Of a stretch of 64,000 bases of DNA, positions 1 through 64,000 are shown one piece after another. Under the pieces are notes generated by a model. That model saw only the letters and a list, made by a program, of their open reading frames with translations. It was not told where the DNA came from and searched no databases. Each line of letters begins with the position of its first letter. The first letter of the stretch is position 1. Position numbers and translations under genes: made by a program. The DNA is taken from positions 18,404 to 82,403 of the forward strand of contig CAPFSK010000002.1 in assembly GCA_948614045.1 (NCBI GenBank). The letters run 5' to 3'. Origin of the DNA: an uncultured Candidatus Saccharibacteria bacterium (GTDB taxonomy: Bacteria; Patescibacteriota; Saccharimonadia; Saccharimonadales; Saccharimonadaceae).

Positions 1-411
1 GCTCAGTACAACCCTGGCGCCGATGAGATTAGCGCATCTGACTTCGACGAAATCTCCGCCAGCGACATTGATATTCCGGAAGAGCTACACCTGTACGCTG
101 AGGTCTCGCAATTTGGTCATAAGATTCGTAGCATCTGGGCTTATGCTGACAGCGATGAATGGCAAAACAGCTTTGCTGTGACGCTAGGTTATCAGGAAGC
201 GACCGTGAGCGCCCCGAGCGAATATCGTGACATTACAGAATTATTTGAGATTTTGCCGGTTGAAGATATGTGGGGGAGGGTTACGATTGATGACGGGAGT
301 AGCGTGCAAATCTACGGTACGGATGACAGCACCTACGACTATTACGACGATTACGATTATGACTATGACGCTGAATGGTTGATAATGGATAACGAAATAG
401 AGGAAATATAA
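1..411 (+). CDS. 3' end of hypothetical acidic protein (open from window edge)
   Basis: Frame 1 is open from nt 1 to TAA at 409-411. D/Y/E-rich tail DDYDYDYDAEW. The stop overlaps the next ATG (TAATG). Confidence 0.5.
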   Translation, partial: AQYNPGADEISASDFDEISASDIDIPEELHLYAEVSQFGHKIRSIWAYADSDEWQNSFAVTLGYQEATVSAPSEYRDITELFEILPVEDMWGRVTIDDGSSVQIYGTDDSTYDYYDDYDYDYDAEWLIMDNEIEEI

Positions 412-1805
412 TGGGAGTTCTAAAGAATGTCAAAAAGGCTGCGGCTGGCAAAATGGCCAAGATGGCGCAGGGAATGGCGGGAGACAAAGAATCTGCCGCT
501 CCCAAGAATGAAAAACTTGACCAGCTAAACGAAATTTACCAAGAGCAGGAAGAGCAGCTTGGCAGCCCGGTCAAAGACGACGATACGATTCTCGCTCTCG
601 ACATTGGTACGGAATATGTCAAGGCGGTGATTGCAAGGCAGGACAAGAAGGGCGGTCTTGATGTAATCGGCATCGGTCGCGCTCATCAGGCCGCTAGTAA
701 TATGTATGCTGGTGCGATCGCCGACATTCCAGCAGTGGTTGGAGTCTGCGAGCGTGCGCTTAGTCAAGCCGAAAAAATGTCGGGCACGACCAGCAAGCTG
801 ACCGTCGTCGGGATTGCCGGTGAGCTCATTAAGGGCAACACGAGTACGGTCCGGTATCGACGCAAGAATGGTAACAAGCCGCTGTCCGAGCAAGAAATGT
901 CGCTGATTATTAAACGCGTCCAGGATCGGGCTGGCGAGATTGCGCGCAAGGAAATTGCCGACGAGACGAACAACCCGAATGTCGAAGTGCGATTGATTAA
1001 CTCTGCGATTGTTAGCATTGCGATTGACGGTTATAAGATTAGCAATCCGATTGGATTCAAGGGGACTGACGTCGTGATCCAGTTCTATACAGCCTTCGCT
1101 CCACTGGTACATATTTCCGCGATTGAAAAAGTCTGTGCGGAGTTAAGCCTGGACCTATTAGCAGTTGCAGTTGAGCCGTTTGCGGTTTGTCGGGCCTGTC
1201 TTGGTGATGATATAGATAGCGGATTTTCTGGTATTGTTATGGATATCGGTGGCGGCACGACTGACATCGCCGTCGTCGATGATGGTGGCGTTGAGGGAAC
1301 GAAGATGTTTGGTATTGGTGGTCGTAGCTTTACGCATCAGATTGCCGAGACCTTAGGGGTCGACTTCGACACGGCGGAGAAATACAAGCTCAGCATCAAG
1401 AACCCAGCCAAGGTTCCGGCTGATGTACGTGATAAGATGCTCATGGCGGTGCGGCGCAATCTCGCCGTTTGGCTTTCCGGCGTCGAAATTACCCTCGATG
1501 AGTTTAATTTGAATGATATGCTACCGAACAAGATCCTGCTCTGTGGGGGCGGCGCGGGTTTAAATGAGCTCCAAGAGGTTTTGGCGACCACTGACTGGTT
1601 CAAAGAACTACCATTCGCGCGCCGCCCCGTCGTCCACCTCGTCGAAAACGCCGACATTCCTGGTATCCACAACCAGACGAGCGCCACGCTTGACTATAGT
1701 TACGTCACGGCGCTTGGGCTACTGCGCGTGGCGCTCGACACCCTTGCCGGCACACCCGAAGATGACGGTATTCGATCGAAGCTGGCTCGGCTGCTGCAGA
1801 ACTAG
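411..1805 (+). CDS. ftsA: Actin-like cell-division ATPase FtsA
   Basis: 464 aa. Phosphate-binding motifs LALDIGTEYVKAV and VMDIGGGTTDIAVV with FtsA-like spacing. Has a ~60-aa K/E-rich N-terminal extension. Confidence 0.75.
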   Translation: MGVLKNVKKAAAGKMAKMAQGMAGDKESAAPKNEKLDQLNEIYQEQEEQLGSPVKDDDTILALDIGTEYVKAVIARQDKKGGLDVIGIGRAHQAASNMYAGAIADIPAVVGVCERALSQAEKMSGTTSKLTVVGIAGELIKGNTSTVRYRRKNGNKPLSEQEMSLIIKRVQDRAGEIARKEIADETNNPNVEVRLINSAIVSIAIDGYKISNPIGFKGTDVVIQFYTAFAPLVHISAIEKVCAELSLDLLAVAVEPFAVCRACLGDDIDSGFSGIVMDIGGGTTDIAVVDDGGVEGTKMFGIGGRSFTHQIAETLGVDFDTAEKYKLSIKNPAKVPADVRDKMLMAVRRNLAVWLSGVEITLDEFNLNDMLPNKILLCGGGAGLNELQEVLATTDWFKELPFARRPVVHLVENADIPGIHNQTSATLDYSYVTALGLLRVALDTLAGTPEDDGIRSKLARLLQN

Positions 1806-1819
1806 GCTTAAGTACCAGA

Positions 1820-1845
1820 AAAGGGACACCGAGTGTCCCTTTTTC
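1820..1845. terminator. Bidirectional intrinsic terminator between convergent genes
   Basis: GGGACAC-cga-GTGTCCC stem flanked by an A-run and TTTTT. Confidence 0.6.
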
Positions 1846-1846
1846 G

Positions 1847-2563
1847 CTATACAGCCTTTACTTCCGTATATCCACCTTCTTCTAATCCATCTAGCCGATA
1901 CGCTCCGAACTGCATGCGTTTCAACTCTACGACCGTATATCCTAACGCCCCAAACGTTCGTCGAATCTGCCGATTCCGCCCCTCATGCATCGTCACTTGC
2001 CACTTTTTTCGCGTCTCGTCCAGCTTCGCTAGCCCCAGCTTCGACACACCGTCTCCGATTTCAATCCCAAAATCCGCAATCTCTTGCTGATGTAGCGGCT
2101 CCAGCGCTCGGTCTAGCTCCACTTCATAAATCTTCGTTTTCGTAAACCGGGGATGTGTCATTCGAAACGCAAAATCACCATCATTCGTCAGCAATATCAA
2201 CCCTGACGAATCCTTATCTAATCTACCTACGGTCTTCAGCTCACGATACTCCTCCGGTAATAAATCATAAACCGTTGGCTCGCCACCCTGACTCTTTCGC
2301 GAACAAACTACCCCACGCGGCTTGTTCAATGCCACGTATAGATAAGCCGCCTCAGACGGCACCATCTTACCATTATAGCACACATTTGGATTTTTGTCAA
2401 TCCCAGAGCCCCCGTCATCCGTCCCGACCTCAATCCTCGCCCCCAACTCCGCCGTAGCACCATCTATCGTCACCTTTCCGGCTGCAATTGCATTATCCGC
2501 CTCGCGTCGCGAAATCCCCAGCCTTTCGGCTAAGAACTTATTTAGCCTGACTATTTCAGTCAT
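1847..2563 (-). CDS. Pseudouridine synthase, RsuA/RluB family (S4 domain + catalytic domain)
   Basis: S4-like RLNKFLAERLGISRREAD and catalytic GRLDKDSSGLILLTNDG. Confidence 0.85.
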   Translation of the reverse strand: MTEIVRLNKFLAERLGISRREADNAIAAGKVTIDGATAELGARIEVGTDDGGSGIDKNPNVCYNGKMVPSEAAYLYVALNKPRGVVCSRKSQGGEPTVYDLLPEEYRELKTVGRLDKDSSGLILLTNDGDFAFRMTHPRFTKTKIYEVELDRALEPLHQQEIADFGIEIGDGVSKLGLAKLDETRKKWQVTMHEGRNRQIRRTFGALGYTVVELKRMQFGAYRLDGLEEGGYTEVKAV

Positions 2564-2570
2564 GCTCCGC

Positions 2571-3170
2571 CTACTGCGCTCCGCCTAGTCCTGCCGTCAA
2601 ATCATTCGCCTCCGCCGTATCGGTCGTACTGCTCGTCGTATCCATACTCCCCAGTGGTGCTTCTGGCGCAGCAACACCTGGCGTAGCACTCACGACTGGT
2701 ATCTCTTGCGCTGCATCTACAATCGGCACGACTGGCGCAGCCTCTGTCGGCGCCGCTACCGAACCCTGACCACCAGCAGTCGTCATATCGCTAGCTCCAT
2801 CTCTATCACCCAGCACATCATGTACTGCATTCACTACGTCCTCGATTCCTACTTGCGACTTCACCAGATACCGATCCGCCCCCAAACTCTCGCCGCGTTC
2901 ACGCTGGTCTTCGCTCGATAGTGCCGTCATCATAATCACTTTAATATTTTGCGTCTCCGGCGTCGAACGCAAGATATCCAGCATGTCAAAACCCGAAATC
3001 TTCGGCATCATCACATCAGAAATAATCAAATCTGGGCGTTCCTTGACGGCGACCGCCAAGGCCTCCTCGCCATCCCCCGCCGAAACAATTGCGTACCCCT
3101 CAGCGGTCAAACGGATACTGTAAATCTCGCGAAGACTATTATCGTCTTCGACTAGCATAATCTTGGTCAT
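2571..3170 (-). CDS. Stand-alone response-regulator receiver with A/P/T/V-rich tail
   Basis: MLVEDD...DLIISDVMMPKISGFDML...KVIMMTA receiver motifs. No DNA-binding output domain. Its ATG overlaps the upstream kinase stop (ATGA). Confidence 0.85.
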   Translation of the reverse strand: MTKIMLVEDDNSLREIYSIRLTAEGYAIVSAGDGEEALAVAVKERPDLIISDVMMPKISGFDMLDILRSTPETQNIKVIMMTALSSEDQRERGESLGADRYLVKSQVGIEDVVNAVHDVLGDRDGASDMTTAGGQGSVAAPTEAAPVVPIVDAAQEIPVVSATPGVAAPEAPLGSMDTTSSTTDTAEANDLTAGLGGAQ

Positions 3171-4786
3171 GCGGCTCCTTTTTGGTTATTTAATTGATCG
3201 TTACGCGAAATTGTCAAATCATTTGGCCCGGTCACTGGCTGCACGGGCGCTTGTTGCACCGGCATCACCTGCGGCTGCACGGGCGCTTGTTGCACCGGCA
3301 TCACCTGCGGCTGCACTTGTTGTGCCTGAGGCACTACTTGCGTTTGCGCCTGCGCCGGCATCTGCACTACTGGCTGAGGCTGTTGCGGCACCACCGGCGC
3401 AGTCTGAACTTGCATTGTCTGCCCTGTTGCTTGTACCGCACTCGCAGCCGGCATCACCTGTGGTGCACTTGTCTGCTCCACGCTTTGCACTACCGTCGCC
3501 GTGCCTGCCTCTGCTCCTCGTAGCGGCACGCTCACGCTCGACGTCGTCACCTGCGGCTTCGCTCCGCTCTGCGTCTCGCTAAACGCCTGTACTGTCTGCT
3601 CATTTTGATACGCCAACAAGCGCTTCTGGTATTCGGCATTACTTAGCCTTGGTAGACTCACGAAGAACGTTGACCCATCCCCGAACGCACTCTCGACCCA
3701 CACTCGACCATCCATCGCTTCAACTCGCTGCTTGACTAGATATAACCCTAGACCTGTCCCGCCAATCTGCCGCGTCTGTGAATTGTCTACGCGATAAAAC
3801 TTCTGGAAAATATGCGCCGCATCATCTGGCGAAATCCCGATTCCATTATCAGTCACATTAATCAAGACCTTATCGCCATCGCCCCGCGCATTTACCCAAA
3901 TCTCGCCCCCCTCCGGCGTGTATTTAATTGCATTTTCAATCAGATTGTCCAAAATCTCTCTCAGCATCCCGAGGTCCACCGCTGCATAGACCAACTGCTC
4001 AATCTGTTTACCGTTTACTGGAGCATTCGTTCCGAAACTGTATTTCAGATGTTTTGCTGCCATGTCTTTCTCGCGCGCCCCCACCATTTCGCGCACTGTC
4101 GACACTATTTCGACTGGCACCAAGTGCAGTTTCAGCCTTCCATCATCCAACTTCGTCACATCCAACAAATCTTTGAACAAATGCCCGAGATGCTGACTCG
4201 CCTTGTGCGCAGCCTCTAGATATTGCTTTGCCCGGTCGTCAATCGTCGCCGTCTGCGGATTCAGTGCCAATCCGAGATACCCCTCAATCGAAGCCACCGG
4301 CGTCCGCATTTCATGGCTCGCCGTCGAAATAAACTCATTCTGGTCCTCTTCCTTCTCTAGCTCTTTCGTAATATCGCGAAAAGTAATGATCTTATTCGAT
4401 CGCGGTCCGCCCGTCGGAATCATCGTCAGCGAAATCGCCGCCTTACGTTCACTCTGTGCCGAAATCAAGACATACTCACGCGTATCAAACTGCTGGCCAG
4501 TCTGAATCGCCTGTGTTAACTTGCTGGTCTCCGGATTCACTGGCTGACCATCCGTCGTCTCAAACCTCAGCACAGCTTGATAACTCAGACCGATTACATT
4601 CGTCGGACTGCCATATCCCAACATTGTCGCTGCGGCCGGATTTGCGAATTTAATAATTCCTGCCTCGTCAATCAACATTACTCCATCATTGATTGCATTC
4701 AAAGTCAACGACGCAAGCGCCGAATAATTCGGAATTTCCGATGCCGACAGCGCCACCGGCTTCATTTTCTTCTTGAACAAACTCAT
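3167..4786 (-). CDS. PAS-domain sensor histidine kinase with ~140-aa Q/P/V-rich C-terminal tail
   Basis: H-box SHEMRTPVASIEGY, N-box LIENAIKYTP, and G-boxes DNGIGI and GGTGLGLYLV. Confidence 0.9.
   Translation of the reverse strand: MSLFKKKMKPVALSASEIPNYSALASLTLNAINDGVMLIDEAGIIKFANPAAATMLGYGSPTNVIGLSYQAVLRFETTDGQPVNPETSKLTQAIQTGQQFDTREYVLISAQSERKAAISLTMIPTGGPRSNKIITFRDITKELEKEEDQNEFISTASHEMRTPVASIEGYLGLALNPQTATIDDRAKQYLEAAHKASQHLGHLFKDLLDVTKLDDGRLKLHLVPVEIVSTVREMVGAREKDMAAKHLKYSFGTNAPVNGKQIEQLVYAAVDLGMLREILDNLIENAIKYTPEGGEIWVNARGDGDKVLINVTDNGIGISPDDAAHIFQKFYRVDNSQTRQIGGTGLGLYLVKQRVEAMDGRVWVESAFGDGSTFFVSLPRLSNAEYQKRLLAYQNEQTVQAFSETQSGAKPQVTTSSVSVPLRGAEAGTATVVQSVEQTSAPQVMPAASAVQATGQTMQVQTAPVVPQQPQPVVQMPAQAQTQVVPQAQQVQPQVMPVQQAPVQPQVMPVQQAPVQPVTGPNDLTISRNDQLNNQKGAA
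3237..3308. repeat. Perfect 36-bp tandem duplication (plus a partial third unit) inside the kinase tail
   Basis: GGCTGCACGGGCGCTTGTTGCACCGGCATCACCTGC x2. It encodes the repeated QVMPVQQAPVQP. Confidence 0.9.
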
Positions 4787-4829
4787 TATGTTTATTTTAG
4801 CACAACCTTTCCGAAATGTGCTATATTTA

Positions 4830-6575
4830 ATGTATATGAATAAGGAAGTTATTTATTTGGAGCCAGAAGATGATATCACCGACATCTTGACCAAGCTTCA
4901 ACAGGCGGAACAAAAACTAGTGGCTCTTGTGCCGCCCAAAAAAGCAACCATGCTACGCAGCGCGGTGAATATGAAGCTCGTCGCACGCACCGCGAAAGAG
5001 TGTGACAAGGTTGCAGTTATCGTGACGGCCGACCCAGCGATCGTGAAGATGGCGATGACCGCCCAGATTCCGATTGCGAAGACTCTGCAGTCTCGCCCGG
5101 TTGTCCCGACCAAGGAAGATATTGATAAAACCATGGCCGAGGAACAGGTAATTGACGAAGATTTGGCTGATGCAAGCGCTGCCGCTGAGCTTGATGAGCT
5201 AAAATCCGACAAAAATAGTGCTAAAACGCCCGGAAAGGACGCTAAGGGCGCTCCTGAGACGACTTCCAAAAAAGACGGTGAAATTATTAATCTTGACGAA
5301 GAGACCCTTGAAAACGGCTCTAAAGACGCTAAAAAGGGCAAAAATAAGGACAAAAAAGACAAAAACGGTAAAAAAGTCCCTAGTTTTGAAAAATATCGCA
5401 AATGGATCATCATTGGCTCTGTTGCCGCGGTTTTGCCGATTGCGGTCGGCGTTTGGGCTTTTGTCTTCGCTCCTGCTGCGAAGATTACCGTCGCTATGAG
5501 CACTTCCTCTGACAATTTTTCTGAAGAAGTGAAATTCACGACCGAAGAGAATGCCGAAAACCTTGATGAGGGTACTCTCTATGTCGAGAAACAGACCTTC
5601 GAGCAGCGCTATGATGCTGAGTTCACGGCTACAGGACAGGAAGACCGTGGGGAACACGCAAAGGGGAATCTCAAACTCTCATATACTTTTCAGCCCCAAT
5701 CACATAAGGACGGTTTTGGTATTGATATTCCAGCTAATACCGAATTTGTCGCTGGCAACGGTAAAGTCTATAAAGCTACGGCCGGGGCCTCAATTGCTTG
5801 GGATGGCACAATGCCAATTACTTGTTCAAATGGTACGGTAAACCGTCAAACTCAGAACTGTACACTTGTGGCCACAGTGCCGGTTGAAGCTGCTGGATCC
5901 GGGGAGAGTTTTAACCTCGCTAAGGGTGACGGTGACCCATGGAACGGATACCAGGGCGCGAGCGTCACTAATGAGGCTATCTCTGGCGGAACGACCAATA
6001 ATGTTACCGTCGTCTCCCTCCAGGATGTCCATAACGCCCGTGATCAGATTGCCGAGGAGCACGCCGAAGAAAATAAGACGAAATTCATGGACCAGTTGAA
6101 AAAGGATAAGGAATTCATCATTATTGAGCCAAGCTACGCTGCCGATATTAGTGACACGACCTCAAAGCCAGAAGTCGGCACCGAGGTTGGCGATGGCACG
6201 AAACCGACTGTCTCGGTGAAGATTAGCTATACCGTTTACACCGTGAAGAAGTCTCAACTTGAGCAGCTCATGGAAAAGAAAATGTCCGTTGGTGACGACC
6301 AGAAGATCTACTCTATTGGTGAGCCATATTTCGATCGCTTCACTAGTATCGAAGAGCCGGCCCGCCTGAAGACGACCGTCAAGATCGGTCCGACTGTCAC
6401 CGAAGAGACAATTATCGAGCGTACGAAGGGTAAGAAAATCGGTGAGGTTAACTCCCTCCTCCGCTCAATCAATGGCGTCAGTTCGGTCAATGTCTCCCCG
6501 TCTTATTTCTGGGTTCGCTCTGTTCCGAACGACCCTAGTCGCATCGAAGTCGACCTAACCGTGGAGGATAAATAA
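4830..6575 (+). CDS. Hypothetical single-pass membrane protein (N-terminal cytoplasmic domain, K-rich linker, large extracytoplasmic domain)
   Basis: Long ORF. The track start at 4773 would overlap the divergent kinase start, so an internal ATG at 4830/4836 is preferred. TM segment WIIIGSVAAVLPIAVGVWAFVFA. Confidence 0.7.
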   Translation: MYMNKEVIYLEPEDDITDILTKLQQAEQKLVALVPPKKATMLRSAVNMKLVARTAKECDKVAVIVTADPAIVKMAMTAQIPIAKTLQSRPVVPTKEDIDKTMAEEQVIDEDLADASAAAELDELKSDKNSAKTPGKDAKGAPETTSKKDGEIINLDEETLENGSKDAKKGKNKDKKDKNGKKVPSFEKYRKWIIIGSVAAVLPIAVGVWAFVFAPAAKITVAMSTSSDNFSEEVKFTTEENAENLDEGTLYVEKQTFEQRYDAEFTATGQEDRGEHAKGNLKLSYTFQPQSHKDGFGIDIPANTEFVAGNGKVYKATAGASIAWDGTMPITCSNGTVNRQTQNCTLVATVPVEAAGSGESFNLAKGDGDPWNGYQGASVTNEAISGGTTNNVTVVSLQDVHNARDQIAEEHAEENKTKFMDQLKKDKEFIIIEPSYAADISDTTSKPEVGTEVGDGTKPTVSVKISYTVYTVKKSQLEQLMEKKMSVGDDQKIYSIGEPYFDRFTSIEEPARLKTTVKIGPTVTEETIIERTKGKKIGEVNSLLRSINGVSSVNVSPSYFWVRSVPNDPSRIEVDLTVEDK

Positions 6576-8134
6576 TGAAGTTAATCGGTCTTGACGTCGG
6601 CACGAAGCGCATCGGCGTAGCCAAAGCGGATTCGGCGGTCCGCATCGCCGTACCGTATGCCGCCGTTGAGGTCGATGGTACCGAGCTCGACAAAATCGCC
6701 TCGCTTGCTCGAGCTTGGGACATCAATAGCTTCGTTGTTGGTCTGCCGCGTAATAGCCAAGGTCAAGAAACTGAACAAAGTCAATATTCGCGTCAGTTCG
6801 CCGCGGCTTTGAAGCAGGCGATTCCGGGGGCAAAAGTCTGCTTTCAGGATGAATCTTTGACTTCAGTTGAGGCTGAAAAGCGCCTCAAAGGCCGCAAAAA
6901 GGGCTACAAAAAAGGCGATATTGACTCCGAAGCCGCGACGATCATCTTGCAGGATTTCCTCGAAAAACACGCCGGTAAGCCGACTTCTAAGGCCGCCGCC
7001 GCGAAACATAAATCCGTCAAAGGCAAGAAACCTGGCAAATCGCACAAGCTGCTGACCGCTTTCATTGTCATGCTAGTTCTGCTTGGCGCTGCCGCTGGTG
7101 GGGCGTATTACTTCTATCAAGATAATCTTCAACCAGTTTTCACCGACGTTGACTGCAGTGACACTGAAGATGCGTCTTCTAGCGCTTGTAAACCGGTTAA
7201 ATTTGAAGTCAGTGAAGGTATGAGCGTGAATGATATTGCCATGAACCTCAAAAATGCTGGCTTAGTGCGCAATTCCATCGTTTTTCAGGTGTTTTATCGC
7301 CTCAATTACTCTGGTACGGCGCTTCGCCCTGGTGACTACGAATTTACCAAAACTATGCCCCCGAGCGAGATTATCGCCCAAATGATCGGTGGTGGCGATG
7401 CGGTATTTCGGCTCACTTTGCTCCCTGGGGCCACTGTAAGCGATTTTAGCGATACTTTAGTAAAACTAGGCTATGACCAAGGTGATATCGAAAAAGCCCT
7501 AGGAAAGCCTTATACGGGCTCGTACAGCTGGATTTTTGAGGGTAAACCTGATGATGCCGGTCTCGAGGGCTATTTGTACGGCGAAACCTATGAATTTTAC
7601 GCTGACGACACCGTAGAAACGATTATCGAGCAGATTTTGACTGAATTTGCCTCAGTTTTAGAGCAAAACGGCCTGAAAGAGAAATTCGCAGAGCGTGGGT
7701 TCAACCTCTATCAGGGGATTACGCTGGCGTCGGTAGTACAAAAAGAGGCGAATAATGCGATTGATTACGCCAAGGTTGCGCAAGTGTTCTATAACCGCTT
7801 AGGGCAAGATATGAACCTCGGTAGCGATGTGACAGTGAGTTATGCTTGGGACTTATTGCATCCGGACAGAGACGGTACAGAGGTGAGCAATGCCGAAAAA
7901 GTCGAACTGGATTCGCCGTATAATACCCGTAAAAACCCCGGATTACCGTATGGTCCGATCAGCAACCCCGGCATTGAAGCTCTGATTGCGACTGCTACCC
8001 CTGATAGCGAGATGGCAAACTACTTATTCTTCTTGACAGGAGACGACGGTATGATGTATTATAGTACTACAGATGAGGAGCACCAACGGAATATTTCTGA
8101 GCATTGCGCCGAACTCTGTAGCGTTGCCCTGTAG
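6575..8134 (+). CDS. Fusion protein: RuvX/YqgF-like nuclease + TM + MltG/YceG endolytic transglycosylase
   Basis: N-terminus is RuvX-like (LIGLDVGTKRIGVA...FVVGLPRN..G...DESLTS). TM segment FIVMLVLLGAAAGGAYYF. C-terminus is YceG-like (LASVVQKEA...VFYNRL...YNTRKNPGLPYGPISNPG). Confidence 0.85.
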   Translation: MKLIGLDVGTKRIGVAKADSAVRIAVPYAAVEVDGTELDKIASLARAWDINSFVVGLPRNSQGQETEQSQYSRQFAAALKQAIPGAKVCFQDESLTSVEAEKRLKGRKKGYKKGDIDSEAATIILQDFLEKHAGKPTSKAAAAKHKSVKGKKPGKSHKLLTAFIVMLVLLGAAAGGAYYFYQDNLQPVFTDVDCSDTEDASSSACKPVKFEVSEGMSVNDIAMNLKNAGLVRNSIVFQVFYRLNYSGTALRPGDYEFTKTMPPSEIIAQMIGGGDAVFRLTLLPGATVSDFSDTLVKLGYDQGDIEKALGKPYTGSYSWIFEGKPDDAGLEGYLYGETYEFYADDTVETIIEQILTEFASVLEQNGLKEKFAERGFNLYQGITLASVVQKEANNAIDYAKVAQVFYNRLGQDMNLGSDVTVSYAWDLLHPDRDGTEVSNAEKVELDSPYNTRKNPGLPYGPISNPGIEALIATATPDSEMANYLFFLTGDDGMMYYSTTDEEHQRNISEHCAELCSVAL

Positions 8135-8172
8135 GAGGTTGCTTCCGGGCAGTGTAGCGTTGTTTATTTGTT

Positions 8173-9315
8173 ATGAAGAAGAAACGTAAAGAACACAAAG
8201 TTAGGAGTTTTCTGGGTCAAGTTTTACCTTACCTAGCGGTGTTTTTGATGATTGTTGGGGTCGCGAAGGTCGGGATTGATACTAAGTCCGAGCTTGATAG
8301 CGGTGCACTGAGCTTGAACGCGATGGCGGCTAGCGATTACAATATCACTACCGATCAGCTTTCAACGCTTTATGCAGTCGCGAGCCTGTCGAATAGTTTC
8401 GACCTTTCCAGCGTTGACACAGTTGCGTCGAATTACGTTGTTGCTTCGGCGATGAAAGAGATTAGCCAGACTAGCGCCGATAAGCTGGAAAAACCAAGCT
8501 TAATCAACACCAACATTTCCCGCGGCGTCGAAACCTATACCGTGAAAGAAGGTGAGACGATGGCGTATATTGCCTTGAAATTCGGGCTTAGCACTGACCA
8601 GATTCGTTGGTCGAACGGTTTGAAGACGACCGATATCAATCCGGGCGATTTATTGCGTATTCCGTCAGTAGCGGGCATTGTTTATACTGCGAAAAACGGC
8701 GATACGCCGGAAAGCCTTGCGAGCCGCTACGGTTCGTCGGCTGAGCGGATTATCGCTTATAACGACCTTGAGGGCGGCAGTCTTGTCGAGGGGACGTTGA
8801 TTGTCTTGCCGGGCGGTAGCTTGCCAGAAACCGAACGTCCCGAGTATGTTGCGCCAAGCTATAGCTATGGCAGTAGTAATAATTACACCTATACCTATGC
8901 CGGTTCATCGGCCGGTCGTCAAAATATGTCGATTATCGCCACTGGCTTCTATGCTAACTCCCCGGGTAACGGTAGTTACGCCGGTCAGTGTACTTGGTAT
9001 GCTTATTATTGGCGAGCGACCGATCCGCGCTCGCAGGGCGCTTTACCGAGCGGTGCTTTGGGCCACGCATATTCTTGGGCTTATACATTGAGGGCTGCAG
9101 GGTACAGGGTCGACAATAACCCCGAAGTCGGTGCCGTCTTCCAGACATCCAGCGGCGGTAGTGGCTATGGTCACGTCGGCGTAGTATTGGCAGTGAATGG
9201 TGACGGTTCGGTCTTGGTTCGTGAGATGAACTTGGCTGGTACTTATGTTGTGACCGAGGGTACGATTCCAGCCAGCTCCGCACGCAGCTTTAACTATATT
9301 CACGAGAAATATTAA
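8173..9315 (+). CDS. Secreted peptidoglycan hydrolase, 2x LysM + CHAP domain
   Basis: N-terminal TM/signal. Two LysM repeats (YTVKEGETMAYIALKFG..., YTAKNGDTPESLASRYG...). CHAP motifs GQCTWYAYYW and GHVGVVLAV. Confidence 0.8.
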   Translation: MKKKRKEHKVRSFLGQVLPYLAVFLMIVGVAKVGIDTKSELDSGALSLNAMAASDYNITTDQLSTLYAVASLSNSFDLSSVDTVASNYVVASAMKEISQTSADKLEKPSLINTNISRGVETYTVKEGETMAYIALKFGLSTDQIRWSNGLKTTDINPGDLLRIPSVAGIVYTAKNGDTPESLASRYGSSAERIIAYNDLEGGSLVEGTLIVLPGGSLPETERPEYVAPSYSYGSSNNYTYTYAGSSAGRQNMSIIATGFYANSPGNGSYAGQCTWYAYYWRATDPRSQGALPSGALGHAYSWAYTLRAAGYRVDNNPEVGAVFQTSSGGSGYGHVGVVLAVNGDGSVLVREMNLAGTYVVTEGTIPASSARSFNYIHEKY

Positions 9316-9316
9316 A

Positions 9317-10735
9317 ATGTTCGTCGATACGGCAAAAGTCAAACTCCAGGCCGGCAAGGGCGGCGACGGCGCAGTGTCGTTTCGCCACGAAATTTATATC
9401 CCGAAAGGCGGTCCGGACGGTGGCGACGGTGGTCGTGGCGGTAGTATTATCTTTCGCGCCGACAAAGATACGAATACCTTGATTGATTTTCGATTCAATC
9501 CCGAGCTGAAAGCCGAGAACGGTAAGAATGGCTCTGGCCAACGTAGCGCTGGCCGAGGAGGAAAGGATTTGATTGTCGAGGTACCAGTTGGTACGGTCGT
9601 GCGCAAGGATGGTGTCGTGCTGGCGGATTTGGCGGTTGATGGACGGGAAGCGGTGATTGCGAAGGGCGGCGACGGTGGCTTTGGTAACGCACACTTCAAG
9701 TCAAGCGTGCGTCAGACGCCGATGATTGCCGAAGTTGGCGAGCCAGGTGATGAGTTCGAGGCGGCACTTGAGCTGAAACTTATCGCCGACGTTGGGCTAG
9801 TCGGGTTGCCAAATGCCGGTAAGTCGACTTTCCTTAGTGTCGTCAGTAACGCTCGCCCGGAGATCGCCGATTATCCCTTTACGACGTTGACACCGCAGCT
9901 TGGTGTTGCGACGGTTGACGACCAAGATATTTTGATTGCTGATATTCCAGGATTGATCGAGGGTGCCGCCGACGGCAAGGGTCTGGGGCATGATTTCCTT
10001 CGCCATGTCGACCGCACGGCGGCATTGTTACATCTCGTTGATGTTTATAATGATGACGCTGGCGAGGCTTATCAGGTGATTCGGAAAGAGCTGGAGCGCT
10101 ACTCTGACTTACGTGACCGTCCAGAGATTGTCGCACTGACGAAATGCGAGGGTGTCGACCAAGATATAGTTGATATGCAGATTGCCAGTATTCTACGGGT
10201 TAATCCTGATGCGAAGGTTTATACGATTTCTTCCGCCGCGAAGCGGGGAATCACGGAAGTGCTGCGTGAGTTGGTGCGAATTAAACGCGAAGCTAAGAGT
10301 CAGCCTACGTCTCCGGATTCATTCGAGATGGGCGATGACGGGGCAGTGACATGCTCAGCCTCTGCGAGGTCATGGAGCTCCGACTCCTCAGGCGGGCGCG
10401 GGTCCGAATCTTTAGATGAGGAGAGCGCCCCCCCGACCGAGTCAGAAGCTGGGCATGTCGTAACTTTGCCTGTTATTTCTCTTTCCTCTGCTCAGCTCAG
10501 TAACGCTTGGAAAGTTGAAAAACTTGAGGACGGCGACGAGGTGAAATTTATCGTCACTGGTCCAAAGATTGAGAAGTTTGCTCGTCGCACGGATTTGAAT
10601 AATTACGCTTCGGTAAACCGCCTACGCGACATTATGAAAAAGCTCGGTATTCGCGCTGAGCTTACGTCACAAGGCGCCGAACCGGAATCAATTATCTCGA
10701 TTGCCGGGAAAGAATTTACGCTAGTAGAAGAATAA
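9317..10735 (+). CDS. obg: GTPase Obg/CgtA with C-terminal OCT domain
   Basis: MFVDTAKVKLQAGKGGDGAVSFRHE...GGPDGGDGGRGGS, G1 GLPNAGKST and G3 DIPGLIEGA. Confidence 0.95.
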   Translation: MFVDTAKVKLQAGKGGDGAVSFRHEIYIPKGGPDGGDGGRGGSIIFRADKDTNTLIDFRFNPELKAENGKNGSGQRSAGRGGKDLIVEVPVGTVVRKDGVVLADLAVDGREAVIAKGGDGGFGNAHFKSSVRQTPMIAEVGEPGDEFEAALELKLIADVGLVGLPNAGKSTFLSVVSNARPEIADYPFTTLTPQLGVATVDDQDILIADIPGLIEGAADGKGLGHDFLRHVDRTAALLHLVDVYNDDAGEAYQVIRKELERYSDLRDRPEIVALTKCEGVDQDIVDMQIASILRVNPDAKVYTISSAAKRGITEVLRELVRIKREAKSQPTSPDSFEMGDDGAVTCSASARSWSSDSSGGRGSESLDEESAPPTESEAGHVVTLPVISLSSAQLSNAWKVEKLEDGDEVKFIVTGPKIEKFARRTDLNNYASVNRLRDIMKKLGIRAELTSQGAEPESIISIAGKEFTLVEE

Positions 10736-10782
10736 GTTTTCATAACAGTGCTTGATGATGTGTACTGGGTAGTGTAATGCTA

Positions 10783-10811
10783 TTGACAAAAATAGCCAAG
10801 TATGCTACAAT
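10783..10811 (+). promoter_or_regulatory. Consensus sigma70-type promoter, copy 1 of a repeated promoter cassette
   Basis: TTGACA-17 nt-TGcTACAAT. Near-identical cassettes lie at 12889, 17402 and 56340. Confidence 0.75.
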
Positions 10812-10817
10812 GAAAAC

Positions 10818-10931
10818 ATAAGACGAAACTATATGTTTGCGCCACAGGTTTTTCATGTACTTAAGGCGTAAATAAGAGCCTTAAGTATTTTACGAATTTG
10901 TGGTGCTAGATTTTAGGAATGGAGGGATTTT
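10818..10931 (+). ncRNA. Structured 5' leader (copy A), homologous to the leader at 56375-56485
   Basis: Outer helix 10839-10845/10900-10906 encloses a perfect 8-bp hairpin 10860-10867/10878-10885. An SD follows. Confidence 0.5.
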
Positions 10932-11597
10932 ATGACTACGAAGAAATGTTATAAACGAGAATATATTTGCCAAAGCAACGAGTATGCAGATGATCTACAG
11001 TTTGTAACCAAGCATCCTGACGGTTTTACGCCCGGCTTCCCGGATGATCCGAGCCGGAGTAGCTTATCTCAGTTGACTATCAACTCTATTGCCAGACGGA
11101 CGGCAGTTAGATCTAATGGGCTTTCATGTGAAGCTGGTGATTATATACTCCGTGAGTTTTATAAAATTTTGGGAGGTGAGTTTAGTATTTGGCGTATTAT
11201 ATCCATTCAATTGGTGCCAAATTGCGCTAGGCTTAAGCTGGGAACTCCCGATCCGAGAGAAGATCCTTCATTGGGGGAGGATTTAGCTTGCGAGCTATTA
11301 GGCTATGAGTCTATTGTCGTAGATGTTGAAGGCGAAGATACTGCCGAGCATCGTTATCTTGCTGACCAGCAGTCAATTTTATACTTACAGCGTAGAGACG
11401 AGAAGAATCCAAACAAAATTGACTATCTTAAAATTCACGTGTGGCATTATTCTAAACGCACTTCTCTTCGGAGATCTGAGCAGGCATCCATAAGCATAAG
11501 GCACTCCGATCTTCCTGATTATTATTATGCTTATCTATACTGGAAAAGCAGAGATACGAAACGGATTATTGCTGAGATTACAGAAAAGACGCCTTAA
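10932..11597 (+). CDS. Hypothetical protein (orphan, 221 aa)
   Basis: ORF with SD GGAGGG 6 nt upstream, a strong promoter and a downstream terminator. Confidence 0.7.
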   Translation: MTTKKCYKREYICQSNEYADDLQFVTKHPDGFTPGFPDDPSRSSLSQLTINSIARRTAVRSNGLSCEAGDYILREFYKILGGEFSIWRIISIQLVPNCARLKLGTPDPREDPSLGEDLACELLGYESIVVDVEGEDTAEHRYLADQQSILYLQRRDEKNPNKIDYLKIHVWHYSKRTSLRRSEQASISIRHSDLPDYYYAYLYWKSRDTKRIIAEITEKTP

Positions 11598-11643
11598 ATG
11601 TCGCCGCTTATTATTTTTTGCACCACCGCTACCTAGGTAGCAC

Positions 11644-11677
11644 AAAACCGGAACAACATTATCGTTCCGGTTTTTTC
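11644..11677 (+). terminator. Intrinsic terminator
   Basis: CCGGAAC-loop-GTTCCGG followed by TTTTTT. Confidence 0.75.
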
Positions 11678-11697
11678 ATGCCTTTTACTATCCCTCC

Positions 11698-11910
11698 GGC
11701 GCCACCACCATAGTACAGTTACCATTGGCTTTTGTCCGTAGCGGGTGGGCAAAGCTCGATGGCGGCAGCATGCGCGTCGTCGGCCAGTACGGCTACTACT
11801 GGTCTCGTACCTCTATATCTACTACTAACGCCTACGTCCTGTACATCAACCCTACAGGCGTCAACCCGTCAGGCAACGGCAATCGTTTCGTCGGTCTCCC
11901 CTCCGCTGCC
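11698..11910 (+). pseudogene. FISUMP/DUF1566-like C-terminal cassette C1 (no ATG or SD, tail replaced by the inverted flank of C2)
   Basis: Encodes GATTIVQLPLAFVRSG...GYYWSRT...NAYVLY...PSGNGNRFVGLP. Only a TTG start, directly after the terminator. C-run of 4. Confidence 0.6.
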
Positions 11911-11928
11911 GTACTTCCTCTTCCTCCA

Positions 11929-12195
11929 TTAGGCACTACCTGGGTAGAGGCAGCGGAGGGGGAAACCGTCATTTCGCATGTTACCGTTTGATGGATGAAT
12001 GACAGTAGGATCCGTATACAAATACCAGGCAAGAGTAGATGAAACTGCTGTACGCGCCCAACTATAAGCACCGCGTATATTACCAACATTCCCATAGTCT
12101 AAATAGACATACCCGCTACGGACAAAAGTGAGTGGTAAAATGTTGTGATTATAACAACGCACATTTCCACAGTAATAACAGAGGAGATATGGCAT
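11929..12195 (-). CDS. FISUMP/DUF1566-like mini-protein, cassette C2 (88 aa, the only fully intact copy)
   Basis: ATG start. LTFVRSG...YSWARTAVSSTLAWYLY...PSNGNMRNDGFPLRCLYPGSA* with a C-run of 5. Confidence 0.6.
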   Translation of the reverse strand: MPYLLCYYCGNVRCYNHNILPLTFVRSGYVYLDYGNVGNIRGAYSWARTAVSSTLAWYLYTDPTVIHPSNGNMRNDGFPLRCLYPGSA

Positions 12196-12385
12196 AATGT
12201 TGTAAAAAATACATGAAAAATAGTCAGCAAAAATCCTCGAAAATCCTTGCTATTTCTACGCGAGTCAAGTATACTAGTAACAGTTCGAAAGAACATAAGG
12301 CTAACTGCGAGCCAACGATAAGTTGAGAGCTTATATGTTCAAAAAGTCGCCATGCTATGGGCGATTTTTTGGATTCCGGCTAGAG

Positions 12386-12598
12386 TCAGCGGAGGGGGCG
12401 ACCATAGTAACGATTGCCATAGTTTGATGGATAGATAATGGAAAAGCTGAAGTATAGACTGTAGGTATCGTTAGTCGAGTTTGATGTACGCGTCCAGCTA
12501 TAGCCGTTTGCTCCGATGACTCTTGTCTGGCTGACGCCAAGATCTACATATCCACTACGGACAAAAGCCAATGGTAACTGTACTATGGTGGTGGCGCC
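12386..12598 (-). pseudogene. Cassette C3 (no own start; TGC->TGA at the conserved Cys)
   Basis: GATTIVQLPLAFVRSG...GYSWTRT...DTYSLY...GNRYYGRPLR*. The 46-nt 5' block is identical to those of C1 and C7. Confidence 0.6.
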
Positions 12599-12623
12599 GG
12601 TAGTCGTACTTCCTTTTCCTCCA

Positions 12624-12840
12624 TTAGGCACTACCTGGGTAGAGGCAGCGGAGGGGGGAAACCAGCCCAAAGATTATTACTGTCTGAAGGATTAACACTT
12701 GTAGGACGAGTGTAGAGATGATAAGCAGTAGCAGACGATCTAGCCGTACGTGACCAGAAGTCGCCGCTGTTACCGACCACCCGCATAGCACCCTCATAGT
12801 CAGTACTAACATTAACCCATCCGCTACGGACAAAAGCCAA
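12624..12840 (-). pseudogene. Cassette C4 (TTG start only; C-run of 6 shifts the tail out of the GFPLRC frame)
   Basis: AFVRSGW...GDFWSRT...TAYHLY...PSDSNNLWAGFPPPLPLPR*. The alternative frame ends ...PLRCLYPGSA*. Confidence 0.6.
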
Positions 12841-12888
12841 TACTTGGCTATCGATTTTTACGTCAGCAGCAGATATTCATAAACACTA

Positions 12889-12917
12889 TTGACAAAAATA
12901 CAAATCTGTGCTACAAT
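12889..12917 (+). promoter_or_regulatory. Promoter cassette copy 2
   Basis: TATTGACAAAAATAC...TGTGCTACAATG with a 17-nt spacer. Confidence 0.75.
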
Positions 12918-12981
12918 GTAAGTATGTAGTGAAAAACTCACTACAGATTAAGAATTAGACTTTTCGTAAAGAGTATCGGAC

Positions 12982-13059
12982 AAAACCCGTATACGGGTTT
13001 TACTGTTGAAGAACAGTAAAACCCGTATACGGGTTTTACTGTTGAAGAACAGTAAAACC
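12982..13059 (+). repeat. 36-bp tandem repeat (2.2 copies), each unit made of two perfect hairpins, in a long 5' leader
   Basis: AAAACCCGTATACGGGTTTT + ACTGTTGAAGAACAGT, repeated at 12982-13017 and 13018-13053, plus a partial unit. Confidence 0.9.
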
Positions 13060-13202
13060 TTACGCTAGAAGTCTACGCCCTTTGACATAATGACTTGCTA
13101 GACGTATTCTCGCCTTACTTGCCTATTCGCGCAGCGACACAGTAGGCAGCTAGGGCGGAAATACCAGTTTCTCCCAAAAAACAAAATAGAGGAGGTAGCA
13201 AC

Positions 13203-14192
13203 ATGGAAGCTACATTATCATTTATTCAGGAATTGAGCGAGAAAATTACAGAGTTAATCGGTTTTCATCTCGGTGCAGACCATATCCATTATATCGGGGA
13301 AGACGGCACGGGCTGGCATTATTATATCCAGGCTTTGCAACCGGGCTACCCGGTACTCGCGATGCATTATCGTGGACCGCTGATGCTGGCGTTGCCTTTT
13401 GCAGATTACTGCAAGCTGGAAGCTGGCGAGATCACGGTCGACGCATACATTGCGCAGTCGCACTGGAACTATGGCTATTACTGGGGTGGCGGCGGACTGC
13501 TAAGCGGTGCTTACTGGCAACCATTGGAGGCAGAAACCGGCATTCATGATACTGAGCGTATCAGCCGTTATCTGCAGATCTTGAGTTGTCGTACGTTTCG
13601 TCGTTCCAGCGGGCATATACCGAGTATTGAGAATTGCGCGAAGTGTCAGCTCGATGAGACAGGCTGCCCGTTTTCGCCGCAGAACCAGACTGGTTCATGG
13701 GACAACGAGGTCGCAGAGCCGGACGGTCGGGTGGAATTATTCCAGGCAGTTTGTGAACGCGTGCAGCAGGAGCTCGGCTTTGAGCGCTACGACTTCATGT
13801 CACATAATGAATCTAAGCATGAGCTTTTGCTCTTCCCGGGCATGAAGCCGAACACTGTACGGATTTTCCTTAGCCGGGATTTGCTTAACGATCTGCTTTA
13901 TCATCCGGAGGTGAAACGCGACTGGAAAGAGATGGCGGCGCGCCTTGACATTGCCTTGGCGATGCCGTTCCATCCGGAGCAGCGCACAATGCTTGACCTG
14001 AATGCTCCTGACTTACGCGCGGCCTGCCTTGATTTTTGGGGCGACAATATGTTGCAGAAGGTAGGCTCTGCTGAAGCTGCTGCTATGCAGACTGCACGGG
14101 TCGATCACGGGTTCATTACCCCGCGTGGAATTAAAATCCTGACAACCCTTAATAAGGCTTTCAATAAGGTCATTGATAAAGCTCGTGGCTAA
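13203..14192 (+). CDS. Hypothetical protein (orphan, 329 aa)
   Basis: ORF with SD AGAGGAGG, about 285 nt downstream of promoter copy 2. Confidence 0.7.
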   Translation: MEATLSFIQELSEKITELIGFHLGADHIHYIGEDGTGWHYYIQALQPGYPVLAMHYRGPLMLALPFADYCKLEAGEITVDAYIAQSHWNYGYYWGGGGLLSGAYWQPLEAETGIHDTERISRYLQILSCRTFRRSSGHIPSIENCAKCQLDETGCPFSPQNQTGSWDNEVAEPDGRVELFQAVCERVQQELGFERYDFMSHNESKHELLLFPGMKPNTVRIFLSRDLLNDLLYHPEVKRDWKEMAARLDIALAMPFHPEQRTMLDLNAPDLRAACLDFWGDNMLQKVGSAEAAAMQTARVDHGFITPRGIKILTTLNKAFNKVIDKARG

Positions 14193-14221
14193 TCGCAGGA
14201 TTCGGCAAGTCATTATGGGGA

Positions 14222-14250
14222 CCGCTGGTCATTACGACTGGCGGTTTTTC
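14222..14250 (+). terminator. Intrinsic terminator
   Basis: CCGCTGGTC-atta-GACTGGCGG (two G-U pairs) followed by TTTTT. Confidence 0.6.
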
Positions 14251-14264
14251 ATTGCAAAAAGTCC

Positions 14265-14295
14265 TTGACCTGGAGTCCACTCCAGACTTTATAAT
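14265..14295 (+). promoter_or_regulatory. MerR-type promoter/operator with 19-bp spacer
   Basis: TTGACC-19 nt-TATAAT. The spacer contains the dyad CTGGAGT-cc-ACTCCAG. The ATG lies 6 nt after the -10. Confidence 0.75.
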
Positions 14296-14301
14296 GGAAA
14301 T

Positions 14302-14652
14302 ATGAAGATTAGCGAAGTAGCGAAGCAGACTGGTCTCCCGGAGGATACTCTGCGTTTTTACGAAAAGAATAATCTCATCGGCGAGGTTCCACGCGTGAAC
14401 GGTATTCGCGATTATTCCGAGCAAAACTTGCGACGGATTAGTTTCGTGAAATGTCTGCGTGGGGCAGAAGTGCCGATTGAGGTGATCCGGAAATATGTAG
14501 AGTTAGTAGATGCCGGCGAAGATACCTTACCCGAACGAATCAAATTGCTAGAAGCCCAGCGCGATGCGCTGGATCGGAAACTAACCGAAACTCAAGCGGC
14601 TTATGACAAAATCGTTTATAAAATTAACTTATATCAGAAAGGAGAAAAATAG
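14302..14652 (+). CDS. MerR-family transcriptional regulator
   Basis: MKISEVAKQTGLPEDTLRFYEKNNLI HTH plus a coiled-coil C-terminus. Confidence 0.9.
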   Translation: MKISEVAKQTGLPEDTLRFYEKNNLIGEVPRVNGIRDYSEQNLRRISFVKCLRGAEVPIEVIRKYVELVDAGEDTLPERIKLLEAQRDALDRKLTETQAAYDKIVYKINLYQKGEK

Positions 14653-15497
14653 TGAAGTATGTCAAACTTAATAATGGCGTAGAGATGCCGGCTGTGGGTT
14701 TAGGAGTATTCACTTTTAGCCCCGAAGATGCGGAAAAAGCCGTAGAAAGTGCCCTAAAATCCGGCTATCACTTGATTGATACGGCAAACTCTTATGTCAA
14801 CGAGCGGGCGACTGGTCGCGGTATCAAGAACTCTGGTATCAAGCGCGAAAATGTGTTTATTAGTTCTAAACTCTGGCCGTCCGAATACGAAAACGAGAAC
14901 GCGGTAAACGAAACTTTGGCGCGCCTCGGTATTGAATATATTGATTTACTTTTCTTACATCAGCCATCCGGCAATTATCTCAACGGCTACAAAATGATAG
15001 AACGGGCAGTGAAAGACGGTAAAGTTCGCGCCATTGGTCTATCTAATTTTGAAGGCGAATACTTTGACGATATTTTGAACCACTGCGAAATTAAACCGCA
15101 AGTGATGCAGGTAGAGTGCCATCCATATTATCCGCAAGTGGAACTCCGCGAGAAACAACTATTGCCGAATGATATTAAGCTGATGTCTTGGTTTCCGCTT
15201 GGACACGGCGATAAATCCCTCGTGAACGAACCAGTAATTGTGAAACTCGCCGAAAAATACGGTAAATCACCAGCCCAAATTATCTTACACTGGCATACAC
15301 AGATGGACTTTATTGTGATTCCGGGGTCGCGCAGTCCTGAGCATATTAAAGAAAACATTGATATTTTTGACTTTGAACTAACTGACGCAGAAATGGCAGA
15401 AATTGCTAATATCAACAAGAACGAAAGATTTTACTATCGCGACCCAGAAAACTTAAAAAGTTGGGTAAACCTAAAACCACAGTGGGAGGAAGAATAA
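14652..15497 (+). CDS. Aldo/keto reductase
   Basis: GTG start. KYVKLNNGVEMPAVGLGVF...IDTANSY...LHQP typical AKR motifs. Confidence 0.9.
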   Translation: MKYVKLNNGVEMPAVGLGVFTFSPEDAEKAVESALKSGYHLIDTANSYVNERATGRGIKNSGIKRENVFISSKLWPSEYENENAVNETLARLGIEYIDLLFLHQPSGNYLNGYKMIERAVKDGKVRAIGLSNFEGEYFDDILNHCEIKPQVMQVECHPYYPQVELREKQLLPNDIKLMSWFPLGHGDKSLVNEPVIVKLAEKYGKSPAQIILHWHTQMDFIVIPGSRSPEHIKENIDIFDFELTDAEMAEIANINKNERFYYRDPENLKSWVNLKPQWEEE

Positions 15498-16490
15498 ATG
15501 AGTAATCAATTTGGTCTAGTTTACGCGGGCGCAATTACTGAGAATGAACCCAGCAAGGTCAATATTAAGCCGGTAGAATATGCGGTGAACGATATTAAGG
15601 TATCGGCAAATCTCTATCTGCCACCAAACTTTGACGAAAATAAGAAATATCTCGGCATTACAGTCGCCCATCCGAACGGTGGTTGTAAGGAACAAGTCGC
15701 CGGGCTATATGCGCAGAAATTAGCAGAGTTGGGATATGTGGCGGTTGCGGCCGATGCGCGCTATCAGGGTGCTTCAGAGGGTAAACCGCGCCTGCGCGAT
15801 TATCCAGAGAACCGTATAGAAGATGTCAGTGGAATGGTGGACTATCTTATTTCCTTACCGTATATTGATAATAAACGCATTGGTGCGCTAGGTATTTGTG
15901 GTGGCGGTGGTTATACTCTCGCCTGCGCCCAGACCGACAAGCGCATTAAGGCGGTCGCAACTCTATCTATGTTTAACTCAGGTCGCGTGCGCCGCAATGG
16001 TTTCTTGGATCAAGATGTTACTGGAATTACTAGCCGCTTGGAACGCGCCGCTGAAGCGCATACTTCAGAACTTCAAGGTAAGGTAAAATACGAAGGTTTC
16101 TTGCCGCCGCACGAGAATGATGACGAACTGCGTGCTAAAATGGCGGAACTTCCAGAAAACTCGCTTTATCGCGATGGAATTGAGTATTATGGCATTACGC
16201 ACAAGCACCCTAACGCTACTGGGAGCTATACGACTGAATCGTTTATGAAGTTAATGGCTTTTGATGTAGAAGATCGGATGGATTTACTCACGCAGCCACT
16301 GTTAATGATTGTCGGTAGCGAGGCAGATACTAAATATATGTCTAAGGATGCGTTTGAGAAAGCCGTCAACGCACCAGAAAAAGAATTATTTGAGGTAGCC
16401 GGCGCAAGTCATATCCGCACTTACTATGTCCCGGAATATGTAGAAGCAATCGTAAAGAAGTTAAACAATTTTTATAGTAAATATCTTTAA
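15498..16490 (+). CDS. Alpha/beta-fold hydrolase (dienelactone-hydrolase-like)
   Basis: Nucleophile-elbow-like GICGGGGY. The length and layout fit an alpha/beta hydrolase. Confidence 0.7.
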   Translation: MSNQFGLVYAGAITENEPSKVNIKPVEYAVNDIKVSANLYLPPNFDENKKYLGITVAHPNGGCKEQVAGLYAQKLAELGYVAVAADARYQGASEGKPRLRDYPENRIEDVSGMVDYLISLPYIDNKRIGALGICGGGGYTLACAQTDKRIKAVATLSMFNSGRVRRNGFLDQDVTGITSRLERAAEAHTSELQGKVKYEGFLPPHENDDELRAKMAELPENSLYRDGIEYYGITHKHPNATGSYTTESFMKLMAFDVEDRMDLLTQPLLMIVGSEADTKYMSKDAFEKAVNAPEKELFEVAGASHIRTYYVPEYVEAIVKKLNNFYSKYL

Positions 16491-16500
16491 GGAGGTAAAG

Positions 16501-17139
16501 ATGAGCAAAAAGTTAGTTGGTGGAATTATTGGCGCAGTAGTCGTAGTCGCGATATTCGGACTAAGCGCATTCTTCTTACGCGGCCGTAATTCCGAGAACG
16601 AAAATAATAATGATAACAACGGAGGAAATGCTCAAGTGGAAAACAATACAAGCAAAACTGATGGTAAAATCTTAGTGGCTTACTATTCCGCTAGTGGTAA
16701 TACCGAGAATGTCGCGAAGAAAATTGCAGACAATCTTGGAGCGGATACTTTTGAGATTGTGCCACAGGAAATCTACACTGATGAAGATTTGGACTGGACG
16801 GCGGACGGCTCGCGCGTCAATCGTGAACATGAGGACGAAAGCTTGCGCGATATTGCGCTAGTTAATACCGCTCCGGCGGATTGGGCCTCATACGATACAG
16901 TCTTGATTGGCTATCCGATTTGGTGGGGAATTGCAGCCTGGCCGGTGAATAACTTTGTCAAAGAGAATGACTTTTCTGGCAAGACCGTAATCCCGTTCGC
17001 CACTTCGACATCCTCTGGACTAGGGCAGAGCGGGGAATTATTGGAAGCTATGTCGAATGGCGGTGATTGGCAGACTGGCATGAGGTTTAGCTCGCGCCCA
17101 TCTGACGGCGATATCAAAGATTTTACAGATAGTATTTAA
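16501..17139 (+). CDS. Membrane-anchored flavodoxin-like protein
   Basis: N-terminal TM, N-rich linker, then ILVAYYSASGNTENVAKKIA and a flavodoxin-like core. Confidence 0.75.
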   Translation: MSKKLVGGIIGAVVVVAIFGLSAFFLRGRNSENENNNDNNGGNAQVENNTSKTDGKILVAYYSASGNTENVAKKIADNLGADTFEIVPQEIYTDEDLDWTADGSRVNREHEDESLRDIALVNTAPADWASYDTVLIGYPIWWGIAAWPVNNFVKENDFSGKTVIPFATSTSSGLGQSGELLEAMSNGGDWQTGMRFSSRPSDGDIKDFTDSI

Positions 17140-17164
17140 CACAGAGAATGTAGCTGAACTAGCA

Positions 17165-17196
17165 AGAGACGATAGCTTTCGCTACCGTCTCTTTTC
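17165..17196 (+). terminator. Intrinsic terminator
   Basis: AGAGACGATAGC-tttc-GCTACCGTCTCT followed by TTTT. Confidence 0.7.
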
Positions 17197-17401
17197 GCTG
17201 ATGCGCGCCCACCCCGGGGCACATTGGTTTGTTTTAATCCGCTGTTTTTGTTTTTGTTAAAGTCTCCACACTCCACCAAACGTATTCAGTGGAACCCCTG
17301 TGAAGCGTACCAGCTTATACTTAGAATATAGCACAAACAGTTTCGTGTCAAGAGATTTTGCGCGAAAAGTCCAAAAATTATCAATCTCCGACCCTGCGGT
17401 A

Positions 17402-17430
17402 TTGACAAAAATGCAATTCTGTGCTACAAT
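17402..17430 (+). promoter_or_regulatory. Promoter cassette copy 3
   Basis: TATTGACAAAAATGC...TGTGCTACAATG with a 17-nt spacer. Confidence 0.75.
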
Positions 17431-17485
17431 GAAGAGATAAGGCCTATCTGCGTAGCGGATAGAGAACATTAAGGAGGGTGCAATT

Positions 17486-18163
17486 ATGCTAACCGATAGA
17501 GAAAAGTTGCGTGTCGGTAAACTCATCGCACGCATTCCGGCAACTCGAAAACCATTACGGATGGAAGAAGGAGGTCTTTGTCAGCTGCGCAGTAAAAACG
17601 CCGCCGACCTAAAGGTAAATCGGCACTATGCGATTGGCGGACCGAACTATAGGGAGCTTGACCGCTCACTGCATAGCCGCAGGTCGGAAACGACCGTACC
17701 ATATTATTGTCGTTTTGACATCTTTGAATATGGTCAACCTGCGGACATTGAGGATTGTGCTCGTAGGTTGTCGCGGCTCAGTATTCAGCTTAAAGTTTCT
17801 GAACTACGGCATTGTCGCCGACAAGATCTTTCACCTGCTGAAGCACGCTATCTCGGTCAATGTTTCATGGTTTGTGGCAAGGTTAACCAAGTCTTTGGCT
17901 ATGACACCTATGAACCGTCTTGCTCCGAAGCGCAGTGTGCTATCGGCAAGGATGGAACAGGGATGTATCCCTGTAGAATGAAACCTGCGCCGGTCGTGAT
18001 GGAAGAGGGGCAGACCATCGAGTTTGTGTATCACGTAGAGGAGCAAAGCGGACGCTTAATCAGTGTTTTTGATTATGGCAAACTTCGTACTTATAGCTTC
18101 ACTCCTCAAGAGTTCATTGCGAAAGGCGGATTCGGTCCAACGCAGCTCAATGCTATCATATAG
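17486..18163 (+). CDS. Hypothetical Cys-rich protein (orphan, 225 aa)
   Basis: ORF with SD AAGGAGGG, a strong promoter and a downstream terminator. Confidence 0.7.
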   Translation: MLTDREKLRVGKLIARIPATRKPLRMEEGGLCQLRSKNAADLKVNRHYAIGGPNYRELDRSLHSRRSETTVPYYCRFDIFEYGQPADIEDCARRLSRLSIQLKVSELRHCRRQDLSPAEARYLGQCFMVCGKVNQVFGYDTYEPSCSEAQCAIGKDGTGMYPCRMKPAPVVMEEGQTIEFVYHVEEQSGRLISVFDYGKLRTYSFTPQEFIAKGGFGPTQLNAII

Positions 18164-18194
18164 CTTAGTTTGATCGGTTTAGCCTCGGCTAAAG

Positions 18195-18227
18195 GGCAGT
18201 TACGTTTTTGTAACTGCCTGATTTTAT
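18195..18227 (+). terminator. Intrinsic terminator
   Basis: GGCAGTTAC-gttttt-GTAACTGCC followed by a T-rich tract. Confidence 0.7.
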
Positions 18228-18291
18228 TATACGTTTTTACTACGAGGTATTACAATTTGACGAAAGTGTTTATCTGTGGCAAAATAGAAAG

Positions 18292-19032
18292 ATGAAACCG
18301 CTCAAATTCACGCTGATTACGCTTTTCCCCGAGGCCTTGCAACCTTATCTCAATAGCTCTATGCTTTATAAGGCGCAGGATCGCGGAATCATTGCGATCG
18401 ATTATGTGAATTTGCGCGACTTTGGCCTCGGTCCGCATAAATCGGTCGACGATACGCCGTACGGTGGTGGCGACGGCATGCTCTTGCGCTGCGAGCCGGT
18501 TTTTGCAGCGATTGAGAGCGTCAAAGCTGATGACCCGGCCGCTGAAGTCATTCTCCCCACGCCCGTCGGCACGGTCTGGACGCAGGAGCTAGCGAGACAG
18601 TTCGCTGGAGTCGACCCCACAACAGATGGGGCCGAGAACGCGGCCCGAGAAAAGACGGCGCAACAGCCTCAACCAGGTTCTCAGCATTACATCATCCTTT
18701 GCCCTCACTACGAAGGTTACGACGAGCGTATTATGAGTATTGTCGATTATCCGATCTCGCTTGGGAACTATGTCTTGACTGGCGGGGAACTACCGGCGCT
18801 AATCATTATTGACTCGATTACGCGGTTATTGCCGGGTGTACTTGGTGGCGAAAATTCGGCGGCGATTGAAAGTTTTTCCGATGGTGATAATCTCGAATAC
18901 CCGCAATATACGAAGCCGGCCGAGTTTCGCGGGATGGCGGTGCCGGAAGTTTTGCTTTCTGGTCATCATGGTAAGATTGCTGAATGGCGCGCCGAGCAGA
19001 GTCGGTTAAGGACGGAGCGGAAACAGCCATAG
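18292..19032 (+). CDS. trmD: tRNA (guanine37-N1)-methyltransferase TrmD (with internal insertion)
   Basis: FTLITLFPE...DDTPYGGGDGMLL...CPHYEGYDERI...SLGNYVLTGGELPA. Confidence 0.9.
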   Translation: MKPLKFTLITLFPEALQPYLNSSMLYKAQDRGIIAIDYVNLRDFGLGPHKSVDDTPYGGGDGMLLRCEPVFAAIESVKADDPAAEVILPTPVGTVWTQELARQFAGVDPTTDGAENAAREKTAQQPQPGSQHYIILCPHYEGYDERIMSIVDYPISLGNYVLTGGELPALIIIDSITRLLPGVLGGENSAAIESFSDGDNLEYPQYTKPAEFRGMAVPEVLLSGHHGKIAEWRAEQSRLRTERKQP

Positions 19033-19057
19033 TCGCGGCGGTGCTATAATATTAACT

Positions 19058-21136
19058 ATGGATTTATCCGCGCCGATTGAATCAGTGAAAGGAGTTGGCC
19101 CGAAGACCGCCGAAGTTTTGCGGCGGGTGAACTTGCGCACTATCGGCGACCTCGTCTATTGTCTCCCGCGTGTTTATGAAAACTACCAGACAACGGTCAA
19201 AATCGCCGATTTACGGCCCGGCAAAGTTGTCATTCGTGGTAAAATTAGCGACCTGCGCCTCGTCCGCACCAGCCGCAAACGCCTGACTATCACTCAGGGT
19301 GTTATTCGCGACGACACTGGCGCGATTCGCACGCTTTGGTTCAATCAGCCTTACCGTGCCAAACAATTTGACGAAAAGCGCGAGTATTATTTCACTGGCA
19401 CTTATGAATTCAAGAGTGGGCGCTATCAGCTCACCTCGCCTAGCGCCACCCTTGTCCAAGACGTCGAGCAAGATTCCGCGGCCGGCTTCCAGCCGATTTA
19501 TTCGGCTAAGAGCGTCATTAAGCCTCAAACTTTTCATAAACTGATGGATGGCCTCCGTCCTGACTTCACCAAAATTCCAGATTTATTACCGCTCACAGAC
19601 GGCGCACCAAAATTCATTACGAAAGGCGCGCGTGCCGAGGCGCTCTATAATTCACATTTTCCCGAAAGCCCCGAAGACGCCGAGAAAGGCCGCGAATATC
19701 TCGCTTATGAAGAATTATTTGAACTCATCCTCGCCGCGAAACTTAACAAGCAGGAAAATCAACGTCTAAAATCAATCCCACTAAGATTTGAAGCTAAATT
19801 TATCCAAGCCATTGTCCAGCACCTGCCGTTCAAACTTACTGGAGCTCAGCGCCGCGCGACTTGGGAAATTTTGCAAGACCTCGAGCGCGGCACGCCAATG
19901 AACCGCTTACTCCAGGGGGATGTCGGCTCCGGCAAGACTATCGTCGCCGCCCTTGCCGCCGCCGAAGCTACGAAAAACGGCCATCAGACCGCCCTGCTCG
20001 CTCCGACCGCAATTCTCGCCACCCAGCATTTCGAGAGCCTCGGAGAATTGTTTAGCATGCTCGGCGGTGCCTTGCAGCGTCAGAAGATTGCCTGGCACAT
20101 GCCGCGGATTGCGCTCTTGACCGGCTCAACTCGCGACAAACGCCAGCTGAAAAAACTCATCGAACAGGGTGAAATCGACTTTGTCGTCGGTACGCACGCG
20201 CTGCTTACGGACGATACGCATTTCCATTCGCTGGCGTTCTGCATTATCGACGAGCAGCACCGCTTTGGCGTCGGTCAACGCCAAAAACTCCTTTTGAAAT
20301 CGCCCGAAAACACTGCCCCGCACCTCCTCTCGATGACCGCCACTCCGATTCCGCGCTCCCTCCAACTCACCGTCTTCGGCGACCTTGACGTTTCGCTCCT
20401 CAACGAACTTCCGCCGGGGCGTCAACCGATCGTCACTAAAATTCTTCCCGAGGTCGAGCAGCGCGACGAACTTTACCCTGCGATGCGCGAACTTTTAGCT
20501 AAGGGTCAGCAAATTTATTGGATTTGCCAGGTAATTGAAGAAAAAAATGCCAATACCGCTACTCCGGTCATCGAACAAGCCAAGAAACTCGCTAAGCTTT
20601 TTCCGAAGATAAAAGTCGACATGCTTCACGGTAAGATGAAACCCGACGAAAAGGATGCTATTATGACCCGCTTTGCCGCTGGTAAAATTCAAATCCTCGT
20701 CTCGACCACGGTCGTTGAAGTCGGCGTCAACGTGCCGAATGCCAATATGATCGTCATCCAAGACGCCGAAGGCTATGGCCTCGCCCAGCTTCATCAACTT
20801 CGCGGGCGCGTCGGTCGCGGCGATCAGCCGGCAAGTTGTTACCTTCTCACGACCGGCGAAGGTAAACCCTCGCGTCGCTTGCGTGAAATGGAAAAGTCAA
20901 CTGACGGCTTCCATCTTGCTGAAGTCGACCTCAAAATCCGCGGCCCGGGCGAAATTTACGGTTCGCAGCAGCATGGCGAGCTAAATCTCCAAGTCGCAAA
21001 CTTGACAGATACGCAGCTTATTGCTCAGGCTAGTCATCATGCCTCCGAGTTTGTCAAACATCCCGAAAATCTTCAAAATTACTCTGAACTCGCCACGCGC
21101 ATCAAGAAATACCAGCAACTCACCACCCTAAACTAG
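19058..21136 (+). CDS. recG: ATP-dependent DNA helicase RecG
   Basis: Wedge domain, motif I GDVGSGKT, DEQHRFG and QLRGRVGRG. 692 aa. Confidence 0.95.
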   Translation: MDLSAPIESVKGVGPKTAEVLRRVNLRTIGDLVYCLPRVYENYQTTVKIADLRPGKVVIRGKISDLRLVRTSRKRLTITQGVIRDDTGAIRTLWFNQPYRAKQFDEKREYYFTGTYEFKSGRYQLTSPSATLVQDVEQDSAAGFQPIYSAKSVIKPQTFHKLMDGLRPDFTKIPDLLPLTDGAPKFITKGARAEALYNSHFPESPEDAEKGREYLAYEELFELILAAKLNKQENQRLKSIPLRFEAKFIQAIVQHLPFKLTGAQRRATWEILQDLERGTPMNRLLQGDVGSGKTIVAALAAAEATKNGHQTALLAPTAILATQHFESLGELFSMLGGALQRQKIAWHMPRIALLTGSTRDKRQLKKLIEQGEIDFVVGTHALLTDDTHFHSLAFCIIDEQHRFGVGQRQKLLLKSPENTAPHLLSMTATPIPRSLQLTVFGDLDVSLLNELPPGRQPIVTKILPEVEQRDELYPAMRELLAKGQQIYWICQVIEEKNANTATPVIEQAKKLAKLFPKIKVDMLHGKMKPDEKDAIMTRFAAGKIQILVSTTVVEVGVNVPNANMIVIQDAEGYGLAQLHQLRGRVGRGDQPASCYLLTTGEGKPSRRLREMEKSTDGFHLAEVDLKIRGPGEIYGSQQHGELNLQVANLTDTQLIAQASHHASEFVKHPENLQNYSELATRIKKYQQLTTLN

Positions 21137-21276
21137 ACAGAAATCAAAAAGTATGCTATAATGGAAGTATGGGGTAGTCATAATCTGCGACTACACTGTT
21201 TTTATTAAGGGGTACCAACCCCCGCATTTTTAATAATCTAAAAGATAGAAGACTCATAGAAGGGAAGTGATTTTTC

Positions 21277-21999
21277 ATGCGGTTATCGACCGCAAACAAG
21301 ACCAGTAAGGCGACTTATTGTATGGCCATTATTGTTTTATTGATAGCGCTCAGTTATGGTGCTATGCGTTCTGCTGGAGTTATCTGGTCAAAACTTAGGA
21401 CCGAAGATAGCAGTAACAAAGTCAATCTTGACGAAGACGTCGATACTGAGGTTCCGCTCGAGAGCCTGAGCAATATCGACCACGGCGACACATTGGCGGA
21501 AGTTATGGAGGGGATCCGGCGTGAAGACTTCGAGGTCACGGCGGTTTTTACCGCGGACGGAGAGAAGCTGTTCGAGTACACCAGCTATAGCGGGGATAAT
21601 GTTCAATTAAGCGCTGAGCACGTCCAGCTTATGCGCAAGTATGATGGCATTATCAGGCTACATAATCATCCGCTAGAGTGCCATGCTTCGTTTTCTCGCT
21701 CTGACCTCGAATCTTTAGTCGGCTGTCATGCTGGCTATGGCATTATCGTCAGCAAGAACGCCACCTATGTCGTCACTCCAAACCGTAAATGGCCGTCGGT
21801 CGATGAGATTGACACCTTTATGCGCGAACATACCGATATGATGGAGGTCGTTTGGCCGCCGGATTATGACGAAGAGATCCCAGTGACAACCAAAGAGCTG
21901 ATGGAGCTCGTTGCTGAGGAGTATGACCTTAGATATTACGAGTGGAGCAAATCTAAGGTTTCCTCCGAAGAAGTTGCGCGGGCGATTCTCGGAGGGTAA
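21277..21999 (+). CDS. Hypothetical membrane-anchored protein with JAB/MPN-like HNHP...S..D motif
   Basis: N-terminal TM. RLHNHPLECHASFSRSD resembles the RadC/JAMM metal site, with one extra residue in the spacer. Confidence 0.65.
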   Translation: MRLSTANKTSKATYCMAIIVLLIALSYGAMRSAGVIWSKLRTEDSSNKVNLDEDVDTEVPLESLSNIDHGDTLAEVMEGIRREDFEVTAVFTADGEKLFEYTSYSGDNVQLSAEHVQLMRKYDGIIRLHNHPLECHASFSRSDLESLVGCHAGYGIIVSKNATYVVTPNRKWPSVDEIDTFMREHTDMMEVVWPPDYDEEIPVTTKELMELVAEEYDLRYYEWSKSKVSSEEVARAILGG

Positions 22000-22098
22000 A
22001 ACGAGTAGTCTTCTATCGGTAGAAGACTGAGGCGCGTCGATTTTGGACGCGCCGTTCTCTTTTATGTGATATGTTATAATGGTAGAGACAAATTAACT

Positions 22099-22935
22099 AT
22101 GTATTCCACTACGACTCTAGTCAAAAATTCAAAAATGAGCGGTAAGTTGGTCGGTACGCATCAGTTGCTCGACAAGGCTGCCCGCAAAGTCCTAGCGAAA
22201 CATCTCCCGCGTGGTCGATTTTTTCCAAGCAGTAAGGAAATTCTGCAATTCGAGGGTGCGCGCGGCCCAGACGGTCTAAAACGTAAAAGTCCGGACGATG
22301 ATGATCCTTCGCATATGTTCGGTGATGACAATGGCGCGGAATTGTGGCAGCAAATCGCAGACCATCGTCATAATCTCGTCCAAGCCCTCAAAAAACACGA
22401 TGAGGTTCGCGCGGCGTTTGAGGCAGCCTGGATGGCACACAAGATAACCGACAGTCTGACTCCGGCGCACCATTTTCCGCTTTCTGAGGCCAAGGAAGAG
22501 CTGATGTCGAACAAGGAATTCATCAAAATCTTCGGCGAACCGATTAAAGGTATCATGCACGGCCGCAGTGCTCTCGAAACTGCGCGCAATAACTGGCTTT
22601 ATTGGGGGGCTGGCGGCTACATGTCGAAGCATGTTGGTTACGAATATGGCGTCGCAGTGATTGCCGCCGCTTTGCCTGAGCGTACAATTATGCCGCATGT
22701 GAATTCCGAGGAATTTTGCCTTGTTGAGCCGAAAAAAGTGCTCTATGAGGCGATTGACCGCTTGCAGGTCGCGGCAATGTATGACCAATTCCGTCGAGAC
22801 GGCTGGACGGTCGACCTCGCTATGGCGACCAAGAACCAGCTCTTGCCGGAAATTGTTCGTGTCATTGCTCTGCTCTGGTATTCGGCAGCCGAAGAAGCTT
22901 ATGGTTTGCATCGCGCTCGAAAGGCGAAAAAATGA
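22099..22935 (+). CDS. Hypothetical protein (possibly zinc-dependent phospholipase-C-like; weak)
   Basis: ORF. Start chosen at the ATG downstream of TGTTATAAT (22072-22080). The GTHQLLDKAARKVL...GARGPDG...H pattern gives only weak support. Confidence 0.6.
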   Translation: MYSTTTLVKNSKMSGKLVGTHQLLDKAARKVLAKHLPRGRFFPSSKEILQFEGARGPDGLKRKSPDDDDPSHMFGDDNGAELWQQIADHRHNLVQALKKHDEVRAAFEAAWMAHKITDSLTPAHHFPLSEAKEELMSNKEFIKIFGEPIKGIMHGRSALETARNNWLYWGAGGYMSKHVGYEYGVAVIAAALPERTIMPHVNSEEFCLVEPKKVLYEAIDRLQVAAMYDQFRRDGWTVDLAMATKNQLLPEIVRVIALLWYSAAEEAYGLHRARKAKK

Positions 22936-23516
22936 CACACTTTTCGCGTGGCGGTAAAGGTAGTCCCGCAGCAACTGATCTCCGCGTCATCGCCGGAAAA
23001 TACAAAGGCACGAAGCTCGCGTCTCCCCGGAATTCCGCCACTCATCCTATGGGCGCGCGCGAGAAAAATGCCCTGTTTAATATGTTGCAGCCTTGGATTG
23101 CTGATGCGCGGGTGTTGGACGCTTACGCCGGCTCCGGCGCACTTGGTATCGAGGCGCTTAGTCGGGGTGCTACAAGTGCCGCTTTCGTTGAACAGCAACC
23201 GGCAGTTGTGCGAATTCTACATGAGAACTTATCGCGTATCGGAGTTGCGGCGGAGGTCTTGACTGAGGCAGTTGCGGCGGCGACTAGGCGGGCGGATTGG
23301 CAAGGGAAGTTCAATCTCATTATCGCCGACCCGCCGTATGACAACTTTCAGCAATCAGAAATCGAGGCGCTGAGCGGACTTCTGATGTCGGGCGGGATTT
23401 TAGCATTATCATATCCGGGGGATTTGGGCGAGTTGGAGCTGACGGGGTTTCAGCTCTTAACAGCGCGTCATTATGCTGCTGCCGGTATCGGCATTTACCA
23501 AAAAACTATGTTATGA
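22932..23516 (+). CDS. rsmD: 16S rRNA (guanine966-N2)-methyltransferase RsmD
   Basis: RVIAGKYKGTKL...HPMGAREKNALFNML...LDAYAGSGALGIEALSRGA...IADPPY. Confidence 0.9.
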   Translation: MTHFSRGGKGSPAATDLRVIAGKYKGTKLASPRNSATHPMGAREKNALFNMLQPWIADARVLDAYAGSGALGIEALSRGATSAAFVEQQPAVVRILHENLSRIGVAAEVLTEAVAAATRRADWQGKFNLIIADPPYDNFQQSEIEALSGLLMSGGILALSYPGDLGELELTGFQLLTARHYAAAGIGIYQKTML

Positions 23517-23538
23517 TGGTATAAACAAGGAGGTATCA

Positions 23539-24177
23539 ATGGAAAAAGAAAGCCAAGCTAAGACCAGCACCAAGGCGTCAAACCAAGGGCTGAACCAAGG
23601 TAGTAAGAAAAGTCCGGTGCAGATCGTCGCGCTTGTGATTGCACTCATCGCCGCGGTTGCATTAATCGGGCTATATTTGCTCATGAGCGCCGAAGAGAAT
23701 GCCGATGTTGGGTCGAACACGGTCGAAGAGGAAACGATTGAAACGAAATGCGTTATCACGGAGTGTATCAAGGAGATCGAAACTGGCGATAGCATTGAGA
23801 AAATTACGGAAGTAATTGGCGTCGAGCCAGAGACTGATGAGACTACGGGCACGGCAAAATGGAAGTTTAATAGCAAAGAAAGTATCGCACGCGAGAAGAG
23901 CGGTAGTAGCTATATCTTGCAGGCGACTATTGATAAGACCAAAATTGCGAATGATGATGTTGATTTGTCAATTTTCACTGAGCTGAAACAAAAGCTGGAG
24001 AGCGGCGAATCGTTCACTTACGACGAGCTGGTCAAGCAGCTTGGTGGCGTCGAAGGTACATTGGCCGGCAAAACTGATACCTCGAAGCGCTATGCCTGGG
24101 TAGATAAACATGATCAGACCTTTAGCGCAACTTTCTCTGACAAAACTGGGCAGTGCAGTATTATTAGCTTACGCTAA
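23539..24177 (+). CDS. Hypothetical membrane-anchored protein
   Basis: SD AAGGAGG before the ATG at 23539. TM segment IVALVIALIAAVALIGLYLLM. Confidence 0.65.
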   Translation: MEKESQAKTSTKASNQGLNQGSKKSPVQIVALVIALIAAVALIGLYLLMSAEENADVGSNTVEEETIETKCVITECIKEIETGDSIEKITEVIGVEPETDETTGTAKWKFNSKESIAREKSGSSYILQATIDKTKIANDDVDLSIFTELKQKLESGESFTYDELVKQLGGVEGTLAGKTDTSKRYAWVDKHDQTFSATFSDKTGQCSIISLR

Positions 24178-24190
24178 GTTTTAGTATGCA

Positions 24191-24218
24191 GTAGGGTGCT
24201 TTTGGTGCCCTACTTTTG
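24191..24218 (+). terminator. Intrinsic terminator
   Basis: GTAGGGTGC-ttttg-GTGCCCTAC followed by TTTT. Confidence 0.55.
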
Positions 24219-24254
24219 TCATTTCAGGAAGTTTTATGCTATAATAGAACCGTT

Positions 24255-24339
24255 GCCCGTGTGGTGAAATTGGTATACACGTATGCCTTAGGAGCATATG
24301 CCGCAAGGCGTGCTGGTTCAAGTCCAGTCGCGGGCACCA
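24255..24339 (+). tRNA. tRNA-Leu (anticodon UAG), long variable arm, CCA encoded
   Basis: Acceptor GCCCGTG/CGCGGGC, anticodon loop CTTAGGA, variable arm GCCGCAAGGCGT, T-arm GCTGGTTCAAGTCCAGT. TGCTATAAT promoter at 24237-24245. Confidence 0.9.
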
Positions 24340-25898
24340 TCAATGAATTCCTTGCCTTTGAGCAAGGTAGCAAAAGGCTCTTTCCAGAGGAAATGAGGCC
24401 TTTTTTCATCGTCAATTTCGAGGTTCAAGACGCATTTTCGAGTAAGCATGTCTTTTTCGGCTACACCAGCATTTCTTATCTGTTGCGGAAGGTTTTTAAG
24501 CAGGTTCAAGAACTCATCTTTAGAAACTATGGCTTGTTGGTATTTCTCGATATTGCCATCAATCTTCGAAAGTTCTGTCTCGATGTTTGCTAGGTCAGTT
24601 TCCAAAGACGCTAACTTATTCTGGGCGAGCTCACGGGGCTTCGAGCCAACTTGTAAGCTTGGCATTACGTTAAAAGAAATATGGTTTATTTCTGACGTTA
24701 GGTGAGATTTTCTACCTTGTAGACTACGGCGGTCAGTTCTCAACTGGACGACTTTCTCATCCGACCGTTTACCAAACTGCTTGCTATATGCTTTGTATTC
24801 TTTCTCCGTAAACTTTACGCTGTCTAGAGCTCTGTATAGAACGTTAAATATCGCCTCTGCACGTATGCTCTTTTGTGTTCTGGTACACTCCTTGTTGTCG
24901 CATCTATAATATAGATACCTTTCCTTACTGTGCGACCGACTAGCTCCAGGATACATTACATGCCCACAAACACCGCAACGCACCATGCCTCTTAAAGGAT
25001 AAAATGTAGCACGATTCTTCTTACTGGTTTTACCGGTCTTTCCATGAGGATTATCCGCAACAATAGCCTGAACTTTGTTGTATTCTTCCTCCGTCACCAT
25101 TGGCTTGAAATCATCAATTACTTTCCTTAAGTCCACCTCTTGGTCTGCTTGGACTAGCACTCCATAGTAAAATGAATCTTTGAAGATATTTGTCGGAGTA
25201 TTTATACTTGGCTTTATTGCTCGCGGAGTTTTATTCTTCCTATTAACCTTTGTCATCTTTTCCATTCCACTTTGTAGCCAGTAATCCAAAATCTCCTTAT
25301 TGCCCGCACCTTCTAACTTCATCTCCCAACCCTTACGGACTAAATCAAAGTTACTATCGGGTTCATAAAACCCTTGTAAGTTGCGATTATAGCCCCATTT
25401 TGGAGTGCCAGAGGACTTACCTTCTGGCAGTCTATTATCATTAGCACGTAACACACCTTCAGAAATATGCTCGGAGTATTGTTTAGCTAGAGCAAATAGG
25501 ATGTTCAACATAAGCTTACCACTACTATCATTCTCAAATCGACAAAACGGGAACTTCATGTCCTTAATGATTTCCTTGTCATACATGTCCATGATGGTAC
25601 CAGACTCTAGTGAGTTGCGAGAGAGCCTATCAGGATGCCATGCAATAATACCATCATAGATACCGTTTTCGATATCTTGTATCATCTCCATAAATGCTGG
25701 TCTGTTCTTGGGTGTTTTGGCAGACTTTTCTTCACGTATGACCTTAACAATCTTTAGTCCCTCACGCTTTGCTAGAGCCTTACAGTCCTTTATCTGGTCT
25801 TCAATGGAATGCTCTTGACTACCTTTATCTTCTGTAGATTTCCTCGCATACAGGACATAGTTCAGTTTAGATACATCTATCTCCTTTTTGCGTGCCAT
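24318..25898 (-). CDS. Large serine recombinase (integrase)
   Basis: N-terminal resolvase domain YARKSTEDKGS...HPDRLSRN, recombinase domain, zinc ribbon CGVCGH...YYRCDNKEC, and a coiled-coil tail. Confidence 0.9.
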   Translation of the reverse strand: MARKKEIDVSKLNYVLYARKSTEDKGSQEHSIEDQIKDCKALAKREGLKIVKVIREEKSAKTPKNRPAFMEMIQDIENGIYDGIIAWHPDRLSRNSLESGTIMDMYDKEIIKDMKFPFCRFENDSSGKLMLNILFALAKQYSEHISEGVLRANDNRLPEGKSSGTPKWGYNRNLQGFYEPDSNFDLVRKGWEMKLEGAGNKEILDYWLQSGMEKMTKVNRKNKTPRAIKPSINTPTNIFKDSFYYGVLVQADQEVDLRKVIDDFKPMVTEEEYNKVQAIVADNPHGKTGKTSKKNRATFYPLRGMVRCGVCGHVMYPGASRSHSKERYLYYRCDNKECTRTQKSIRAEAIFNVLYRALDSVKFTEKEYKAYSKQFGKRSDEKVVQLRTDRRSLQGRKSHLTSEINHISFNVMPSLQVGSKPRELAQNKLASLETDLANIETELSKIDGNIEKYQQAIVSKDEFLNLLKNLPQQIRNAGVAEKDMLTRKCVLNLEIDDEKRPHFLWKEPFATLLKGKEFIDGARDWT

Positions 25899-25927
25899 AG
25901 ATGTATTATATCATATTACCCCTGTTA

Positions 25928-26149
25928 TTAGAACTTAATCATACCTCCTCTATTATCACTCATAGTAGTTGCTGTATCAAACTTCGCCCATTCTGGATTG
26001 GGGCACGGTGTATTTTGCAGGTGTTTCAGGCAGTGGACTAGAGCAACCAGATTGTCGCCAGCCTCATCCTCTTTGGACCGTAAAGCGAGCACTAGCCGAC
26101 TATCACTATCATCAGGCTTCAAAATCAAACCATTCTGATTAGTCTTCAT
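25928..26149 (-). CDS. Hypothetical small protein (73 aa)
   Basis: ORF in the same orientation as, and tightly spaced with, the integrase operon. Confidence 0.45.
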   Translation of the reverse strand: MKTNQNGLILKPDDSDSRLVLALRSKEDEAGDNLVALVHCLKHLQNTPCPNPEWAKFDTATTMSDNRGGMIKF

Positions 26150-26253
26150 CAGCTAGTGCCTCCGTGTTTATGTTAGTTTTTGTTTTATACTGACATTATC
26201 TCGTAAGACACCAAAAAGTTCTTCACCCGTGAGGGGGATATTTGGGGGATGTT

Positions 26254-26868
26254 TTATTCTATATCGAGTCTATAAGCGGTTGGGTTTGTCCGGACCCTGT
26301 TGACGTGCTTATGGCCATCTCCGTAGTATGGAGCTAGAGCTTCATCAAGTTTGCATTTATGCCTAGATACAGTAGCGACGTTATCGTCACCCCATATCCT
26401 TGCTATCTCCACCATCGTCAGAACATGCTCATCATTCAATAGGAATGCTACTAGGACTTCCCGGAGTTTACCACCAAAGGCTATTTCCTTATCGCGAAAC
26501 AGAATACGTCCACCAACCAGTAGCTCATAATCACCAAGTTTCGTAGGCTGATGTCTAGACTGTGCGGAGCGATTGATAGACTTGAGATGATATAGTTGCC
26601 CTCGCATATCAACAATTAACCCGATATAGTGCCTCAAATAGTCACCACAATTATCTGGAGTTAGTTCACCAAACGTATTGCCAGCAATTAGTCTAGCGTG
26701 TAAATCTAACTGGTCGGTGCCCAGAACTAGCGTATCTAGTTCCTGTTTCCAAGAAGATATGTCATCAACAGTTAGGGGCAGAGTTTGAGCTTTAACCGAC
26801 AGCCTACCTAGACTTTTAGCTATTTCTTCTAAATGCTCCAATTCTTCTGTTGTATCGCCCCGAATCAT
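26254..26868 (-). CDS. Putative DNA-binding regulator with OmpR/PhoB-like winged-helix C-terminus
   Basis: The C-terminus resembles trans_reg_C: LREVLVAFLLNDEHVLTMVEIARIWGDD...VSRHKCKLDEAL...AYRLD. Confidence 0.55.
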   Translation of the reverse strand: MIRGDTTEELEHLEEIAKSLGRLSVKAQTLPLTVDDISSWKQELDTLVLGTDQLDLHARLIAGNTFGELTPDNCGDYLRHYIGLIVDMRGQLYHLKSINRSAQSRHQPTKLGDYELLVGGRILFRDKEIAFGGKLREVLVAFLLNDEHVLTMVEIARIWGDDNVATVSRHKCKLDEALAPYYGDGHKHVNRVRTNPTAYRLDIE

Positions 26869-26925
26869 GGGTATATTATAACAGATGTAGTCGTCGATTA
26901 GTATTGAGGGGTGCCGTATTATATA

Positions 26926-28356
26926 CTACTGCTCATCTAATTCGGCTAGTTGACGCAAAAGTTCCGCCCTGCGTTGCTCCTTATAATCGTCAACAACCGT
27001 TTCAGGTATATCTAGCGTGCTTTGGTGTCGGTTCATAAACCCAGCAACGTCCTGATTGACGATAATATCTTCTCTACTAATCGGTCGAGTGAGATATAGA
27101 CTGTCCAAAGAAACACAACGGGAAACCGCCACATAAGTCTGACCCGAGCTAAATGCTCCTCCCTCTAAATTTACCTCTACTGATTTGTAGGTTTGACCCT
27201 GTGCCTTATGAATGGTTAATGCCCATGCCAAACGTAATGGAAATTGCGTGAAAGTAGCAACAGTCCGAGCTACCAATTTTTTAGTATTGGCATTATACTC
27301 ATAAACTTTCTTCTCCCAAGTAGCACGGTCAATGCGGTATTCGACTTTGTTAATCATAACTTTCACCATATCCTGCGATAGCTCCGATACAACCCCAATA
27401 GTGCCGTTCACCCAGCGTCTACCCCGATTGGTTCCGTATGTAGCCTCATCACCCTCTGTATCGTTCTTCAACATCATAACTTGAGCACCAACTTTTAGGT
27501 GTAGCTCCACTTCGGTTGGAGTACCAAACTTGGAAAAATCACCAGTAATACTTGCTTGATAAGTGTATTCTGGTCGTCCAATTTGATTTAATCTTTCTTG
27601 ATTAATTCTTGAAACTGTTTCGTTGCGAGGACTGAGGACTATGGCTCGATTATGGTCATCGCGTGGGGCAGTGCCAGAACAATGGTTGAGAACATCCAAC
27701 TCGTTGTCAGTAATACGGCCCTCCCGCATGTCGTTTAGAATACTGATAAAACCGGGATCCTTTTGCCGAAAAACACGTTTAAGTTCATAGACTGGCAGTG
27801 GTGCCCTATCAAATACTGGTGCATTAAAGAAAAACACACCACCATACTTATCCGTCAAATATCTATCTACTTGCGGCTCAACGACTGGTGGTAGTTGATA
27901 TAAATCTCCGAACATAAGGACTTGTTTTCCACCAAACGGCAATGTATTGTTGTTGGCAAGCTGCAATTTAAGGTCAATGGCCGACATAACATCCACTCTC
28001 ACCATTGAGACCTCGTCTATGATGAGAACATCAATAGATTTCAAAATCTCCTGACGTTTACCCCATACACCCTTGCGTTTGATTTCTTCAAGGTTTTGAA
28101 CATTAATATCTAGCCCGAAGAATGAATGCATTGTTTGGCCGCCAACATTTAGTGCTGATATCCCAGTTGGGGCAACTTTTACCACGTTCTTATGTGTATT
28201 CTTAACAAAATACTCTAGCAAAAAGGACTTACCGGAACCAGCTCGACCAGTTATATACATGGTTTCATTGGCTCTCTCCATACGATTAAAAATGCGAATT
28301 TTCTCCTCGTTTGGTAGTTCGTTATTGCTCTTCGTCACCGGTTTAAGGAGTGCCAT
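26926..28356 (-). CDS. Pif1/RecD-like SF1 helicase
   Basis: Walker A GRAGSGKS, Walker B LIIDEVSMV, FGDLYQLPPV, and the C-terminal TIHKAQGQTY motif. Confidence 0.85.
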   Translation of the reverse strand: MALLKPVTKSNNELPNEEKIRIFNRMERANETMYITGRAGSGKSFLLEYFVKNTHKNVVKVAPTGISALNVGGQTMHSFFGLDINVQNLEEIKRKGVWGKRQEILKSIDVLIIDEVSMVRVDVMSAIDLKLQLANNNTLPFGGKQVLMFGDLYQLPPVVEPQVDRYLTDKYGGVFFFNAPVFDRAPLPVYELKRVFRQKDPGFISILNDMREGRITDNELDVLNHCSGTAPRDDHNRAIVLSPRNETVSRINQERLNQIGRPEYTYQASITGDFSKFGTPTEVELHLKVGAQVMMLKNDTEGDEATYGTNRGRRWVNGTIGVVSELSQDMVKVMINKVEYRIDRATWEKKVYEYNANTKKLVARTVATFTQFPLRLAWALTIHKAQGQTYKSVEVNLEGGAFSSGQTYVAVSRCVSLDSLYLTRPISREDIIVNQDVAGFMNRHQSTLDIPETVVDDYKEQRRAELLRQLAELDEQ

Positions 28357-28361
28357 CTTAA

Positions 28362-28790
28362 TTACTCCTTATCACTATCATCTAATAGCCCCACCTGATT
28401 AACGGCAGCCTTACTCTTCGTCGTCCGTCTAGGCTTCTTTGGTGTAGCTTTAGATTCATTTTTAAGTTGAGGACGAGCGACTACTTCTGATGCTGATGGG
28501 TTTAATTGAGTAATAGGTTCGGGCTGGGACGACTCCTGTGCTACGATAGGTGTATCATAGTCGTCATCAGCATTAATAGTTCCTGACTCTTGCCGTAATA
28601 CCTCCTTATAGGCAAGATTACTCAACGCATAGGCAGTCTGTCGAGTTTCCTCTAGACTAGTAGTTAATTCCGCCAAGCTAGAGCTTATACCTTTGATTAG
28701 TTCATGGTATGAAGCAATTTTTTGCTCAAGTGTTTGAATACTATTGCTCATTTGTTCCCAACGGCTAGCATCGTTACCGGTCAGTTCCAT
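28362..28790 (-). CDS. Hypothetical coiled-coil protein with basic tail
   Basis: First gene of the leftward operon. Helical N-terminus and K/R-rich C-terminus. Confidence 0.55.
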   Translation of the reverse strand: MELTGNDASRWEQMSNSIQTLEQKIASYHELIKGISSSLAELTTSLEETRQTAYALSNLAYKEVLRQESGTINADDDYDTPIVAQESSQPEPITQLNPSASEVVARPQLKNESKATPKKPRRTTKSKAAVNQVGLLDDSDKE

Positions 28791-28831
28791 AAGACTCCTT
28801 TTACATAAATATTATTGTGGTGACAATTAAA

Positions 28832-28951
28832 AAGGACACCACGAGAGGTGTCTTACTTCCTACATCACACCTAGACACAAAGTGTCCTGGTGTTCTACAT
28901 GGTGTCCTGTAAATGGGCACCTTGTGTATCAGATGTGATGTATTAAGTAAG
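28832..28951. promoter_or_regulatory. Iteron/operator cluster
   Basis: Palindrome AGGACACC-n5-AGGTGTCT (28833-28853). A 21-bp imperfect IR (28851-28871 / 28930-28951) brackets direct repeats GTGTCCTG, GTGTTCTA, GGTGTCCTG and GGGCACCT. Confidence 0.55.
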
Positions 28952-29739
28952 ACATCTATATTATACCATACGAACCCAATTCATCAAACAGAAACCGCCC
29001 TGCGGACGGTTCGCTGGCAGACCTAACGGTCGCCATCGGGGACACTAATTAGCGTACATGATAGATTCACCAGACAAATACTCTAGCTACTATCATCAAA
29101 AGAAAAATAATAATTCATGCGAGCGATACTGTCATTTGATATAATTCACCAATACTATAAAACGAACACCTATATCACTTTTACAGAGGTATATACTTTG
29201 ATGAGTCCTTATTTCTCTATATAGACTATATTGAGTAAGAACCCAATCATTTCCTATAATTCCCCCGCAAAATACCGCCTCAAAACGCCCGTTTTAGGCT
29301 GATTCTACAGTGTAATGGTCTGACTTTAAGACACTCTCATTGTCGAGATGATACTTATACCGTCTTCGATATTATGTTGCCGATTTCTCACTGGTGTCGG
29401 TGCGATTCAGAGCTAAAACAGTATAATGAATGTCTTTGTCTCTCCTTGAGTTCCTACCCACTTCCGATTGGTGGTGAGCTCCAGTAGAGCAGAGAACTCG
29501 GCGGGGAGGGGTTTAGCTAATATCATCAAGATAAAACATCAAAAGACTAAAGGACTACATATAAATCATGCGAATAGTAGTATCTAAACCTCCTCTATTC
29601 CGTAAGGGCAAGCCTACTCCATATTCATCAAGCTAGACCGACAAGGGGGCTCTGGAGGGGGTAGCTAAAGTAAGCAACCAACTATTCTCTTAACAGCTCC
29701 GCTGTCTGTCTATGAGTATTAAATAAAAGGAGCATAACT

Positions 29740-30030
29740 ATGAGCAATGCTGAAGAGTTACGAACTATACTAACAAGAATCATCAAAAACAACAAGCTAT
29801 ATGGATGTAGTTTTACCTATGGAGTAGCTTTGCGTATGGGTATAGTAAACCAACTATTTCCCGACGAATTAGACCAACTGATTACCGATACGATTGAAGA
29901 CATCTATAAGGACACTCTGGACGTGATGGGCGACGCGGGTATGCGTGTCGATACTGTTGCTATAGCCCACGTCATTGATATAGCAGTGCTAGACGAGATA
30001 GCTCGACATCTTATTGACGAGGAAGATTAG
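29740..30030 (+). CDS. Hypothetical acidic small protein (96 aa)
   Basis: ORF with SD AAAGGAG. Confidence 0.55.
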   Translation: MSNAEELRTILTRIIKNNKLYGCSFTYGVALRMGIVNQLFPDELDQLITDTIEDIYKDTLDVMGDAGMRVDTVAIAHVIDIAVLDEIARHLIDEED

Positions 30031-30127
30031 CTACCAGGTAGGAGGAGTCATTGCGACTTCTCCTCTTTTTATGTCACCAATACAAAGCCCTTCGGGCTCT
30101 GCCTACAGCCTCCGCTGGTGAGAATAG

Positions 30128-30907
30128 CTACCTGCTGTTGATTTTGTTCAACTTCTTGGAATTTTCTTCTCTTCGCCGTTGCCGTATTTGTTCGTGCAAC
30201 TTGTCCTCCAAAATCGTATCGATAGCATCTTGCAATACAAGGTATTGCTTTTCACACTCTCCCTCACTCAACTCGTGTATACCGCTACTCAAAAGTTTAT
30301 AGAGAACACTAAATCCAGTGTCTTTCAAATACTCATCGAATACGCCTTTTTCGACAAGTTCTTTTACCCTGTCTGACATATACTGTTTTGGTTCAGTAAT
30401 GTCAGCTTGAGTTTCTGCTTGTTTGACGAGCGACTCAAAGACACGCCGTAAGTAGTTAAAAGCAGCAATGTATAGACCTGAATAATAAGCTTTAGCGGCA
30501 TTAAGTCTATACTCTTTATCGCCTTTGGAGAGTAGCTTAATAGCGTCACTATTTACGCTCACGTCAAATTGAGTGGCATCTGGATATTGACCAATCTTAA
30601 CTAGACGAGAATTGGGCATAGCTTCCAAAATAATCTCAACGCTTTTACCACACGTGCATGCGAATTTTATACGCTTAATGGAATTATCAAATACAATGTT
30701 TTTATTAGATGTCGATAACTTTATAGCTACGTCTTGAGTATCCGTGTAATGAATCGCTATAAAGCCACGTTCTCCGCCGCAGTTCGGGCAAAAGAGGGTG
30801 GTTTGTTGGCCTTTGCTAGATAAGAAATCACCTCTAGTCTTGTCGTCATTGAATTTGTATTCAAACCCAATCGGTTTCGGGATAAAATCTGCAAGTTCTA
30901 TCGTCAT
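30128..30907 (-). CDS. Zinc-ribbon + DUF4145-like protein (possible defence/abortive-infection cargo)
   Basis: CPNCGG...CTCG ribbon. C-terminal helical region LNAAKAYYSGLYIAAFNYLRRVFESLV resembles DUF4145. TGTTATAAT and an SD lie upstream. Confidence 0.6.
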   Translation of the reverse strand: MTIELADFIPKPIGFEYKFNDDKTRGDFLSSKGQQTTLFCPNCGGERGFIAIHYTDTQDVAIKLSTSNKNIVFDNSIKRIKFACTCGKSVEIILEAMPNSRLVKIGQYPDATQFDVSVNSDAIKLLSKGDKEYRLNAAKAYYSGLYIAAFNYLRRVFESLVKQAETQADITEPKQYMSDRVKELVEKGVFDEYLKDTGFSVLYKLLSSGIHELSEGECEKQYLVLQDAIDTILEDKLHEQIRQRRREENSKKLNKINSR

Positions 30908-31122
30908 CAGTTAAGCTCCTTTGTCTAAATTATAACACTTCGAGTAATAGGTTCAAAAGTTTTCTGGTAGTTCTCCTACAACTTGTATTCCTCTTGATGT
31001 CTTAAGATTGCCAATATCTCTTGCGTGACCGATTCGGGCTCCAATAGCTGAATACTATCATCTTGTGCCAGGTATTCTACAAGATAATCGTAATGTTCAA
31101 GCAAGTTCACACTCGGGGCACC

Positions 31123-31159
31123 AGACCAAGAAAATGTATTTTTTACATTTTCTTGGTCT
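31123..31159 (+). terminator. Perfect 16-bp hairpin, terminator-like
   Basis: AGACCAAGAAAATGTA-ttttt-TACATTTTCTTGGTCT followed by a T-rich tract. Confidence 0.5.
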
Positions 31160-31433
31160 TATTTGTTTCCCGCGACTGAAGTGAACCGCATTTTACGCCA
31201 GTAAAATCGGTTCATAATGAGGAGGAGCATGAGGAAAGCTAAAATTTATTTTAGCTTTCTGAGTCGACGACGAAATGCTGCGCGTTAGCGCAGGTTCCAG
31301 TCGCGACAACAACTATTTTTGTGTCAGGGAAAATTGCCTGTCCAATCGCGAAATTAATATATGGATCTAGCTTACAAAAATCCAATTTTTCTAACCTAAC
31401 TTTTGCTAACTACCTCTGTTAAGAATAGCTTCG

Positions 31434-31465
31434 GACGTTAAAATTTTTAGAAAAATTTTAACGTC
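31434..31465. promoter_or_regulatory. Perfect 15-bp inverted repeat (operator-like) upstream of cassette C7
   Basis: GACGTTAAAATTTTT-ag-AAAAATTTTAACGTC. Confidence 0.5.
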
Positions 31466-31502
31466 GCAAAAAACAATACTAATGTAGGTCCTCTATAATA
31501 TC

Positions 31503-31772
31503 ATGAATTATTATATTACAACTACCGGCGCCACCACCATAGTACAGTTACCATTGGCTTTTGTCCGTAGTGGGTATATCTATCCACCAAGTGGCGCTAT
31601 CCTTAATGTTAGTGCTAATGGCTATGGTTGGTCCAAAACTTCTAAATCATCGACTAGCACATATGATTTAGGCATACATCCGGATAACGCCAATCCGTCC
31701 GATAGCAGTAATCGTTATGATGGTTTCCCCCCTCCGCTGCCGTGCCTGAAGCCAATGGAAGAATGGAGATGA
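31503..31772 (+). CDS. Cassette C7: FISUMP/DUF1566-like mini-protein (ATG start; C-run of 6 gives an alternative tail)
   Basis: MNYYITTTGATTIVQLPLAFVRSG...GYGWSKT...STYDLG...PSDSSNRYDGFPPPLPC.... With 5 Cs it would end GFPLRCRA*. Confidence 0.5.
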   Translation: MNYYITTTGATTIVQLPLAFVRSGYIYPPSGAILNVSANGYGWSKTSKSSTSTYDLGIHPDNANPSDSSNRYDGFPPPLPCLKPMEEWR

Positions 31773-31885
31773 GAAATAGCTACTCTCAGGAATCTTCGCG
31801 ACCAACGGGGAGCGAGCGAAGCGCAGACCCGCCCGTAACGACGGGACGGGTCAAGCGGGTCCTGAAAGTAGCTATTTCTCATATC
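31766..31885. repeat. 120-nt palindromic element: 26-bp arms (2 mismatches) around a GC-rich 68-nt core
   Basis: GAGATGAGAAATAGCTACTCTCAGGA ... TCCTGAAAGTAGCTATTTCTCATATC. The core has its own hairpins (CTTCGC/GCGAAG, CCCGCCCGT/ACGGGACGGG). Confidence 0.8.
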
Positions 31886-31900
31886 TTCCTCTTTCCTCCA

Positions 31901-32141
31901 TTAGGCACTACCTGGGTAGAGGCAGCGGAGGGATCGACCGACGTAGCGACCACCGCCAGCTGATGGATCGACCGACGTAGCGACCACCGCCAGCTGATGG
32001 ATCGACATTATCGGTGTAGATAAATAAGTCATAGGCGTTATTCGGTGAATTCGCCGTACGCGACCACAGCTGAGCATAGCGACCAACATACCACACCGCG
32101 CTAGCATCAAGATATACAATCCCGCTACGGACAAAAGCCAT
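31901..32141 (-). pseudogene. Cassette C5, disrupted by a 34-bp tandem duplication
   Basis: ATG-AFVRSGIVYLD...LWSRTANSPNNAYDLF...DPSAGGGRYVGRS, then a frameshift. The frame after the duplication ends SLRCLYPGSA*. Confidence 0.65.
31931..31998. repeat. Perfect 34-bp tandem duplication (plus 8-bp partial third copy)
   Basis: GGATCGACCGACGTAGCGACCACCGCCAGCTGAT x2. Confidence 0.95.
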
Positions 32142-32150
32142 ATGCTGAAC

Positions 32151-32411
32151 TCAGTTTTCCGAAAGATCGGCACCAAACTGTGGCCAAACCCAGCGGAGGG
32201 GGAAACCCCAGTAGCGATTTGTCGCATTCATATTGAGATCCGTAGGGTTGAAGTTGAGACGATAGGCGTTGGTAGACGAGTTTGCCGTACGCGACCAGTC
32301 GTAGCCGTTGCTACCGACGTTGGCGACACCACCACCGGTAAGATTAGTATGCCCGCTACGGACAAAAGCCAAACATAACCTAGCGCTAGAGCAAAAGAAG
32401 CCAGTCCGCAC
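32151..32411 (-). CDS. Cassette C6: FISUMP/DUF1566-like mini-protein with divergent tail (GTG start)
   Basis: LAFVRSGHTNLTGGGVANVGSNGYDWSRTANSSTNAYRLNFNPTDLNMNATNRYWGFPLRW.... Cys->Trp at the conserved RC. Confidence 0.45.
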   Translation of the reverse strand: MRTGFFCSSARLCLAFVRSGHTNLTGGGVANVGSNGYDWSRTANSSTNAYRLNFNPTDLNMNATNRYWGFPLRWVWPQFGADLSEN

Positions 32412-32628
32412 TTAGCCTAACCATAATCAGACTAATCCCTGCACTCACAATTTTTCCTCTGACTTTGAGAGTCTGGCTTCACGATCTTTCAAAAGGGAAC
32501 TTATTACAACTGGAGCTTGACCTCAGATGTTGTAGTCGGGTCCCATGGAGCTTGCCCTCCACTTCTTCATTTTAGCACACCGTAAAATCATAAAACGTGC
32601 TACAATATATGAGACTCGAAGGAGGAAA

Positions 32629-33228
32629 ATGAAGAATTCTAAGATTACGCGTAAAATTACCCAGGGCGTCTATGTCCTGACTACTCAGGGAGGGGGCTGT
32701 ATTGTCGACGCAGTCTCCCGTGCCAGTGCCGGCGACCAGCCGTTGATTTCGGTTGCAGTTGCGAAGACGAATCATTCCCATAAGCTACTCGCCGAAAACG
32801 ACAAGTTCGCCCTCTCGGTTCTTGGCGAAGATGCGGACCCTGAAATCATCCAGACTTTTGGCTTTAATTGCTCTAAAGATTGTGATAAGTTCGCTAAGTG
32901 CGAGACCGGAGAAGTCGATGGTGTTCCAGTCATCAAAGCTTCGCTCGGCTACATGCTCTGCGAGAAAGTTGATGCGATTGATACCGAGACGCATACGCTT
33001 TATATTGGGCGGATGGTTGAGGGTGATATTTTTTCAGATGCGAGGCCTATGAGCTATGCTTATTACCAAGAACATAAGGGCAAGTTGACTAAAACCCAGA
33101 GTGAGCAGGGAAAGACCGCTTGGGTTTGTACGGCCTGTGGCTACGTTTACTATGGCGATGAAGTGCCAGACGATTATAAATGTCCGCTTTGCGGCCTTGG
33201 GAAAGATTATTTTAAAAAGAAAGTTTAG
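32629..33228 (+). CDS. Flavin-reductase-like domain fused to C-terminal rubredoxin
   Basis: SD GAAGGAGG. Flavin reductase-like core and rubredoxin knuckles WVCTACGY...YKCPLCG. Confidence 0.8.
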
Positions 33229-33243
33229 CCATCGAAGACCCCG

Positions 33244-33270
33244 AAAGACCCCCATCAGGGGGTCTTTTTC
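33244..33270. terminator. Bidirectional intrinsic terminator
   Basis: AGACCCCC-atca-GGGGGTCT flanked by an A-run and TTTTT. Confidence 0.75.
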
Positions 33271-33274
33271 TGGC

Positions 33275-35242
33275 CTAGTATCTCGGCGCCAGCTCGCGGC
33301 TATACGTTTCATTATAACTCGAGCCATATCTCGAAGCTTGAGCATAGCCCCAGAGGTAACTATCCGCACGCAAGTTAAATACTTCTGCCGAACTCTGGCG
33401 CGTTGAGTACCCAGTGGCGCCATTCGTCGCCAACCCTCTGCTCATCTGCGCCTGCGAGTCTGCTCCAAATGTCCGATTCAGCTTCATGCTGCCCGCTACT
33501 ACTGGCCCGTTGAAGACTAACTGTTGCGTACATGTATTACCCGCATTCCCTACGCCATCGCTTGTCGTTCCAGTACCACCGGCCGTGCCTTCTGCATAAT
33601 CTACGCAAGTATTGACTTCGCCCTTGGCGATAATCCAAGCGTCAATCCGCGTCACATCACTTTTTACTTTGACGTTATTTGCGAAAATAATCGTCTGCGG
33701 CAAACTCCGTACATTATAATTTGTATCATCGTTCGCAGAATTATTAACGTAACTTCCACTCGCGCTACTAATCGTAATATCCGTATTGCTGTCTCCGATA
33801 ACTGTCACTCCTGCCGCCGGATCACTACCTACTTTTTCTAGGTATGCCGTCAATCGCGTTCGGAACGCGCTCGAGCTCAGGTTTGATCCCGCACCCGCTA
33901 GGTTGCATCCAACATTGGAAATCGTGAGTGGCGAATTCGTCGACCAAGGCGAAGTTGCGTTATTGCAAACTGCGTCGTTTGTCGATGTTAAGCCCGTCCC
34001 GTTACTAATACTTGCGCCCGAAGCAATCGCCTTACTTTTATCCATCTTGCCAGTCGACGCCGCCAGATATTCTGACCATGAACCGTAGAGATTGCGCGAA
34101 TCGCCTGCTACAGGCATGCCTTCGGCGTTTTCTAGCTGGGTGCTTCCGGCCGGAGTCATGTACCCCAGCGTTGGTCCGAGTCCACTAATCAAATGCCGTT
34201 TCGCGAGCGACATTATAATGCTGTAACCTTGATTATCCTGACTAGAAACTAGTAAACTCCCATTCCAAAACGCCGTTGTCGGCCTTTTGGCGATCGTCCG
34301 GCAGGCTGGCTGCGCAACATAGGTATAGTCCTTTGCTGGTTCCGAGGTGTAAGTTACGCTGCTCGCACCATTCGCCTTAATGCCGTAAAAATATCGGAAC
34401 TTATAGCCGAACGAGTTGCAGTACTTCTGCCCAATATCATCCGGCACGGCCACGGTCGCCGTCTCGCTAGTCGTGTCGCTGCCTGACGCCCCGTTTTCGG
34501 CTCTATCCGCATAATCGACCGTATAGCGTGTCAGCCGACTACAAGCAAGTGGTTGCGGATTCCGCCCCCAGAATAGATTACATAGGGCCGTCCCTTTGAA
34601 CCTCGCTGCCCCTGCGACTAGGCTTGCATCATATGAAATTCCTGCGCCATGATTAAATACCACTGCTTCCTTGCCGATTAGGCGCCGTGTTTTGACTCCG
34701 TTCGCCGCACCGCTAATCGCCAGCGTTGCATCTTCTCCTGCTAGCATTGCGTATTCTGATCCCGCTGATGCCCCTAGCCCCACATTCGCTTGAGCCAGAG
34801 GATCCTTGCCGTTCTCGTCTGAACCCATATATGTAATATAGGCACAGGCTTGTGAATTCGCAGCGTTTTTACCGCCTTCGACAATCCAGTTGTAACCGGC
34901 GCCAGCCAGACCATTCACGACGAAGTCGACGTATTTTTTCTCGTACCTCACGCGCCGGCAAACTCGCTTCGTTTTCCCGCTGTCAGCTGCTGCAAACTGC
35001 ACGGTCACCGTATCGTTTCCGATTGTCGCTCCGCTATTCTGGCTTTCTTTTCCACTCGGCGAGGTCCAAGTCCCGGTCGCTCCACGCTTATCTTGCCAGT
35101 CTTTATTCGCCCAAGCATCCCCGCTCTCTGTGCCGGATTTCGTTCGAATTTTCCAATCTACTGACGGCGCCTGTACGGTGTCATTTGCGCCAAATGGATT
35201 AGTTACTTCGTAGAATAATTCATGTTTGAAGTTGACTGTCAC
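33275..35242 (-). CDS. C-terminal part (655 aa) of a large secreted protein, in frame with the upstream ORF across one TGA
   Basis: No signal peptide and no SD, only a GTG start. Same frame as 35270-36079. Confidence 0.6.
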   Translation of the reverse strand: MTVNFKHELFYEVTNPFGANDTVQAPSVDWKIRTKSGTESGDAWANKDWQDKRGATGTWTSPSGKESQNSGATIGNDTVTVQFAAADSGKTKRVCRRVRYEKKYVDFVVNGLAGAGYNWIVEGGKNAANSQACAYITYMGSDENGKDPLAQANVGLGASAGSEYAMLAGEDATLAISGAANGVKTRRLIGKEAVVFNHGAGISYDASLVAGAARFKGTALCNLFWGRNPQPLACSRLTRYTVDYADRAENGASGSDTTSETATVAVPDDIGQKYCNSFGYKFRYFYGIKANGASSVTYTSEPAKDYTYVAQPACRTIAKRPTTAFWNGSLLVSSQDNQGYSIIMSLAKRHLISGLGPTLGYMTPAGSTQLENAEGMPVAGDSRNLYGSWSEYLAASTGKMDKSKAIASGASISNGTGLTSTNDAVCNNATSPWSTNSPLTISNVGCNLAGAGSNLSSSAFRTRLTAYLEKVGSDPAAGVTVIGDSNTDITISSASGSYVNNSANDDTNYNVRSLPQTIIFANNVKVKSDVTRIDAWIIAKGEVNTCVDYAEGTAGGTGTTSDGVGNAGNTCTQQLVFNGPVVAGSMKLNRTFGADSQAQMSRGLATNGATGYSTRQSSAEVFNLRADSYLWGYAQASRYGSSYNETYSRELAPRY

Positions 35243-35269
35243 ATTAGCTTCATCCGTACTAATCTCGAC

Positions 35270-36079
35270 TCATGCTGACCCGTCGGCGGCGCTAGTCGCA
35301 CTGTAGCCGGATATATCTGAACCTTGCTCAGGAATTTCAACTGTAGACTTGGAGTAAAAACGGTTTTTGTTTTCGTCATTCGTCGTATCATTGATAATTG
35401 CACGAACTTCAGACGGGTCGCTACCGCAACCTTGCCCCGAGATATTAAAGCATCGATAAACTTGCACTGTACGTCGACAGTCTTTCGCTCCGTTTGACAA
35501 GTCGGTACAAGTACTATCTGAAGATGAGAAGAATGTATCCAAATCGGTAATTGTATTCCCGCCAAGACTACCTCCTCCGGACCATTCGTATTGCGTTTGC
35601 GTATAACCGCGCGGAATCGAACGGCTCTGGTAGGTGATTCCTGGAATTGAGCTACCACTACTATCGCGCAAGTCCGTATCGACGGCTGTAACTTGGTATG
35701 GAACTTCGGTATTATGTCCGCACCCGTATACCATCCCATGAATATCAAAAGTTGCCGTCCTATCGCGTCCGCCGACTTCGCGATTTGCCAGCACTAATGC
35801 TTGACCTGGACCACCCCCAGCAGCGTTGCTAATCCATAGGGCTCCCCAGCGCAGACCTGTGTTATTTCGACAGTTCGTACAGGCACTTTGGACTGCTGGA
35901 ATTCCGCCTACTGCTACGCCGCCTAAAACCGCTTGCTCCTCGCAGCCATCGGCATTGGCTGCCGCAAGAGCCTGGCGCGGGTGCGCTATTAGCATTGGCA
36001 AGCTCAGAATAGCCATCAACGCTAAAGCAATAGCTATGTAGTGAGTAGTGCGTTTCGCGATTTGTTGTTCAATTTTCAT
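35270..36079 (-). CDS. N-terminal part (signal peptide + Cys-rich domain) of the large secreted protein
   Basis: ATG at 36079 with GGAG upstream. Signal-like HYIAIALALMAILSLPMLIA...ALAA. Ends at TGA 35270-35272. Confidence 0.65.
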   Translation of the reverse strand: MKIEQQIAKRTTHYIAIALALMAILSLPMLIAHPRQALAAANADGCEEQAVLGGVAVGGIPAVQSACTNCRNNTGLRWGALWISNAAGGGPGQALVLANREVGGRDRTATFDIHGMVYGCGHNTEVPYQVTAVDTDLRDSSGSSIPGITYQSRSIPRGYTQTQYEWSGGGSLGGNTITDLDTFFSSSDSTCTDLSNGAKDCRRTVQVYRCFNISGQGCGSDPSEVRAIINDTTNDENKNRFYSKSTVEIPEQGSDISGYSATSAADGSA

Positions 36080-36080
36080 C

Positions 36081-36797
36081 CTATCCCACTCCGTTTGTAT
36101 CAATCATTGTATTATTTTCAATAAACTCCTCGCACCGCTCCGCTTTTTCTGGCTCTTCAAGACTATTCCAGGCATTTACCATCGCATTACAGTAAGTCAG
36201 AGCCTCGTCCAGCGGTAAATCATCAGGATTAATCCCGTCTCCGACTTCAACTACACGCTCCGGGTAACTATTCGCTGCATAAAATAACATTTCGGCAATT
36301 GTGATGCGATTGCGATCGTCAATGGTTGCCGCTTCGTTCTTCTGTTCTTCATAATACTCTACTGCGCCTTCAATATTCTGTTCGTCGCTGTCGTCTGATT
36401 CTGTATTGTAAATTTTATTCGCGCTGGTTTGAATATCCTTGATTGTTTCATCCTGCAAAAAAGTCATTTCCTCTGGTTCCGGCCGGCTCAACGTTGCAAT
36501 AATCCACCAAGTCCCCAGCCCAGTCAACAAGATTAGCAAGCCTACGATTAAGATAATCGAAATCATCTTTCGTGTTTTCTCGTTCTGCTTTTTCCGCTCA
36601 GCTGCCCGCGCCTTATGCTCCTTGAACGGGTCTTCCTGCCGCGCAGTGATTTTTCCAATCTCCGACGATCGAAACTGAATATTAGACTCTTGACTCGTAT
36701 CCGTACCTTGTGCGTCAGGCGCCACTGACACACTCCCAGCCTTAGTAGCTGTTTGCGCAGCACCAGAAACCGGGCTACTATTAGACGGCTCGCTCAT
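36081..36797 (-). CDS. Hypothetical single-pass membrane protein
   Basis: SD GAGGAGG before the ATG at 36797. TM segment ISIILIVGLLILLTGLGTWWIIA. Confidence 0.65.
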   Translation of the reverse strand: MSEPSNSSPVSGAAQTATKAGSVSVAPDAQGTDTSQESNIQFRSSEIGKITARQEDPFKEHKARAAERKKQNEKTRKMISIILIVGLLILLTGLGTWWIIATLSRPEPEEMTFLQDETIKDIQTSANKIYNTESDDSDEQNIEGAVEYYEEQKNEAATIDDRNRITIAEMLFYAANSYPERVVEVGDGINPDDLPLDEALTYCNAMVNAWNSLEEPEKAERCEEFIENNTMIDTNGVG

Positions 36798-36912
36798 TCT
36801 ACCTCCTCGAACCTTACTTGTAATGGTTAAAACGATTATAGTACGATTTTTATTGATCGACAAGTCTGAGTTTTGTGAACCTGTTGTGCTAAAATGATTC
36901 CAAGGAGTTTTT

Positions 36913-37866
36913 ATGAAAGTTGAAGAATTTACAATTAGAAGTCAGCACGATGGTCTCGAATTGGGCGTCAGCCTGCGCATTCCAGAACACCCAATCGGGA
37001 TTTTACAGTTAGTACACGGTATGGCGGAACATCGCGAACGCTATCATGATTTTATGGATTACTGTGCGGCGCAAGGTTTTATTGTTTTGATTCATGACCA
37101 TCGTGGCCATGGTGCCAGCGTTAAATCCGAAACAGATTATGGCTATTTTTATCAGGATGGCGCACAGGGAATTATTGACGACGTACATCAGCTTACGCTC
37201 TATCTGCGTGAGCGCTTCCCTGGATTGTCACTGACGCTGTTCGGTCATAGTATGGGCTCGTTAGTTGTGCGTTGCTACGCGAAAAACTACGACGTTGATA
37301 TTGACCGTTTGATTGTTTGCGGATCGCCAAGTAAACGCTTCGGAGCCGGCGCTGGGCGTCTCGTGGTCAAACTATTAAAAGCTCTCAAGGGCGAACACTA
37401 TCGCAGTCCACTTGTTCAAAACTTGTCCTTTAGCGGATATAACGAAAGGTCTGCCAAGCTCGCTCGTCAGAACGGCGAAACTGTCAGTCTTGCTAAGCAC
37501 TACCCTAGCGAAAGCTCCTGGATCGTCAGTGACCCGGAAGTTGTGGCGGCCTATGACGCTGACGCGCGCGACGGCTTCGTCTTCACGCTCAACGGTTTTG
37601 AGAATCTATTTAGCCTTATGAAAACCGCCTATAGTAAATCTGGCTGGAAAGTTGACCGCCCCGATTTGCCAATTTTCTTCATCGCCGGCGCGAACGACCC
37701 CTGCATTATCAGCCAAAAAGATTTTCAGAAGGCAGTTAATTTTATGCGCGACCGCGGTTATCTTGACGTGAAGAGTAAACTTTATCCCGGCATGCGTCAT
37801 GAGATTTTGAATGAAAAGGATAAACAGCAAGTTTGGTCGGACATTGTTGACTTTATCAAGAAATAG
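36913..37866 (+). CDS. Alpha/beta hydrolase (lysophospholipase/monoacylglycerol-lipase-like)
   Basis: HGMAEHRERY and nucleophile elbow GHSMGS. Confidence 0.8.
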   Translation: MKVEEFTIRSQHDGLELGVSLRIPEHPIGILQLVHGMAEHRERYHDFMDYCAAQGFIVLIHDHRGHGASVKSETDYGYFYQDGAQGIIDDVHQLTLYLRERFPGLSLTLFGHSMGSLVVRCYAKNYDVDIDRLIVCGSPSKRFGAGAGRLVVKLLKALKGEHYRSPLVQNLSFSGYNERSAKLARQNGETVSLAKHYPSESSWIVSDPEVVAAYDADARDGFVFTLNGFENLFSLMKTAYSKSGWKVDRPDLPIFFIAGANDPCIISQKDFQKAVNFMRDRGYLDVKSKLYPGMRHEILNEKDKQQVWSDIVDFIKK

Positions 37867-37908
37867 CCGCTGGTAGACAAAACTCTCCATCACCCTTATA
37901 CTAATCGT

Positions 37909-40449
37909 ATGACGAATTTTTATAATCAGACCGTAAAAGCAACCTTGGCGGACTTTTCCGTTGATCCTGAAATTGGCCTTACCGAGAAGGAAGTTTTAAA
38001 ACGCCAAGAAAAATATGGCAAAAATTCGCTTCATGTTCGCGAAACCCCGCTTTGGCGCAAGTTAATCGAGCCGTTTCTGGATGTCTTCATGGTGATTTTG
38101 GTCGCCGCTTTTATTCTGTCGGCAGTGCAGCAGGACTGGATTGAGACGATTGCGATTGGAGTTATTATCATTGCTGACACCGCTATATATTATATTCAGC
38201 GCTTCTCGACTGACCGTATTCTTCGTTCGCTACAAAACAGTACGAAGCAGGCCGTTGCTGTAATTCGCGACGGCACAGAGCAGGCGCTGGATGCATCTGA
38301 ACTTGTACCGGGTGACATCGTGATTTTGCGCGAGGGTGATCGGATTCCGGCCGACGGGCGCATTGTTAAAGAATCTGGACTGCTAGCCGACGAGGCAATG
38401 CTGACCGGCGAATCCGAAGCAATTGCCAAGGATGCTCGTGCGATTTCTGGTATGAAAAAAGTCTATGAACAGCGCAATATGGTCTTTTCTGGATCTTTCG
38501 TCCTAACCGGTAGCGGACGATTCGTTGTCACGGCAACTGGTGATGACACTGAGTATGGCCGCATCGCTTCGCTTGCCTCTTCGGTAGAAGAAAGTAGTCC
38601 GATTTCCGAAAAGATTAACCAACTTGTCGTCAAGATTGCTATCGTAGTTGTCGTTTTAGCAATTATCGTCCTCGTCGTGCAATTAGTCGACGGGATCGAA
38701 ATTTTCAGTGCGTTGAAATTCACGCTTGCTATGATTGTCTCGGCCGTGCCAGAAGGATTACCGATTGCGATCTCGATTATTTTGGCGCTCTGTGCGAAGC
38801 GCATGGCACGCAAGCAGGCCCTAATTAAGGAATTGAAAGCAATTGAATCAATCGGCATCGTGACGACGATTGCCAGCGATAAAACCGGCACTCTGACCGA
38901 GAATCGACTGGAGCTACGCGAAGTTTGGTCGCCTAGTGGCGCTGCGAATTTCCGCAAGCATCTCGCTCGTACGGCCCTTTGCGAAGCAACGCTGATTGAT
39001 GCTGAGGGCGGCTCGACTCCGGCTGACCCGCTCGACGTTTCGATCATTAGTTATCTCGCTAGCTGGAAACTTGATTGCAATAAACTCGAACCGTTACGTT
39101 CTTATGCCTTCGACCAAGGTTTGAAACTTTCTGGTAATTTGTACCGCGGCGAAGATGGCAAGCTTGAACTTGCGGTGAAGGGTGCACCGGAGACGATTAT
39201 CAATCGTTCTAGGCTTACAGCTGCTGAGCGTGAGAAGATCGAACTGAAGCTAAATGAACTTGCCGGCAAGGGTTACAAAGTCGTCGCTATTGCCAGCGGC
39301 CAAATCAACAGTGAAATCAACGAACTTGGTCGGTTGAACAAAGATGATAAATTCCAGTTTGAAGGCTTTATCGCGATTGCCGATGCTATTCGCCCTGAGG
39401 CTGCCCGCGCCATCAAACAAAACGCCAAAATGGGCGTAAAAACGAAAATGGTCACCGGCGACCACGCTGGTACGGCGTATACGATTGGCCGCGAGCTTGG
39501 TCTAGCGCACGATATTTCCGAGGTTCTTGACTGTTCAAAATTAGGTAATATTGCTGATGAGGATTTGACTGATATGGTGAAATCGGTGACGGTTTTCGCC
39601 CGTGTGACACCAGAAGATAAATTCCGTATTTTGAATGCGATCAAACAGAGCGAAATTTGTGCGATGACCGGCGATGGCGTTAATGACGTTCCGGCTCTCG
39701 TCGGTGCTCATGTCGGGATTGCGATGGGGGATAGTCCATCGGTCGTCCAAGACGCTGGAGACATAGTCCTTCTGGATAATAATTTCAAAAATATTACGGA
39801 GGCGATCCGCGAGAGTCGGACGGTCTTAGCTAATATCCGACGCATGCTCGGTTATCTCCTCGCGACCAATGCCGGCGAGGCTCTGACGATGATCGGCTCA
39901 CTCGTGCTTTTCGGCGAGCAAATGCTGACTCCGATTCAAATCCTTTGGATTAACCTCGTCACCGATTCGCTACTCGTGATTCCTCTCGGTCTCGAACCGG
40001 ACGAGTCGCAGATCCTGCGTCGTAAGCCGCAGCCGAAGGATGCCCCGATTTTACCGACTAGTATGGTAATTCGCATGATTATTATTGCTGTACTGATGTC
40101 GGGGATGACTCTTGGTACGTATTTCATTACGAAACTCGTCCTTGGTTCAGCGGAACAGGCTAATACACTTGCCTTCACGGCTCTAGTTGTTATGCAGTGG
40201 AGCAGCGCGATTTCAGCGCGCGGGCTTTATGAGTCGGCTTGGCAGCGCCTTAAAGTGCGCCATCATGGTTTCTGGTGGGCGCTGCTAGTTGCAGTCTTGC
40301 TCCAGATTTCGGCAATTTTCGGTCCGCTTGCCGTCCTCGCTGGTACGGTCGCAACGCCACTAATCGCAATTATCGTGACGGCTCTAGTTGCCTTCGTGGT
40401 GCCGCTTGTAGTAATCGAGCTATACAAGAAATTCCAGCGCCAAGAATAA
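37909..40449 (+). CDS. P-type cation-transporting ATPase (type II, Ca2+/Mg2+-like)
   Basis: TGES, DKTGTLT, MVTGD and GDGVNDVPAL motifs. About 10 TM segments. Confidence 0.9.
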   Translation: MTNFYNQTVKATLADFSVDPEIGLTEKEVLKRQEKYGKNSLHVRETPLWRKLIEPFLDVFMVILVAAFILSAVQQDWIETIAIGVIIIADTAIYYIQRFSTDRILRSLQNSTKQAVAVIRDGTEQALDASELVPGDIVILREGDRIPADGRIVKESGLLADEAMLTGESEAIAKDARAISGMKKVYEQRNMVFSGSFVLTGSGRFVVTATGDDTEYGRIASLASSVEESSPISEKINQLVVKIAIVVVVLAIIVLVVQLVDGIEIFSALKFTLAMIVSAVPEGLPIAISIILALCAKRMARKQALIKELKAIESIGIVTTIASDKTGTLTENRLELREVWSPSGAANFRKHLARTALCEATLIDAEGGSTPADPLDVSIISYLASWKLDCNKLEPLRSYAFDQGLKLSGNLYRGEDGKLELAVKGAPETIINRSRLTAAEREKIELKLNELAGKGYKVVAIASGQINSEINELGRLNKDDKFQFEGFIAIADAIRPEAARAIKQNAKMGVKTKMVTGDHAGTAYTIGRELGLAHDISEVLDCSKLGNIADEDLTDMVKSVTVFARVTPEDKFRILNAIKQSEICAMTGDGVNDVPALVGAHVGIAMGDSPSVVQDAGDIVLLDNNFKNITEAIRESRTVLANIRRMLGYLLATNAGEALTMIGSLVLFGEQMLTPIQILWINLVTDSLLVIPLGLEPDESQILRRKPQPKDAPILPTSMVIRMIIIAVLMSGMTLGTYFITKLVLGSAEQANTLAFTALVVMQWSSAISARGLYESAWQRLKVRHHGFWWALLVAVLLQISAIFGPLAVLAGTVATPLIAIIVTALVAFVVPLVVIELYKKFQRQE

Positions 40450-40525
40450 CTAGGCGAAACCCCTTTAGCAGCCGTTTAAGCATAAACAATTTCGTTGTAA
40501 TTAATACAACACATTTTACATTGAC

Positions 40526-40573
40526 ACCCCACATCTAGTGTCTTAAAATAAATATAGACACTACATATAGCGT
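40526..40573 (+). promoter_or_regulatory. Two NrdR-box-like 16-mers, 32 bp apart, overlapping the nrdD promoter
   Basis: ACCCCACATCTAGTGT (40526-40541) and ACACTACATATAGCGT (40558-40573). Promoter: TTGACA 40521-40526, 17-nt spacer, TAAAAT 40544-40549. Confidence 0.6.
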
Positions 40574-40653
40574 CAGACAATTACAATCAATAACAATTAA
40601 TAATAATCAAAAATAAAAATATCACTAGGTACAAAGAGGAGGTAATATTTTTT

Positions 40654-43017
40654 ATGTTCAAAAAAATTGTCAAGCGGGATGGGAAAATAGCGAATTTTGA
40701 TCCTGAAAAAATTACTGAAGCGATTGCGAAAGCTGGTTTAGTCACCGAGGAATTCAAATACGACCGCGCGAAGCAACTCTCCGATAAGGCTGTTAAACGT
40801 GCGACCGAAACTATCAAGCAGCGCACCCCCAGCGTCGAACAGATCCAAGATATCGTTGAAGAAGTCCTGATGGAATCGGCCTTCAAGAAGACGGCGAAGG
40901 AATATATTACTTATCGTCAGGAGCGTAACCGTATTCGCGAAGCGAAAAGCAACTTGATGAATATTTACAAAACTATCGCAATTGCCGATGCCTCCGAAGA
41001 TTCAGATGTAAAGCGTAGTAATGCTAATGTCGACGGAAATAGTGCGATGGGTAAAATGCTTCAATTCGGCGCCGAAGGTTCGAAGATTTTTGCGAAGACG
41101 ATTTTGATGAAACCAGAATATGCTAAGGCTCATGATGACGGCGAGATCCACGTTCATGACCTGGACTTTTATGCGACCGGTACGTTAACTTGCTGCCAGA
41201 CCGACCCATTACAGCTATTCGCAGACGGCGGTTTTAATACCGGGCACGGGCATCTCCGCACGCCGAATAGTATCGGTAGCTATGGTGCGCTCGCAGCTAT
41301 TATTCTTCAGGCGAACCAGAACGAACAACATGGTGGCCAGAGTATTCCGAACTTCGATTACGCCATGGCACCAGGCGTCAACAAGAGCTTCCGCAAGGCG
41401 CTGAACCGGGCTATTAGGCAGTACAACCGCTTTAGTGGCAACAAAGAGTTGACAGTTAAGATTCCGGAGAATCTGGAATATGGTGATGAGAAGGCACTGA
41501 AGAAGCTGAAGCTTCCGGCCGATATTATCGAGAGCGCGAACGAAGACGTTGAGCGTCAGACTTTCCAAGCCATGGAGGGCTTTATCCATAATTTGAACAC
41601 CATGCATAGTCGTGCCGGTGCGCAGGTGCCGTTTACTAGTATCAACTTCGGCACTGATGTGACGCCAGCGGGTCGATTAGTCAGCAAGTGTCTGCTTGAA
41701 GCGACCGAGGACGGTCTTGGTCATGGCGAAACTCCAATTTTCCCGATCTCAATTTTCAAGGTCAAGGAAGGCGTGAACTATAACCCCGAAGATCCGAACT
41801 ACGATTTGTTTAAGAAGAGTATGGAAGTCAGCGCGAAGCGCTTGTTCCCGAACTTTGTCTTTATTGACGCACCGTTCAACTTAAAAGACTACAAGCCTGG
41901 CGATTATCGTACGGAAATTGCGACTATGGGCTGCCGCACGCGCGTCTTCGGTAGTATTTTCCCAGAGAGCAACGGCATTGCAACTGGACGCGGAAACCTT
42001 AGCTTTACGACGATTAACCTCGTACGCCTCGGCATTAAACACGGTATTGCGCTTGGTGAGCGTAAGGAAGCTGACTGGTCTGGGTTTTATAAAGAACTTG
42101 ACGAGAAGATGGATCTGGTCGCCGGCGAATTACTAGAGCGGTATGAGTTCCAAGCCAATCAGCACGTTCGCAACTTCCCATTCCTCATGGGCGAAGGTAA
42201 CTGGTTCGGTAGCGAAAAGCTAGGCTGGAACGATACTTTACGCGATGTGATTAAGCATGGTACCTTGAGTATTGGATTCATCGGCTTAGCGGAATGTTTG
42301 GTGGCGATGACTGGCAAACACCACGGCGAAGATGAGGAATCACGTGAGCTCGGTCTCGACATTATTACTCATATGCGCGAGAAATGCGACGCTTATAGCA
42401 AGAAATATAAGCTGAACTTTACTCTACTCGCGACCCCAGCGGAAGGTTTGGCTGGTAGATTTACTAAGATTGACCGTAAAGAGTATGGTGCGATTGAAGG
42501 CGTTAATACCCGCGACTACTATACTAATAGTTTCCATGTTCCGGTATATTATCCGATTGGCGCCTTTGAAAAGATTGAGATTGAGGCTCCGTATCATGCT
42601 CTTTGTAACGCTGGGCATATTACGTATATCGAACTCGATGGCGACCCGAGTGACAATATCGAAGCTTTCGAGGCGGTGATTCGTAAGATGAAAGAAAGCG
42701 GCATTGGTTATGGCTCGGTTAACCACCCGGTCGACCGCGACCCAGTTTGTGGCTATTCGGGGATTATTGAGGGCGATAGGTGTCCAAGCTGTGGCCGGAT
42801 TGAGAGTGAGGGCGACGTGCCGTTTGAAAGACTAAGAAGGATTACTGGGTACCTAGTAGGTAGTCTCGAGCGCTGGAATGACGGCAAAAAAGCCGAGGAA
42901 CATGACCGCGTGAAGCATGACGTGAAATGCAACATGAACGGCGTGTATAGCGTAGAAGAGAAGAGCAAGCGTGAAGCCGCTAAACGCACGCAAAAAACAA
43001 TGACGGGGAAGAAATAG
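40654..43017 (+). CDS. nrdD: Anaerobic ribonucleoside-triphosphate reductase NrdD
   Basis: N-terminal ATP-cone (KRDGKIANFDPEKI), C-terminal Zn site CPSCG, and glycyl-radical motif RITGYLV. Confidence 0.95.
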   Translation: MFKKIVKRDGKIANFDPEKITEAIAKAGLVTEEFKYDRAKQLSDKAVKRATETIKQRTPSVEQIQDIVEEVLMESAFKKTAKEYITYRQERNRIREAKSNLMNIYKTIAIADASEDSDVKRSNANVDGNSAMGKMLQFGAEGSKIFAKTILMKPEYAKAHDDGEIHVHDLDFYATGTLTCCQTDPLQLFADGGFNTGHGHLRTPNSIGSYGALAAIILQANQNEQHGGQSIPNFDYAMAPGVNKSFRKALNRAIRQYNRFSGNKELTVKIPENLEYGDEKALKKLKLPADIIESANEDVERQTFQAMEGFIHNLNTMHSRAGAQVPFTSINFGTDVTPAGRLVSKCLLEATEDGLGHGETPIFPISIFKVKEGVNYNPEDPNYDLFKKSMEVSAKRLFPNFVFIDAPFNLKDYKPGDYRTEIATMGCRTRVFGSIFPESNGIATGRGNLSFTTINLVRLGIKHGIALGERKEADWSGFYKELDEKMDLVAGELLERYEFQANQHVRNFPFLMGEGNWFGSEKLGWNDTLRDVIKHGTLSIGFIGLAECLVAMTGKHHGEDEESRELGLDIITHMREKCDAYSKKYKLNFTLLATPAEGLAGRFTKIDRKEYGAIEGVNTRDYYTNSFHVPVYYPIGAFEKIEIEAPYHALCNAGHITYIELDGDPSDNIEAFEAVIRKMKESGIGYGSVNHPVDRDPVCGYSGIIEGDRCPSCGRIESEGDVPFERLRRITGYLVGSLERWNDGKKAEEHDRVKHDVKCNMNGVYSVEEKSKREAAKRTQKTMTGKK

Positions 43018-43508
43018 TGCAGATTCGACTTTCTGGTCCACTAGAGCGCGACAATATCGTCAATGGGTACGGCCTTCGGGCCGTGCTCTGGACCCAGGGT
43101 TGCGCTCGCCATTGTATGGGATGTCAGAATCCTGAAACTTGGGACTTTAACGCTGGAGTATTAGTAGAAGTTGATGAGGTAAAACAAAAGCTGCGTGAAT
43201 TTAAGGGCCAGACCGGAATTACTTTCTGTGGCGGTGAACCATTCGAACAGCCCGAGGCGTGTCTCGAACTGAGCGAGTGGTGTCGTAAGGAGCTAGGTTG
43301 GAATGTTTGGAGTTTTAGCGGCTATACTTATGAGCAGCTAAAAGAGGCTGGCGGTGCGAAATGGGAATTTCTGAAAAGTCTTGATGCTTTGATCGACGGT
43401 CCGTTCATCCTGGCCGAGCGTGATTTGACACTGAAGTTCCGCGGGTCGAGGAATCAGAGGCTATTGCACCTAGAATATGGCACAGGGAAGATTTTGAGGC
43501 AAGAATAA
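43017..43508 (+). CDS. nrdG: Anaerobic RNR activating protein NrdG (radical SAM)
   Basis: GTG overlaps the nrdD stop. CARHCMGCQN cluster motif. 163 aa. Confidence 0.9.
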   Translation: MQIRLSGPLERDNIVNGYGLRAVLWTQGCARHCMGCQNPETWDFNAGVLVEVDEVKQKLREFKGQTGITFCGGEPFEQPEACLELSEWCRKELGWNVWSFSGYTYEQLKEAGGAKWEFLKSLDALIDGPFILAERDLTLKFRGSRNQRLLHLEYGTGKILRQE

Positions 43509-43984
43509 TGAAAGATTTATACATGATTGCTTGCGTGAGCAAGGACGGTGGACTGGGTAAAGACGGTGGGCTGCTTTGGCGCATTCCCGAGGATATGAAG
43601 TTCTTTCGCGAGACGACCAAAGGCAGTGCGGTGATTATGGGACGCAAAACTTTTGAAAGTATTGGACGAGCGTTGCCGGGGAGACGCAATATCGTGCTGT
43701 CGAGCCGGAAAGGCGAGAATGCGGATGTTGAATGGTGCACACGTGAAGAGCTAGAAGATACGCTAAAGACAGTATCGGGGAAGAAATTTGTGATTGGCGG
43801 CGCGAGCTTGTATGAAATGTTTTTACCAGAAGCCGAGGAAATTTATTTGACTGAGGTGAATGATATGAAACCAGCAGATACAATGTTCCCAGAGTTCGAC
43901 AAGAGTGAGTGGCATCGCGAAATAATACAAGATGGCGAACATGACGGGATTAAGTATGAAATCGTTGAATATACAAGGAGGTAG
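43508..43984 (+). CDS. folA: Dihydrofolate reductase
   Basis: LLWRIPEDMKFFRETT...VIMGRKTFESIGRALPGRRNIVLS...VIGGASLY. Confidence 0.9.
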   Translation: MKDLYMIACVSKDGGLGKDGGLLWRIPEDMKFFRETTKGSAVIMGRKTFESIGRALPGRRNIVLSSRKGENADVEWCTREELEDTLKTVSGKKFVIGGASLYEMFLPEAEEIYLTEVNDMKPADTMFPEFDKSEWHREIIQDGEHDGIKYEIVEYTRR

Positions 43985-43985
43985 A

Positions 43986-44078
43986 ATGGATAAAAGTGAA
44001 GAACAGAATGTTGAAAATAAGACTGAACTATCCGAAGCCGTGATGCAAGCAAGGATTGAAGAGTTTTTGGGGCTGTAG
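43986..44078 (+). CDS. Possible 30-aa small ORF
   Basis: ATG 5 nt after AAGGAGG (the end of folA). MDKSEEQNVENKTELSEAVMQARIEEFLGL*. No other support. Confidence 0.3.
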   Translation: MDKSEEQNVENKTELSEAVMQARIEEFLGL

Positions 44079-44092
44079 AAAGGTAATAGCAA

Positions 44093-45229
44093 GTGCGAAG
44101 AGTCTATCTGGATAATGCGGCGACCGAAAAGATGCTGCCATGCGTCAAGCAAGCGATGCTGAACGCTATGGACGCAGAGCTGGGGAATGCGGCGGCTTTG
44201 CACTACGAGGGTTGGAATGCGAAAAAGCTCATTGAAGAGGCTCGTGTACGGGTTGCGCGACTAATTAATGCTGAGCCAGAAGAAATCATTTTTACGTCTG
44301 GCGGCACTGAGGCGAACAACACCGTCATGGAGACCTTTCGCGGTAAGCGGATTGTGACGAGCAGCGTAGAACACCCATCTGTACTAGAGGCGGCTCGCGC
44401 GCGAGCCGGAGAGCTGGTCGTGCTGCCGGTCGACCGGTGGGGAAGAGTTGATGCAGCAGATATTGAAAGGGAAGCGAAAGTAGCGGACCTAGCGTCGGTC
44501 ATGCTCGCGAATAACGAGTTGGGAACGATTGAGCCGATTAAGGAATACGTAAAGTGTTGTAAAAAATACAACACTTATGTACATACTGACGCTACGCAGG
44601 CGGTTGGGAAGATTAAGGTTGATGTAAAGGAATTGGGCGTCGACTATTTAAGTTTCTCTGCGCACAAAATTGGTGGACCGATTGGCGTTGGCGTGTTATA
44701 CGTAAAGAATGGAGCACCATATCGTAATTTGATGTATGGTGGCAAGCAGGAAGATGGCAGAAGGGCTGGTACGAGTAATATCTTGGGTATTGTCGGACTG
44801 GGCGCGGCGGCCAAGTGGTGCTGGGAAGAGTGGAGTTGCCGGAAATGGGCCGAAGTGACGAAATTGAAAAATGAGCTGAAGCGAAGGATTCTCGCGGAAG
44901 TACCGTATAGCAGCTGCAATAGTCCAGATGAGGGTTGCTTGCCGGGGGTTTTGAATATGAGTTTCCAGGCAGCCGAGGGCGAAAGTATTCAGCTGTATCT
45001 CGATACCGAGGGGATTTGCGTTAGCACTGGTAGCGCTTGCGCGGCAGGCGATATTAAACCAAGTCATGTCATGATGGCGGCGCGACATGACGCCGAAGTA
45101 GCGCATAGCAGTATTCGGTTGAGTTTGGGGCTAGACACTACGAAAGAGGATATTGAAAGAGTTATGGCTGTGCTACCGGGAATTATACGGAAGTTACAGG
45201 CCATGAGTACGATAAAGGTAGGAGCATAA
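44093..45229 (+). CDS. Cysteine desulfurase (NifS/IscS family)
   Basis: GTG start. VYLDNAATE...FTSGGTEANN...SFSAHKIGGPIGVG...STGSACA. Confidence 0.9.
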   Translation: MRRVYLDNAATEKMLPCVKQAMLNAMDAELGNAAALHYEGWNAKKLIEEARVRVARLINAEPEEIIFTSGGTEANNTVMETFRGKRIVTSSVEHPSVLEAARARAGELVVLPVDRWGRVDAADIEREAKVADLASVMLANNELGTIEPIKEYVKCCKKYNTYVHTDATQAVGKIKVDVKELGVDYLSFSAHKIGGPIGVGVLYVKNGAPYRNLMYGGKQEDGRRAGTSNILGIVGLGAAAKWCWEEWSCRKWAEVTKLKNELKRRILAEVPYSSCNSPDEGCLPGVLNMSFQAAEGESIQLYLDTEGICVSTGSACAAGDIKPSHVMMAARHDAEVAHSSIRLSLGLDTTKEDIERVMAVLPGIIRKLQAMSTIKVGA

Positions 45230-45230
45230 T

Positions 45231-45635
45231 ATGGATAATACTAATCGCGAAGGTTGGGTTTATTCGGAGGTTGTCAAAGAACATTTTTTGAATCCGCTTA
45301 ATTTTCTGATGGGCGACGAAAACAAGTATGAACATGATGCAGAGGGGATTGTCGGAAATCCAGTCTGTGGCGACCAGATGAAAATGTTTATTCGGGTTGA
45401 GAATGATAAGATTGTCGACGTGAAATGGAAGACCTATGGTTGCGCAAGCGCGATTGCTTCAACTTCTGCGTTGTCTGAGTTGGCGAAGGGCAAAACTTTG
45501 GACGAGGCGTTGAAGATTGGCCCGGAAGAAATCGCCGAATTCCTCGGCGGACTGCCGAAGCATAAGTTTCACTGTTCCGTGCTGGGTCACGAGGCGTTGG
45601 CCGAAGCTGTGAAGAATTATCACAAGAAATCATAG
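45231..45635 (+). CDS. Fe-S cluster scaffold, IscU/NifU N-terminal type
   Basis: GNPVCGDQM...YGCASAIASTS...HCSV conserved Cys triad. Confidence 0.9.
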   Translation: MDNTNREGWVYSEVVKEHFLNPLNFLMGDENKYEHDAEGIVGNPVCGDQMKMFIRVENDKIVDVKWKTYGCASAIASTSALSELAKGKTLDEALKIGPEEIAEFLGGLPKHKFHCSVLGHEALAEAVKNYHKKS

Positions 45636-45747
45636 CTCCAGATGTTATAATAGAGTAAATAATCGGAGAGTTTATGAGTTTACGAACAAGACTAGTCTTG
45701 TTCTCTACTATCAGTAGAGAACAATCGGGTTTAGCGAGGAGGCGCCA

Positions 45748-46299
45748 ATGTCGGAAATGATTGACGTCTTGGACGAGCATGGAATTAAAACTGGGCGCGT
45801 AGCTACGCGCGACGAGGTTCACCGAGAAGGATTATGGCACAAGATTGCAGCTGTTGCGATTATCGATTCCGAAAATCGAATTCTTCTACAGCAGCGCAGC
45901 AGAACCAAGATAACTAATCCCGAAAAATGGGACATTGCTGCTGCCGGCCATGTCGACGCTGGCGAGGATACGCTTACTACCGCTCTGCGTGAGACTGCTG
46001 AAGAGGTTGGTGTTCAAATACAGCCGGAAGACTTGACGCATGTCATAAGTTATCAAAAAACTAGTAAGCCCATGTATGGCAATCAACAAATTATCGACCG
46101 TCAAATTTTTGATTGTTTCGTCGTCCGGATTCCAGAGATTAACATCAAAAACCTAACTCTGCAGATTAGTGAAGTCCAAGCGGTCAAATTGGATACATTA
46201 GATGAATTTAAGGAAATGATTAGTGCTGGCGCAATGGTAAATCGCCAGCCATTTTATGATGCGATTATTAAACTAATGGAGGAACAGATAAGTGAATGA
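45748..46299 (+). CDS. NUDIX hydrolase
   Basis: Nudix box GHVDAGEDTLTTALRETAEEVGV. Confidence 0.85.
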   Translation: MSEMIDVLDEHGIKTGRVATRDEVHREGLWHKIAAVAIIDSENRILLQQRSRTKITNPEKWDIAAAGHVDAGEDTLTTALRETAEEVGVQIQPEDLTHVISYQKTSKPMYGNQQIIDRQIFDCFVVRIPEINIKNLTLQISEVQAVKLDTLDEFKEMISAGAMVNRQPFYDAIIKLMEEQISE

Positions 46300-46552
46300 G
46301 ATAAAAGTTAAGCGTATCTATAAGCATTTCAAGGGTGACCTGTATCTCGTAGAAGATATCGCCACGCATAGCGAGACCAAAGAAAAATATGTCGTCTATC
46401 GCGCGTTGTATGGCGATAATGCGTTATATATTCGCCCATACGATATGTTTGTTTCCGAAGTTAATCACACGAAGTACCCCGAAGCGACGCAAAAATATCG
46501 TTTTGAGCTACAAGATATTAAAAGTGTGCGTGAATGTGGATGGAATAAATGA
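46292..46552 (+). CDS. DUF1653-like small protein
   Basis: YKHFKGDLYLVEDIATHSETKEKYVVYRALYGD pattern. Its ends overlap both neighbours. Confidence 0.7.
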   Translation: MNEIKVKRIYKHFKGDLYLVEDIATHSETKEKYVVYRALYGDNALYIRPYDMFVSEVNHTKYPEATQKYRFELQDIKSVRECGWNK

Positions 46553-46968
46553 ATAGAACTTTTGATTTCCTAAAGAATAGAGCCAAGGTAAATGGCGAGC
46601 CAGTAAACTACGTCTCGACTTTAGATAAAAGTTTACCAACTTGTCGCCCGTTTGGCGACCCAGTGTTATATGACGGGAAGATGTATGCTATGACGATGAA
46701 AAATAAGTCCGTATCGAAACAGCTGGCTGAGAATAATCACGCCTGTATTGTGGCTTATGATGGCGAGCATTGGATTAGAATTAGCTGTCGTTTGCTGGAT
46801 GATAGCGACAACCTAGGCGCAAAGAAGGCGGTTCTCGCGGAATTTGACTGGGCGGAAGAAGCGGGCTATACGCTCGATAACCCAGATTTTCAGCTGCTCT
46901 ATATTGCTGAAGCAAAAGTGGAATGCCGTAATTCTGATGGCGAGCTGATTTGGTGTGAGGAATTTTAA
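46549..46968 (+). CDS. Pyridoxamine-5'-phosphate-oxidase-like (split-barrel) protein
   Basis: Size and pattern only. Weak assignment. Confidence 0.55.
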   Translation: MNRTFDFLKNRAKVNGEPVNYVSTLDKSLPTCRPFGDPVLYDGKMYAMTMKNKSVSKQLAENNHACIVAYDGEHWIRISCRLLDDSDNLGAKKAVLAEFDWAEEAGYTLDNPDFQLLYIAEAKVECRNSDGELIWCEEF

Positions 46969-47027
46969 TCCAGAATCCAGTTTGATAGCCTCGTACCACT
47001 TTATCCAACTTATGGTATAATCAAGTC

Positions 47028-48323
47028 ATGCATATACAAAATCGCACCGCTATGGTGACATTTGATTTTATTATTGGGATTCTAGCGGGGGTCGCGACCT
47101 GGATTCAGTTCGTGAGTTTCGGCGACAGTGCTTGGCGCCTATTTGCGACTTGGGTAGCTCTGGTGGCTGCCATATATTATATAGTTGACGCGCTATTTGC
47201 GCTCCTCGCGAAGCGTCGGCCGATCGGCGCCGAAGTCTGCCCCATGCTCCAGGGCGGGCTAATCGTTTCTGGCGTCTTACTGCTTTTGATTCGTGTTGTT
47301 TACTATGCGCTCGATAGTTATATTCCCAGTGTTGGTGTGAATGTCATACTGATAGAGTTCATCTTGCCGATATTAATGATTATGTCATGGGTAATGTTTA
47401 GCGTTAAAGGCAAATGGCGTGCCTACGAACCGTTTTACTGGCTGGCTCTACCTGCGGTCTATGTTGCGCTGATTCTCGTGTCGGGCGAGTTGATGTCGCG
47501 CTCGGCGTCGCTAGTTTATCCTTACGAATTTCTGGATTATCCGAGTATTGGCATTGATACCATGCTCTGGTGGTTCGCAATTTTTGCGACGGCTATTTTA
47601 ATCGTTGGCTATATCTTCTGGATTCTAGATTTCGCTCTAAGCGGAAAACTTGCCGAGCATATTGTCATGCCGAAGATCAAGACCGTGGTGATCGAGGAAG
47701 AAGTCGAAGACGAAGAGCCGGAAGTCATTGAGAAACCAAAGGAAAAACCAGTCAAACTCGTAACGACCGGCTCGCGCAATTTACCGGTCATTGAAGCTCA
47801 GCAAGCCGCGAAAAAGGCAAAAAGCGCACGGGGAAATTCAAAGGCGACACCGGCGAATAATGGTAAGAATGACGAACCGAAGACGAAAACGGCTCCGGTG
47901 AACAGTGGCAAGGACGGTGAGGCGGTCGGAATTAAACCGCAAGCAAATGATGCTAAAAAGACTAAACAAACCGAAGTAAAGCCGAAGACTGAAAAGGGAA
48001 CTATGCCAAAAACTCAAGATACCAAACCCAAAGAATCTGATACCAAAAAACCCAAACCGTCGACCAAAGCTGAAGAGAACAAGCCGACCAGTACCCCGCC
48101 TGTACGCATTATTGAGAAAATCGACTTGACCGGGGATAAAGGGAGCGAAAAGAAAACAGAGAGCACCAAGAAACTTAGTACGAAGCAAGAGGTCGTAATT
48201 AAGGATGGCCAGAAAACAGTTGTCGCTAAGCCGGTTTCGGAACCTAAAGCGCAGGACGATACCAAAAATACCGCAAAGAAGGCTGAAGACGGAGCCAAAA
48301 CCGATCAAAAAGTCACCCCATAG
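47028..48323 (+). CDS. Multi-pass membrane protein with ~200-aa K/P/T/E-rich tail
   Basis: Six to seven hydrophobic segments, then a low-complexity tail. TGGTATAAT lies 6 nt upstream of the ATG. Confidence 0.7.
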   Translation: MHIQNRTAMVTFDFIIGILAGVATWIQFVSFGDSAWRLFATWVALVAAIYYIVDALFALLAKRRPIGAEVCPMLQGGLIVSGVLLLLIRVVYYALDSYIPSVGVNVILIEFILPILMIMSWVMFSVKGKWRAYEPFYWLALPAVYVALILVSGELMSRSASLVYPYEFLDYPSIGIDTMLWWFAIFATAILIVGYIFWILDFALSGKLAEHIVMPKIKTVVIEEEVEDEEPEVIEKPKEKPVKLVTTGSRNLPVIEAQQAAKKAKSARGNSKATPANNGKNDEPKTKTAPVNSGKDGEAVGIKPQANDAKKTKQTEVKPKTEKGTMPKTQDTKPKESDTKKPKPSTKAEENKPTSTPPVRIIEKIDLTGDKGSEKKTESTKKLSTKQEVVIKDGQKTVVAKPVSEPKAQDDTKNTAKKAEDGAKTDQKVTP

Positions 48324-48372
48324 TCATCTTGACTTGTTAGAATAACTTCATAACATCTAACAGAAGGAGAAT

Positions 48373-49050
48373 ATGAAGATATTAGAAGTCGAAAACCTCG
48401 TCAAAACTTACGGTAAAGGCGAGAACAAAGTTCATGCTGTCGACCATGTCAGCTTCTCGGTCGAAGAGGGCGAATTTGTTGCCATTGTCGGCGCCAGCGG
48501 TTCGGGTAAGTCTACTCTGCTCCATTTGCTCGGTGGTGTCGATCGTCCAACCTCTGGTAAAGTCTTGATTAACGGTGAAGATATTTATAAACTTTCCGAT
48601 GACGCGCTGGCAATCTTTCGCCGTCGCCAAGTCGGAATTATTTATCAGTTCTATAATCTTATTCCCATTTTGAATGTCGTGGAGAATATTACCCTGCCTT
48701 GCGACCTCGACGGTAAGCGGGTCGATAAAAAACATCTGAAGAATCTACTCGATACTCTCGGTCTGAATGAGCGCAAGACTCATCTGCCGAATCAACTTTC
48801 CGGCGGTCAGCAGCAGCGCGTCTCGATCGGCCGCGCCTTGATTAATGACCCTGCAATTATTCTTGCCGACGAACCGACTGGCAACCTTGACTCGAAATCT
48901 GGTGAAGAAATTCTGACACTGATGAAGCTTTCTAATCAAAAATACCACCAAACTATCATCATGATTACGCATGATCTCGAAATCGCCAGCCAGGCGGACC
49001 GCGTGATTACGTTTGAGGATGGCAAAATTATTAAAGACGAGCGGGCGTAG
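48373..49050 (+). CDS. ABC transporter ATP-binding protein (MacB/BceA-like)
   Basis: Walker [10 protein letters not shown], signature LSGGQQQR, Walker [12 protein letters not shown]. Confidence 0.9.
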
Positions 49051-49053
49051 ACT

Positions 49054-51276
49054 ATGAAAGTTTTAGAGAAACTCACAATCGCGAGCTTGCGCGAGAATAA
49101 GCGTCGCACCTTGGTTACCGTGCTTGGTGTTATGCTCTCATCCGCCTTGATTCTGGCGGTTGTTGGCATGGTGACTAGTATTCAAAAGATGATGATCGAT
49201 TGGACCGTCGCTGATACTGGCGATTACCATGACATGTACGAAGAAGTTCCGGTCGAAGACTTGAAGTACATTGAAGAGAACGCGCATGTCGAGAAATACT
49301 ATTATTCGACTCCCCTGACTGAAAATGAGCTTGGCGACGACTACGAAACCTACCAAGAGTATCAGCACGCCGCCTATACAAAATCACAATATCAGCCTCT
49401 CGCAACCCTGCCAACTGATGCGAAAGGCAAGTATAATATCTATGTTCGCTACGACCAGCCGAAAGATTACGCGACAATTCGGGACGGTATTCTCGATGCG
49501 CTAGAATCAAGTGGCGCTGGATATATCAATACTCGGACTAATAGCGAGCTTTTGCGATATGAGGGTGTAATGGGCGATAGTACGCTGAGCGCACTCTACC
49601 ATATGGCCGCCATTGTTATCGGGATCATCGTCGTGACGAGTATCTTCGTCATTCGTAATAGTTTCAGTATTTCTGCTACCGAACGCGCTCGCCAATTTGG
49701 TATGCTTTCTAGCATTGGTGCTACGCCGCGTCAGATTCGTCACAATGTCCTTTTTGAAGGGCTTGTTATTGCCGTACTCGGTATCCCGCTCGGCATTATA
49801 CTTGGTGTCATCGCAGTATTAATTTTAGTCGCAGTTATGAATATCTTGCTTAGTGGCATGATGGTTGCCGACGTTACTTTCTCAATGCCGTTTTGGATTT
49901 TCCCGGTTACAATCGGCCTCAGTTTTGTGACAGTTATTCTTTCTAGCCTGCTACCCGCTATCCGCACCGGCAAACTTGCTCCAATTGACGCGATTCGCGG
50001 TAGCAACGATACAAAGATTAAGTCAAAGAAACTTCATACACCTGGCTTCATTCGTGGTATCTGGGGTGTCGGTGGTGTTCTTGCCTACAAAAATCTGAAA
50101 CGTAGTCGCAAAAAATATCGCACGACGGTCATCTCAATCGTACTGTCCGTTGCGACTTTTGTCGGTCTCTCTAGCTTCTTGAGCTATGGCATGAAGGCTA
50201 GCAGCACAATCTATGGTAATTCCAATATCGATCTCGCTGTAGCTGGCGCCGACACAGATTTTTACCGTGAACTCGTCGAGAAGTTCGATCTCAAAGATTA
50301 CGCTTATTACGCCCGTACGAACGCCCTTGACATTGGCCTTGCGCTCGTGAATCATGAGTATTTCGAAGACTTTGCGCAGTCGGTCGGCGTGAATGCTAAG
50401 GATTATGATAAAGTCATGCTCATGAACGACTGGACTATGGTTGCAGAAGAGGCGGGGCAATATCGCGTCGAGCGCGCCCACCCGGATCTGCGTGATGGTG
50501 ATGAGATTGACGTCGAGCTAATCGGATGGTCTAGCGAAGAAACCCTCAATCTCGACACTGGCGAGAGTCAACATAGCTATAAAACCTATGATACTTCTGG
50601 CAATATTAAGCTCCCGGTCACGAAACTAATTGACGAAAAGCCGCTCGGTTTTGAAAATTACTACGGCACCTTGTCCTTTGTTTCGGAAGATTATTATCAG
50701 CGCGATCGACTTGATGTCGATGATGATACCTTCCAGCTCTTCGCCGCAAATATCGACGATGTGAAGCCGATTATCGCATATCTTGATGAGGTCGAGGCTA
50801 GCGGTCGCTTTGAACGCATCTTCTATGATGACGTTAAGGAAACCCAGGCTCAGTCGCGCCGGATTTATCTATTGATTAGTATATTTCTCTATGGCTTTGT
50901 CGCGGTTGTAACGTTGATTGGCGTAACCAATATCTTCAACACAATTACGACCAATATTGCCCTGCGCGCTAAGGAATTCGCCATGCTCCGCTCTGTCGGT
51001 ATGACCGACCGCGAGTTTAAGCGCATGGTGCGGCTCGAAAGCCTCATGTATGTCAGTAAAGCTCTCATTATCGGTTTGCCGATTGGTCTCCTGCTTTCTT
51101 ATGGCATTTACAAGTCATTAGCTGAAGCCATGGATTTCGGTTATATATTCCCGTGGTCGGCCGTCATTATCTCGATTGTTGCCGTCAGCATTCTAATCGG
51201 TATTATTATGCGCTACTCGGTTAAGCAAGTCGAAAAACAGAATATTATCGAAACTATCCGCGACGAAAATATCTAA
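49054..51276 (+). CDS. FtsX-family ABC permease with large extracellular domain (BceB-like)
   Basis: 740 aa. Two FtsX-type 4-TM modules separated by a ~230-aa loop. Confidence 0.85.
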   Translation: MKVLEKLTIASLRENKRRTLVTVLGVMLSSALILAVVGMVTSIQKMMIDWTVADTGDYHDMYEEVPVEDLKYIEENAHVEKYYYSTPLTENELGDDYETYQEYQHAAYTKSQYQPLATLPTDAKGKYNIYVRYDQPKDYATIRDGILDALESSGAGYINTRTNSELLRYEGVMGDSTLSALYHMAAIVIGIIVVTSIFVIRNSFSISATERARQFGMLSSIGATPRQIRHNVLFEGLVIAVLGIPLGIILGVIAVLILVAVMNILLSGMMVADVTFSMPFWIFPVTIGLSFVTVILSSLLPAIRTGKLAPIDAIRGSNDTKIKSKKLHTPGFIRGIWGVGGVLAYKNLKRSRKKYRTTVISIVLSVATFVGLSSFLSYGMKASSTIYGNSNIDLAVAGADTDFYRELVEKFDLKDYAYYARTNALDIGLALVNHEYFEDFAQSVGVNAKDYDKVMLMNDWTMVAEEAGQYRVERAHPDLRDGDEIDVELIGWSSEETLNLDTGESQHSYKTYDTSGNIKLPVTKLIDEKPLGFENYYGTLSFVSEDYYQRDRLDVDDDTFQLFAANIDDVKPIIAYLDEVEASGRFERIFYDDVKETQAQSRRIYLLISIFLYGFVAVVTLIGVTNIFNTITTNIALRAKEFAMLRSVGMTDREFKRMVRLESLMYVSKALIIGLPIGLLLSYGIYKSLAEAMDFGYIFPWSAVIISIVAVSILIGIIMRYSVKQVEKQNIIETIRDENI

Positions 51277-51285
51277 TGTAAGACA

Positions 51286-51330
51286 TTGTATGTACATTGT
51301 TAATACAATACCAATACAATGTACATACAA
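51286..51330. promoter_or_regulatory. 15-bp perfect inverted repeat (extendable to ~19 bp) overlapping the -35 region of the regulator promoter
   Basis: TTGTATGTACATTGT-n15-ACAATGTACATACAA. TGCTATAAT at 51341-51349. Confidence 0.55.
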
Positions 51331-51356
51331 AATGTCATTGTGCTATAATATACCCT

Positions 51357-52022
51357 ATGAAAATCCTCCTCGTTGAAGACAACCCGCTCACCGCTAAGGG
51401 AATTATGTATCTCCTTGAGCGCGAGCATTATGACGTCAGTCTTGCCGAAAACTTCGCCGCCGCTCTCAGTATGATTGCCGCCCATGAATTCGACTTAGGC
51501 CTACTTGATGTCTCGCTGCCCGATGGAGAGGGCTATGACCTCGCCGGTCAGATTCGCGCTAAAGACCCTAATATCGCCCTGATCTTCCTTACGGCGCGCG
51601 ACAACGAGGAAGACGTAGTACGGGGCCTAGAACTCGGCGCGGACGATTATATTACTAAGCCCTTTAGAAACCGCGAATTGCTTCTACGCATTCGGAACGT
51701 CCTAGCTCGTCGACACTTGGTCTCAAATCGAGTTCAAGTCGGCAATGTCGAATTCGACTACGATGAGCAAAACGTTCGCATCGACGGCGCTCCGGTCGAA
51801 TTAACCGCACTCGAGCGCAAGCTTCTTGGCTGCCTTCTTGAAAACTCCGGTCGTATTGTTTCGCGCGAGCGCCTACTTGATGAGATTTATAGTGCATCCG
51901 GTCGCATCGTAAATGATAACACTCTATCAGTCTATCTCAAGCGTTTACGCGAGAAGCTCGGTCAGCCCGACCTGATTCAGACTGTTAAGAGCCTTGGCTA
52001 TCGCTTCAAGGGGGATGCATAG
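51357..52022 (+). CDS. OmpR/PhoB-family response regulator
   Basis: MKILLVEDN...LLDVSLPDGEG, plus a winged helix ending TVKSLGYRF. Confidence 0.9.
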   Translation: MKILLVEDNPLTAKGIMYLLEREHYDVSLAENFAAALSMIAAHEFDLGLLDVSLPDGEGYDLAGQIRAKDPNIALIFLTARDNEEDVVRGLELGADDYITKPFRNRELLLRIRNVLARRHLVSNRVQVGNVEFDYDEQNVRIDGAPVELTALERKLLGCLLENSGRIVSRERLLDEIYSASGRIVNDNTLSVYLKRLREKLGQPDLIQTVKSLGYRFKGDA

Positions 52023-53244
52023 CATGTGGCGGCGACTCTGGCGTACGGCATTGCCGGTACTAACTATTGTGCTAATCGCTGGCGGAATCTTCGTGGGCGT
52101 CAGTCTCGGAGTCTGGAGGCATTATCGTGCTGAATCGAATGCCGAGACGGCCGAATTAATTGGCCTAGTTGCCGAGTACTATCCCGACATCGACTCAGCA
52201 GATCTTGTCCGTGCGCTCGCGCAAGAAAATGCTGATGCTCGCGCTACCGGCGAAGACATCTTGCGTACTTACGGTTATACGGAAAATGATTTTGCCACTG
52301 CGGGCGCTATGGACTATGGCAAGGCTCTGCTAGTTATTGGGTTGCTTGCGATTGTCTGCGTCGGTTGTGCTCTTGCGATTTATCTTTACTATCACGATTG
52401 GCGTGAGCGCCGTCAAATTCACAACCTTGTCACATATGTCCAGAAGCTCAATGACCACGTTTATGACCTGCGCATTGAATCGAACCGCGAGAATGAGCTC
52501 TCGTTGCTTGCGAATGAACTTTATAAGATTACAGTCACGCTCAAAGAAGCCTCCGAATATGACCGCAAAATCCGTCGTCAACTCGAAAACGCCCTTGCTG
52601 ATATTTCCCATCAGCTCAAAACTCCGCTCACCTCACTCCAAATTGTGCTCGATAACCTTGAGAGCGACCCAGAAATGCCGCCTGCCGTGCGTCAAGATTT
52701 TTTGCGTTCCTCTAGTCGCCAGGTCGCTGCTATGAGTAGCCTCGTTACGACGTTACTGAACCTCGCCAAGTTTGATAACGGCACGATTCGCATGCAGCGA
52801 CGCGTGATGCCGGTAAGCGATCTGATTACTCGAGTTCGCGAAAAAGTCGAAATCCTAGCCGACCTTCAAAATATCCAGCTCGAAGTCACCGGTGATTTAT
52901 CCGCTCAGATTAAGGTAGACCCTCGCTGGCAGGCCGAAGCTCTCTCTAACATTGTCAAAAACTGTATCGAACATAGTCCGATCGGGAGTGTAGTAGAGAT
53001 TTCGGTTGAAGATCGCGTGCCCTATACCCGTATCGCTATCCGCGATCATGGCGCCGGTATTGCACCTGAAGACCTACATCACATTTTTGAGCGCTTTTAC
53101 AAAGCCGAAGGCTCTAGTGCGGCTAGCGTCGGTATCGGACTCTCTTTCGCGCGGTCAGTAATAAAAGCCGATCAAGGGCAAGTCAGCGCCAAATCTGCCT
53201 TAGGTCAGGGCAGTGAATTTATTGTCACTTATTTTCATTCGTAA
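52015..53244 (+). CDS. Sensor histidine kinase (2 TM, ~85-aa external loop)
   Basis: H-box DISHQLKTPLTS, N-box NIVKNCIEHSP, G-box DHGAGI. The start could be 52015 or 52024. Confidence 0.85.
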   Translation: MHSMWRRLWRTALPVLTIVLIAGGIFVGVSLGVWRHYRAESNAETAELIGLVAEYYPDIDSADLVRALAQENADARATGEDILRTYGYTENDFATAGAMDYGKALLVIGLLAIVCVGCALAIYLYYHDWRERRQIHNLVTYVQKLNDHVYDLRIESNRENELSLLANELYKITVTLKEASEYDRKIRRQLENALADISHQLKTPLTSLQIVLDNLESDPEMPPAVRQDFLRSSSRQVAAMSSLVTTLLNLAKFDNGTIRMQRRVMPVSDLITRVREKVEILADLQNIQLEVTGDLSAQIKVDPRWQAEALSNIVKNCIEHSPIGSVVEISVEDRVPYTRIAIRDHGAGIAPEDLHHIFERFYKAEGSSAASVGIGLSFARSVIKADQGQVSAKSALGQGSEFIVTYFHS

Positions 53245-53295
53245 CTGTTATAATATGAATTAATAACACCGCTTAATTATAGTTTGTGGGATGAC

Positions 53296-53715
53296 ATGAA
53301 TTTAAAACAACTAGAAAGTTTTATGAATAAACGCAAAATAAGCTTTATCGGCTCGATAGATGAAAATGGTTTTCCGAATATCAAAGCTATGCTAAAACCG
53401 CGTCAGCATAATGGTTTGAAAGAATTTTACTTTTCTACCAATACCTCTGCGTTGCGTACGGGGCAGTACCTCCGGGATCCTCATGCTAGCATTTACTTTT
53501 ATCGTAAGGGATTGATTAAATATGAAGGCGTGATGTTGGTTGGCAAGATGGAAGTTCTAACCGACCAAGAGACGAAAGATAAACTCTGGCGAAAGGGTGA
53601 TACTCTGTTTTATAAAGGCGGCAAAACCGACCCCGACTACTGTGTGCTGAGATTCACGACGAAAACCGGCAGATACTATTGCGACTTGAAAAGCGAAAGT
53701 TTTGACGTCAACTAG
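53296..53715 (+). CDS. Pyridoxamine-5'-phosphate-oxidase-family (general-stress-26-like) protein
   Basis: Pattern ISFIGSIDENGFPNIKAM...ASIYFY.... The ATG at 53296 is preferred over the TTG at 53284. Confidence 0.65.
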   Translation: MNLKQLESFMNKRKISFIGSIDENGFPNIKAMLKPRQHNGLKEFYFSTNTSALRTGQYLRDPHASIYFYRKGLIKYEGVMLVGKMEVLTDQETKDKLWRKGDTLFYKGGKTDPDYCVLRFTTKTGRYYCDLKSESFDVN

Positions 53716-53749
53716 ATCTCAATAACTTTTGCAAAGCCACTACTTGCTA

Positions 53750-54859
53750 CTACGCCTCTTCCCGGCGCCGCTCCTCAATCTCCGCCTCGCGCAGTCCTGG
53801 CACTTCTTCGATTAGTACCTTGATGCATCCGGCGATCGGAATTGCAATGATCGCACCGATTAGACCGAACACGTTCATCCCAATAATAATTGCCACCAGT
53901 ACAACTGTCGCCGGCAGATTCAATGCATTGCCTTGAATCTTCGGCGCAATCACGTTGTTTTCAATCTGCGCATACACGATATAGAATACTAAGAATACGA
54001 TTGCAGCTACCGGCGAACTAAACAGCAAAATCAGCGTAATCAATCCACAGCTAATAATCGGTCCGAACATCGGAATCAAGTAAAATACTAGCGCCAGCAA
54101 CCCCATCGGCAACGCCAGTGAGCCCGAAAAGCCAAACAATAATGACAGCACTAGTACCACGATCGTCACCACACACCCGTCCAAGAATGCCACCATCGCT
54201 TGGTGTGAGACATATGTCGAAAACACATTCACCATTCGCTGAGTCAGCTTCTTATAAGCTCGTACCTCAGAATTCTTATGCTTGCCCTCGATCATCTTCC
54301 AAAAACTCTCTACGATTCCTGGCCCTTCCAGCGAGAAGAATAGCGTCAAAACGATTGTCAAAATCACATTCGTTACTACCTGCGCAATCGTCCCAACGCT
54401 CACTACTAGTGCATTACCGAAATTTGAGACGAAACCGCTCGAAAACGATTCCAGCCATTTACTAATCTCTTCCTGCAGATTATTAATCCCGAGCGTTCGT
54501 CCGAAATTATTAATCCCATCCCATCCGCCAAGCGTATGCTCGAAGGTATCTGGCAGTTGCTGTACGAACTGTGTCGTTTGCTCAATCACCACAGGGCCCA
54601 CGAGCGCGACAATCACCCCTAGAAAGCCAATCACCAAAGCGTATGCGATTACTGACGAACTCGTCGCATGATCCTTTTTCGTCAACTTATTAATCCTCTG
54701 CGCCAGTGGTCGAATCGCCACTGCGAGAAAGAGGGAAATACCAATAATAATCAACGCTGCCCAGGCCTTCCAGATAAACAGCCCTAGCAACCCCAGCGCC
54801 AAAATCACCAACCAAAACCGCACAAACGTCTTCGTATCTACTTCAATTGCTCTGCTCAT
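53750..54859 (-). CDS. AI-2E/PerM-family transporter
   Basis: 369 aa, about 8 TM segments, with the conserved ...YAQIENNVIAPKI... segment. Confidence 0.85.
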   Translation of the reverse strand: MSRAIEVDTKTFVRFWLVILALGLLGLFIWKAWAALIIIGISLFLAVAIRPLAQRINKLTKKDHATSSSVIAYALVIGFLGVIVALVGPVVIEQTTQFVQQLPDTFEHTLGGWDGINNFGRTLGINNLQEEISKWLESFSSGFVSNFGNALVVSVGTIAQVVTNVILTIVLTLFFSLEGPGIVESFWKMIEGKHKNSEVRAYKKLTQRMVNVFSTYVSHQAMVAFLDGCVVTIVVLVLSLLFGFSGSLALPMGLLALVFYLIPMFGPIISCGLITLILLFSSPVAAIVFLVFYIVYAQIENNVIAPKIQGNALNLPATVVLVAIIIGMNVFGLIGAIIAIPIAGCIKVLIEEVPGLREAEIEERRREEA

Positions 54860-54912
54860 CTGACCTCCTTTTCTCTATCGTAACACGCTTCTGGCTCAGC
54901 GTCCAGCAAAAC

Positions 54913-56259
54913 TCAGCGTCCAGCGTAATATCGCGCCAAAAACTCGCGCTTGTATTCTGCGAAGTTATCATCCAGCATCGCCTGTCGCACTTCCTCGGTC
55001 AGCCTCACGATAAATCTCAAATTATGTGTCGAAGCTAGATTATAATATTTTTGTTTCTTCTCCGTATCGCCCGACCGCCATAGCGCCCTGAGACTCCCTC
55101 TCGTCCACCCCGCTCGACACGTCGCGCAGTCACAACCCGGCTCTAACGCTTCTCCCGAATCTGCCATTTTGCGCAAATTATAATTCCCGTCGCGCGTGTA
55201 GATTTTCCCGTGTCGCGCCTCGCGCATCGGTGCCACGCAGTCAAACGTATCCGCTCCCATCTCCGCCCCAATCAAAATATCATCCGGATGCGACAATCCA
55301 AGTAAATGTCGCGGTTTATCCATCGGTAGCTCCTCATTACACCAGCGCAAAATCTCCCCCAAATCCTCTTTCAGGAACGCTCCACCTAGCCCGAAGCCAT
55401 CAAACCCTATCCCGTCAACCTCCATTTTTGCCAAGTTCCGCGCCGTCTGCCGCCGCAGATCCTCCCAACGCCCACCCTGTAAAACACCATATAAATTCTG
55501 CCGATAGCCCAGGTCATCACGATGTTTAATATGTTCTCTTAAACTCCGGAGTGCCCAGCGCTCCGTCCGTTCCATTGCCTCGATATTATACTCATAAGTA
55601 TCCGCCAGTGACGTCAATTCATCAAACGCCATATGAATATCCGCCCCGATCCGACACTGAATCTGCATCGACTCTTCCGGCCCGATGAATTCCGGCTCAT
55701 GGTCGAACGGGTCAATAAAGCTCACGCCCTCTTCGCGCACCTGCGCTAGCCGCTCCTTATGCGCTGTATTTATTACGCCCCGCTCCTTCTCCATCGACAC
55801 TACTTTGCCTAGTCCCGACCCCAGTGACATCACCTGAAACCCACCCGAATCAGTCAAAGTTGGACCATGCCAAGGCTCGGCTGACAGGTTGTCCGGACGG
55901 AGGCCTACCGAATTTTCTTTTTGGGAATCTCCGGAGGTTACGACCGAGGACGAAGACGCGACTCGCCCATGACGACGGGACAAGTCGACGTCGTGTCCCG
56001 AAGAGAATGATTCCGTAGGCTTCCATTCGGCCAGCCCGCCAGCTTCAGCAATTTCATGGCTTCTCCGTCTTAGATGAAACCCATTCGACAGCATCGCCTG
56101 CGCCCCAATGCCACGCAAATCTTCCGCCGACAAAAACCGCACGTAACCCTGCGTCCCCACCGCCATAAACGCCGGCGTTTTAATCTCACCGTGCGCCATC
56201 CGTATCGTTCCGACCCGCCCCAGGCCATTCGGCAGTACTTTTTCAACCTGAAAATCCAT
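54913..56259 (-). CDS. tgt: tRNA-guanine transglycosylase (with ~50-aa insertion)
   Basis: GRVGTIRMAHGEIKTPAFMAVGT...LTDSGGFQ...Zn site CDCATC.... Start taken at MDFQVEK. Confidence 0.9.
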   Translation of the reverse strand: MDFQVEKVLPNGLGRVGTIRMAHGEIKTPAFMAVGTQGYVRFLSAEDLRGIGAQAMLSNGFHLRRRSHEIAEAGGLAEWKPTESFSSGHDVDLSRRHGRVASSSSVVTSGDSQKENSVGLRPDNLSAEPWHGPTLTDSGGFQVMSLGSGLGKVVSMEKERGVINTAHKERLAQVREEGVSFIDPFDHEPEFIGPEESMQIQCRIGADIHMAFDELTSLADTYEYNIEAMERTERWALRSLREHIKHRDDLGYRQNLYGVLQGGRWEDLRRQTARNLAKMEVDGIGFDGFGLGGAFLKEDLGEILRWCNEELPMDKPRHLLGLSHPDDILIGAEMGADTFDCVAPMREARHGKIYTRDGNYNLRKMADSGEALEPGCDCATCRAGWTRGSLRALWRSGDTEKKQKYYNLASTHNLRFIVRLTEEVRQAMLDDNFAEYKREFLARYYAGR

Positions 56260-56339
56260 ATTATTACTATTATAATATCTTTTTCCATAATTACAACAGA
56301 ACAAAACCCTTGTATTTTCCCAAAAAAGCGTAAAAAGTA

Positions 56340-56368
56340 TTGACTTTTTAGCCAAAGTATGCTACAAT
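56340..56368 (+). promoter_or_regulatory. Promoter cassette copy 4
   Basis: TATTGACTTTTTAGCC...TATGCTACAATG with a 17-nt spacer. Confidence 0.75.
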
Positions 56369-56374
56369 GAAAGC

Positions 56375-56485
56375 GTAAGATGCTATTAAATCAGCGTCAC
56401 GGGCTCTATCTAACCTAAGGCGCAAGTTCGCATCTTAGGCATTTTATGAGTTTGTGGCACTGCATACTTTTAGGAGGGAATTAGT
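56375..56485 (+). ncRNA. Structured 5' leader (copy B), homologous to 10818-10931
   Basis: Outer helix 56394-56400/56454-56460 and inner hairpin 56414-56419/56434-56439, then SD TAGGAGGG. Confidence 0.5.
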
Positions 56486-57043
56486 ATGAGAAAAAGAAGA
56501 AATATGGCAATTATTGTCGGAGTATTCACGTTATTTTTGGTAATCGTAGTAGGCTTAATGAATGATCCCGCATGGGTGAAAAAAGAGACACTCCAAACTT
56601 GCGAGTATACGACCATTGAGCCAGGTGGAGATGAGCTACACTTCTTTATGGAGCGCTACTCCTGTCCTAGTGCTGAATGTTTCCCGCAGAGTTGGGATGG
56701 CATGACGTTTCGGCACACCCATTTTACGGTAACTATGAGGCATGCTGATATGGATGGCGATCCAATTGATACCATTAAACGTGAGTTTGTCCACATCGAG
56801 GGGCGTGACCTTATTATAGGAGAGGATCTTACGCCAGTCGATTTAATAAATTTAGTCTTAAGTGAATACGGTAAGCAGGAAGGAGAAAAAGACCCCGTAA
56901 ATAGAGGAAAAGTATCTTCCGCTGACTTGCCTAGATGGGGTGATACGGTAACTGATGTCTATTATATGCCCTATAATCCGAAGGATGACCCCACAAATAA
57001 GCCGGGATATAACCCTGGCTTAGGGCGCAACGGTGACCAATAA
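56486..57043 (+). CDS. Hypothetical membrane-anchored/secreted protein (orphan, 185 aa)
   Basis: N-terminal TM segment MAIIVGVFTLFLVIVVGLM, an SD, and a downstream terminator. Confidence 0.7.
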   Translation: MRKRRNMAIIVGVFTLFLVIVVGLMNDPAWVKKETLQTCEYTTIEPGGDELHFFMERYSCPSAECFPQSWDGMTFRHTHFTVTMRHADMDGDPIDTIKREFVHIEGRDLIIGEDLTPVDLINLVLSEYGKQEGEKDPVNRGKVSSADLPRWGDTVTDVYYMPYNPKDDPTNKPGYNPGLGRNGDQ

Positions 57044-57072
57044 TAGCCCCAAGAAAGGTGTCACTTTCTCAA

Positions 57073-57101
57073 CCGCTCAAGATTCGTCTTGGGCGGTTTT
57101 T
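57073..57101 (+). terminator. Intrinsic terminator
   Basis: CCGCTCAAGA-ttcg-TCTTGGGCGG followed by TTTTT. Confidence 0.75.
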
Positions 57102-57120
57102 CATGTTACAATATAATTAT

Positions 57121-57852
57121 ATGAAAATCCTACAACTCAACGTCTGGATGGGTAAGGTCGAAGGCACCCTCCGGCGTTTTCTCGAAAAATACGATTTCGA
57201 TGTCATCTGCATGCAAGAAGTTTTTGCTTCTGATGATTGCGCTAGCCATCTTTCGCGCCTCTGTTTCGACCGCGAGCAAATTCAGAAAGCGAGCCGTCTG
57301 CCTCATGCTCTCTTTTCGCCGAATTGGAGCAGCGAAATTGCTGGCGGTACCTTTGAAGAGGGGAATCTGATTTTAAGCCGTATCCCGTTCGCCGAAACCC
57401 ATAGTGAATTCATTAGTGGCGAGTACAGGGAGAAGATGATACTCGGCGAAGTGGTTGGCAATAATTTAAATATTCAGATCGCCAAGCTTGAAAACGGCCT
57501 TACGGTCATTAATCATCACGGCTTCTGGCGACCTAATCCGATAGGCGACGAAGAGAGTGTTAGGGCCTTTACCAAGGTTGGCAATATCGTCCGCCAGGTC
57601 CCTGGCCCACTTGTCATGTGTGGTGATTTGAATGTTATTCATGATTCTCCCGCTATGCGCCCGCTCGATTTTCTCCGCGATTTAACGCAAGAATATGACG
57701 TCGAGACTACGCTCTCTGGTCTTAAATTCGACGGTAAAGTTGCCTGTGACCATATTCTCGTGAACGACGAAGTTGATGTCCAAGATTTCGCCGTGTTGCC
57801 GGATCTTGTGTCTGACCATCTGGCGCTCACGGCTGAGATTGAACTTAGCTAA
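57121..57852 (+). CDS. Endonuclease/exonuclease/phosphatase-family protein
   Basis: MKILQLNVW...DVICMQEV...GDLN...SDHLAL. Confidence 0.85.
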   Translation: MKILQLNVWMGKVEGTLRRFLEKYDFDVICMQEVFASDDCASHLSRLCFDREQIQKASRLPHALFSPNWSSEIAGGTFEEGNLILSRIPFAETHSEFISGEYREKMILGEVVGNNLNIQIAKLENGLTVINHHGFWRPNPIGDEESVRAFTKVGNIVRQVPGPLVMCGDLNVIHDSPAMRPLDFLRDLTQEYDVETTLSGLKFDGKVACDHILVNDEVDVQDFAVLPDLVSDHLALTAEIELS

Positions 57853-57914
57853 CCTCAAAAAGAAAACCTCCCCTTATTTGCTAAGGAAAGGTCTATTTAG
57901 GAGCTTAAGATTCT

Positions 57915-58646
57915 TCAATGATTTGGTGAGCCGGGCTCATCCTGTGGCGTAATTCGTTTACCGTGTTGGAATTTTAGCCTGTACACCATTTGACGTGCTA
58001 AGCGCTTCGTCACCAATAGTAGCAAAATCCCCTCAATCGCAATCGCCGCTACGTAGGCAAAGACCGCCTGCTCGACAAACTCTCGAAACGATAACTTTCC
58101 GAGAAATGCAATCGGTTCAAACAGCAGTATATCCGGTATATGCGCCAGCACTGATGAGAATAACGCGCGCTTCCAGAATGCGCCATTGCGTTGTTTTCGG
58201 CGCACGCGCTCAAAGACATAGTTATTACATAACTGGCTTGCCAGGAAGCCGACGATACTCGCTAGGAATATCCGGCCTACTACGCCTGAAATCGTCAAGA
58301 AGCCGCCATTGTCGGCCCCGGGATAATCCGGCAACATCCTCGCTAGGGCAATAAACGCTGCCGCTAATAGCCCAACTCCGCAGCTCGCCCATGCTACGCT
58401 ATCGGCAATACGCTTACCGTAAATCTCAACCAGCAAATCGCCTAAAACATAGGATAGAGGAAACAGCAAAATTCCGCCATCTACCGGTATCCCGCCGAGA
58501 CTCCAGATTTTCGTCGCTGATAAATTTGCGGTAATCATTGTCATCGCCATAAGCGCCGACATTGCTATCAACGCCCCCACCGCTCTAGGTGTCAAACAAC
58601 GGTTCAGTTTCTTCTCCAGTAAAACCTGGTCTACGTGATTCTCCAT
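57915..58646 (-). CDS. yhhQ: Queuosine-precursor transporter (YhhQ/DUF165 family)
   Basis: LLFPLSYVLGDLLVEIYGK and 6 TM segments. SD GAAAGGAG before the ATG at 58646. Confidence 0.85.
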   Translation of the reverse strand: MENHVDQVLLEKKLNRCLTPRAVGALIAMSALMAMTMITANLSATKIWSLGGIPVDGGILLFPLSYVLGDLLVEIYGKRIADSVAWASCGVGLLAAAFIALARMLPDYPGADNGGFLTISGVVGRIFLASIVGFLASQLCNNYVFERVRRKQRNGAFWKRALFSSVLAHIPDILLFEPIAFLGKLSFREFVEQAVFAYVAAIAIEGILLLLVTKRLARQMVYRLKFQHGKRITPQDEPGSPNH

Positions 58647-58745
58647 ACCATCACTCCTTTCAAAGAACCTGCCTCTTAGAGGCAATTTTCAGTGACGTTC
58701 TAGGTGACCTAGAACAGGGATGATCCAAAATCATCCCATCTTTCC

Positions 58746-58774
58746 ATTATATCACACCTTACTTAAAAAGTCAA
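58746..58774 (-). promoter_or_regulatory. Promoter of yhhQ
   Basis: On the minus strand, TTGACT-17 nt-TATAAT. It is followed by a ~95-nt leader with three hairpins. Confidence 0.65.
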
Positions 58775-58844
58775 TATGCACCCCTATTATTCTCTTAGCA
58801 CTTACCCCCTTGACTCTGCTAAAAAATCGCCTTATAATGGTCTA

Positions 58845-60608
58845 ATGTTCAAAATGTTTAAGTACTTAAAACCTTATGCTTGGCAGGCGATTTTGCTATT
58901 AGGAATGATCGCATTGCAAGTCTGGTCGTCGCTTCAACTTCCGGCGATGATGGCTGATATCATTAATAATGGCATTATGAAGAGCGACCTCGACTATATT
59001 TGGCGCACCGGTGTTTGGATGCTCGGGCTCGCAGTGCTCTCGGCTTTTTGTGCCTTTATGGCTAGCTTCCTCTCCGCCCGTATTGGTACGGCTTTCTCGC
59101 GTGATGTACGTAGTGATTTATTTAAACATATTTTAAGTTTTAGTATTGCTGATATTGATAATTTCTCAACCGCTTCACTTATTACCCGTACAACGAACGA
59201 TATTAATCAGGTTCAGCAAGCCATTATCATGTGTCTCTCGATGGCCCTGCGTGCACCGATGACCTGTATTTTGGCTATCGGTCAGGCTATCGCTACTGCG
59301 CCTGATATGACTTGGATTATCGCACTCGCTGTTGGCGTGATTCTATTCTTGACAATTTTGATTATGTCGATTGTCATGCCAAAATTCGACCTCATCCAAA
59401 AACTTGCCGATCGGATTACGATGTTGACGCGCGAAAATCTCACTGGTCTGCGAGTCATTCGCGCTTTCAATAACGAAAAGCTGGAAAAACGCAAATTTGA
59501 TAAGACGAATGATGAGTTCTCGCATTGGAACGCTTGGGTCGACGTAATTTTGTCGCTTCAGAGCCCACTGATTAGTCTTGTATTTAATGGAACGACGCTG
59601 CTCTGTATCTGGATTGGTATCTCGTTGATTACGAAAGATATCGCTTACCTTGGCAACATGATGGCGTTCATGCAGTATGCCATCCAGGTTGTCATGTCCT
59701 TCCTCTTCCTCACTATGCTCTTCGTCGTCCTACCACGTGCCAATGTTTCGGCGAAGCGGATTAACGCAGTCTTGGATGCCAAACCCCAGATTAGCTGGAA
59801 GCCTCATACGGTTGGTAAACCCGAGCTACGTCCGTCGGTTGAGTTTAGTCATGTTGACTTCGCTTATCCTGGCGCCGAAGAGAAGGTCTTGCAGGATATT
59901 TCATTCGTCGCACAGCCAGGAGAAACCACGGCCTTTATCGGTTCCACTGGTTCGGGCAAATCGACTTTGATTAACCTCGTACCACGCTTCTTCGAGACGA
60001 CTGGTGGTGAGATTAAGATCAATGGACTGAGTCTCAAGGATTATTCCGAACATGATTTGATGCGTCGGATTGGCTATGTTCCGCAGCGCGGCGTACTCTT
60101 TGCCGGTACCGTCAAGAGCAACATTCTCTTTGGCGCACCAGAGGCCGGCGAGGAACAGATGCGGCTCGCCGCACGTGTCTCCCAGTCTGAAGAGTTTATC
60201 GAAAAACTCGATAAAAAATACGATTCTCATATCGCTCAAGGCGGAACTAACGTTTCCGGCGGTCAGCGCCAGCGCTTGTCAATTGCTCGTGCGATTGCGA
60301 AAGACCCGGATATTTACATATTCGACGATTCCTTCTCGGCACTCGATATGAAGACTGACGCCAAGCTTCGTGCGGCCCTAAAGCCAGTTACTGAGAATGC
60401 CGTTACGCTCGTAGTGGCACAGCGTATTAGTACGATTCGCGATGCAGAACAGATTATTGTCTTGGACCAAGGTAAAGTTGTTGGCAAGGGAAATCATTAT
60501 GACTTATTAGCAGGTTGCAGAATTTATCGCGAAATCGCTAAGTCGCAGCTCTCAGATCAGGAATTTAAATCTGAATTGTCAAAAGCAGAGGAGGTAAAAC
60601 ATGCCTAA
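58845..60608 (+). CDS. ABC exporter half-transporter (TMD-NBD), subunit 1 of a heterodimer
   Basis: 6 TM segments plus an NBD (GSTGSGKST, VSGGQRQR, IFDDSFSALD). TTGACT-17-TATAAT lies 6 nt upstream of the ATG. Confidence 0.9.
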   Translation: MFKMFKYLKPYAWQAILLLGMIALQVWSSLQLPAMMADIINNGIMKSDLDYIWRTGVWMLGLAVLSAFCAFMASFLSARIGTAFSRDVRSDLFKHILSFSIADIDNFSTASLITRTTNDINQVQQAIIMCLSMALRAPMTCILAIGQAIATAPDMTWIIALAVGVILFLTILIMSIVMPKFDLIQKLADRITMLTRENLTGLRVIRAFNNEKLEKRKFDKTNDEFSHWNAWVDVILSLQSPLISLVFNGTTLLCIWIGISLITKDIAYLGNMMAFMQYAIQVVMSFLFLTMLFVVLPRANVSAKRINAVLDAKPQISWKPHTVGKPELRPSVEFSHVDFAYPGAEEKVLQDISFVAQPGETTAFIGSTGSGKSTLINLVPRFFETTGGEIKINGLSLKDYSEHDLMRRIGYVPQRGVLFAGTVKSNILFGAPEAGEEQMRLAARVSQSEEFIEKLDKKYDSHIAQGGTNVSGGQRQRLSIARAIAKDPDIYIFDDSFSALDMKTDAKLRAALKPVTENAVTLVVAQRISTIRDAEQIIVLDQGKVVGKGNHYDLLAGCRIYREIAKSQLSDQEFKSELSKAEEVKHA

Positions 60609-62430
60609 AACCGGAAATGGCGAAAAGCCGAAAAACCTTGGGGTTGCTTTCAAGCGTTTCGTGTCGACTCTGAAGCCTTGGATGGTACCAATTATTTTTG
60701 CGATGGTTCTCTCGGTTGGTGCGACCGTTTGCTCGATCTTTGGGCCAAAAGTCCTCGGCGAAATGACCAATACTGCCGCTGAAGACTACGGCCAGGCCGT
60801 TATTGAAGCCGGTGGGCAAGTTCCCGACAGCGAAACATTAGGTGCCGCGATTAGCTGGGGAAAGCTAGGGCAGCTGGCCCTCATCCTGATTGGTCTTTAC
60901 CTCGTTTCGGCCGTATTGAGTTATGTTGAAGGCGTTATTCTTTCAGTTGTTTCGGCGCATTATGCGAAAAAGATGCGCGCCGAGCTTTTAGACAAAATTA
61001 GCCGCTTGCCGATTTCTTATTTCGATAAGCATCAGTTTGGCGACACTCTCTCGCGCATGTCAAACGACATTAGCACAGTTGCTAATACGCTCGCCGACGT
61101 GCTTTCGCGTATTATCACCAGCCTTACGACGGTCATCGGTATCTTAATTATGATGCTGACGATTTCAGTTTGGCTATCGGTCATTGCACTTGTTGCTGTG
61201 CCGTTTTCACTAATCTTTGTCGGGTTGGTGGCGAAAAAAGGCCAGAAATACTTCCGCAGCCAGCAGACTACGCTTGGTAATTTGAATAATATTATCGAAG
61301 AGGACTACTCCGGGCAGGCTATTATTAAGGCCAATTCTTATGAAGCGAATGCGATTCAAAAATTCAATCAGACCAGCAATCGCCTCTACGAAGTTTCTTG
61401 GAAAGCTCAGTTCTTCGGTGCGCTTGCCTTTCCGATTACCCACGTCTTTACCAATTTAAGTTACGTTCTGATTTGTGTCGCTGGCGGTCGTCTTGCGATT
61501 GACGGGAAGCTGCTAATCGGTAGTGTTCAGGCATTTATCCAGTACGTCAATCAGTTCAATCGCCCGATCACCGAAGTTTCGCAAATTGCTGCCAATATCC
61601 AACAAACTCTCGCTGCCGCGGAGCGCATCTATGACTTCCTAGATGAACCCGAGGAATCGCCTGATCCTGTCTCAGCATCGGAAATTTCCGCCATCAAAGG
61701 CGCAGTCGGTTTTCATAATGTTAACTTTTCTTACGACAAGGAGCGTCCGATTATTAAAGATTTTTCGGTCAAGATTCAACCCGGCATGCAGGTTGCGATC
61801 GTCGGCCCGACCGGCGCCGGTAAAACGACGATTATTAATCTCCTTATGCGTTTCTACGACCCGGATAGCGGGTATATCACGATTGATGGCGTGCCGACGA
61901 AAGAGATGAAGCGCGCTGATGTCCGTAAACTCTTCAGCATGGTCCTACAGGATACTTGGCTCTTCTCCGGGACGATCGAGGAGAATCTGAAGTACGGCAA
62001 GACAGGTGCTACGCATGATGAAATTGTTCGCGCGACCGAAGCTAGCAACACGCATCATTTTATCGAATCTCTATCTCACGGTTATCGCACGATGATTTCT
62101 GAAGATTCGGATAATATCTCTGCTGGTGAGAAACAGCTACTTACGATTGCTCGTGCCATGGTCGCAAATCCGCCGATGATGATCCTGGATGAGGCGACGT
62201 CCAATGTCGATACGCGCACTGAACAACTAATCCAAGATGCTTTTGCGAAGTTAACCCATGGGCGCACGAGCTTCGTCATCGCTCACCGCCTGTCAACGAT
62301 TCGTAATTCCGACCTGATCTTGGTCATGAAAGAGGGCAACATTGTCGAACAGGGTACGCATGACCAGCTGCTTGCTCAGAATGGCTTCTATGCTGAACTT
62401 TACAATTCACAGTTTGCGGACGCCGAATAA
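60601..62430 (+). CDS. ABC exporter half-transporter (TMD-NBD), subunit 2
   Basis: GPTGAGKTT, ISAGEKQL, ILDEATSNVD. Overlaps subunit 1 by 8 nt. Confidence 0.9.
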   Translation: MPKTGNGEKPKNLGVAFKRFVSTLKPWMVPIIFAMVLSVGATVCSIFGPKVLGEMTNTAAEDYGQAVIEAGGQVPDSETLGAAISWGKLGQLALILIGLYLVSAVLSYVEGVILSVVSAHYAKKMRAELLDKISRLPISYFDKHQFGDTLSRMSNDISTVANTLADVLSRIITSLTTVIGILIMMLTISVWLSVIALVAVPFSLIFVGLVAKKGQKYFRSQQTTLGNLNNIIEEDYSGQAIIKANSYEANAIQKFNQTSNRLYEVSWKAQFFGALAFPITHVFTNLSYVLICVAGGRLAIDGKLLIGSVQAFIQYVNQFNRPITEVSQIAANIQQTLAAAERIYDFLDEPEESPDPVSASEISAIKGAVGFHNVNFSYDKERPIIKDFSVKIQPGMQVAIVGPTGAGKTTIINLLMRFYDPDSGYITIDGVPTKEMKRADVRKLFSMVLQDTWLFSGTIEENLKYGKTGATHDEIVRATEASNTHHFIESLSHGYRTMISEDSDNISAGEKQLLTIARAMVANPPMMILDEATSNVDTRTEQLIQDAFAKLTHGRTSFVIAHRLSTIRNSDLILVMKEGNIVEQGTHDQLLAQNGFYAELYNSQFADAE

Positions 62431-62459
62431 TTTTGCTGGGCACATGCTATAATAGGAAT

Positions 62460-62948
62460 ATGAAAGTACGAGGTTTTGAAATTGCCAAAGGCTGGGAAGA
62501 TAAGAATATCGCCCTGCCGCGCCGTAGTACTGCGCAGGCGGCGGCTTATGACATTGCCGCCGCAGAAGACGTCATTGTACCGGTATTTCGCCCCGGTATC
62601 AAGCCTACACTTATTCCGACCGGTCTGAAGGCCTATTGTCAGCCTGACGAATGTTATTTTATTTTCAATCGCAGTTCTGGCGCCGGCAAGGGAATTGTGT
62701 TAGCGAATGGCGTCGGCGTGATCGATGCGGACTACTATGGCAATCCCGAGACCGATGGTCATTTCCAGGTCCTGGTCTTCAACGTCCTTAATCATGATTT
62801 ACAGATCAAGAAAGGTGATCGTATCGCGCAAGTTATTTTCCAGAAGTTCCTGATAGCTGACGGCGACGACGCTAGTGGTCAGCGCCGTGGCGGTTTCGGC
62901 TCGACCGACAGGGCTCAAGATGAGAATGGTATTGACAAAAATGAATAA
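62460..62948 (+). CDS. dut: dUTP diphosphatase
   Basis: AAAYDI...NRSS...GVIDADYYG...GDRIAQ...RGGFGSTD motifs. Confidence 0.85.
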   Translation: MKVRGFEIAKGWEDKNIALPRRSTAQAAAYDIAAAEDVIVPVFRPGIKPTLIPTGLKAYCQPDECYFIFNRSSGAGKGIVLANGVGVIDADYYGNPETDGHFQVLVFNVLNHDLQIKKGDRIAQVIFQKFLIADGDDASGQRRGGFGSTDRAQDENGIDKNE

Positions 62949-62992
62949 ACCCCTGCGAAGGGTGCACTAAGAAGGTAAAAACGGAGGTATAA

Positions 62993-63886
62993 ATGAGTAA
63001 AAGTAAGGTTTATTTCACCCGCGAAATCTCACCAGCTAGCCTGGTGAGAGTCTATGAGGCATTAGGCGTAACATTGCCCGGCAAGGTCGCGGTGAAGATT
63101 TCGACTGGCGAAGCTGGCAATCCGAATTATCTGAAGCCTGAGCTGATTCAAGATTTAGTTCAGAAGCTAAAGGGCACAATTGTCGAGTGTAATACGGCTT
63201 ACGAAGGGGCGCGTAATGATACTGTAGCGCATCTCCAGACTGCCAAGGAGCATGGTTTCACCGAAATTGCCGATGTCGATATTATGGATGCCGATGGCGA
63301 AATTGAAATCCCCGTAAAGAATGGCAAGTACCTCGAGGTTGACATTATTGGCAAGAACTTCGAGAATTATGATTCTATGCTAAATCTTGCGCATTTCAAA
63401 GGTCATCCGATGGGTGGCTTCGGCGGTGCGCTCAAAAATCAATCCATCGGTATCGCCTCGGCGGCTGGCAAAGCTTATATTCATACTGCCGGGAAGAGCC
63501 GCGACGTGGCGACGCTCTGGGAGCATACTGCGCCGCAGGATGATTTTCTCGAGTCAATGGCGGAGGCAGCTACGGCGGTTGCGGATTATATGAGGGAGCA
63601 GGAAAAGCCGATTGTTTATATTAACGTTATCAATAACCTTAGTGTCGACTGTGATTGCGTTGCGACGCCTGAGGCGCCTTGTATGGCGGACATTGGGATC
63701 GCCGGCTCGCTCGACCCGGTTGCCCTCGACCAGGCCTGCATTGATATGATTTGGAATTCGGATGATCCTGGGCGTGACCATTTCGTCGAGCGCGTCGAAC
63801 GCCAGAATGGCCGGCTGATTATTGACGCGGCCGCCAGGCTCGGTCTCGGGTCGAAAGACTATGAACTTGTTGAGCTAGATCAATAA
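62993..63886 (+). CDS. DUF362-like protein
   Basis: Overall pattern (KVYFT...ISTGE.GN...) resembles DUF362. SD GGAGG upstream. Confidence 0.6.
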   Translation: MSKSKVYFTREISPASLVRVYEALGVTLPGKVAVKISTGEAGNPNYLKPELIQDLVQKLKGTIVECNTAYEGARNDTVAHLQTAKEHGFTEIADVDIMDADGEIEIPVKNGKYLEVDIIGKNFENYDSMLNLAHFKGHPMGGFGGALKNQSIGIASAAGKAYIHTAGKSRDVATLWEHTAPQDDFLESMAEAATAVADYMREQEKPIVYINVINNLSVDCDCVATPEAPCMADIGIAGSLDPVALDQACIDMIWNSDDPGRDHFVERVERQNGRLIIDAAARLGLGSKDYELVELDQ

Positions 63887-63933
63887 AGCTACGAGGGGTT
63901 GAGGAGTGAACTCTACGCCTTCGTCCTCTCGCG

Positions 63934-64000
63934 TTATTTTCCGAAAACTGCTACGTATTCTTCCAGCGTAATCCCGCGCTGGAAGATTTCTTGTGCCGCT
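63934..64000 (-). CDS. 3' end of an unidentified minus-strand CDS running off the window
   Basis: The open minus frame reads ...AAQEIFQRGITLEEYVAVFGK*, with the stop at 63934-63936. Confidence 0.35.
   Translation of the reverse strand, partial: AAQEIFQRGITLEEYVAVFGK

Follow-up and report, generated by a model that had tools for sequence, protein, structure and literature searches.

The 64,000-nucleotide stretch of DNA analyzed in this study (the window), from a mouse-gut Candidatus Saccharibacteria genome, contains a site-specific integrative mobile element of 6,784 bp at positions 24340 to 31123. The element is inserted at the last 8 nucleotides of a tRNA-Leu(UAG) gene, which it leaves intact, and its presence is polymorphic between strains and between species. 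Its horizontal acquisition as an integrative element at this tRNA, the site at which an earlier note on the sequence had placed it, is supported by the evidence below. The element belongs to a modular and apparently undescribed family. The constant backbone of the family consists of a winged-helix protein, a protein of approximately 73 amino acids, a large serine recombinase (Int), and a non-coding leader with a promoter, a hairpin, and a terminator. A single cassette slot is swappable and holds a coiled-coil protein and a PIF1 helicase in this member, and end cargo is optional, being found in some members and represented here by the genes of 96-aa and 259-aa proteins. The reading that we favor, with some reserve, is that of a site-specific element of this modular family with the Int isoforms and the circular form described below.

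The target tRNA gene (24255 to 24339, plus strand; ARAGORN; Rfam RF00005, 55.5 bits) carries the anticodon tag of tRNA-Leu(UAG). The same tRNA is found in three loci of related genomes (L012, L040, and L041), in which it is joined straight to the sequence corresponding to position 31124. These empty sites, whose absence from relatives the earlier note had named as evidence against integration, belong to one near-identical strain (left flank approximately 95% identical) and to the representatives of two related species. A three-way comparison of attL, attR, and attB gives the core GGGCACCA, located at 24332 to 24339 (attL) and at 31116 to 31123 (attR, by comparison with the empty sites), both on the plus strand; the core is the final 8 nucleotides of the tRNA, CCA included. 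The repeat is exact over these 8 nucleotides and has two mismatches when extended to 15 nucleotides of the tRNA 3' end (24325 to 24339 versus 31109 to 31123). In the reconstructed attP, inverted arms (TCAA.GCAAG..TTCA) read off the sequences are centered on the core. The right end, which had been put at about 31.3 kb (31305), is actually at 31123, and the following segment (31124 to 31573) is AT-rich host DNA that is present in the empty sites as well. A host terminator hairpin (31123 to 31159, plus strand) directly follows the tRNA in those sites and is outside the element. Homology of three related loci (L031, L034, and L052) to the window ends exactly at 31123, and a contig of run X34 has this position attached to a different flank. 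The assembly graphs fork at both ends of the element; the fork at the attL core is seen in runs X8 and X11, both of which also contain an element-only contig of 6,838 nucleotides covering 24310 to 31147. In the Islander sense, the element shows an intact tDNA at one end, a displaced copy of the tDNA end at the other, an int gene abutting the tRNA, and an empty target site in the three relatives, but its integrase is of the serine family instead of the tyrosine family.

Occupancy of the site (element present, absent, or replaced by another occupant) differs among strains that have an identical flanking protein and flanking DNA approximately 94 to 95% identical, and the alternative occupant is a 2.7-kb element encoding small-terminase-like proteins. 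A decaying prophage or island remnant that is fixed in the lineage and immobile would account for the missing structural genes and for the failure to find an excision junction of this copy. We disfavor this explanation as very improbable, since presence, absence, and alternative occupancy vary among closely similar strains, all ORFs of the element are intact and identical in more than 100 sample blocks, near-identical Ints occur in different tRNA genes, both att sites are intact, and the detached 3' end of int, described below, is still under coding constraint.

The GC content of the element is 41.7%, compared with a host mean of 48.2% (sd 1.2, minimum 45.4), which makes it the lowest-GC 6.8-kb stretch within the window. 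The lower GC content that had been noted by eye is therefore real, although the difference is smaller than the suggested one third inside versus well over half outside. The windowed composition plot recommended in the earlier note also reveals the anomaly, with a tetranucleotide distance to the host profile of 0.0275 for the element versus a host maximum of 0.0143. In gut metagenomes, the depth of the element contig equals its share of the flanking chromosome, which fits one integrated copy per chromosome; therefore, the element was not amplified in those samples. The excision junction that had been proposed as a further check was not seen for this copy: no circular (attP) junction turned up in the Logan contigs of 12 runs, a search of contigs only that rare junctions would escape, or in IMG/VR or JGI metagenomes.

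Int is encoded at 24318 to 25898 on the minus strand and has 526 aa in its integrated form. It shows the domain order of large serine recombinases, with Pfam matches to Resolvase (residues 15 to 160, 9.6e-24), Recombinase (186 to 282, 2.1e-8), and Zn_ribbon_recom (301 to 354, 1.1e-9), followed by a coiled-coil-like match at residues 381 to 457. It is a PHROG 95 integrase (2.7e-70), and matches to XisF and CcrB are below the cutoff. The 8-bp shared core and the partly symmetric arms are also those of a large serine recombinase. As had been noticed from the sequence, the int ORF ends inside the 3' end of the tRNA; it extends 22 nucleotides into it, and the last 7 codons and the stop are derived from the tRNA. 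A detached int 3' end of 48 codons and a stop (30976 to 31122, minus strand) is located at the opposite end of the element and, in our reconstruction, continues the int reading frame only when the element is circular. The reconstructed attP is inside the int ORF, and Int would be 568 aa when encoded by the circle versus 526 aa when integrated; insertion swaps its conserved 46-residue tail for 4 residues.

In a comparison with L031, 23 codons of the tail are identical, 15 are synonymous, and 10 are non-synonymous, the stop is the same, and the identity to the window falls from 82% to 56% after this stop. The tail also aligns end to end (E = 9e-5) with the tail of Int from the relative L038, which is a circular contig of 5,788 bp with an uninterrupted Int of 590 aa. 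No protein with this tail fused to the full Int was found in a set of 5.8 billion proteins. Judging from the codon comparison, the tail is under coding constraint though it is detached from int in the chromosome, which points to recurrent selection in the circular form. We tentatively propose, while considering it rather unlikely in its full form, that integration toggles Int isoforms: the 568-aa form of the circle, with the conserved tail, would be needed for, or would bias toward, attP × attB recombination, and the chromosomal 526-aa form, with its end supplied by the tRNA, would differ in activity, stability, or direction. If true, a serine-recombinase family specialized on the 3' ends of tRNAs would carry its own directionality or commitment switch, and this in a bacterial phylum with few characterized mobile elements.

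The ORFs follow the order and orientation given in the earlier note, i.e., integrase, small ORF, winged-helix protein, helicase, and coiled-coil protein, with the cargo in the rightward part. The small ORF (25928 to 26149, minus strand) encodes a 73-aa protein that is always located between the winged-helix gene and int and is conserved in L031, L032, L038, L045, and L052. It has no family match in Pfam, PHROGs, NCBIfam, or PADLOC, and its position makes it a candidate directionality factor or regulator. The conserved intergenic region upstream of this gene and int (26150 to 26254, minus strand) holds an 11-bp direct repeat, which reads ATCCCCC-N4-ATCCCCC on the minus strand (26233 to 26254; TRF) and is kept in L031, L037, and L038 and degraded in L039. 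The adjacent gene (26254 to 26868, minus strand) encodes a DNA-binding protein of 204 aa, in which an N-terminal helical bundle is followed by a C-terminal winged helix of the OmpR/PhoB type. Its AF2 model (pLDDT 84.9) matches the DNA-binding domains of GlnR, PhoB, and KdpE in Foldseek (probability 1.0, TM approximately 0.7). It has no Pfam match, and only 11 clusters match among 5.8 billion proteins. The ATCCCCC repeat is a candidate binding site for this protein.

The stretch from 28791 to 29739 is 949 bp long and has no conserved ORFs, as expected from the proposed 0.95-kb non-coding iteron region, but the iterons are absent: a repeat search and TRF found scattered two-copy matches only and no tandem or regularly spaced family of direct repeats. 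An iteron replicon would have three or more direct repeats of approximately 17 to 22 bp beside a Rep gene, whereas this region shows no such array and the element has no match to a Rep or primase family. The region contains the leader of the leftward operon (28826 to 28987, minus strand), which is composed of a promoter-like site (TTGATG-16-TG-TATAAT, 28987 to 28960, from a promoter and terminator scan), a long hairpin of 105 nucleotides (approximately 28850 to 28953), and a terminator hairpin with a U tract (28852 to 28826). The leader has a minimum free energy of folding of -53 kcal/mol (z = -5.9), shows compensatory changes in 13 of the 42 pairs of the hairpin among five family members, and is conserved ahead of four different cassettes. 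Alignment of the window with L031, L037, and L038 also reveals an invariant block of approximately 85 nucleotides (29570 to 29665), which has no conserved ORF, no supported fold, and no Rfam match. The block is regarded as non-coding because a frame-shifting gap in relatives argues against a coding role, and it may serve in cis as an origin, a packaging site, or a protein-binding site.

The cassette consists of a PIF1/Dda-like SF1B helicase (26926 to 28356, minus strand; Pfam PIF1 5.2e-28, PHROG 325 Dda-like helicase 1.6e-80) and a 142-aa acidic coiled-coil protein that travels with it (28362 to 28790, minus strand). The latter has weak coiled-coil matches only and is conserved upstream of PIF1 in L037, L038, and L039. 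In L052, an HNH-nuclease gene takes the place of both genes at the same two breakpoints (28829 and 26887); a 302-aa gene fills the slot in L031, and other members carry unrelated small genes there. Since relatives that keep the backbone have replaced the PIF1 cassette with HNH or other genes, the helicase may not serve replication, and "replication module" is a label for this slot that we infer.

The end cargo comprises a 96-aa acidic protein (pI 4.3; 29740 to 30030, plus strand), whose gene is followed by a terminator-like hairpin (30040 to 30064) and which is 92.7% identical to its counterpart in L052 (85% at the DNA level), and a 259-aa protein (30128 to 30907, minus strand) with its own promoter-like site (30956 to 30929). 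The model of the 259-aa protein (AF2 pLDDT 88.9) combines a beta/zinc-ribbon-like domain at the N-terminus with a helical domain at the C-terminus, with no significant fold match in the PDB (Foldseek). Its matches to STM4504 (0.0015) and PHROG 25239 (1.3e-8) are weak, and that to DUF4145 (PF13643), after which the gene had been named, is below threshold (13.9 bits versus a cutoff of 23.1, E = 0.057), so the assignment is not confirmed.

These observations bear on the possibility that the element is non-replicative and copied wholly by the chromosome, the coiled-coil/PIF1, 96-aa, and 259-aa genes being accessory cargo, for example against phages or other elements. We regard this as a serious possibility that falls short of an even chance. 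It fits the exchange of the cassette for an HNH nuclease or unrelated small genes, the lack of an initiator and of iterons, the pairing of a homologue of the 259-aa protein with an NYN nuclease in one operon (L046), and the resemblance of the helicase core to helicase parts of candidate defense proteins (PADLOC: PDC-S68 8.9e-20, AbiO, and Nhi). However, the PADLOC matches do not reach beyond the generic P-loop region of the helicase (residues 10 to 158). In addition, Dda/PIF1-type helicases are annotated as replicative in many phage records, and L038, the sole circular member of the family that was found, has no cargo besides the PIF1 cassette.

Relatives of the element occupy tRNA-Leu(GAG), a Leu(UAA)-like tRNA, and tRNA-Glu, with int always ending inside the tRNA, and Ints that are 99.6% identical are found in two different tRNA-Leu genes. 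The integration module of the sister element L031 (winged-helix gene, small gene, and int) shares 99.9% identity over 2,614 bp with the corresponding module of the phage contig L032, whose genes include those for a large terminase, a protease-capsid fusion, a tail fiber, and RusA; therefore, such elements meet phages in one cell. Searches of Pfam, PHROGs, NCBIfam, and PADLOC found no capsid, tail, lysis, or conjugation genes in the element, in agreement with the earlier note, and no packaging or capsid-redirecting genes (terS, cpm, or sid/psu-like). A phage satellite would remain integrated until a helper phage that shares its Saccharibacteria host infects or is induced and would then be excised, replicated, and packaged by the helper; the invariant block would serve as the cis site, and the role of the cassette and cargo would be interference or defense, with no replicon. 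The small size, the combination of integrase and regulator without structural or transfer genes, the module shared by L031 and the phage, the 2.7-kb alternative occupant, the single-copy depth in gut samples, and a variable cassette and cargo with its own promoter, which resemble the hotspots of P4-like satellites, all agree with this explanation. We nevertheless consider it somewhat unlikely, given that no small terminase, capsid-remodeling gene, or other known hijack gene is present, that the invariant block has no match in L032, that IMG/VR viral contigs contain no relatives of the element or of its helicase, and that neither the helicase nor the 259-aa protein has a full-length match to known defense systems in PADLOC.

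A satellite- or plasmid-like replication module, as the earlier note had it, is not demonstrated: in addition to the swappable cassette and the single-copy depth, the element has no iterons, no packaging-hijack gene, and, among its ORFs, no replication initiator or primase (Pfam, PHROGs, NCBIfam, and PADLOC). Satellite-like or plasmid-like behavior is still plausible, because L038 is circular (5.8 kb) and the integration module of L031 is nearly that of a phage. In the favored reading of a modular integrative element, the recombinase would exchange strands within the 8-bp core, the circle would encode the 568-aa Int, and the integrated copy the 526-aa Int ending in tRNA-derived codons. The isoform switch and the 73-aa protein may help to set the direction or level of recombination, and the probable target of the winged-helix protein is the pair of ATCCCCC repeats upstream of the 73-aa gene and int. 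The PIF1 cassette and the invariant block would most likely contribute to the maintenance or amplification of the excised circle, and helper-phage capsids or natural transformation could provide the route between cells.

Similar to iteron-type replicons, the element has a long AT-rich non-coding region beside a helicase gene; however, a promoter, a structured leader, and the invariant block are found in place of an initiator and an iteron array. It shares with phage satellites (PICI, P4-like, PLE, and vibrio PICMI) the size class and the combination of integrase, regulator, and variable accessory slot, and the sharing of modules with phages is matched in L031, but genes of the terS, capsid-size, or helper-sensing type were not identified. 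The domain set of Int (Resolvase, Recombinase, zinc ribbon, and coiled coil) is that of phiC31, Bxb1, A118, PLE Int, CcrB, and XisF, and, as with large serine integrases, attP and attB have a short common core without long flanking repeats; the core of Bxb1 is reportedly 8 bp, which is comparable to that observed here. To our knowledge, characterized large serine integrases integrate in protein-coding genes or repeats, whereas this family uses at least four tRNA genes and has attP inside int. Tycheposons of Prochlorococcus also combine a streamlined host genome with insertion in tRNA genes, and their layout, in which an integrase at the tRNA end faces inward and is accompanied by a small replication module and cargo, is matched by the gene map of the element. 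They are cyanobacterial elements of 10 to 20 kb with shared hallmark genes and mostly a lineage-specific tyrosine recombinase (bioRxiv 10.1101/2020.12.28.424599), and it is unlikely that the element is one of them because the recombinase family and the host phylum differ. In the Myxococcus xanthus phage Mx8 (PMC6070905; PMC4383910, citing Tojo 1996), attP is within the coding sequence of int, the 3' part of a tRNA gene serves as the target, and integration gives int a new 3' end. The element has these features in common with Mx8 IntP/IntX, its crossover being inside the int ORF and the C-terminus of Int being altered; on the other hand, the Mx8 enzyme is a tyrosine recombinase, encoded by a phage of 49 kb, whereas the 6.8-kb element encodes a large serine recombinase in which 46 residues are exchanged for 4.

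The element occupies positions 24340 to 31123 of the window (6,784 bp) and is inserted site-specifically at the 3' end of a tRNA-Leu gene, with its ends set by the 8-bp core GGGCACCA. The tRNA gene (anticodon tag) lies on the plus strand at 24255-24339, where both ARAGORN and Rfam report one tRNA. The extent of the element follows from an empty-site strain (L012) found via a flanking host protein: its left flank is approximately 95% identical to that of the window, and its tRNA runs straight into position 31124. Empty tRNA-Leu sites in relatives, which the earlier note had proposed as a check, are also present in two species-representative Saccharibacteria genomes (L040 and L041; flanks 93-94% identical). 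In attB, the tRNA sequence ..GTCGCGGGCACCA is followed by GACCAAGAAAATG.., i.e., by the terminator hairpin of the tRNA; attL reads ..GGGCACCA and then TCAATGAATT.., and attR reads ..CACTCGGGGCACCA and then GACCAAG... The similarity of three relatives (L031, L034, and L052) to the window ends exactly at 31123, and a contig of the metagenome run X34 joins 31123 to another flank. In the runs X8 and X11, the element forms its own contig of 6,838 nt (24310-31147), which means that the assembly graph forks at both element ends. The insertion is polymorphic in the population. The window sequence occurs in mouse-gut metagenome runs and is 100% identical to CATLDX010000001.1 (assembly GCA_949916095.1).

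The right end had previously been placed at 31305, in a tRNA-like fragment (31282-31305, ..GGTTCCAGTCGCGAC..). This fragment was rejected as attR because it also occurs in L012; it belongs to a piece of approximately 130 nt with inverted ends, which the empty-site strain retains as well and which must therefore be host DNA. The piece (31165-31295; ends CGCGACTG and CAGTCGCG) is located just to the right of the tRNA terminator, is missing from L041, and may be what an older insertion left behind or a small element with inverted repeats. Runs X9, X11, X12, X33, and X34 contain further sequences before or after the tRNA, e.g., ACAACCCAGAGGGCG.. after 24339, which points to more occupants or strain contexts at this gene in the same samples. 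The composition contrast is real, although smaller than the spot counts of the earlier note (about one third GC inside, well over half outside) had implied: the GC content of the element is 41.7%, versus a mean of 48.2% for host windows of the same length (SD 1.2, minimum 45.4), and its tetranucleotide distance from the host profile is approximately twice the largest host value.

Open reading frames and domain and profile matches bear out the gene order and orientations first proposed. The ORF of the large serine recombinase Int (526 aa, 24318-25898, minus strand) contains the full domain set of such enzymes and ends 22 nt within the 3' end of the tRNA. The next four genes to the right, also leftward, encode a 73-aa protein, a 204-aa protein, a PIF1/Dda-like helicase (Pfam PIF1, 5.2e-28; PHROG 325, 1.6e-80), and a 142-aa coiled-coil protein; a stretch of 949 bp without a conserved ORF separates the last of these from a rightward ORF for an acidic 96-aa protein (pI 4.3), which is followed by a leftward 259-aa ORF. 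No helicase relatives were found in IMG/VR. The top "phage" matches of the helicase, MT838644.1 and MT837265.1, were set aside: these GenBank records from human faeces are named "Bacteriophage sp." but carry PBP, LptD, FadL, and a Pif1-TPR helicase and look like Bacteroidota-type chromosomal fragments, not phage genomes or small elements.

When the element ends are joined in silico, the int ORF grows to 568 aa (526 aa as integrated), i.e., attP lies inside int. The last four residues, which are encoded by the tRNA (RDWT), give way to a tail of 46 aa whose codons descend from 31116 to 30979 and end in a stop at 30976-30978. Comparison of the window with its relative L031 over the 48 codons to the same stop gives 23 identical, 15 synonymous, and 10 non-synonymous codons, and the identity falls from 82% to 56% immediately past that stop. 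The tail also aligns end to end and without gaps with the C terminus of the uninterrupted 590-aa Int of L038 (E = 9e-5). These comparisons indicate that the detached tail is a real coding sequence. Cut off from int in the chromosome, it could not remain under coding constraint unless the element returned regularly to a circular state, and this is the strongest indirect evidence of ongoing mobility. In a collection of 5.8 billion proteins, the tail was not found fused to a full Int and is represented only by a called ORF of 54 aa. In every integrated copy of the family, the int ORF ends within the tRNA; a serine recombinase that is aimed at tRNA 3' ends and truncated by its own integration is unusual. 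The enzyme would exchange strands within the 8-bp core, on which the inverted arms of the reconstructed attP are centred. In the circle, Int would be made at full length, and in the integrated copy in a truncated form.

Control of int probably involves the winged-helix protein and the 73-aa protein. The predicted structure of the 204-aa protein, modelled with its 11 homologues (pLDDT 84.9), combines a helical bundle at the N terminus with a C-terminal domain that matches the DNA-binding domains of OmpR, PhoB, and GlnR (Foldseek probability 1.0, TM approximately 0.7), in support of its initial label as a winged-helix regulator. OmpR-type domains typically bind direct repeats, and the conserved region between the 204-aa gene and the downstream 73-aa and int genes contains an 11-bp direct repeat of this kind, ATCCCCC-N4-ATCCCCC, on the coding strand. 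Binding of the 204-aa protein to this repeat is a candidate link.

The iterons described earlier for the 0.95-kb non-coding region were not recovered; a repeat search and TRF gave only chance-level pairs in 28700-29800, and the window as a whole shows no enrichment of the motifs TTAGMTAA and GGACACY. The region instead contains a promoter-like site (TTGATG-16-TG-TATAAT) that is conserved across four aligned relatives. It is followed by a hairpin of approximately 105 nt (-53 kcal/mol, z = -5.9), of whose 42 pairs 13 show compensatory changes when five family members are compared, and then by a GC hairpin and a U tract directly before the cassette of the coiled-coil and helicase genes. This stretch resembles a transcribed leader (or attenuator) or a small RNA; alternatively, the large hairpin could act at the DNA level, e.g., as an origin. 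Approximately 600 bp beyond the leader, a block of approximately 85 nt is almost invariant among relatives that are otherwise 68-83% identical, and their alignment gives it neither a conserved reading frame nor a supported fold. An RNA structure was rejected for this block, with a positive RNAalifold covariation term (+0.57); only four of its 42 pairs showed compensatory changes, and none of these four lay within the invariant core. The block is a candidate cis-acting site. An Rfam search of 28700-31400 was empty even at E <= 1.

At the right end of the element, the 96-aa protein is kept at 92.7% amino acid identity where the DNA is 85% identical. The 259-aa gene has its own promoter-like site, and its product was modelled with a pLDDT of 88.9; a fold search of the PDB gave nothing significant (best Foldseek match, the RnlA toxin, probability 0.3), a PDB profile search was empty, and none of the family scores was significant (DUF4145, E = 0.057; STM4504, 0.0015; PHROG 25239, 1.3e-8). 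In another genome (L046, 7375-8771), the gene of a 38%-identical homologue overlaps the end of an NYN-domain nuclease gene by 4 nt, which suggests a two-gene system. A role in defence or exclusion is a guess.

The family is small and modular. Only 11 homologue clusters of the 204-aa protein exist among the 5.8 billion proteins, and no member was found in 185k species-representative genomes. The homologue contigs share a constant backbone (the 204-aa gene, the ~73-aa gene, the serine recombinase, and the non-coding region), and the remainder varies. A relative of approximately 5 kb in tRNA-Leu(GAG) (L031-L035) has a 302-aa gene instead of the helicase and is without the end cargo; an element of the same type with a 99.6% identical Int is inserted in a Leu(UAA)-like tRNA (L054), and L039 and probably L037 occupy tRNA-Glu(UUC). 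L052 shares the window backbone at 85-92% identity and carries an HNH-nuclease gene where the window has the coiled-coil and PIF1 genes; the exchanged stretch runs exactly from 28829 to 26887. In L045, the slot contains ORFs of 151 and 150 aa plus a 68-aa ORF. L038 is a circle of 5,788 bp (30-nt terminal overlap) that carries the backbone and the PIF1 cassette only.

An active integrative element whose Int isoform depends on integration is well supported and is the best of the readings considered. Self-replication after excision, which ranks second, is possible; what counts against it is that no initiator, primase, or iterons were found in the element, that the cassette is swappable, that the depth is that of a single copy, and that contigs contain no attP junction. 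In X8, the depths of 19.8 for the element, 9.8 for an alternative occupant, and 31.1 for the flank fit one integrated copy. The circular junction, a second check proposed earlier, gave no matches in IMG/VR (exact 28-mer), five unrelated chance matches in the JGI metagenomes (20-mer), and no joint in the Logan contigs of twelve runs. In RNA runs, the contig depth is low and flat and is uninformative on expression. A dead remnant ranks last and is unlikely, given the coding constraint on the tail. The earlier reading of a satellite- or plasmid-like island thus holds in that the integrated element is real, and more than a generic island, but its replication module was not established. The cassette behind the leader may serve maintenance of the circle or interaction with phages.

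A helper-dependent satellite, third in rank, is a serious rival, and two findings speak for contact with phages. Over 2,614 bp, the integration modules of L031 and of a phage contig (L032) share 99.9% identity, and in other strains the same tRNA site is occupied by a different 2.7-kb element without an integrase that encodes two small-terminase-like proteins. In the phage-like contigs L032 and L036, the module (9937-12550) consists of a 205-aa gene, a 74-aa gene, and int, and L032 also carries a large terminase, a protease-capsid fusion, a tail fibre, RusA, and NYN. Its similarity to L031 ends at the att core, and its 553-aa Int has an unrelated tail; the contig may come from a free phage or from a prophage integrated elsewhere, or it may be a chimera. 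The 2.7-kb element (L020, 6861-9588; also L015, L019, and a 2750-nt contig in X8) is inserted between window positions 24339 and 31118, and its ends have GCACCAGA in common with the target. Its 99-aa and 178-aa proteins match small-terminase PHROGs (4.9e-11 and 1.3e-6, respectively), and the element may act as a mini-satellite that relies on an integrase supplied in trans.

Other loci of the window are also repeated or variable among strains. Three small paralogous ORFs with an AFVRSG motif are located at 31503-32411 and near 11.7-12.66 kb. Positions 31923-32006 contain a 34-nt tandem repeat. The 50 nt at 31525-31574, where most contigs break, have a word depth 20-50 times that of the flank in every run and are a highly multi-copy sequence in the sampled communities. 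A second strain-variable spot, near 19040 between trmD and recG (L001, L007, L004, L013, and L015), holds prophage-like Rad52, YqaJ, and MT-A70 genes in some strains and the type I restriction gene HsdR with Fic in others. At 33275-36103, a 655-aa ORF (33275-35242) and the neighbouring 269-aa gene (called in L002 and L022, inside a 277-aa ORF at 35270-36103, with a divergent stretch at 35392-36073) correspond to a single ORF of 901-934 aa in other strains and may represent a variable or split surface protein.

Saccharibacteria, members of the CPR/Patescibacteria, have tiny genomes, and characterised mobile elements from them are, to our knowledge, few. As a compact enzyme with a defined 8-bp core located in a conserved tRNA gene, the serine integrase is a candidate tool for DNA insertion into these bacteria, and the remodelling of a recombinase gene by its own reaction offers a simple, testable model of directionality control. 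With its swappable cassette, its module shared with a phage, and the terS-like mini-element that competes for its site, the modular family is also a way into the interplay of phages and elements in these epibionts. The serine-recombinase lineage uses several tRNA genes, which were long regarded as targets of tyrosine integrases only (PMC4383910); in 2014, the Islander authors wrote that no serine integrase was known to use a tRNA gene as its target (PMC4383910). A full-text literature search with partial coverage found no later paper on a tRNA-targeting serine-recombinase family or on the element itself. In phage Mx8 (PMC6070905; PMC4383910), attP lies within intP, and a gene with a different 3' end arises on integration. 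The element resembles Mx8 in having attP inside int, whereas the Mx8 enzyme is a tyrosine recombinase and that of the element is a serine recombinase. In lifestyle, the closest analogues are tycheposons and phage satellites, and the element belongs among the small tRNA-targeting integrative elements.

Follow-up and report, generated by a model that had tools for sequence, protein, structure and literature searches.

The window, a stretch of 64,000 nucleotides from an uncultured Candidatus Saccharibacteria bacterium, contains seven members, C1 to C7, of a family of short cassettes, each laid out as a hypervariable body of about 165 nt between a 5' end block TTGGCTTTTGTCCGTAG and a 3' end block GGTTTCCCCCTCCGCTGCC. 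Three of them occupy positions 31503-32411, where C7 on the plus strand faces C5 and C6 on the minus strand, and the geometry that a sequence-only reading had described for this locus (locus 2) is present in all respects. The other four, C1 (+) and C2, C3 and C4 (all -), lie at 11696..12840 (locus 1) and form a sister archive of the same family.

The open reading frame of C7 (31503-31772, +) starts with an ATG at 31503, inside a head (31494..31524, +) that aligns with a long-head gene found in relatives and is a relic of its coding region with a 5' truncation. The head is followed by a 5' block of 46 nt (31525..31570, +) that encodes TGATTIVQLPLAFVRS and includes the universal core TTGGCTTTTGTCCGTAG at 31554-31570. 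This block is perfect, as had been stated, with identical copies at 11696-11741 (+) and 12555-12600 (-). The variable body (31571..31726, +) is open in frame, and a wholly different body occupies the same slot in L037. The 3' block (GGTTTCCCCCCTCCGCTGCC...) and its conserved 3' flank extend over 31722..31765 (+), and they enclose a poly-C tract at 31727..31732 (+). The length of this tract is five in 111 of 152 family members; C7 has six C, which moves it out of the GFPLRC frame, and the six-C state is repeated in the independent assembly L001. Against its earlier description, C7 is out of frame.

A TATAAT at 31494-31499 and the ATG of C7 had been taken as signs of expression. The hexamer consists of Tyr-Asn codons within the C7 head, and TATAAT and ATG align with Tyr-Asn and the next codons of a longer ancestral head (SFYNLLNQYNATSGTTGATT); a long head of 145 aa aligns to C7 from 31494 in tblastn, and the C7 head was also aligned with the heads of L081, L078 and L072 (MNYYNATSGTTGATT). 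Both motifs are therefore relics rather than expression signals. With C7 frameshifted and no sigma-70-like promoter predicted at C7, C5 or C6, this part of the earlier reading was abandoned. None of the seven window cassettes is the expression site.

C5 (31895..32141, -) has an ATG start at 32141, its 5' core at 32125-32141 and its 3' block at 31895-31932, and the ORF that begins at the ATG spans 32141..31908 (-). Its body is 99% identical to L037:6572-. The disruption attributed to it is real and consists of a 34-bp tandem duplication in the tail (31923-31956 / 31957-31990, -) that L037 does not have. C6 (32151..32411, -) shows the expected GTG start at 32411 and RW tail (GFPLRW...), with a 5' core at 32356-32372 and an intact body of 168 nt; only 9 nt (32142-32150) separate it from C5, and it is missing from the paralogous locus of L037. 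C5 and C6 have only the core of 16-17 nt in common with C7.

The module formed by the left flank, C7, the spacer and C5 (31369..32141) is a paralogue of a further locus, locus B, which in related genomes follows a group of DUF362-VanY-beta-lactamase genes just past the right end of the window. The flank from AGCTTACAAAAATCC onwards, both tails and the spacer are common to L037, L078 and L081, and homology stops at the C5 start codon. Upstream of C7 lies the perfect, AT-rich inverted repeat noted earlier, with arms of 15 bp (31434-31448 / 31451-31465) and a 2-nt loop; it is kept at locus B in other strains, with changes in the loop only, and the long-head gene has a comparable AT-rich palindrome (TACCAAAATT/AATTTTGGTA) ahead of its start. 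The spacer between the tails of C7 and C5 (31766..31885) has inverted arms of 26 nt (31766-31791 / 31860-31885) that enclose a GC-rich two-hairpin element of approximately 75 nt (31790-31867), further copies of which are found elsewhere in these genomes. Its fold has a predicted energy of -115 kcal/mol (z -9.65). An Rfam search of the whole window returned a tRNA-Leu only, a permissive search of locus 2, including the two-hairpin element, gave no match, and the left flank of C7 had 0 matches in a JGI metagenome scan. Large serine recombinases are encoded within a few kb of cassettes in the window and in L012, and the one in the window belongs to an element integrated at the tRNA-Leu. The tie between the cassettes and this element (24340-31115) that had been suggested does not hold, as the element is absent from L001 and the C7 locus is the same there.

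Across the window the 5' core TTGGCTTTTGTCCGTAG, with up to three mismatches, occurs seven times against an expectation of 0.11, and the 3' core CCCTCCGCTG seven times against 0.08; for either core, none of 100 shuffles reached seven. Four related metagenome-assembled genomes of Candidatus Saccharibacteria each contain approximately 10-25 or more dispersed cassette loci, and the host of the cassettes is a gut member of this group. The proposal that locus 2 is not a one-off decay product is borne out, since the family to which it belongs occupies dozens of loci in each genome.

Body lengths range from 165 to 186 nt and are a multiple of three in 143 of the 152 DNA-anchored cassettes, none of which contains a stop in this frame, whereas the other two frames of the bodies have 2.9 stops on average and are stop-free in 11.5% of cases. 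The end blocks, about 17-20 nt each, are 90-100% conserved, synonymous sites included, with the 5' core at 90% or above in 140 cassettes. Third codon positions are the least conserved ones within the bodies (0.59), yet they reach 94-98% in the end blocks. An in-frame ATG is present in only 26 of 140 cassettes (about 19%), leaving 81% without, and a start codon together with a Shine-Dalgarno-like motif in only nine of 140, leaving 94% without. C2 and C5 have ATG starts, and a terminator-like hairpin lies 3' of C3. A conserved TTG, a putative start, is located just before AFVRSG (ATG in C5), and one whole subfamily has TTA at this position.

Among 151 cassettes in 78 sequences, no long ORF carrying or abutting a cassette was found that might be a full-length expression gene. 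The longest genuine head in this set has approximately 60-80 aa; L084 carries homology some 25 aa further 5', but is itself broken. Taken together, the heads are versions of one gene that are truncated to graded extents at the 5' end. Frame disruptions affect four of the seven window cassettes, as opposed to five of 145 elsewhere, so that the archive of this particular strain may be decaying.

On their own, the seven window cassettes gave no significant match to Pfam or NCBIfam. A profile of the family, however, matches 4,352 proteins, and in the large ones among them the cassette corresponds to positions 127-187 of Pfam PF09603 Fib_succ_major (FISUMP); profile-matched proteins also match PF07603 Lcl_C (DUF1566) at positions 63-116, and a close homologue, P0205 (56% identity, 164 aa), itself carries PF09603. 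As the matched stretch is confined to these positions, the cassettes represent a partial C-terminal third and not a full member, and on the basis of profile homology a cassette is the last 60 or so codons of a Fib_succ_major/DUF1566 domain of the lectin-like CLec2 type. Homologues are annotated as proteins of 82-121 aa, and pN/pS is approximately 0.8-0.9 for cassette pairs at 70-90% identity. A profile search against PDB sequences yielded no match.

The probable expression site, proposed here from sequence comparison, is the long-head gene, which encodes a product of 121 aa (MKASICPSGTGGNWVLPLSGT...) with an invariant head (ASICPSGTGGNWVLPLSGT...). In relatives it lies downstream of gyrA, and it is located outside the window. 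An extended -10 element (TGnTATAAT) and a leader of about 110 nt are conserved at this gene across divergent genomes. The predicted product has neither a signal peptide nor the first third of the domain, and AlphaFold models reached pLDDT values of only 37 and 39 (with 24 and 40 sequences, respectively) and were unusable, so that autonomous folding of the 121-aa protein is only putative. An isolated third of the lectin fold, of 60 residues, is unlikely to fold alone.

Comparison of loci and strains supported exchange of bodies between loci, as had been anticipated, through shared bodies and replacement within constant flanks, but gave no support to the inversion between tail-to-tail copies. 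The body of C3 at locus 1 is 89% identical, without indels, to the plus-strand locus-B cassette of L078, against about 55-60% for unrelated bodies. In one genome, two loci share bodies at 100% identity (over 184 and 222 nt), and the homology does not continue past the cassette, a configuration that requires intragenomic copying. One body was found with four different heads, and conversely two invariant heads occur with over 13 and over 11 different bodies. In L001 the bodies of C3 and C4 differ and the surrounding aligned DNA is otherwise identical, and in L037 the C7 body is fully replaced between identical flanks. Two alleles of a single slot were found to differ at 49% of their body positions. 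The end blocks delimit the replaced tracts on both sides, as expected of gene conversion.

The same holds for the long-head gene. L086 and L087 show 82 differences in 3,295 positions, and 81 of these fall within 644-808, the body of the gene, with the predicted promoter conserved; for L011 and L086 the share is 60 of 61. Segmental changes were also seen. The first two thirds of an expression-site variant in L085 resemble C1 at about 90% and include an exact run of 33 nt, after which the variant diverges, and C1 of L002 departs from the window by only six substitutions, all within 11 nt. Painting expression-site bodies as mosaics of cassettes from incomplete genomes gave partial coverage only; the donors were only partly found because the cassettes came from no complete genome. 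The conserved GYGWSRT core partly confounds a longest-common-substring test for mosaics. Judged from these alignments, replacement in otherwise identical DNA takes in either an entire body or segments of it, in comparisons that are all between different samples or strains. No inverted isomers were seen in the limited sample of 6-9 independent assemblies (L001-L006 for locus 1; L037, L078 and L081 for locus B).

The reading that best accommodates these data, to which we assign a probability of roughly 60%, is that C5, C6 and C7 belong, as slots, to a genome-wide archive in which silent cassettes are exchanged through homologous gene conversion. Features of such a system are present in the form of promoterless, partial, open copies and of conserved blocks flanking a variable region. 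The end blocks would serve as homology anchors for RecA-type, non-reciprocal conversion among the slots, and conversion would also feed the one promoter-bearing copy, the long-head gene, with a putative direction of transfer from archive to gene. As a consequence, a small lectin-like protein would vary in its ligand-binding face, which might help the cells to attach as the surfaces of their bacterial hosts change, or to escape antibodies in the gut.

Two alternatives retain some weight, and we consider both of them improbable to the same degree. According to the first, the cassettes are independently expressed small proteins of about 63-120 aa, possibly started at TTG, that undergo diversifying selection with occasional recombination. 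Open bodies, the ATG starts of C2 and C5, the terminator-like hairpin after C3, the 82-121-aa homologues called as proteins and the pN/pS values are all in line with this. It does not explain why an in-frame ATG is missing from 81% of the cassettes and a start codon paired with a Shine-Dalgarno-like motif from 94%, why TTA replaces the putative TTG in a whole subfamily, or why the heads are graded 5' truncations of one gene; moreover, no promoter was predicted at locus 2, and the encoded third of a lectin would hardly fold alone.

The second dispenses with a programmed system altogether. Saccharibacteria are naturally competent, and the cassettes might be hotspots at which DNA of foreign strains replaces bodies through ordinary homologous recombination on the conserved blocks, with diversity kept by frequency-dependent selection. 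Inter-strain replacement could indeed derive from natural transformation rather than from an intragenomic programme: every replacement comparison spans different samples or strains, and the 'silent' slots are as variable as the promoter-bearing one. The identical bodies at two loci of a single genome, with homology limited to the cassette, nevertheless speak against uptake as the sole source. In addition, end blocks that stay unchanged across species even at synonymous sites, together with dozens of open copies maintained although they have no start, argue for selection on the archive itself.

Site-specific inversion of the shufflon or Mu G-segment type, with the inverted 5' blocks as recombinase sites, is less probable than either. 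Cassettes that face each other tail-to-tail and have the same 46-nt 5' block in inverted orientation, such as C1/C3, and the nearby serine recombinases of the window and L012 would fit, but the recombinase of the window sits in the tRNA-Leu element that L001 lacks while having the same cassettes. Independent assemblies show no inverted isomers, many cassettes are solitary or tandem, replacement introduces bodies foreign to the locus, and C5 and C6 share with C7 nothing beyond the short core. No dedicated recombinase was detected next to the segments, and none of the 151 cassettes adjoins a constant 5' gene part.

We give hardly any credence to neutral debris, be it a selfish repeat or the decaying remains of what was once a gene for a surface protein. 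It would account for the truncated heads and for the four disrupted copies in the window, but is contradicted by the ORF census, with 94% of 152 bodies intact and free of stops in comparison to 11.5% of alternative frames, by a codon-position pattern in the conservation and by a turnover that is extreme and strictly localised. Least probable of all is a diversity-generating retroelement (DGR), in which a reverse transcriptase would mutate the cassettes as its variable or template repeats. We rejected this reading in spite of the GC-rich 3' end and of the homology to CLec2 (DUF1566/Fib_succ_major), the region diversified by DGRs, given that no pair shows adenine-specific mismatches (highest A share about 41%), that alleles of one slot diverge by 49% in the body and lengths vary from 165 to 186 nt, and that no reverse transcriptase domain was found in the 30 window ORFs scanned or in neighbours of related loci.

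The proposed archive of silent cassettes has its closest counterpart in the msp2/msp3 'functional pseudogenes' of Anaplasma marginale, dispersed, promoterless and truncated copies, fewer than ten in a small genome, that feed one expression site by whole or segmental conversion. Both systems keep a unique hypervariable region open between conserved 5' and 3' ends. They differ in that msp2/msp3 encode an outer-membrane, porin-like antigen and the cassettes a lectin-fold tail, and in that here there are dozens of copies, slots turn over between strains and the expression site is a candidate derived from comparison. In Mycoplasma genitalium the MgPar copies are dispersed over a genome of about 0.6 Mb. 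With MgPa/MgPar and with Borrelia vlsE/vls the cassettes share segmental mosaics confined to the cassette region and archive copies that are open without promoters (PMC2632889, PMC11499132). The vls cassettes, however, lie in a single contiguous array beside the expression site, the silent copies of both vls and MgPar are stable, and neither system uses a lectin fold. As in Neisseria pilE/pilS (PMC4023411), copies are 5'-truncated, short conserved segments bracket variable ones, conserved sequence continues past the stop codon and transfer would be RecA-type and non-reciprocal; in contrast to pilE/pilS, neither a G4-forming element nor a Sma/Cla repeat was identified, the cassettes are far shorter and lie dispersed as single copies or pairs, and the product is not a pilin. 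The family further departs from the classical archives of pilS and vls in that its 'silent' slots vary as well.

DGR targets of the CLec2 class (DUF1566/DUF823/Fib_succ_major; Legionella LdtA), half of which are short single-domain proteins, employ the same scaffold, and their varying C-terminal stretch likewise ends in ...G-F-x-[VL]-R-C (PMC5758913). Here, however, variation is not adenine-directed, neither a reverse transcriptase nor a template repeat was found, and diversity is supplied by stored alternative copies. With the R64 shufflon and the phage Mu G segment the family has in common alternative C-terminal segments placed tail-to-tail with conserved repeats at their 5' ends, but a constant 5' gene part beside the segments and a dedicated Rci/Gin recombinase are both lacking, the loci are dispersed, inversion isomers were not seen and a locus receives its new bodies from elsewhere.

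Saccharibacteria are obligate epibionts with genomes of about 1 Mb, and their host recognition and persistence in animals are little understood. If our reading is correct, much of the intergenic space in such a genome is given to an exchangeable library for a lectin-like binding surface, pointing to a molecule at the host or immune interface; cassette-based variation, so far the hallmark of a few pathogens, would also operate in bacteria of the candidate phyla radiation (CPR), and a natural comparison with DGRs acting on the same fold would become available. A literature search with limited open-access coverage found no cassette or gene-conversion system in Saccharibacteria or Patescibacteria, and cassette-based variation of a lectin-like binding protein looks new for these ultra-small bacteria. 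The wider proposition, which we advance tentatively and at slightly less than even odds, is that gut Saccharibacteria of the CPR have arrived convergently at a retroelement-independent library of silent cassettes that rewrites a DGR-type lectin surface by templated gene conversion, and that this would be the first programmed variation system of the CPR. Among the profile matches, P0026, P0030, P0032 and P0038 consist of tandem arrays of the same C-terminal fragment, a hint from sequence that the cassette strategy may be widespread.

For genome reconstruction the repeats have a practical consequence, in that they break assemblies and contigs often end at cassette loci. Cassettes also occur in bins labelled Lachnospiraceae, Dorea, Roseburia and Oscillospiraceae, which we suspect to be mis-assigned.

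In a six-frame motif scan the window proved to contain seven members of the family and no more, C1 to C4 at locus 1 (11.7-12.8 kb) and C5 to C7 at locus 2. Each is a partial gene copy with a variable body between conserved end blocks. The cores of these blocks, 17 nt at the 5' end and 10 nt at the 3' end, occur seven times each, against about 0.1 expected from shuffles; the 46-nt 5' block reported earlier and a 38-nt 3' block each have three perfect copies. The ORF listing, together with the sequence of 31200-32700, bears out every feature that the sequence-only reading had described at locus 2. C7 is an ORF with an ATG at 31503-31772 (+), with a TATAAT just upstream at 31494-31499, and lies tail to tail with C5, an ATG ORF at 32141..31908 (-). 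Nine bases separate C5 from C6, a GTG ORF at 32411..32151 (-) whose tail reads GFPLRW in place of GFPLRC. The perfect 15-bp inverted repeat at 31434-31465 is likewise present, and the disruption of C5 proved to be a 34-bp tandem duplication (31923-31990), absent in the related genome L037. The earlier description also needs correcting in that C7 is itself shifted out of frame by a poly-C tract of six C at 31727-31732.

This C/G homopolymer, which opens the 3' block, is 5 nt long in 111 of 152 cassettes. C7 and C4 (12650-12655 region) with 6 nt and C1 (11896-11899 region) with 4 nt are each out of frame through tract length, and frame-disrupted cassettes make up 4/7 in the window versus 5/145 elsewhere. 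The equivalent C7 and C4 tracts in the related contigs L037 and L001 have 5 nt; the window tract lengths were confirmed in the independent assemblies L001 and L002. The variation could be slipped-strand phase variation or merely a mutational hotspot. Note that C4 in the +2 frame would read through into C3, comparable to a 181-aa ORF of L001.

Pfam and NCBIfam did not recognize any of the seven window peptides, and a protein search with the cassettes returned nothing but short gut-metagenome ORFs of 82-121 aa, in which the same N-terminal heads occur with different middles and the same middles with different heads. Among 1.8 billion representative sequences a family profile had 4,352 matches. 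Some are giant proteins, where the match falls on the final third of Pfam Fib_succ_major (127-187 of the 187 profile positions) and of Lcl_C/DUF1566; P0205, a close 164-aa homologue, matches PF09603 directly. Because of these matches the cassette, with the consensus FVRSG...G..G.WSRT...AY.L....PS....R..GFPLRC, is assigned by homology to the last ~60 residues, at the C-terminus, of a lectin-like domain of the CLec2 class. In this class, many diversity-generating retroelements (DGRs; PMC5758913) have the C-terminal stretch as their variable repeat. A scan with each species represented by one genome places the family in Candidatus Saccharibacteria of mouse and other guts. It found 65 loci, and four metagenome-assembled genomes carry 10 to 25 or more each, often at contig ends. 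We suspect mis-binning in the few bins labelled Lachnospiraceae, Dorea, Roseburia or Oscillospiraceae.

For the coding state, 152 cassettes in non-redundant loci were anchored on DNA alone, with no reading frame assumed. Body length is a multiple of three in 143 of them, mostly 171 nt, and all 143 are free of stop codons; the two alternative frames hold 2.9 stops on average and are stop-free in only 11.5%. The open frames are maintained without start codons: an in-frame ATG follows the last upstream stop in only 26/140 cassettes, any start codon with a Shine-Dalgarno-like motif is found in only 9/140, and none of 151 lies within a long ORF. Inside the bodies the third codon position is the least conserved (0.59, versus 0.67 and 0.76), the pattern expected where selection acts on the protein. 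For the end blocks, third-position conservation is 94-98% among 85 distinct cassettes from several species, and the blocks are therefore constrained as DNA. This conservation is universal over ~17-20 nt at each cassette end and extends in subfamilies to 46 nt at the 5' end and beyond the stop codon at the 3' end.

The longest head, the coding part 5' of the cassette, reads MKASICPSGTGGNWVLPLSGT(A/M)NNNVSGSFYNLL...(T)GATTIVQLPLAFVRSG and belongs to an ORF of 121-145 aa, a putative expression site (L007:17137-17574, L011:4862-5227, L013:6001-6366, L086/L087:465-830) that lies downstream of gyrB-gyrA in L007 and L011. Upstream of it, divergent genomes have in common an extended -10 (TGnTATAAT) and a leader of ~110 nt; the leader contains two hairpins and is non-coding, as a 25-nt indel shows. 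An AT-rich perfect palindrome overlaps the likely start and is reminiscent of that at 31434-31465 upstream of C7. The remaining heads begin progressively later within the longest one, and the heads thus form a truncation series of one gene; in L084, itself interrupted, homology reaches ~25 residues further toward the domain N-terminus. The 121-aa product has no signal peptide and is missing the domain's first third, and AlphaFold gave no confident fold. The head of C7, 'YNIMNYYITTTGATT', aligns to 'FYNLLNQYNATSGTTGATT' of the longest head; its TATAAT and ATG are therefore relic codons, and promoter prediction found none at locus 2.

Comparison of strains revealed that replacement is strictly localised. 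Two 3,295-bp contigs from different samples (L086 and L087) have 82 differences, 81 of them inside the cassette body at 644-808 of the putative expression site, and L011 differs from L086 at 61 positions, 60 within the body. One invariant head carries at least 13 bodies and another at least 11, and a single body was found with four different heads. In L001, whose regions adjoining locus 1 are 97.7-99.7% identical to the window, the C3 and C4 bodies are entirely different, whereas C1, C2 and the inter-cassette sequence are identical. A paralogous module in L037 shares its flank, 5' block, tails and spacer with locus 2 but has another C7 body, a 5-C tract, C5 without the duplication and no C6. 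Smaller patches also occur: C1 of L002 differs from that of the window by six substitutions only, all within 11 nt, and the first two thirds of the expression-site variant L085 resemble C1, 33 nt of them in one exact match, but the remainder does not.

The suggested exchange between cassette loci gains support from copies within genomes, where two loci of the same genome share 100% identical bodies (184 and 222 nt) and homology stops at the cassette edges. In addition, the window's C3 body and that of the + cassette at locus B in L078 align without indels at 89% identity, compared with ~55-60% for unrelated bodies. Locus B, a paralogue of 31369-32141 (L037:5854-6582, L078:4900-5900, L081:9850-10900), follows ABC transporter, dUTPase, DUF362, VanY and beta-lactamase genes; the gene run before it continues the window's last genes (58776-63886), which would place it beyond the window's right end. 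Both of its cassette bodies vary between strains.

The data are best explained by an archive of silent cassettes whose bodies would move by homologous, largely non-reciprocal recombination, presumably RecA-dependent, with the end blocks as anchors. Transfer would probably run from the archive to the promoter-bearing copy, so that a small lectin-like protein, if expressed from it, would vary at its binding face. Since the archive slots turn over as well, part of the exchange may take place between strains, through transformation. The incomplete 121-aa product and the high share of frame-disrupted cassettes in the window are further weak points of this reading. As CLec2 DGR targets share the protein scaffold, the cassettes might instead be DGR repeats mutated by a reverse transcriptase. 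This is strongly disfavoured, as adenine-restricted mismatches occur in no cassette pair, alleles differ at 49% of positions and also in length, and no reverse transcriptase is found in 30 window ORFs or among neighbouring genes of related loci.

Inversion of the tail-to-tail copies or a shufflon, likewise disfavoured, could draw on the nearby large serine recombinase (24318-25898, -). This enzyme, however, is part of a 6.8-kb integrated element (24340-31115) that abuts the 3' end of tRNA-Leu (24255-24339) and also codes for a PIF1-like helicase (26926-28356, -) alongside unknown ORFs. The near-identical L001 precisely lacks the element, 24339 being joined to 31116, and has kept C7. Moreover, no inverted isomers were seen, and the incoming bodies are foreign to the locus. 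That the cassettes are neutral decay products is contradicted by the ORF census (143/152 of intact length, 0 stops), in agreement with the sequence-only reading, which had argued against a one-off decay product.

The architecture of the silent archive is nearest to Anaplasma msp2 functional pseudogenes and Neisseria pilS, and also recalls MgPar and vls. In the literature that could be searched, nothing comparable is described for Saccharibacteria or Patescibacteria. The system would be one of variation by cassettes or gene conversion, here on a DGR-type lectin scaffold and in bacteria of the candidate phyla radiation. Five proteins from the profile search (P0026, P0030, P0032, P0033, P0038) are tandem arrays of 3-10 copies of the C-terminal Fib_succ_major fragment, each in one ORF, in other genomes; P0038, for instance, has 10 units that end in GFPVRCVQ. 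By their sequences these look like contiguous vls-type cassette arrays, and the phenomenon may extend beyond Saccharibacteria.

Directly right of locus 2, beyond a flavin reductase-rubredoxin gene (32545-33228), three consecutive ORFs of 655, 277 and 260 aa (33275-36863, -) have no Pfam match; the first, with its high content of Gly, Ser, Thr and Ala, is possibly a surface protein. A GC-rich two-hairpin element of ~75 nt (…CTTCGCGACCAACGGGGAGCGAGCGAAG…GACCCGCCCGTAACGACGGGACGGGTC…) is found at 31790-31867 and at L073:3322-3393, L030:1250-1333, L065:1667-1741 and L001:11764-11842, with compensatory changes in the second hairpin and a different inverted flank pair around each copy. The L001 copy lies inside the obg linker region, where the called ORF is open throughout. 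The element has no Rfam match and resembles Rickettsia palindromic elements or an unknown small RNA. A 3.1-kb island at 14053-17149, with genes for a MerR regulator, an aldo/keto reductase, a dienelactone-hydrolase-like protein and a flavodoxin, is replaced in L001 by ~270 bp. A ~33-nt unit (AAAACCCGTATACGGGTTTTACTGTTGAAGAACAGT) is present twice in tandem at 12975-13045, where the copies form long hairpins; they are preceded by a strong promoter-like site (TTGACA-17-TACAAT with TG, 12889-12917) and followed by a gene that starts at 13203. Finally, a single 519-aa ORF at 6575-8134 fuses RuvX (Holliday junction resolvase-like) to YceG/MltG domains.
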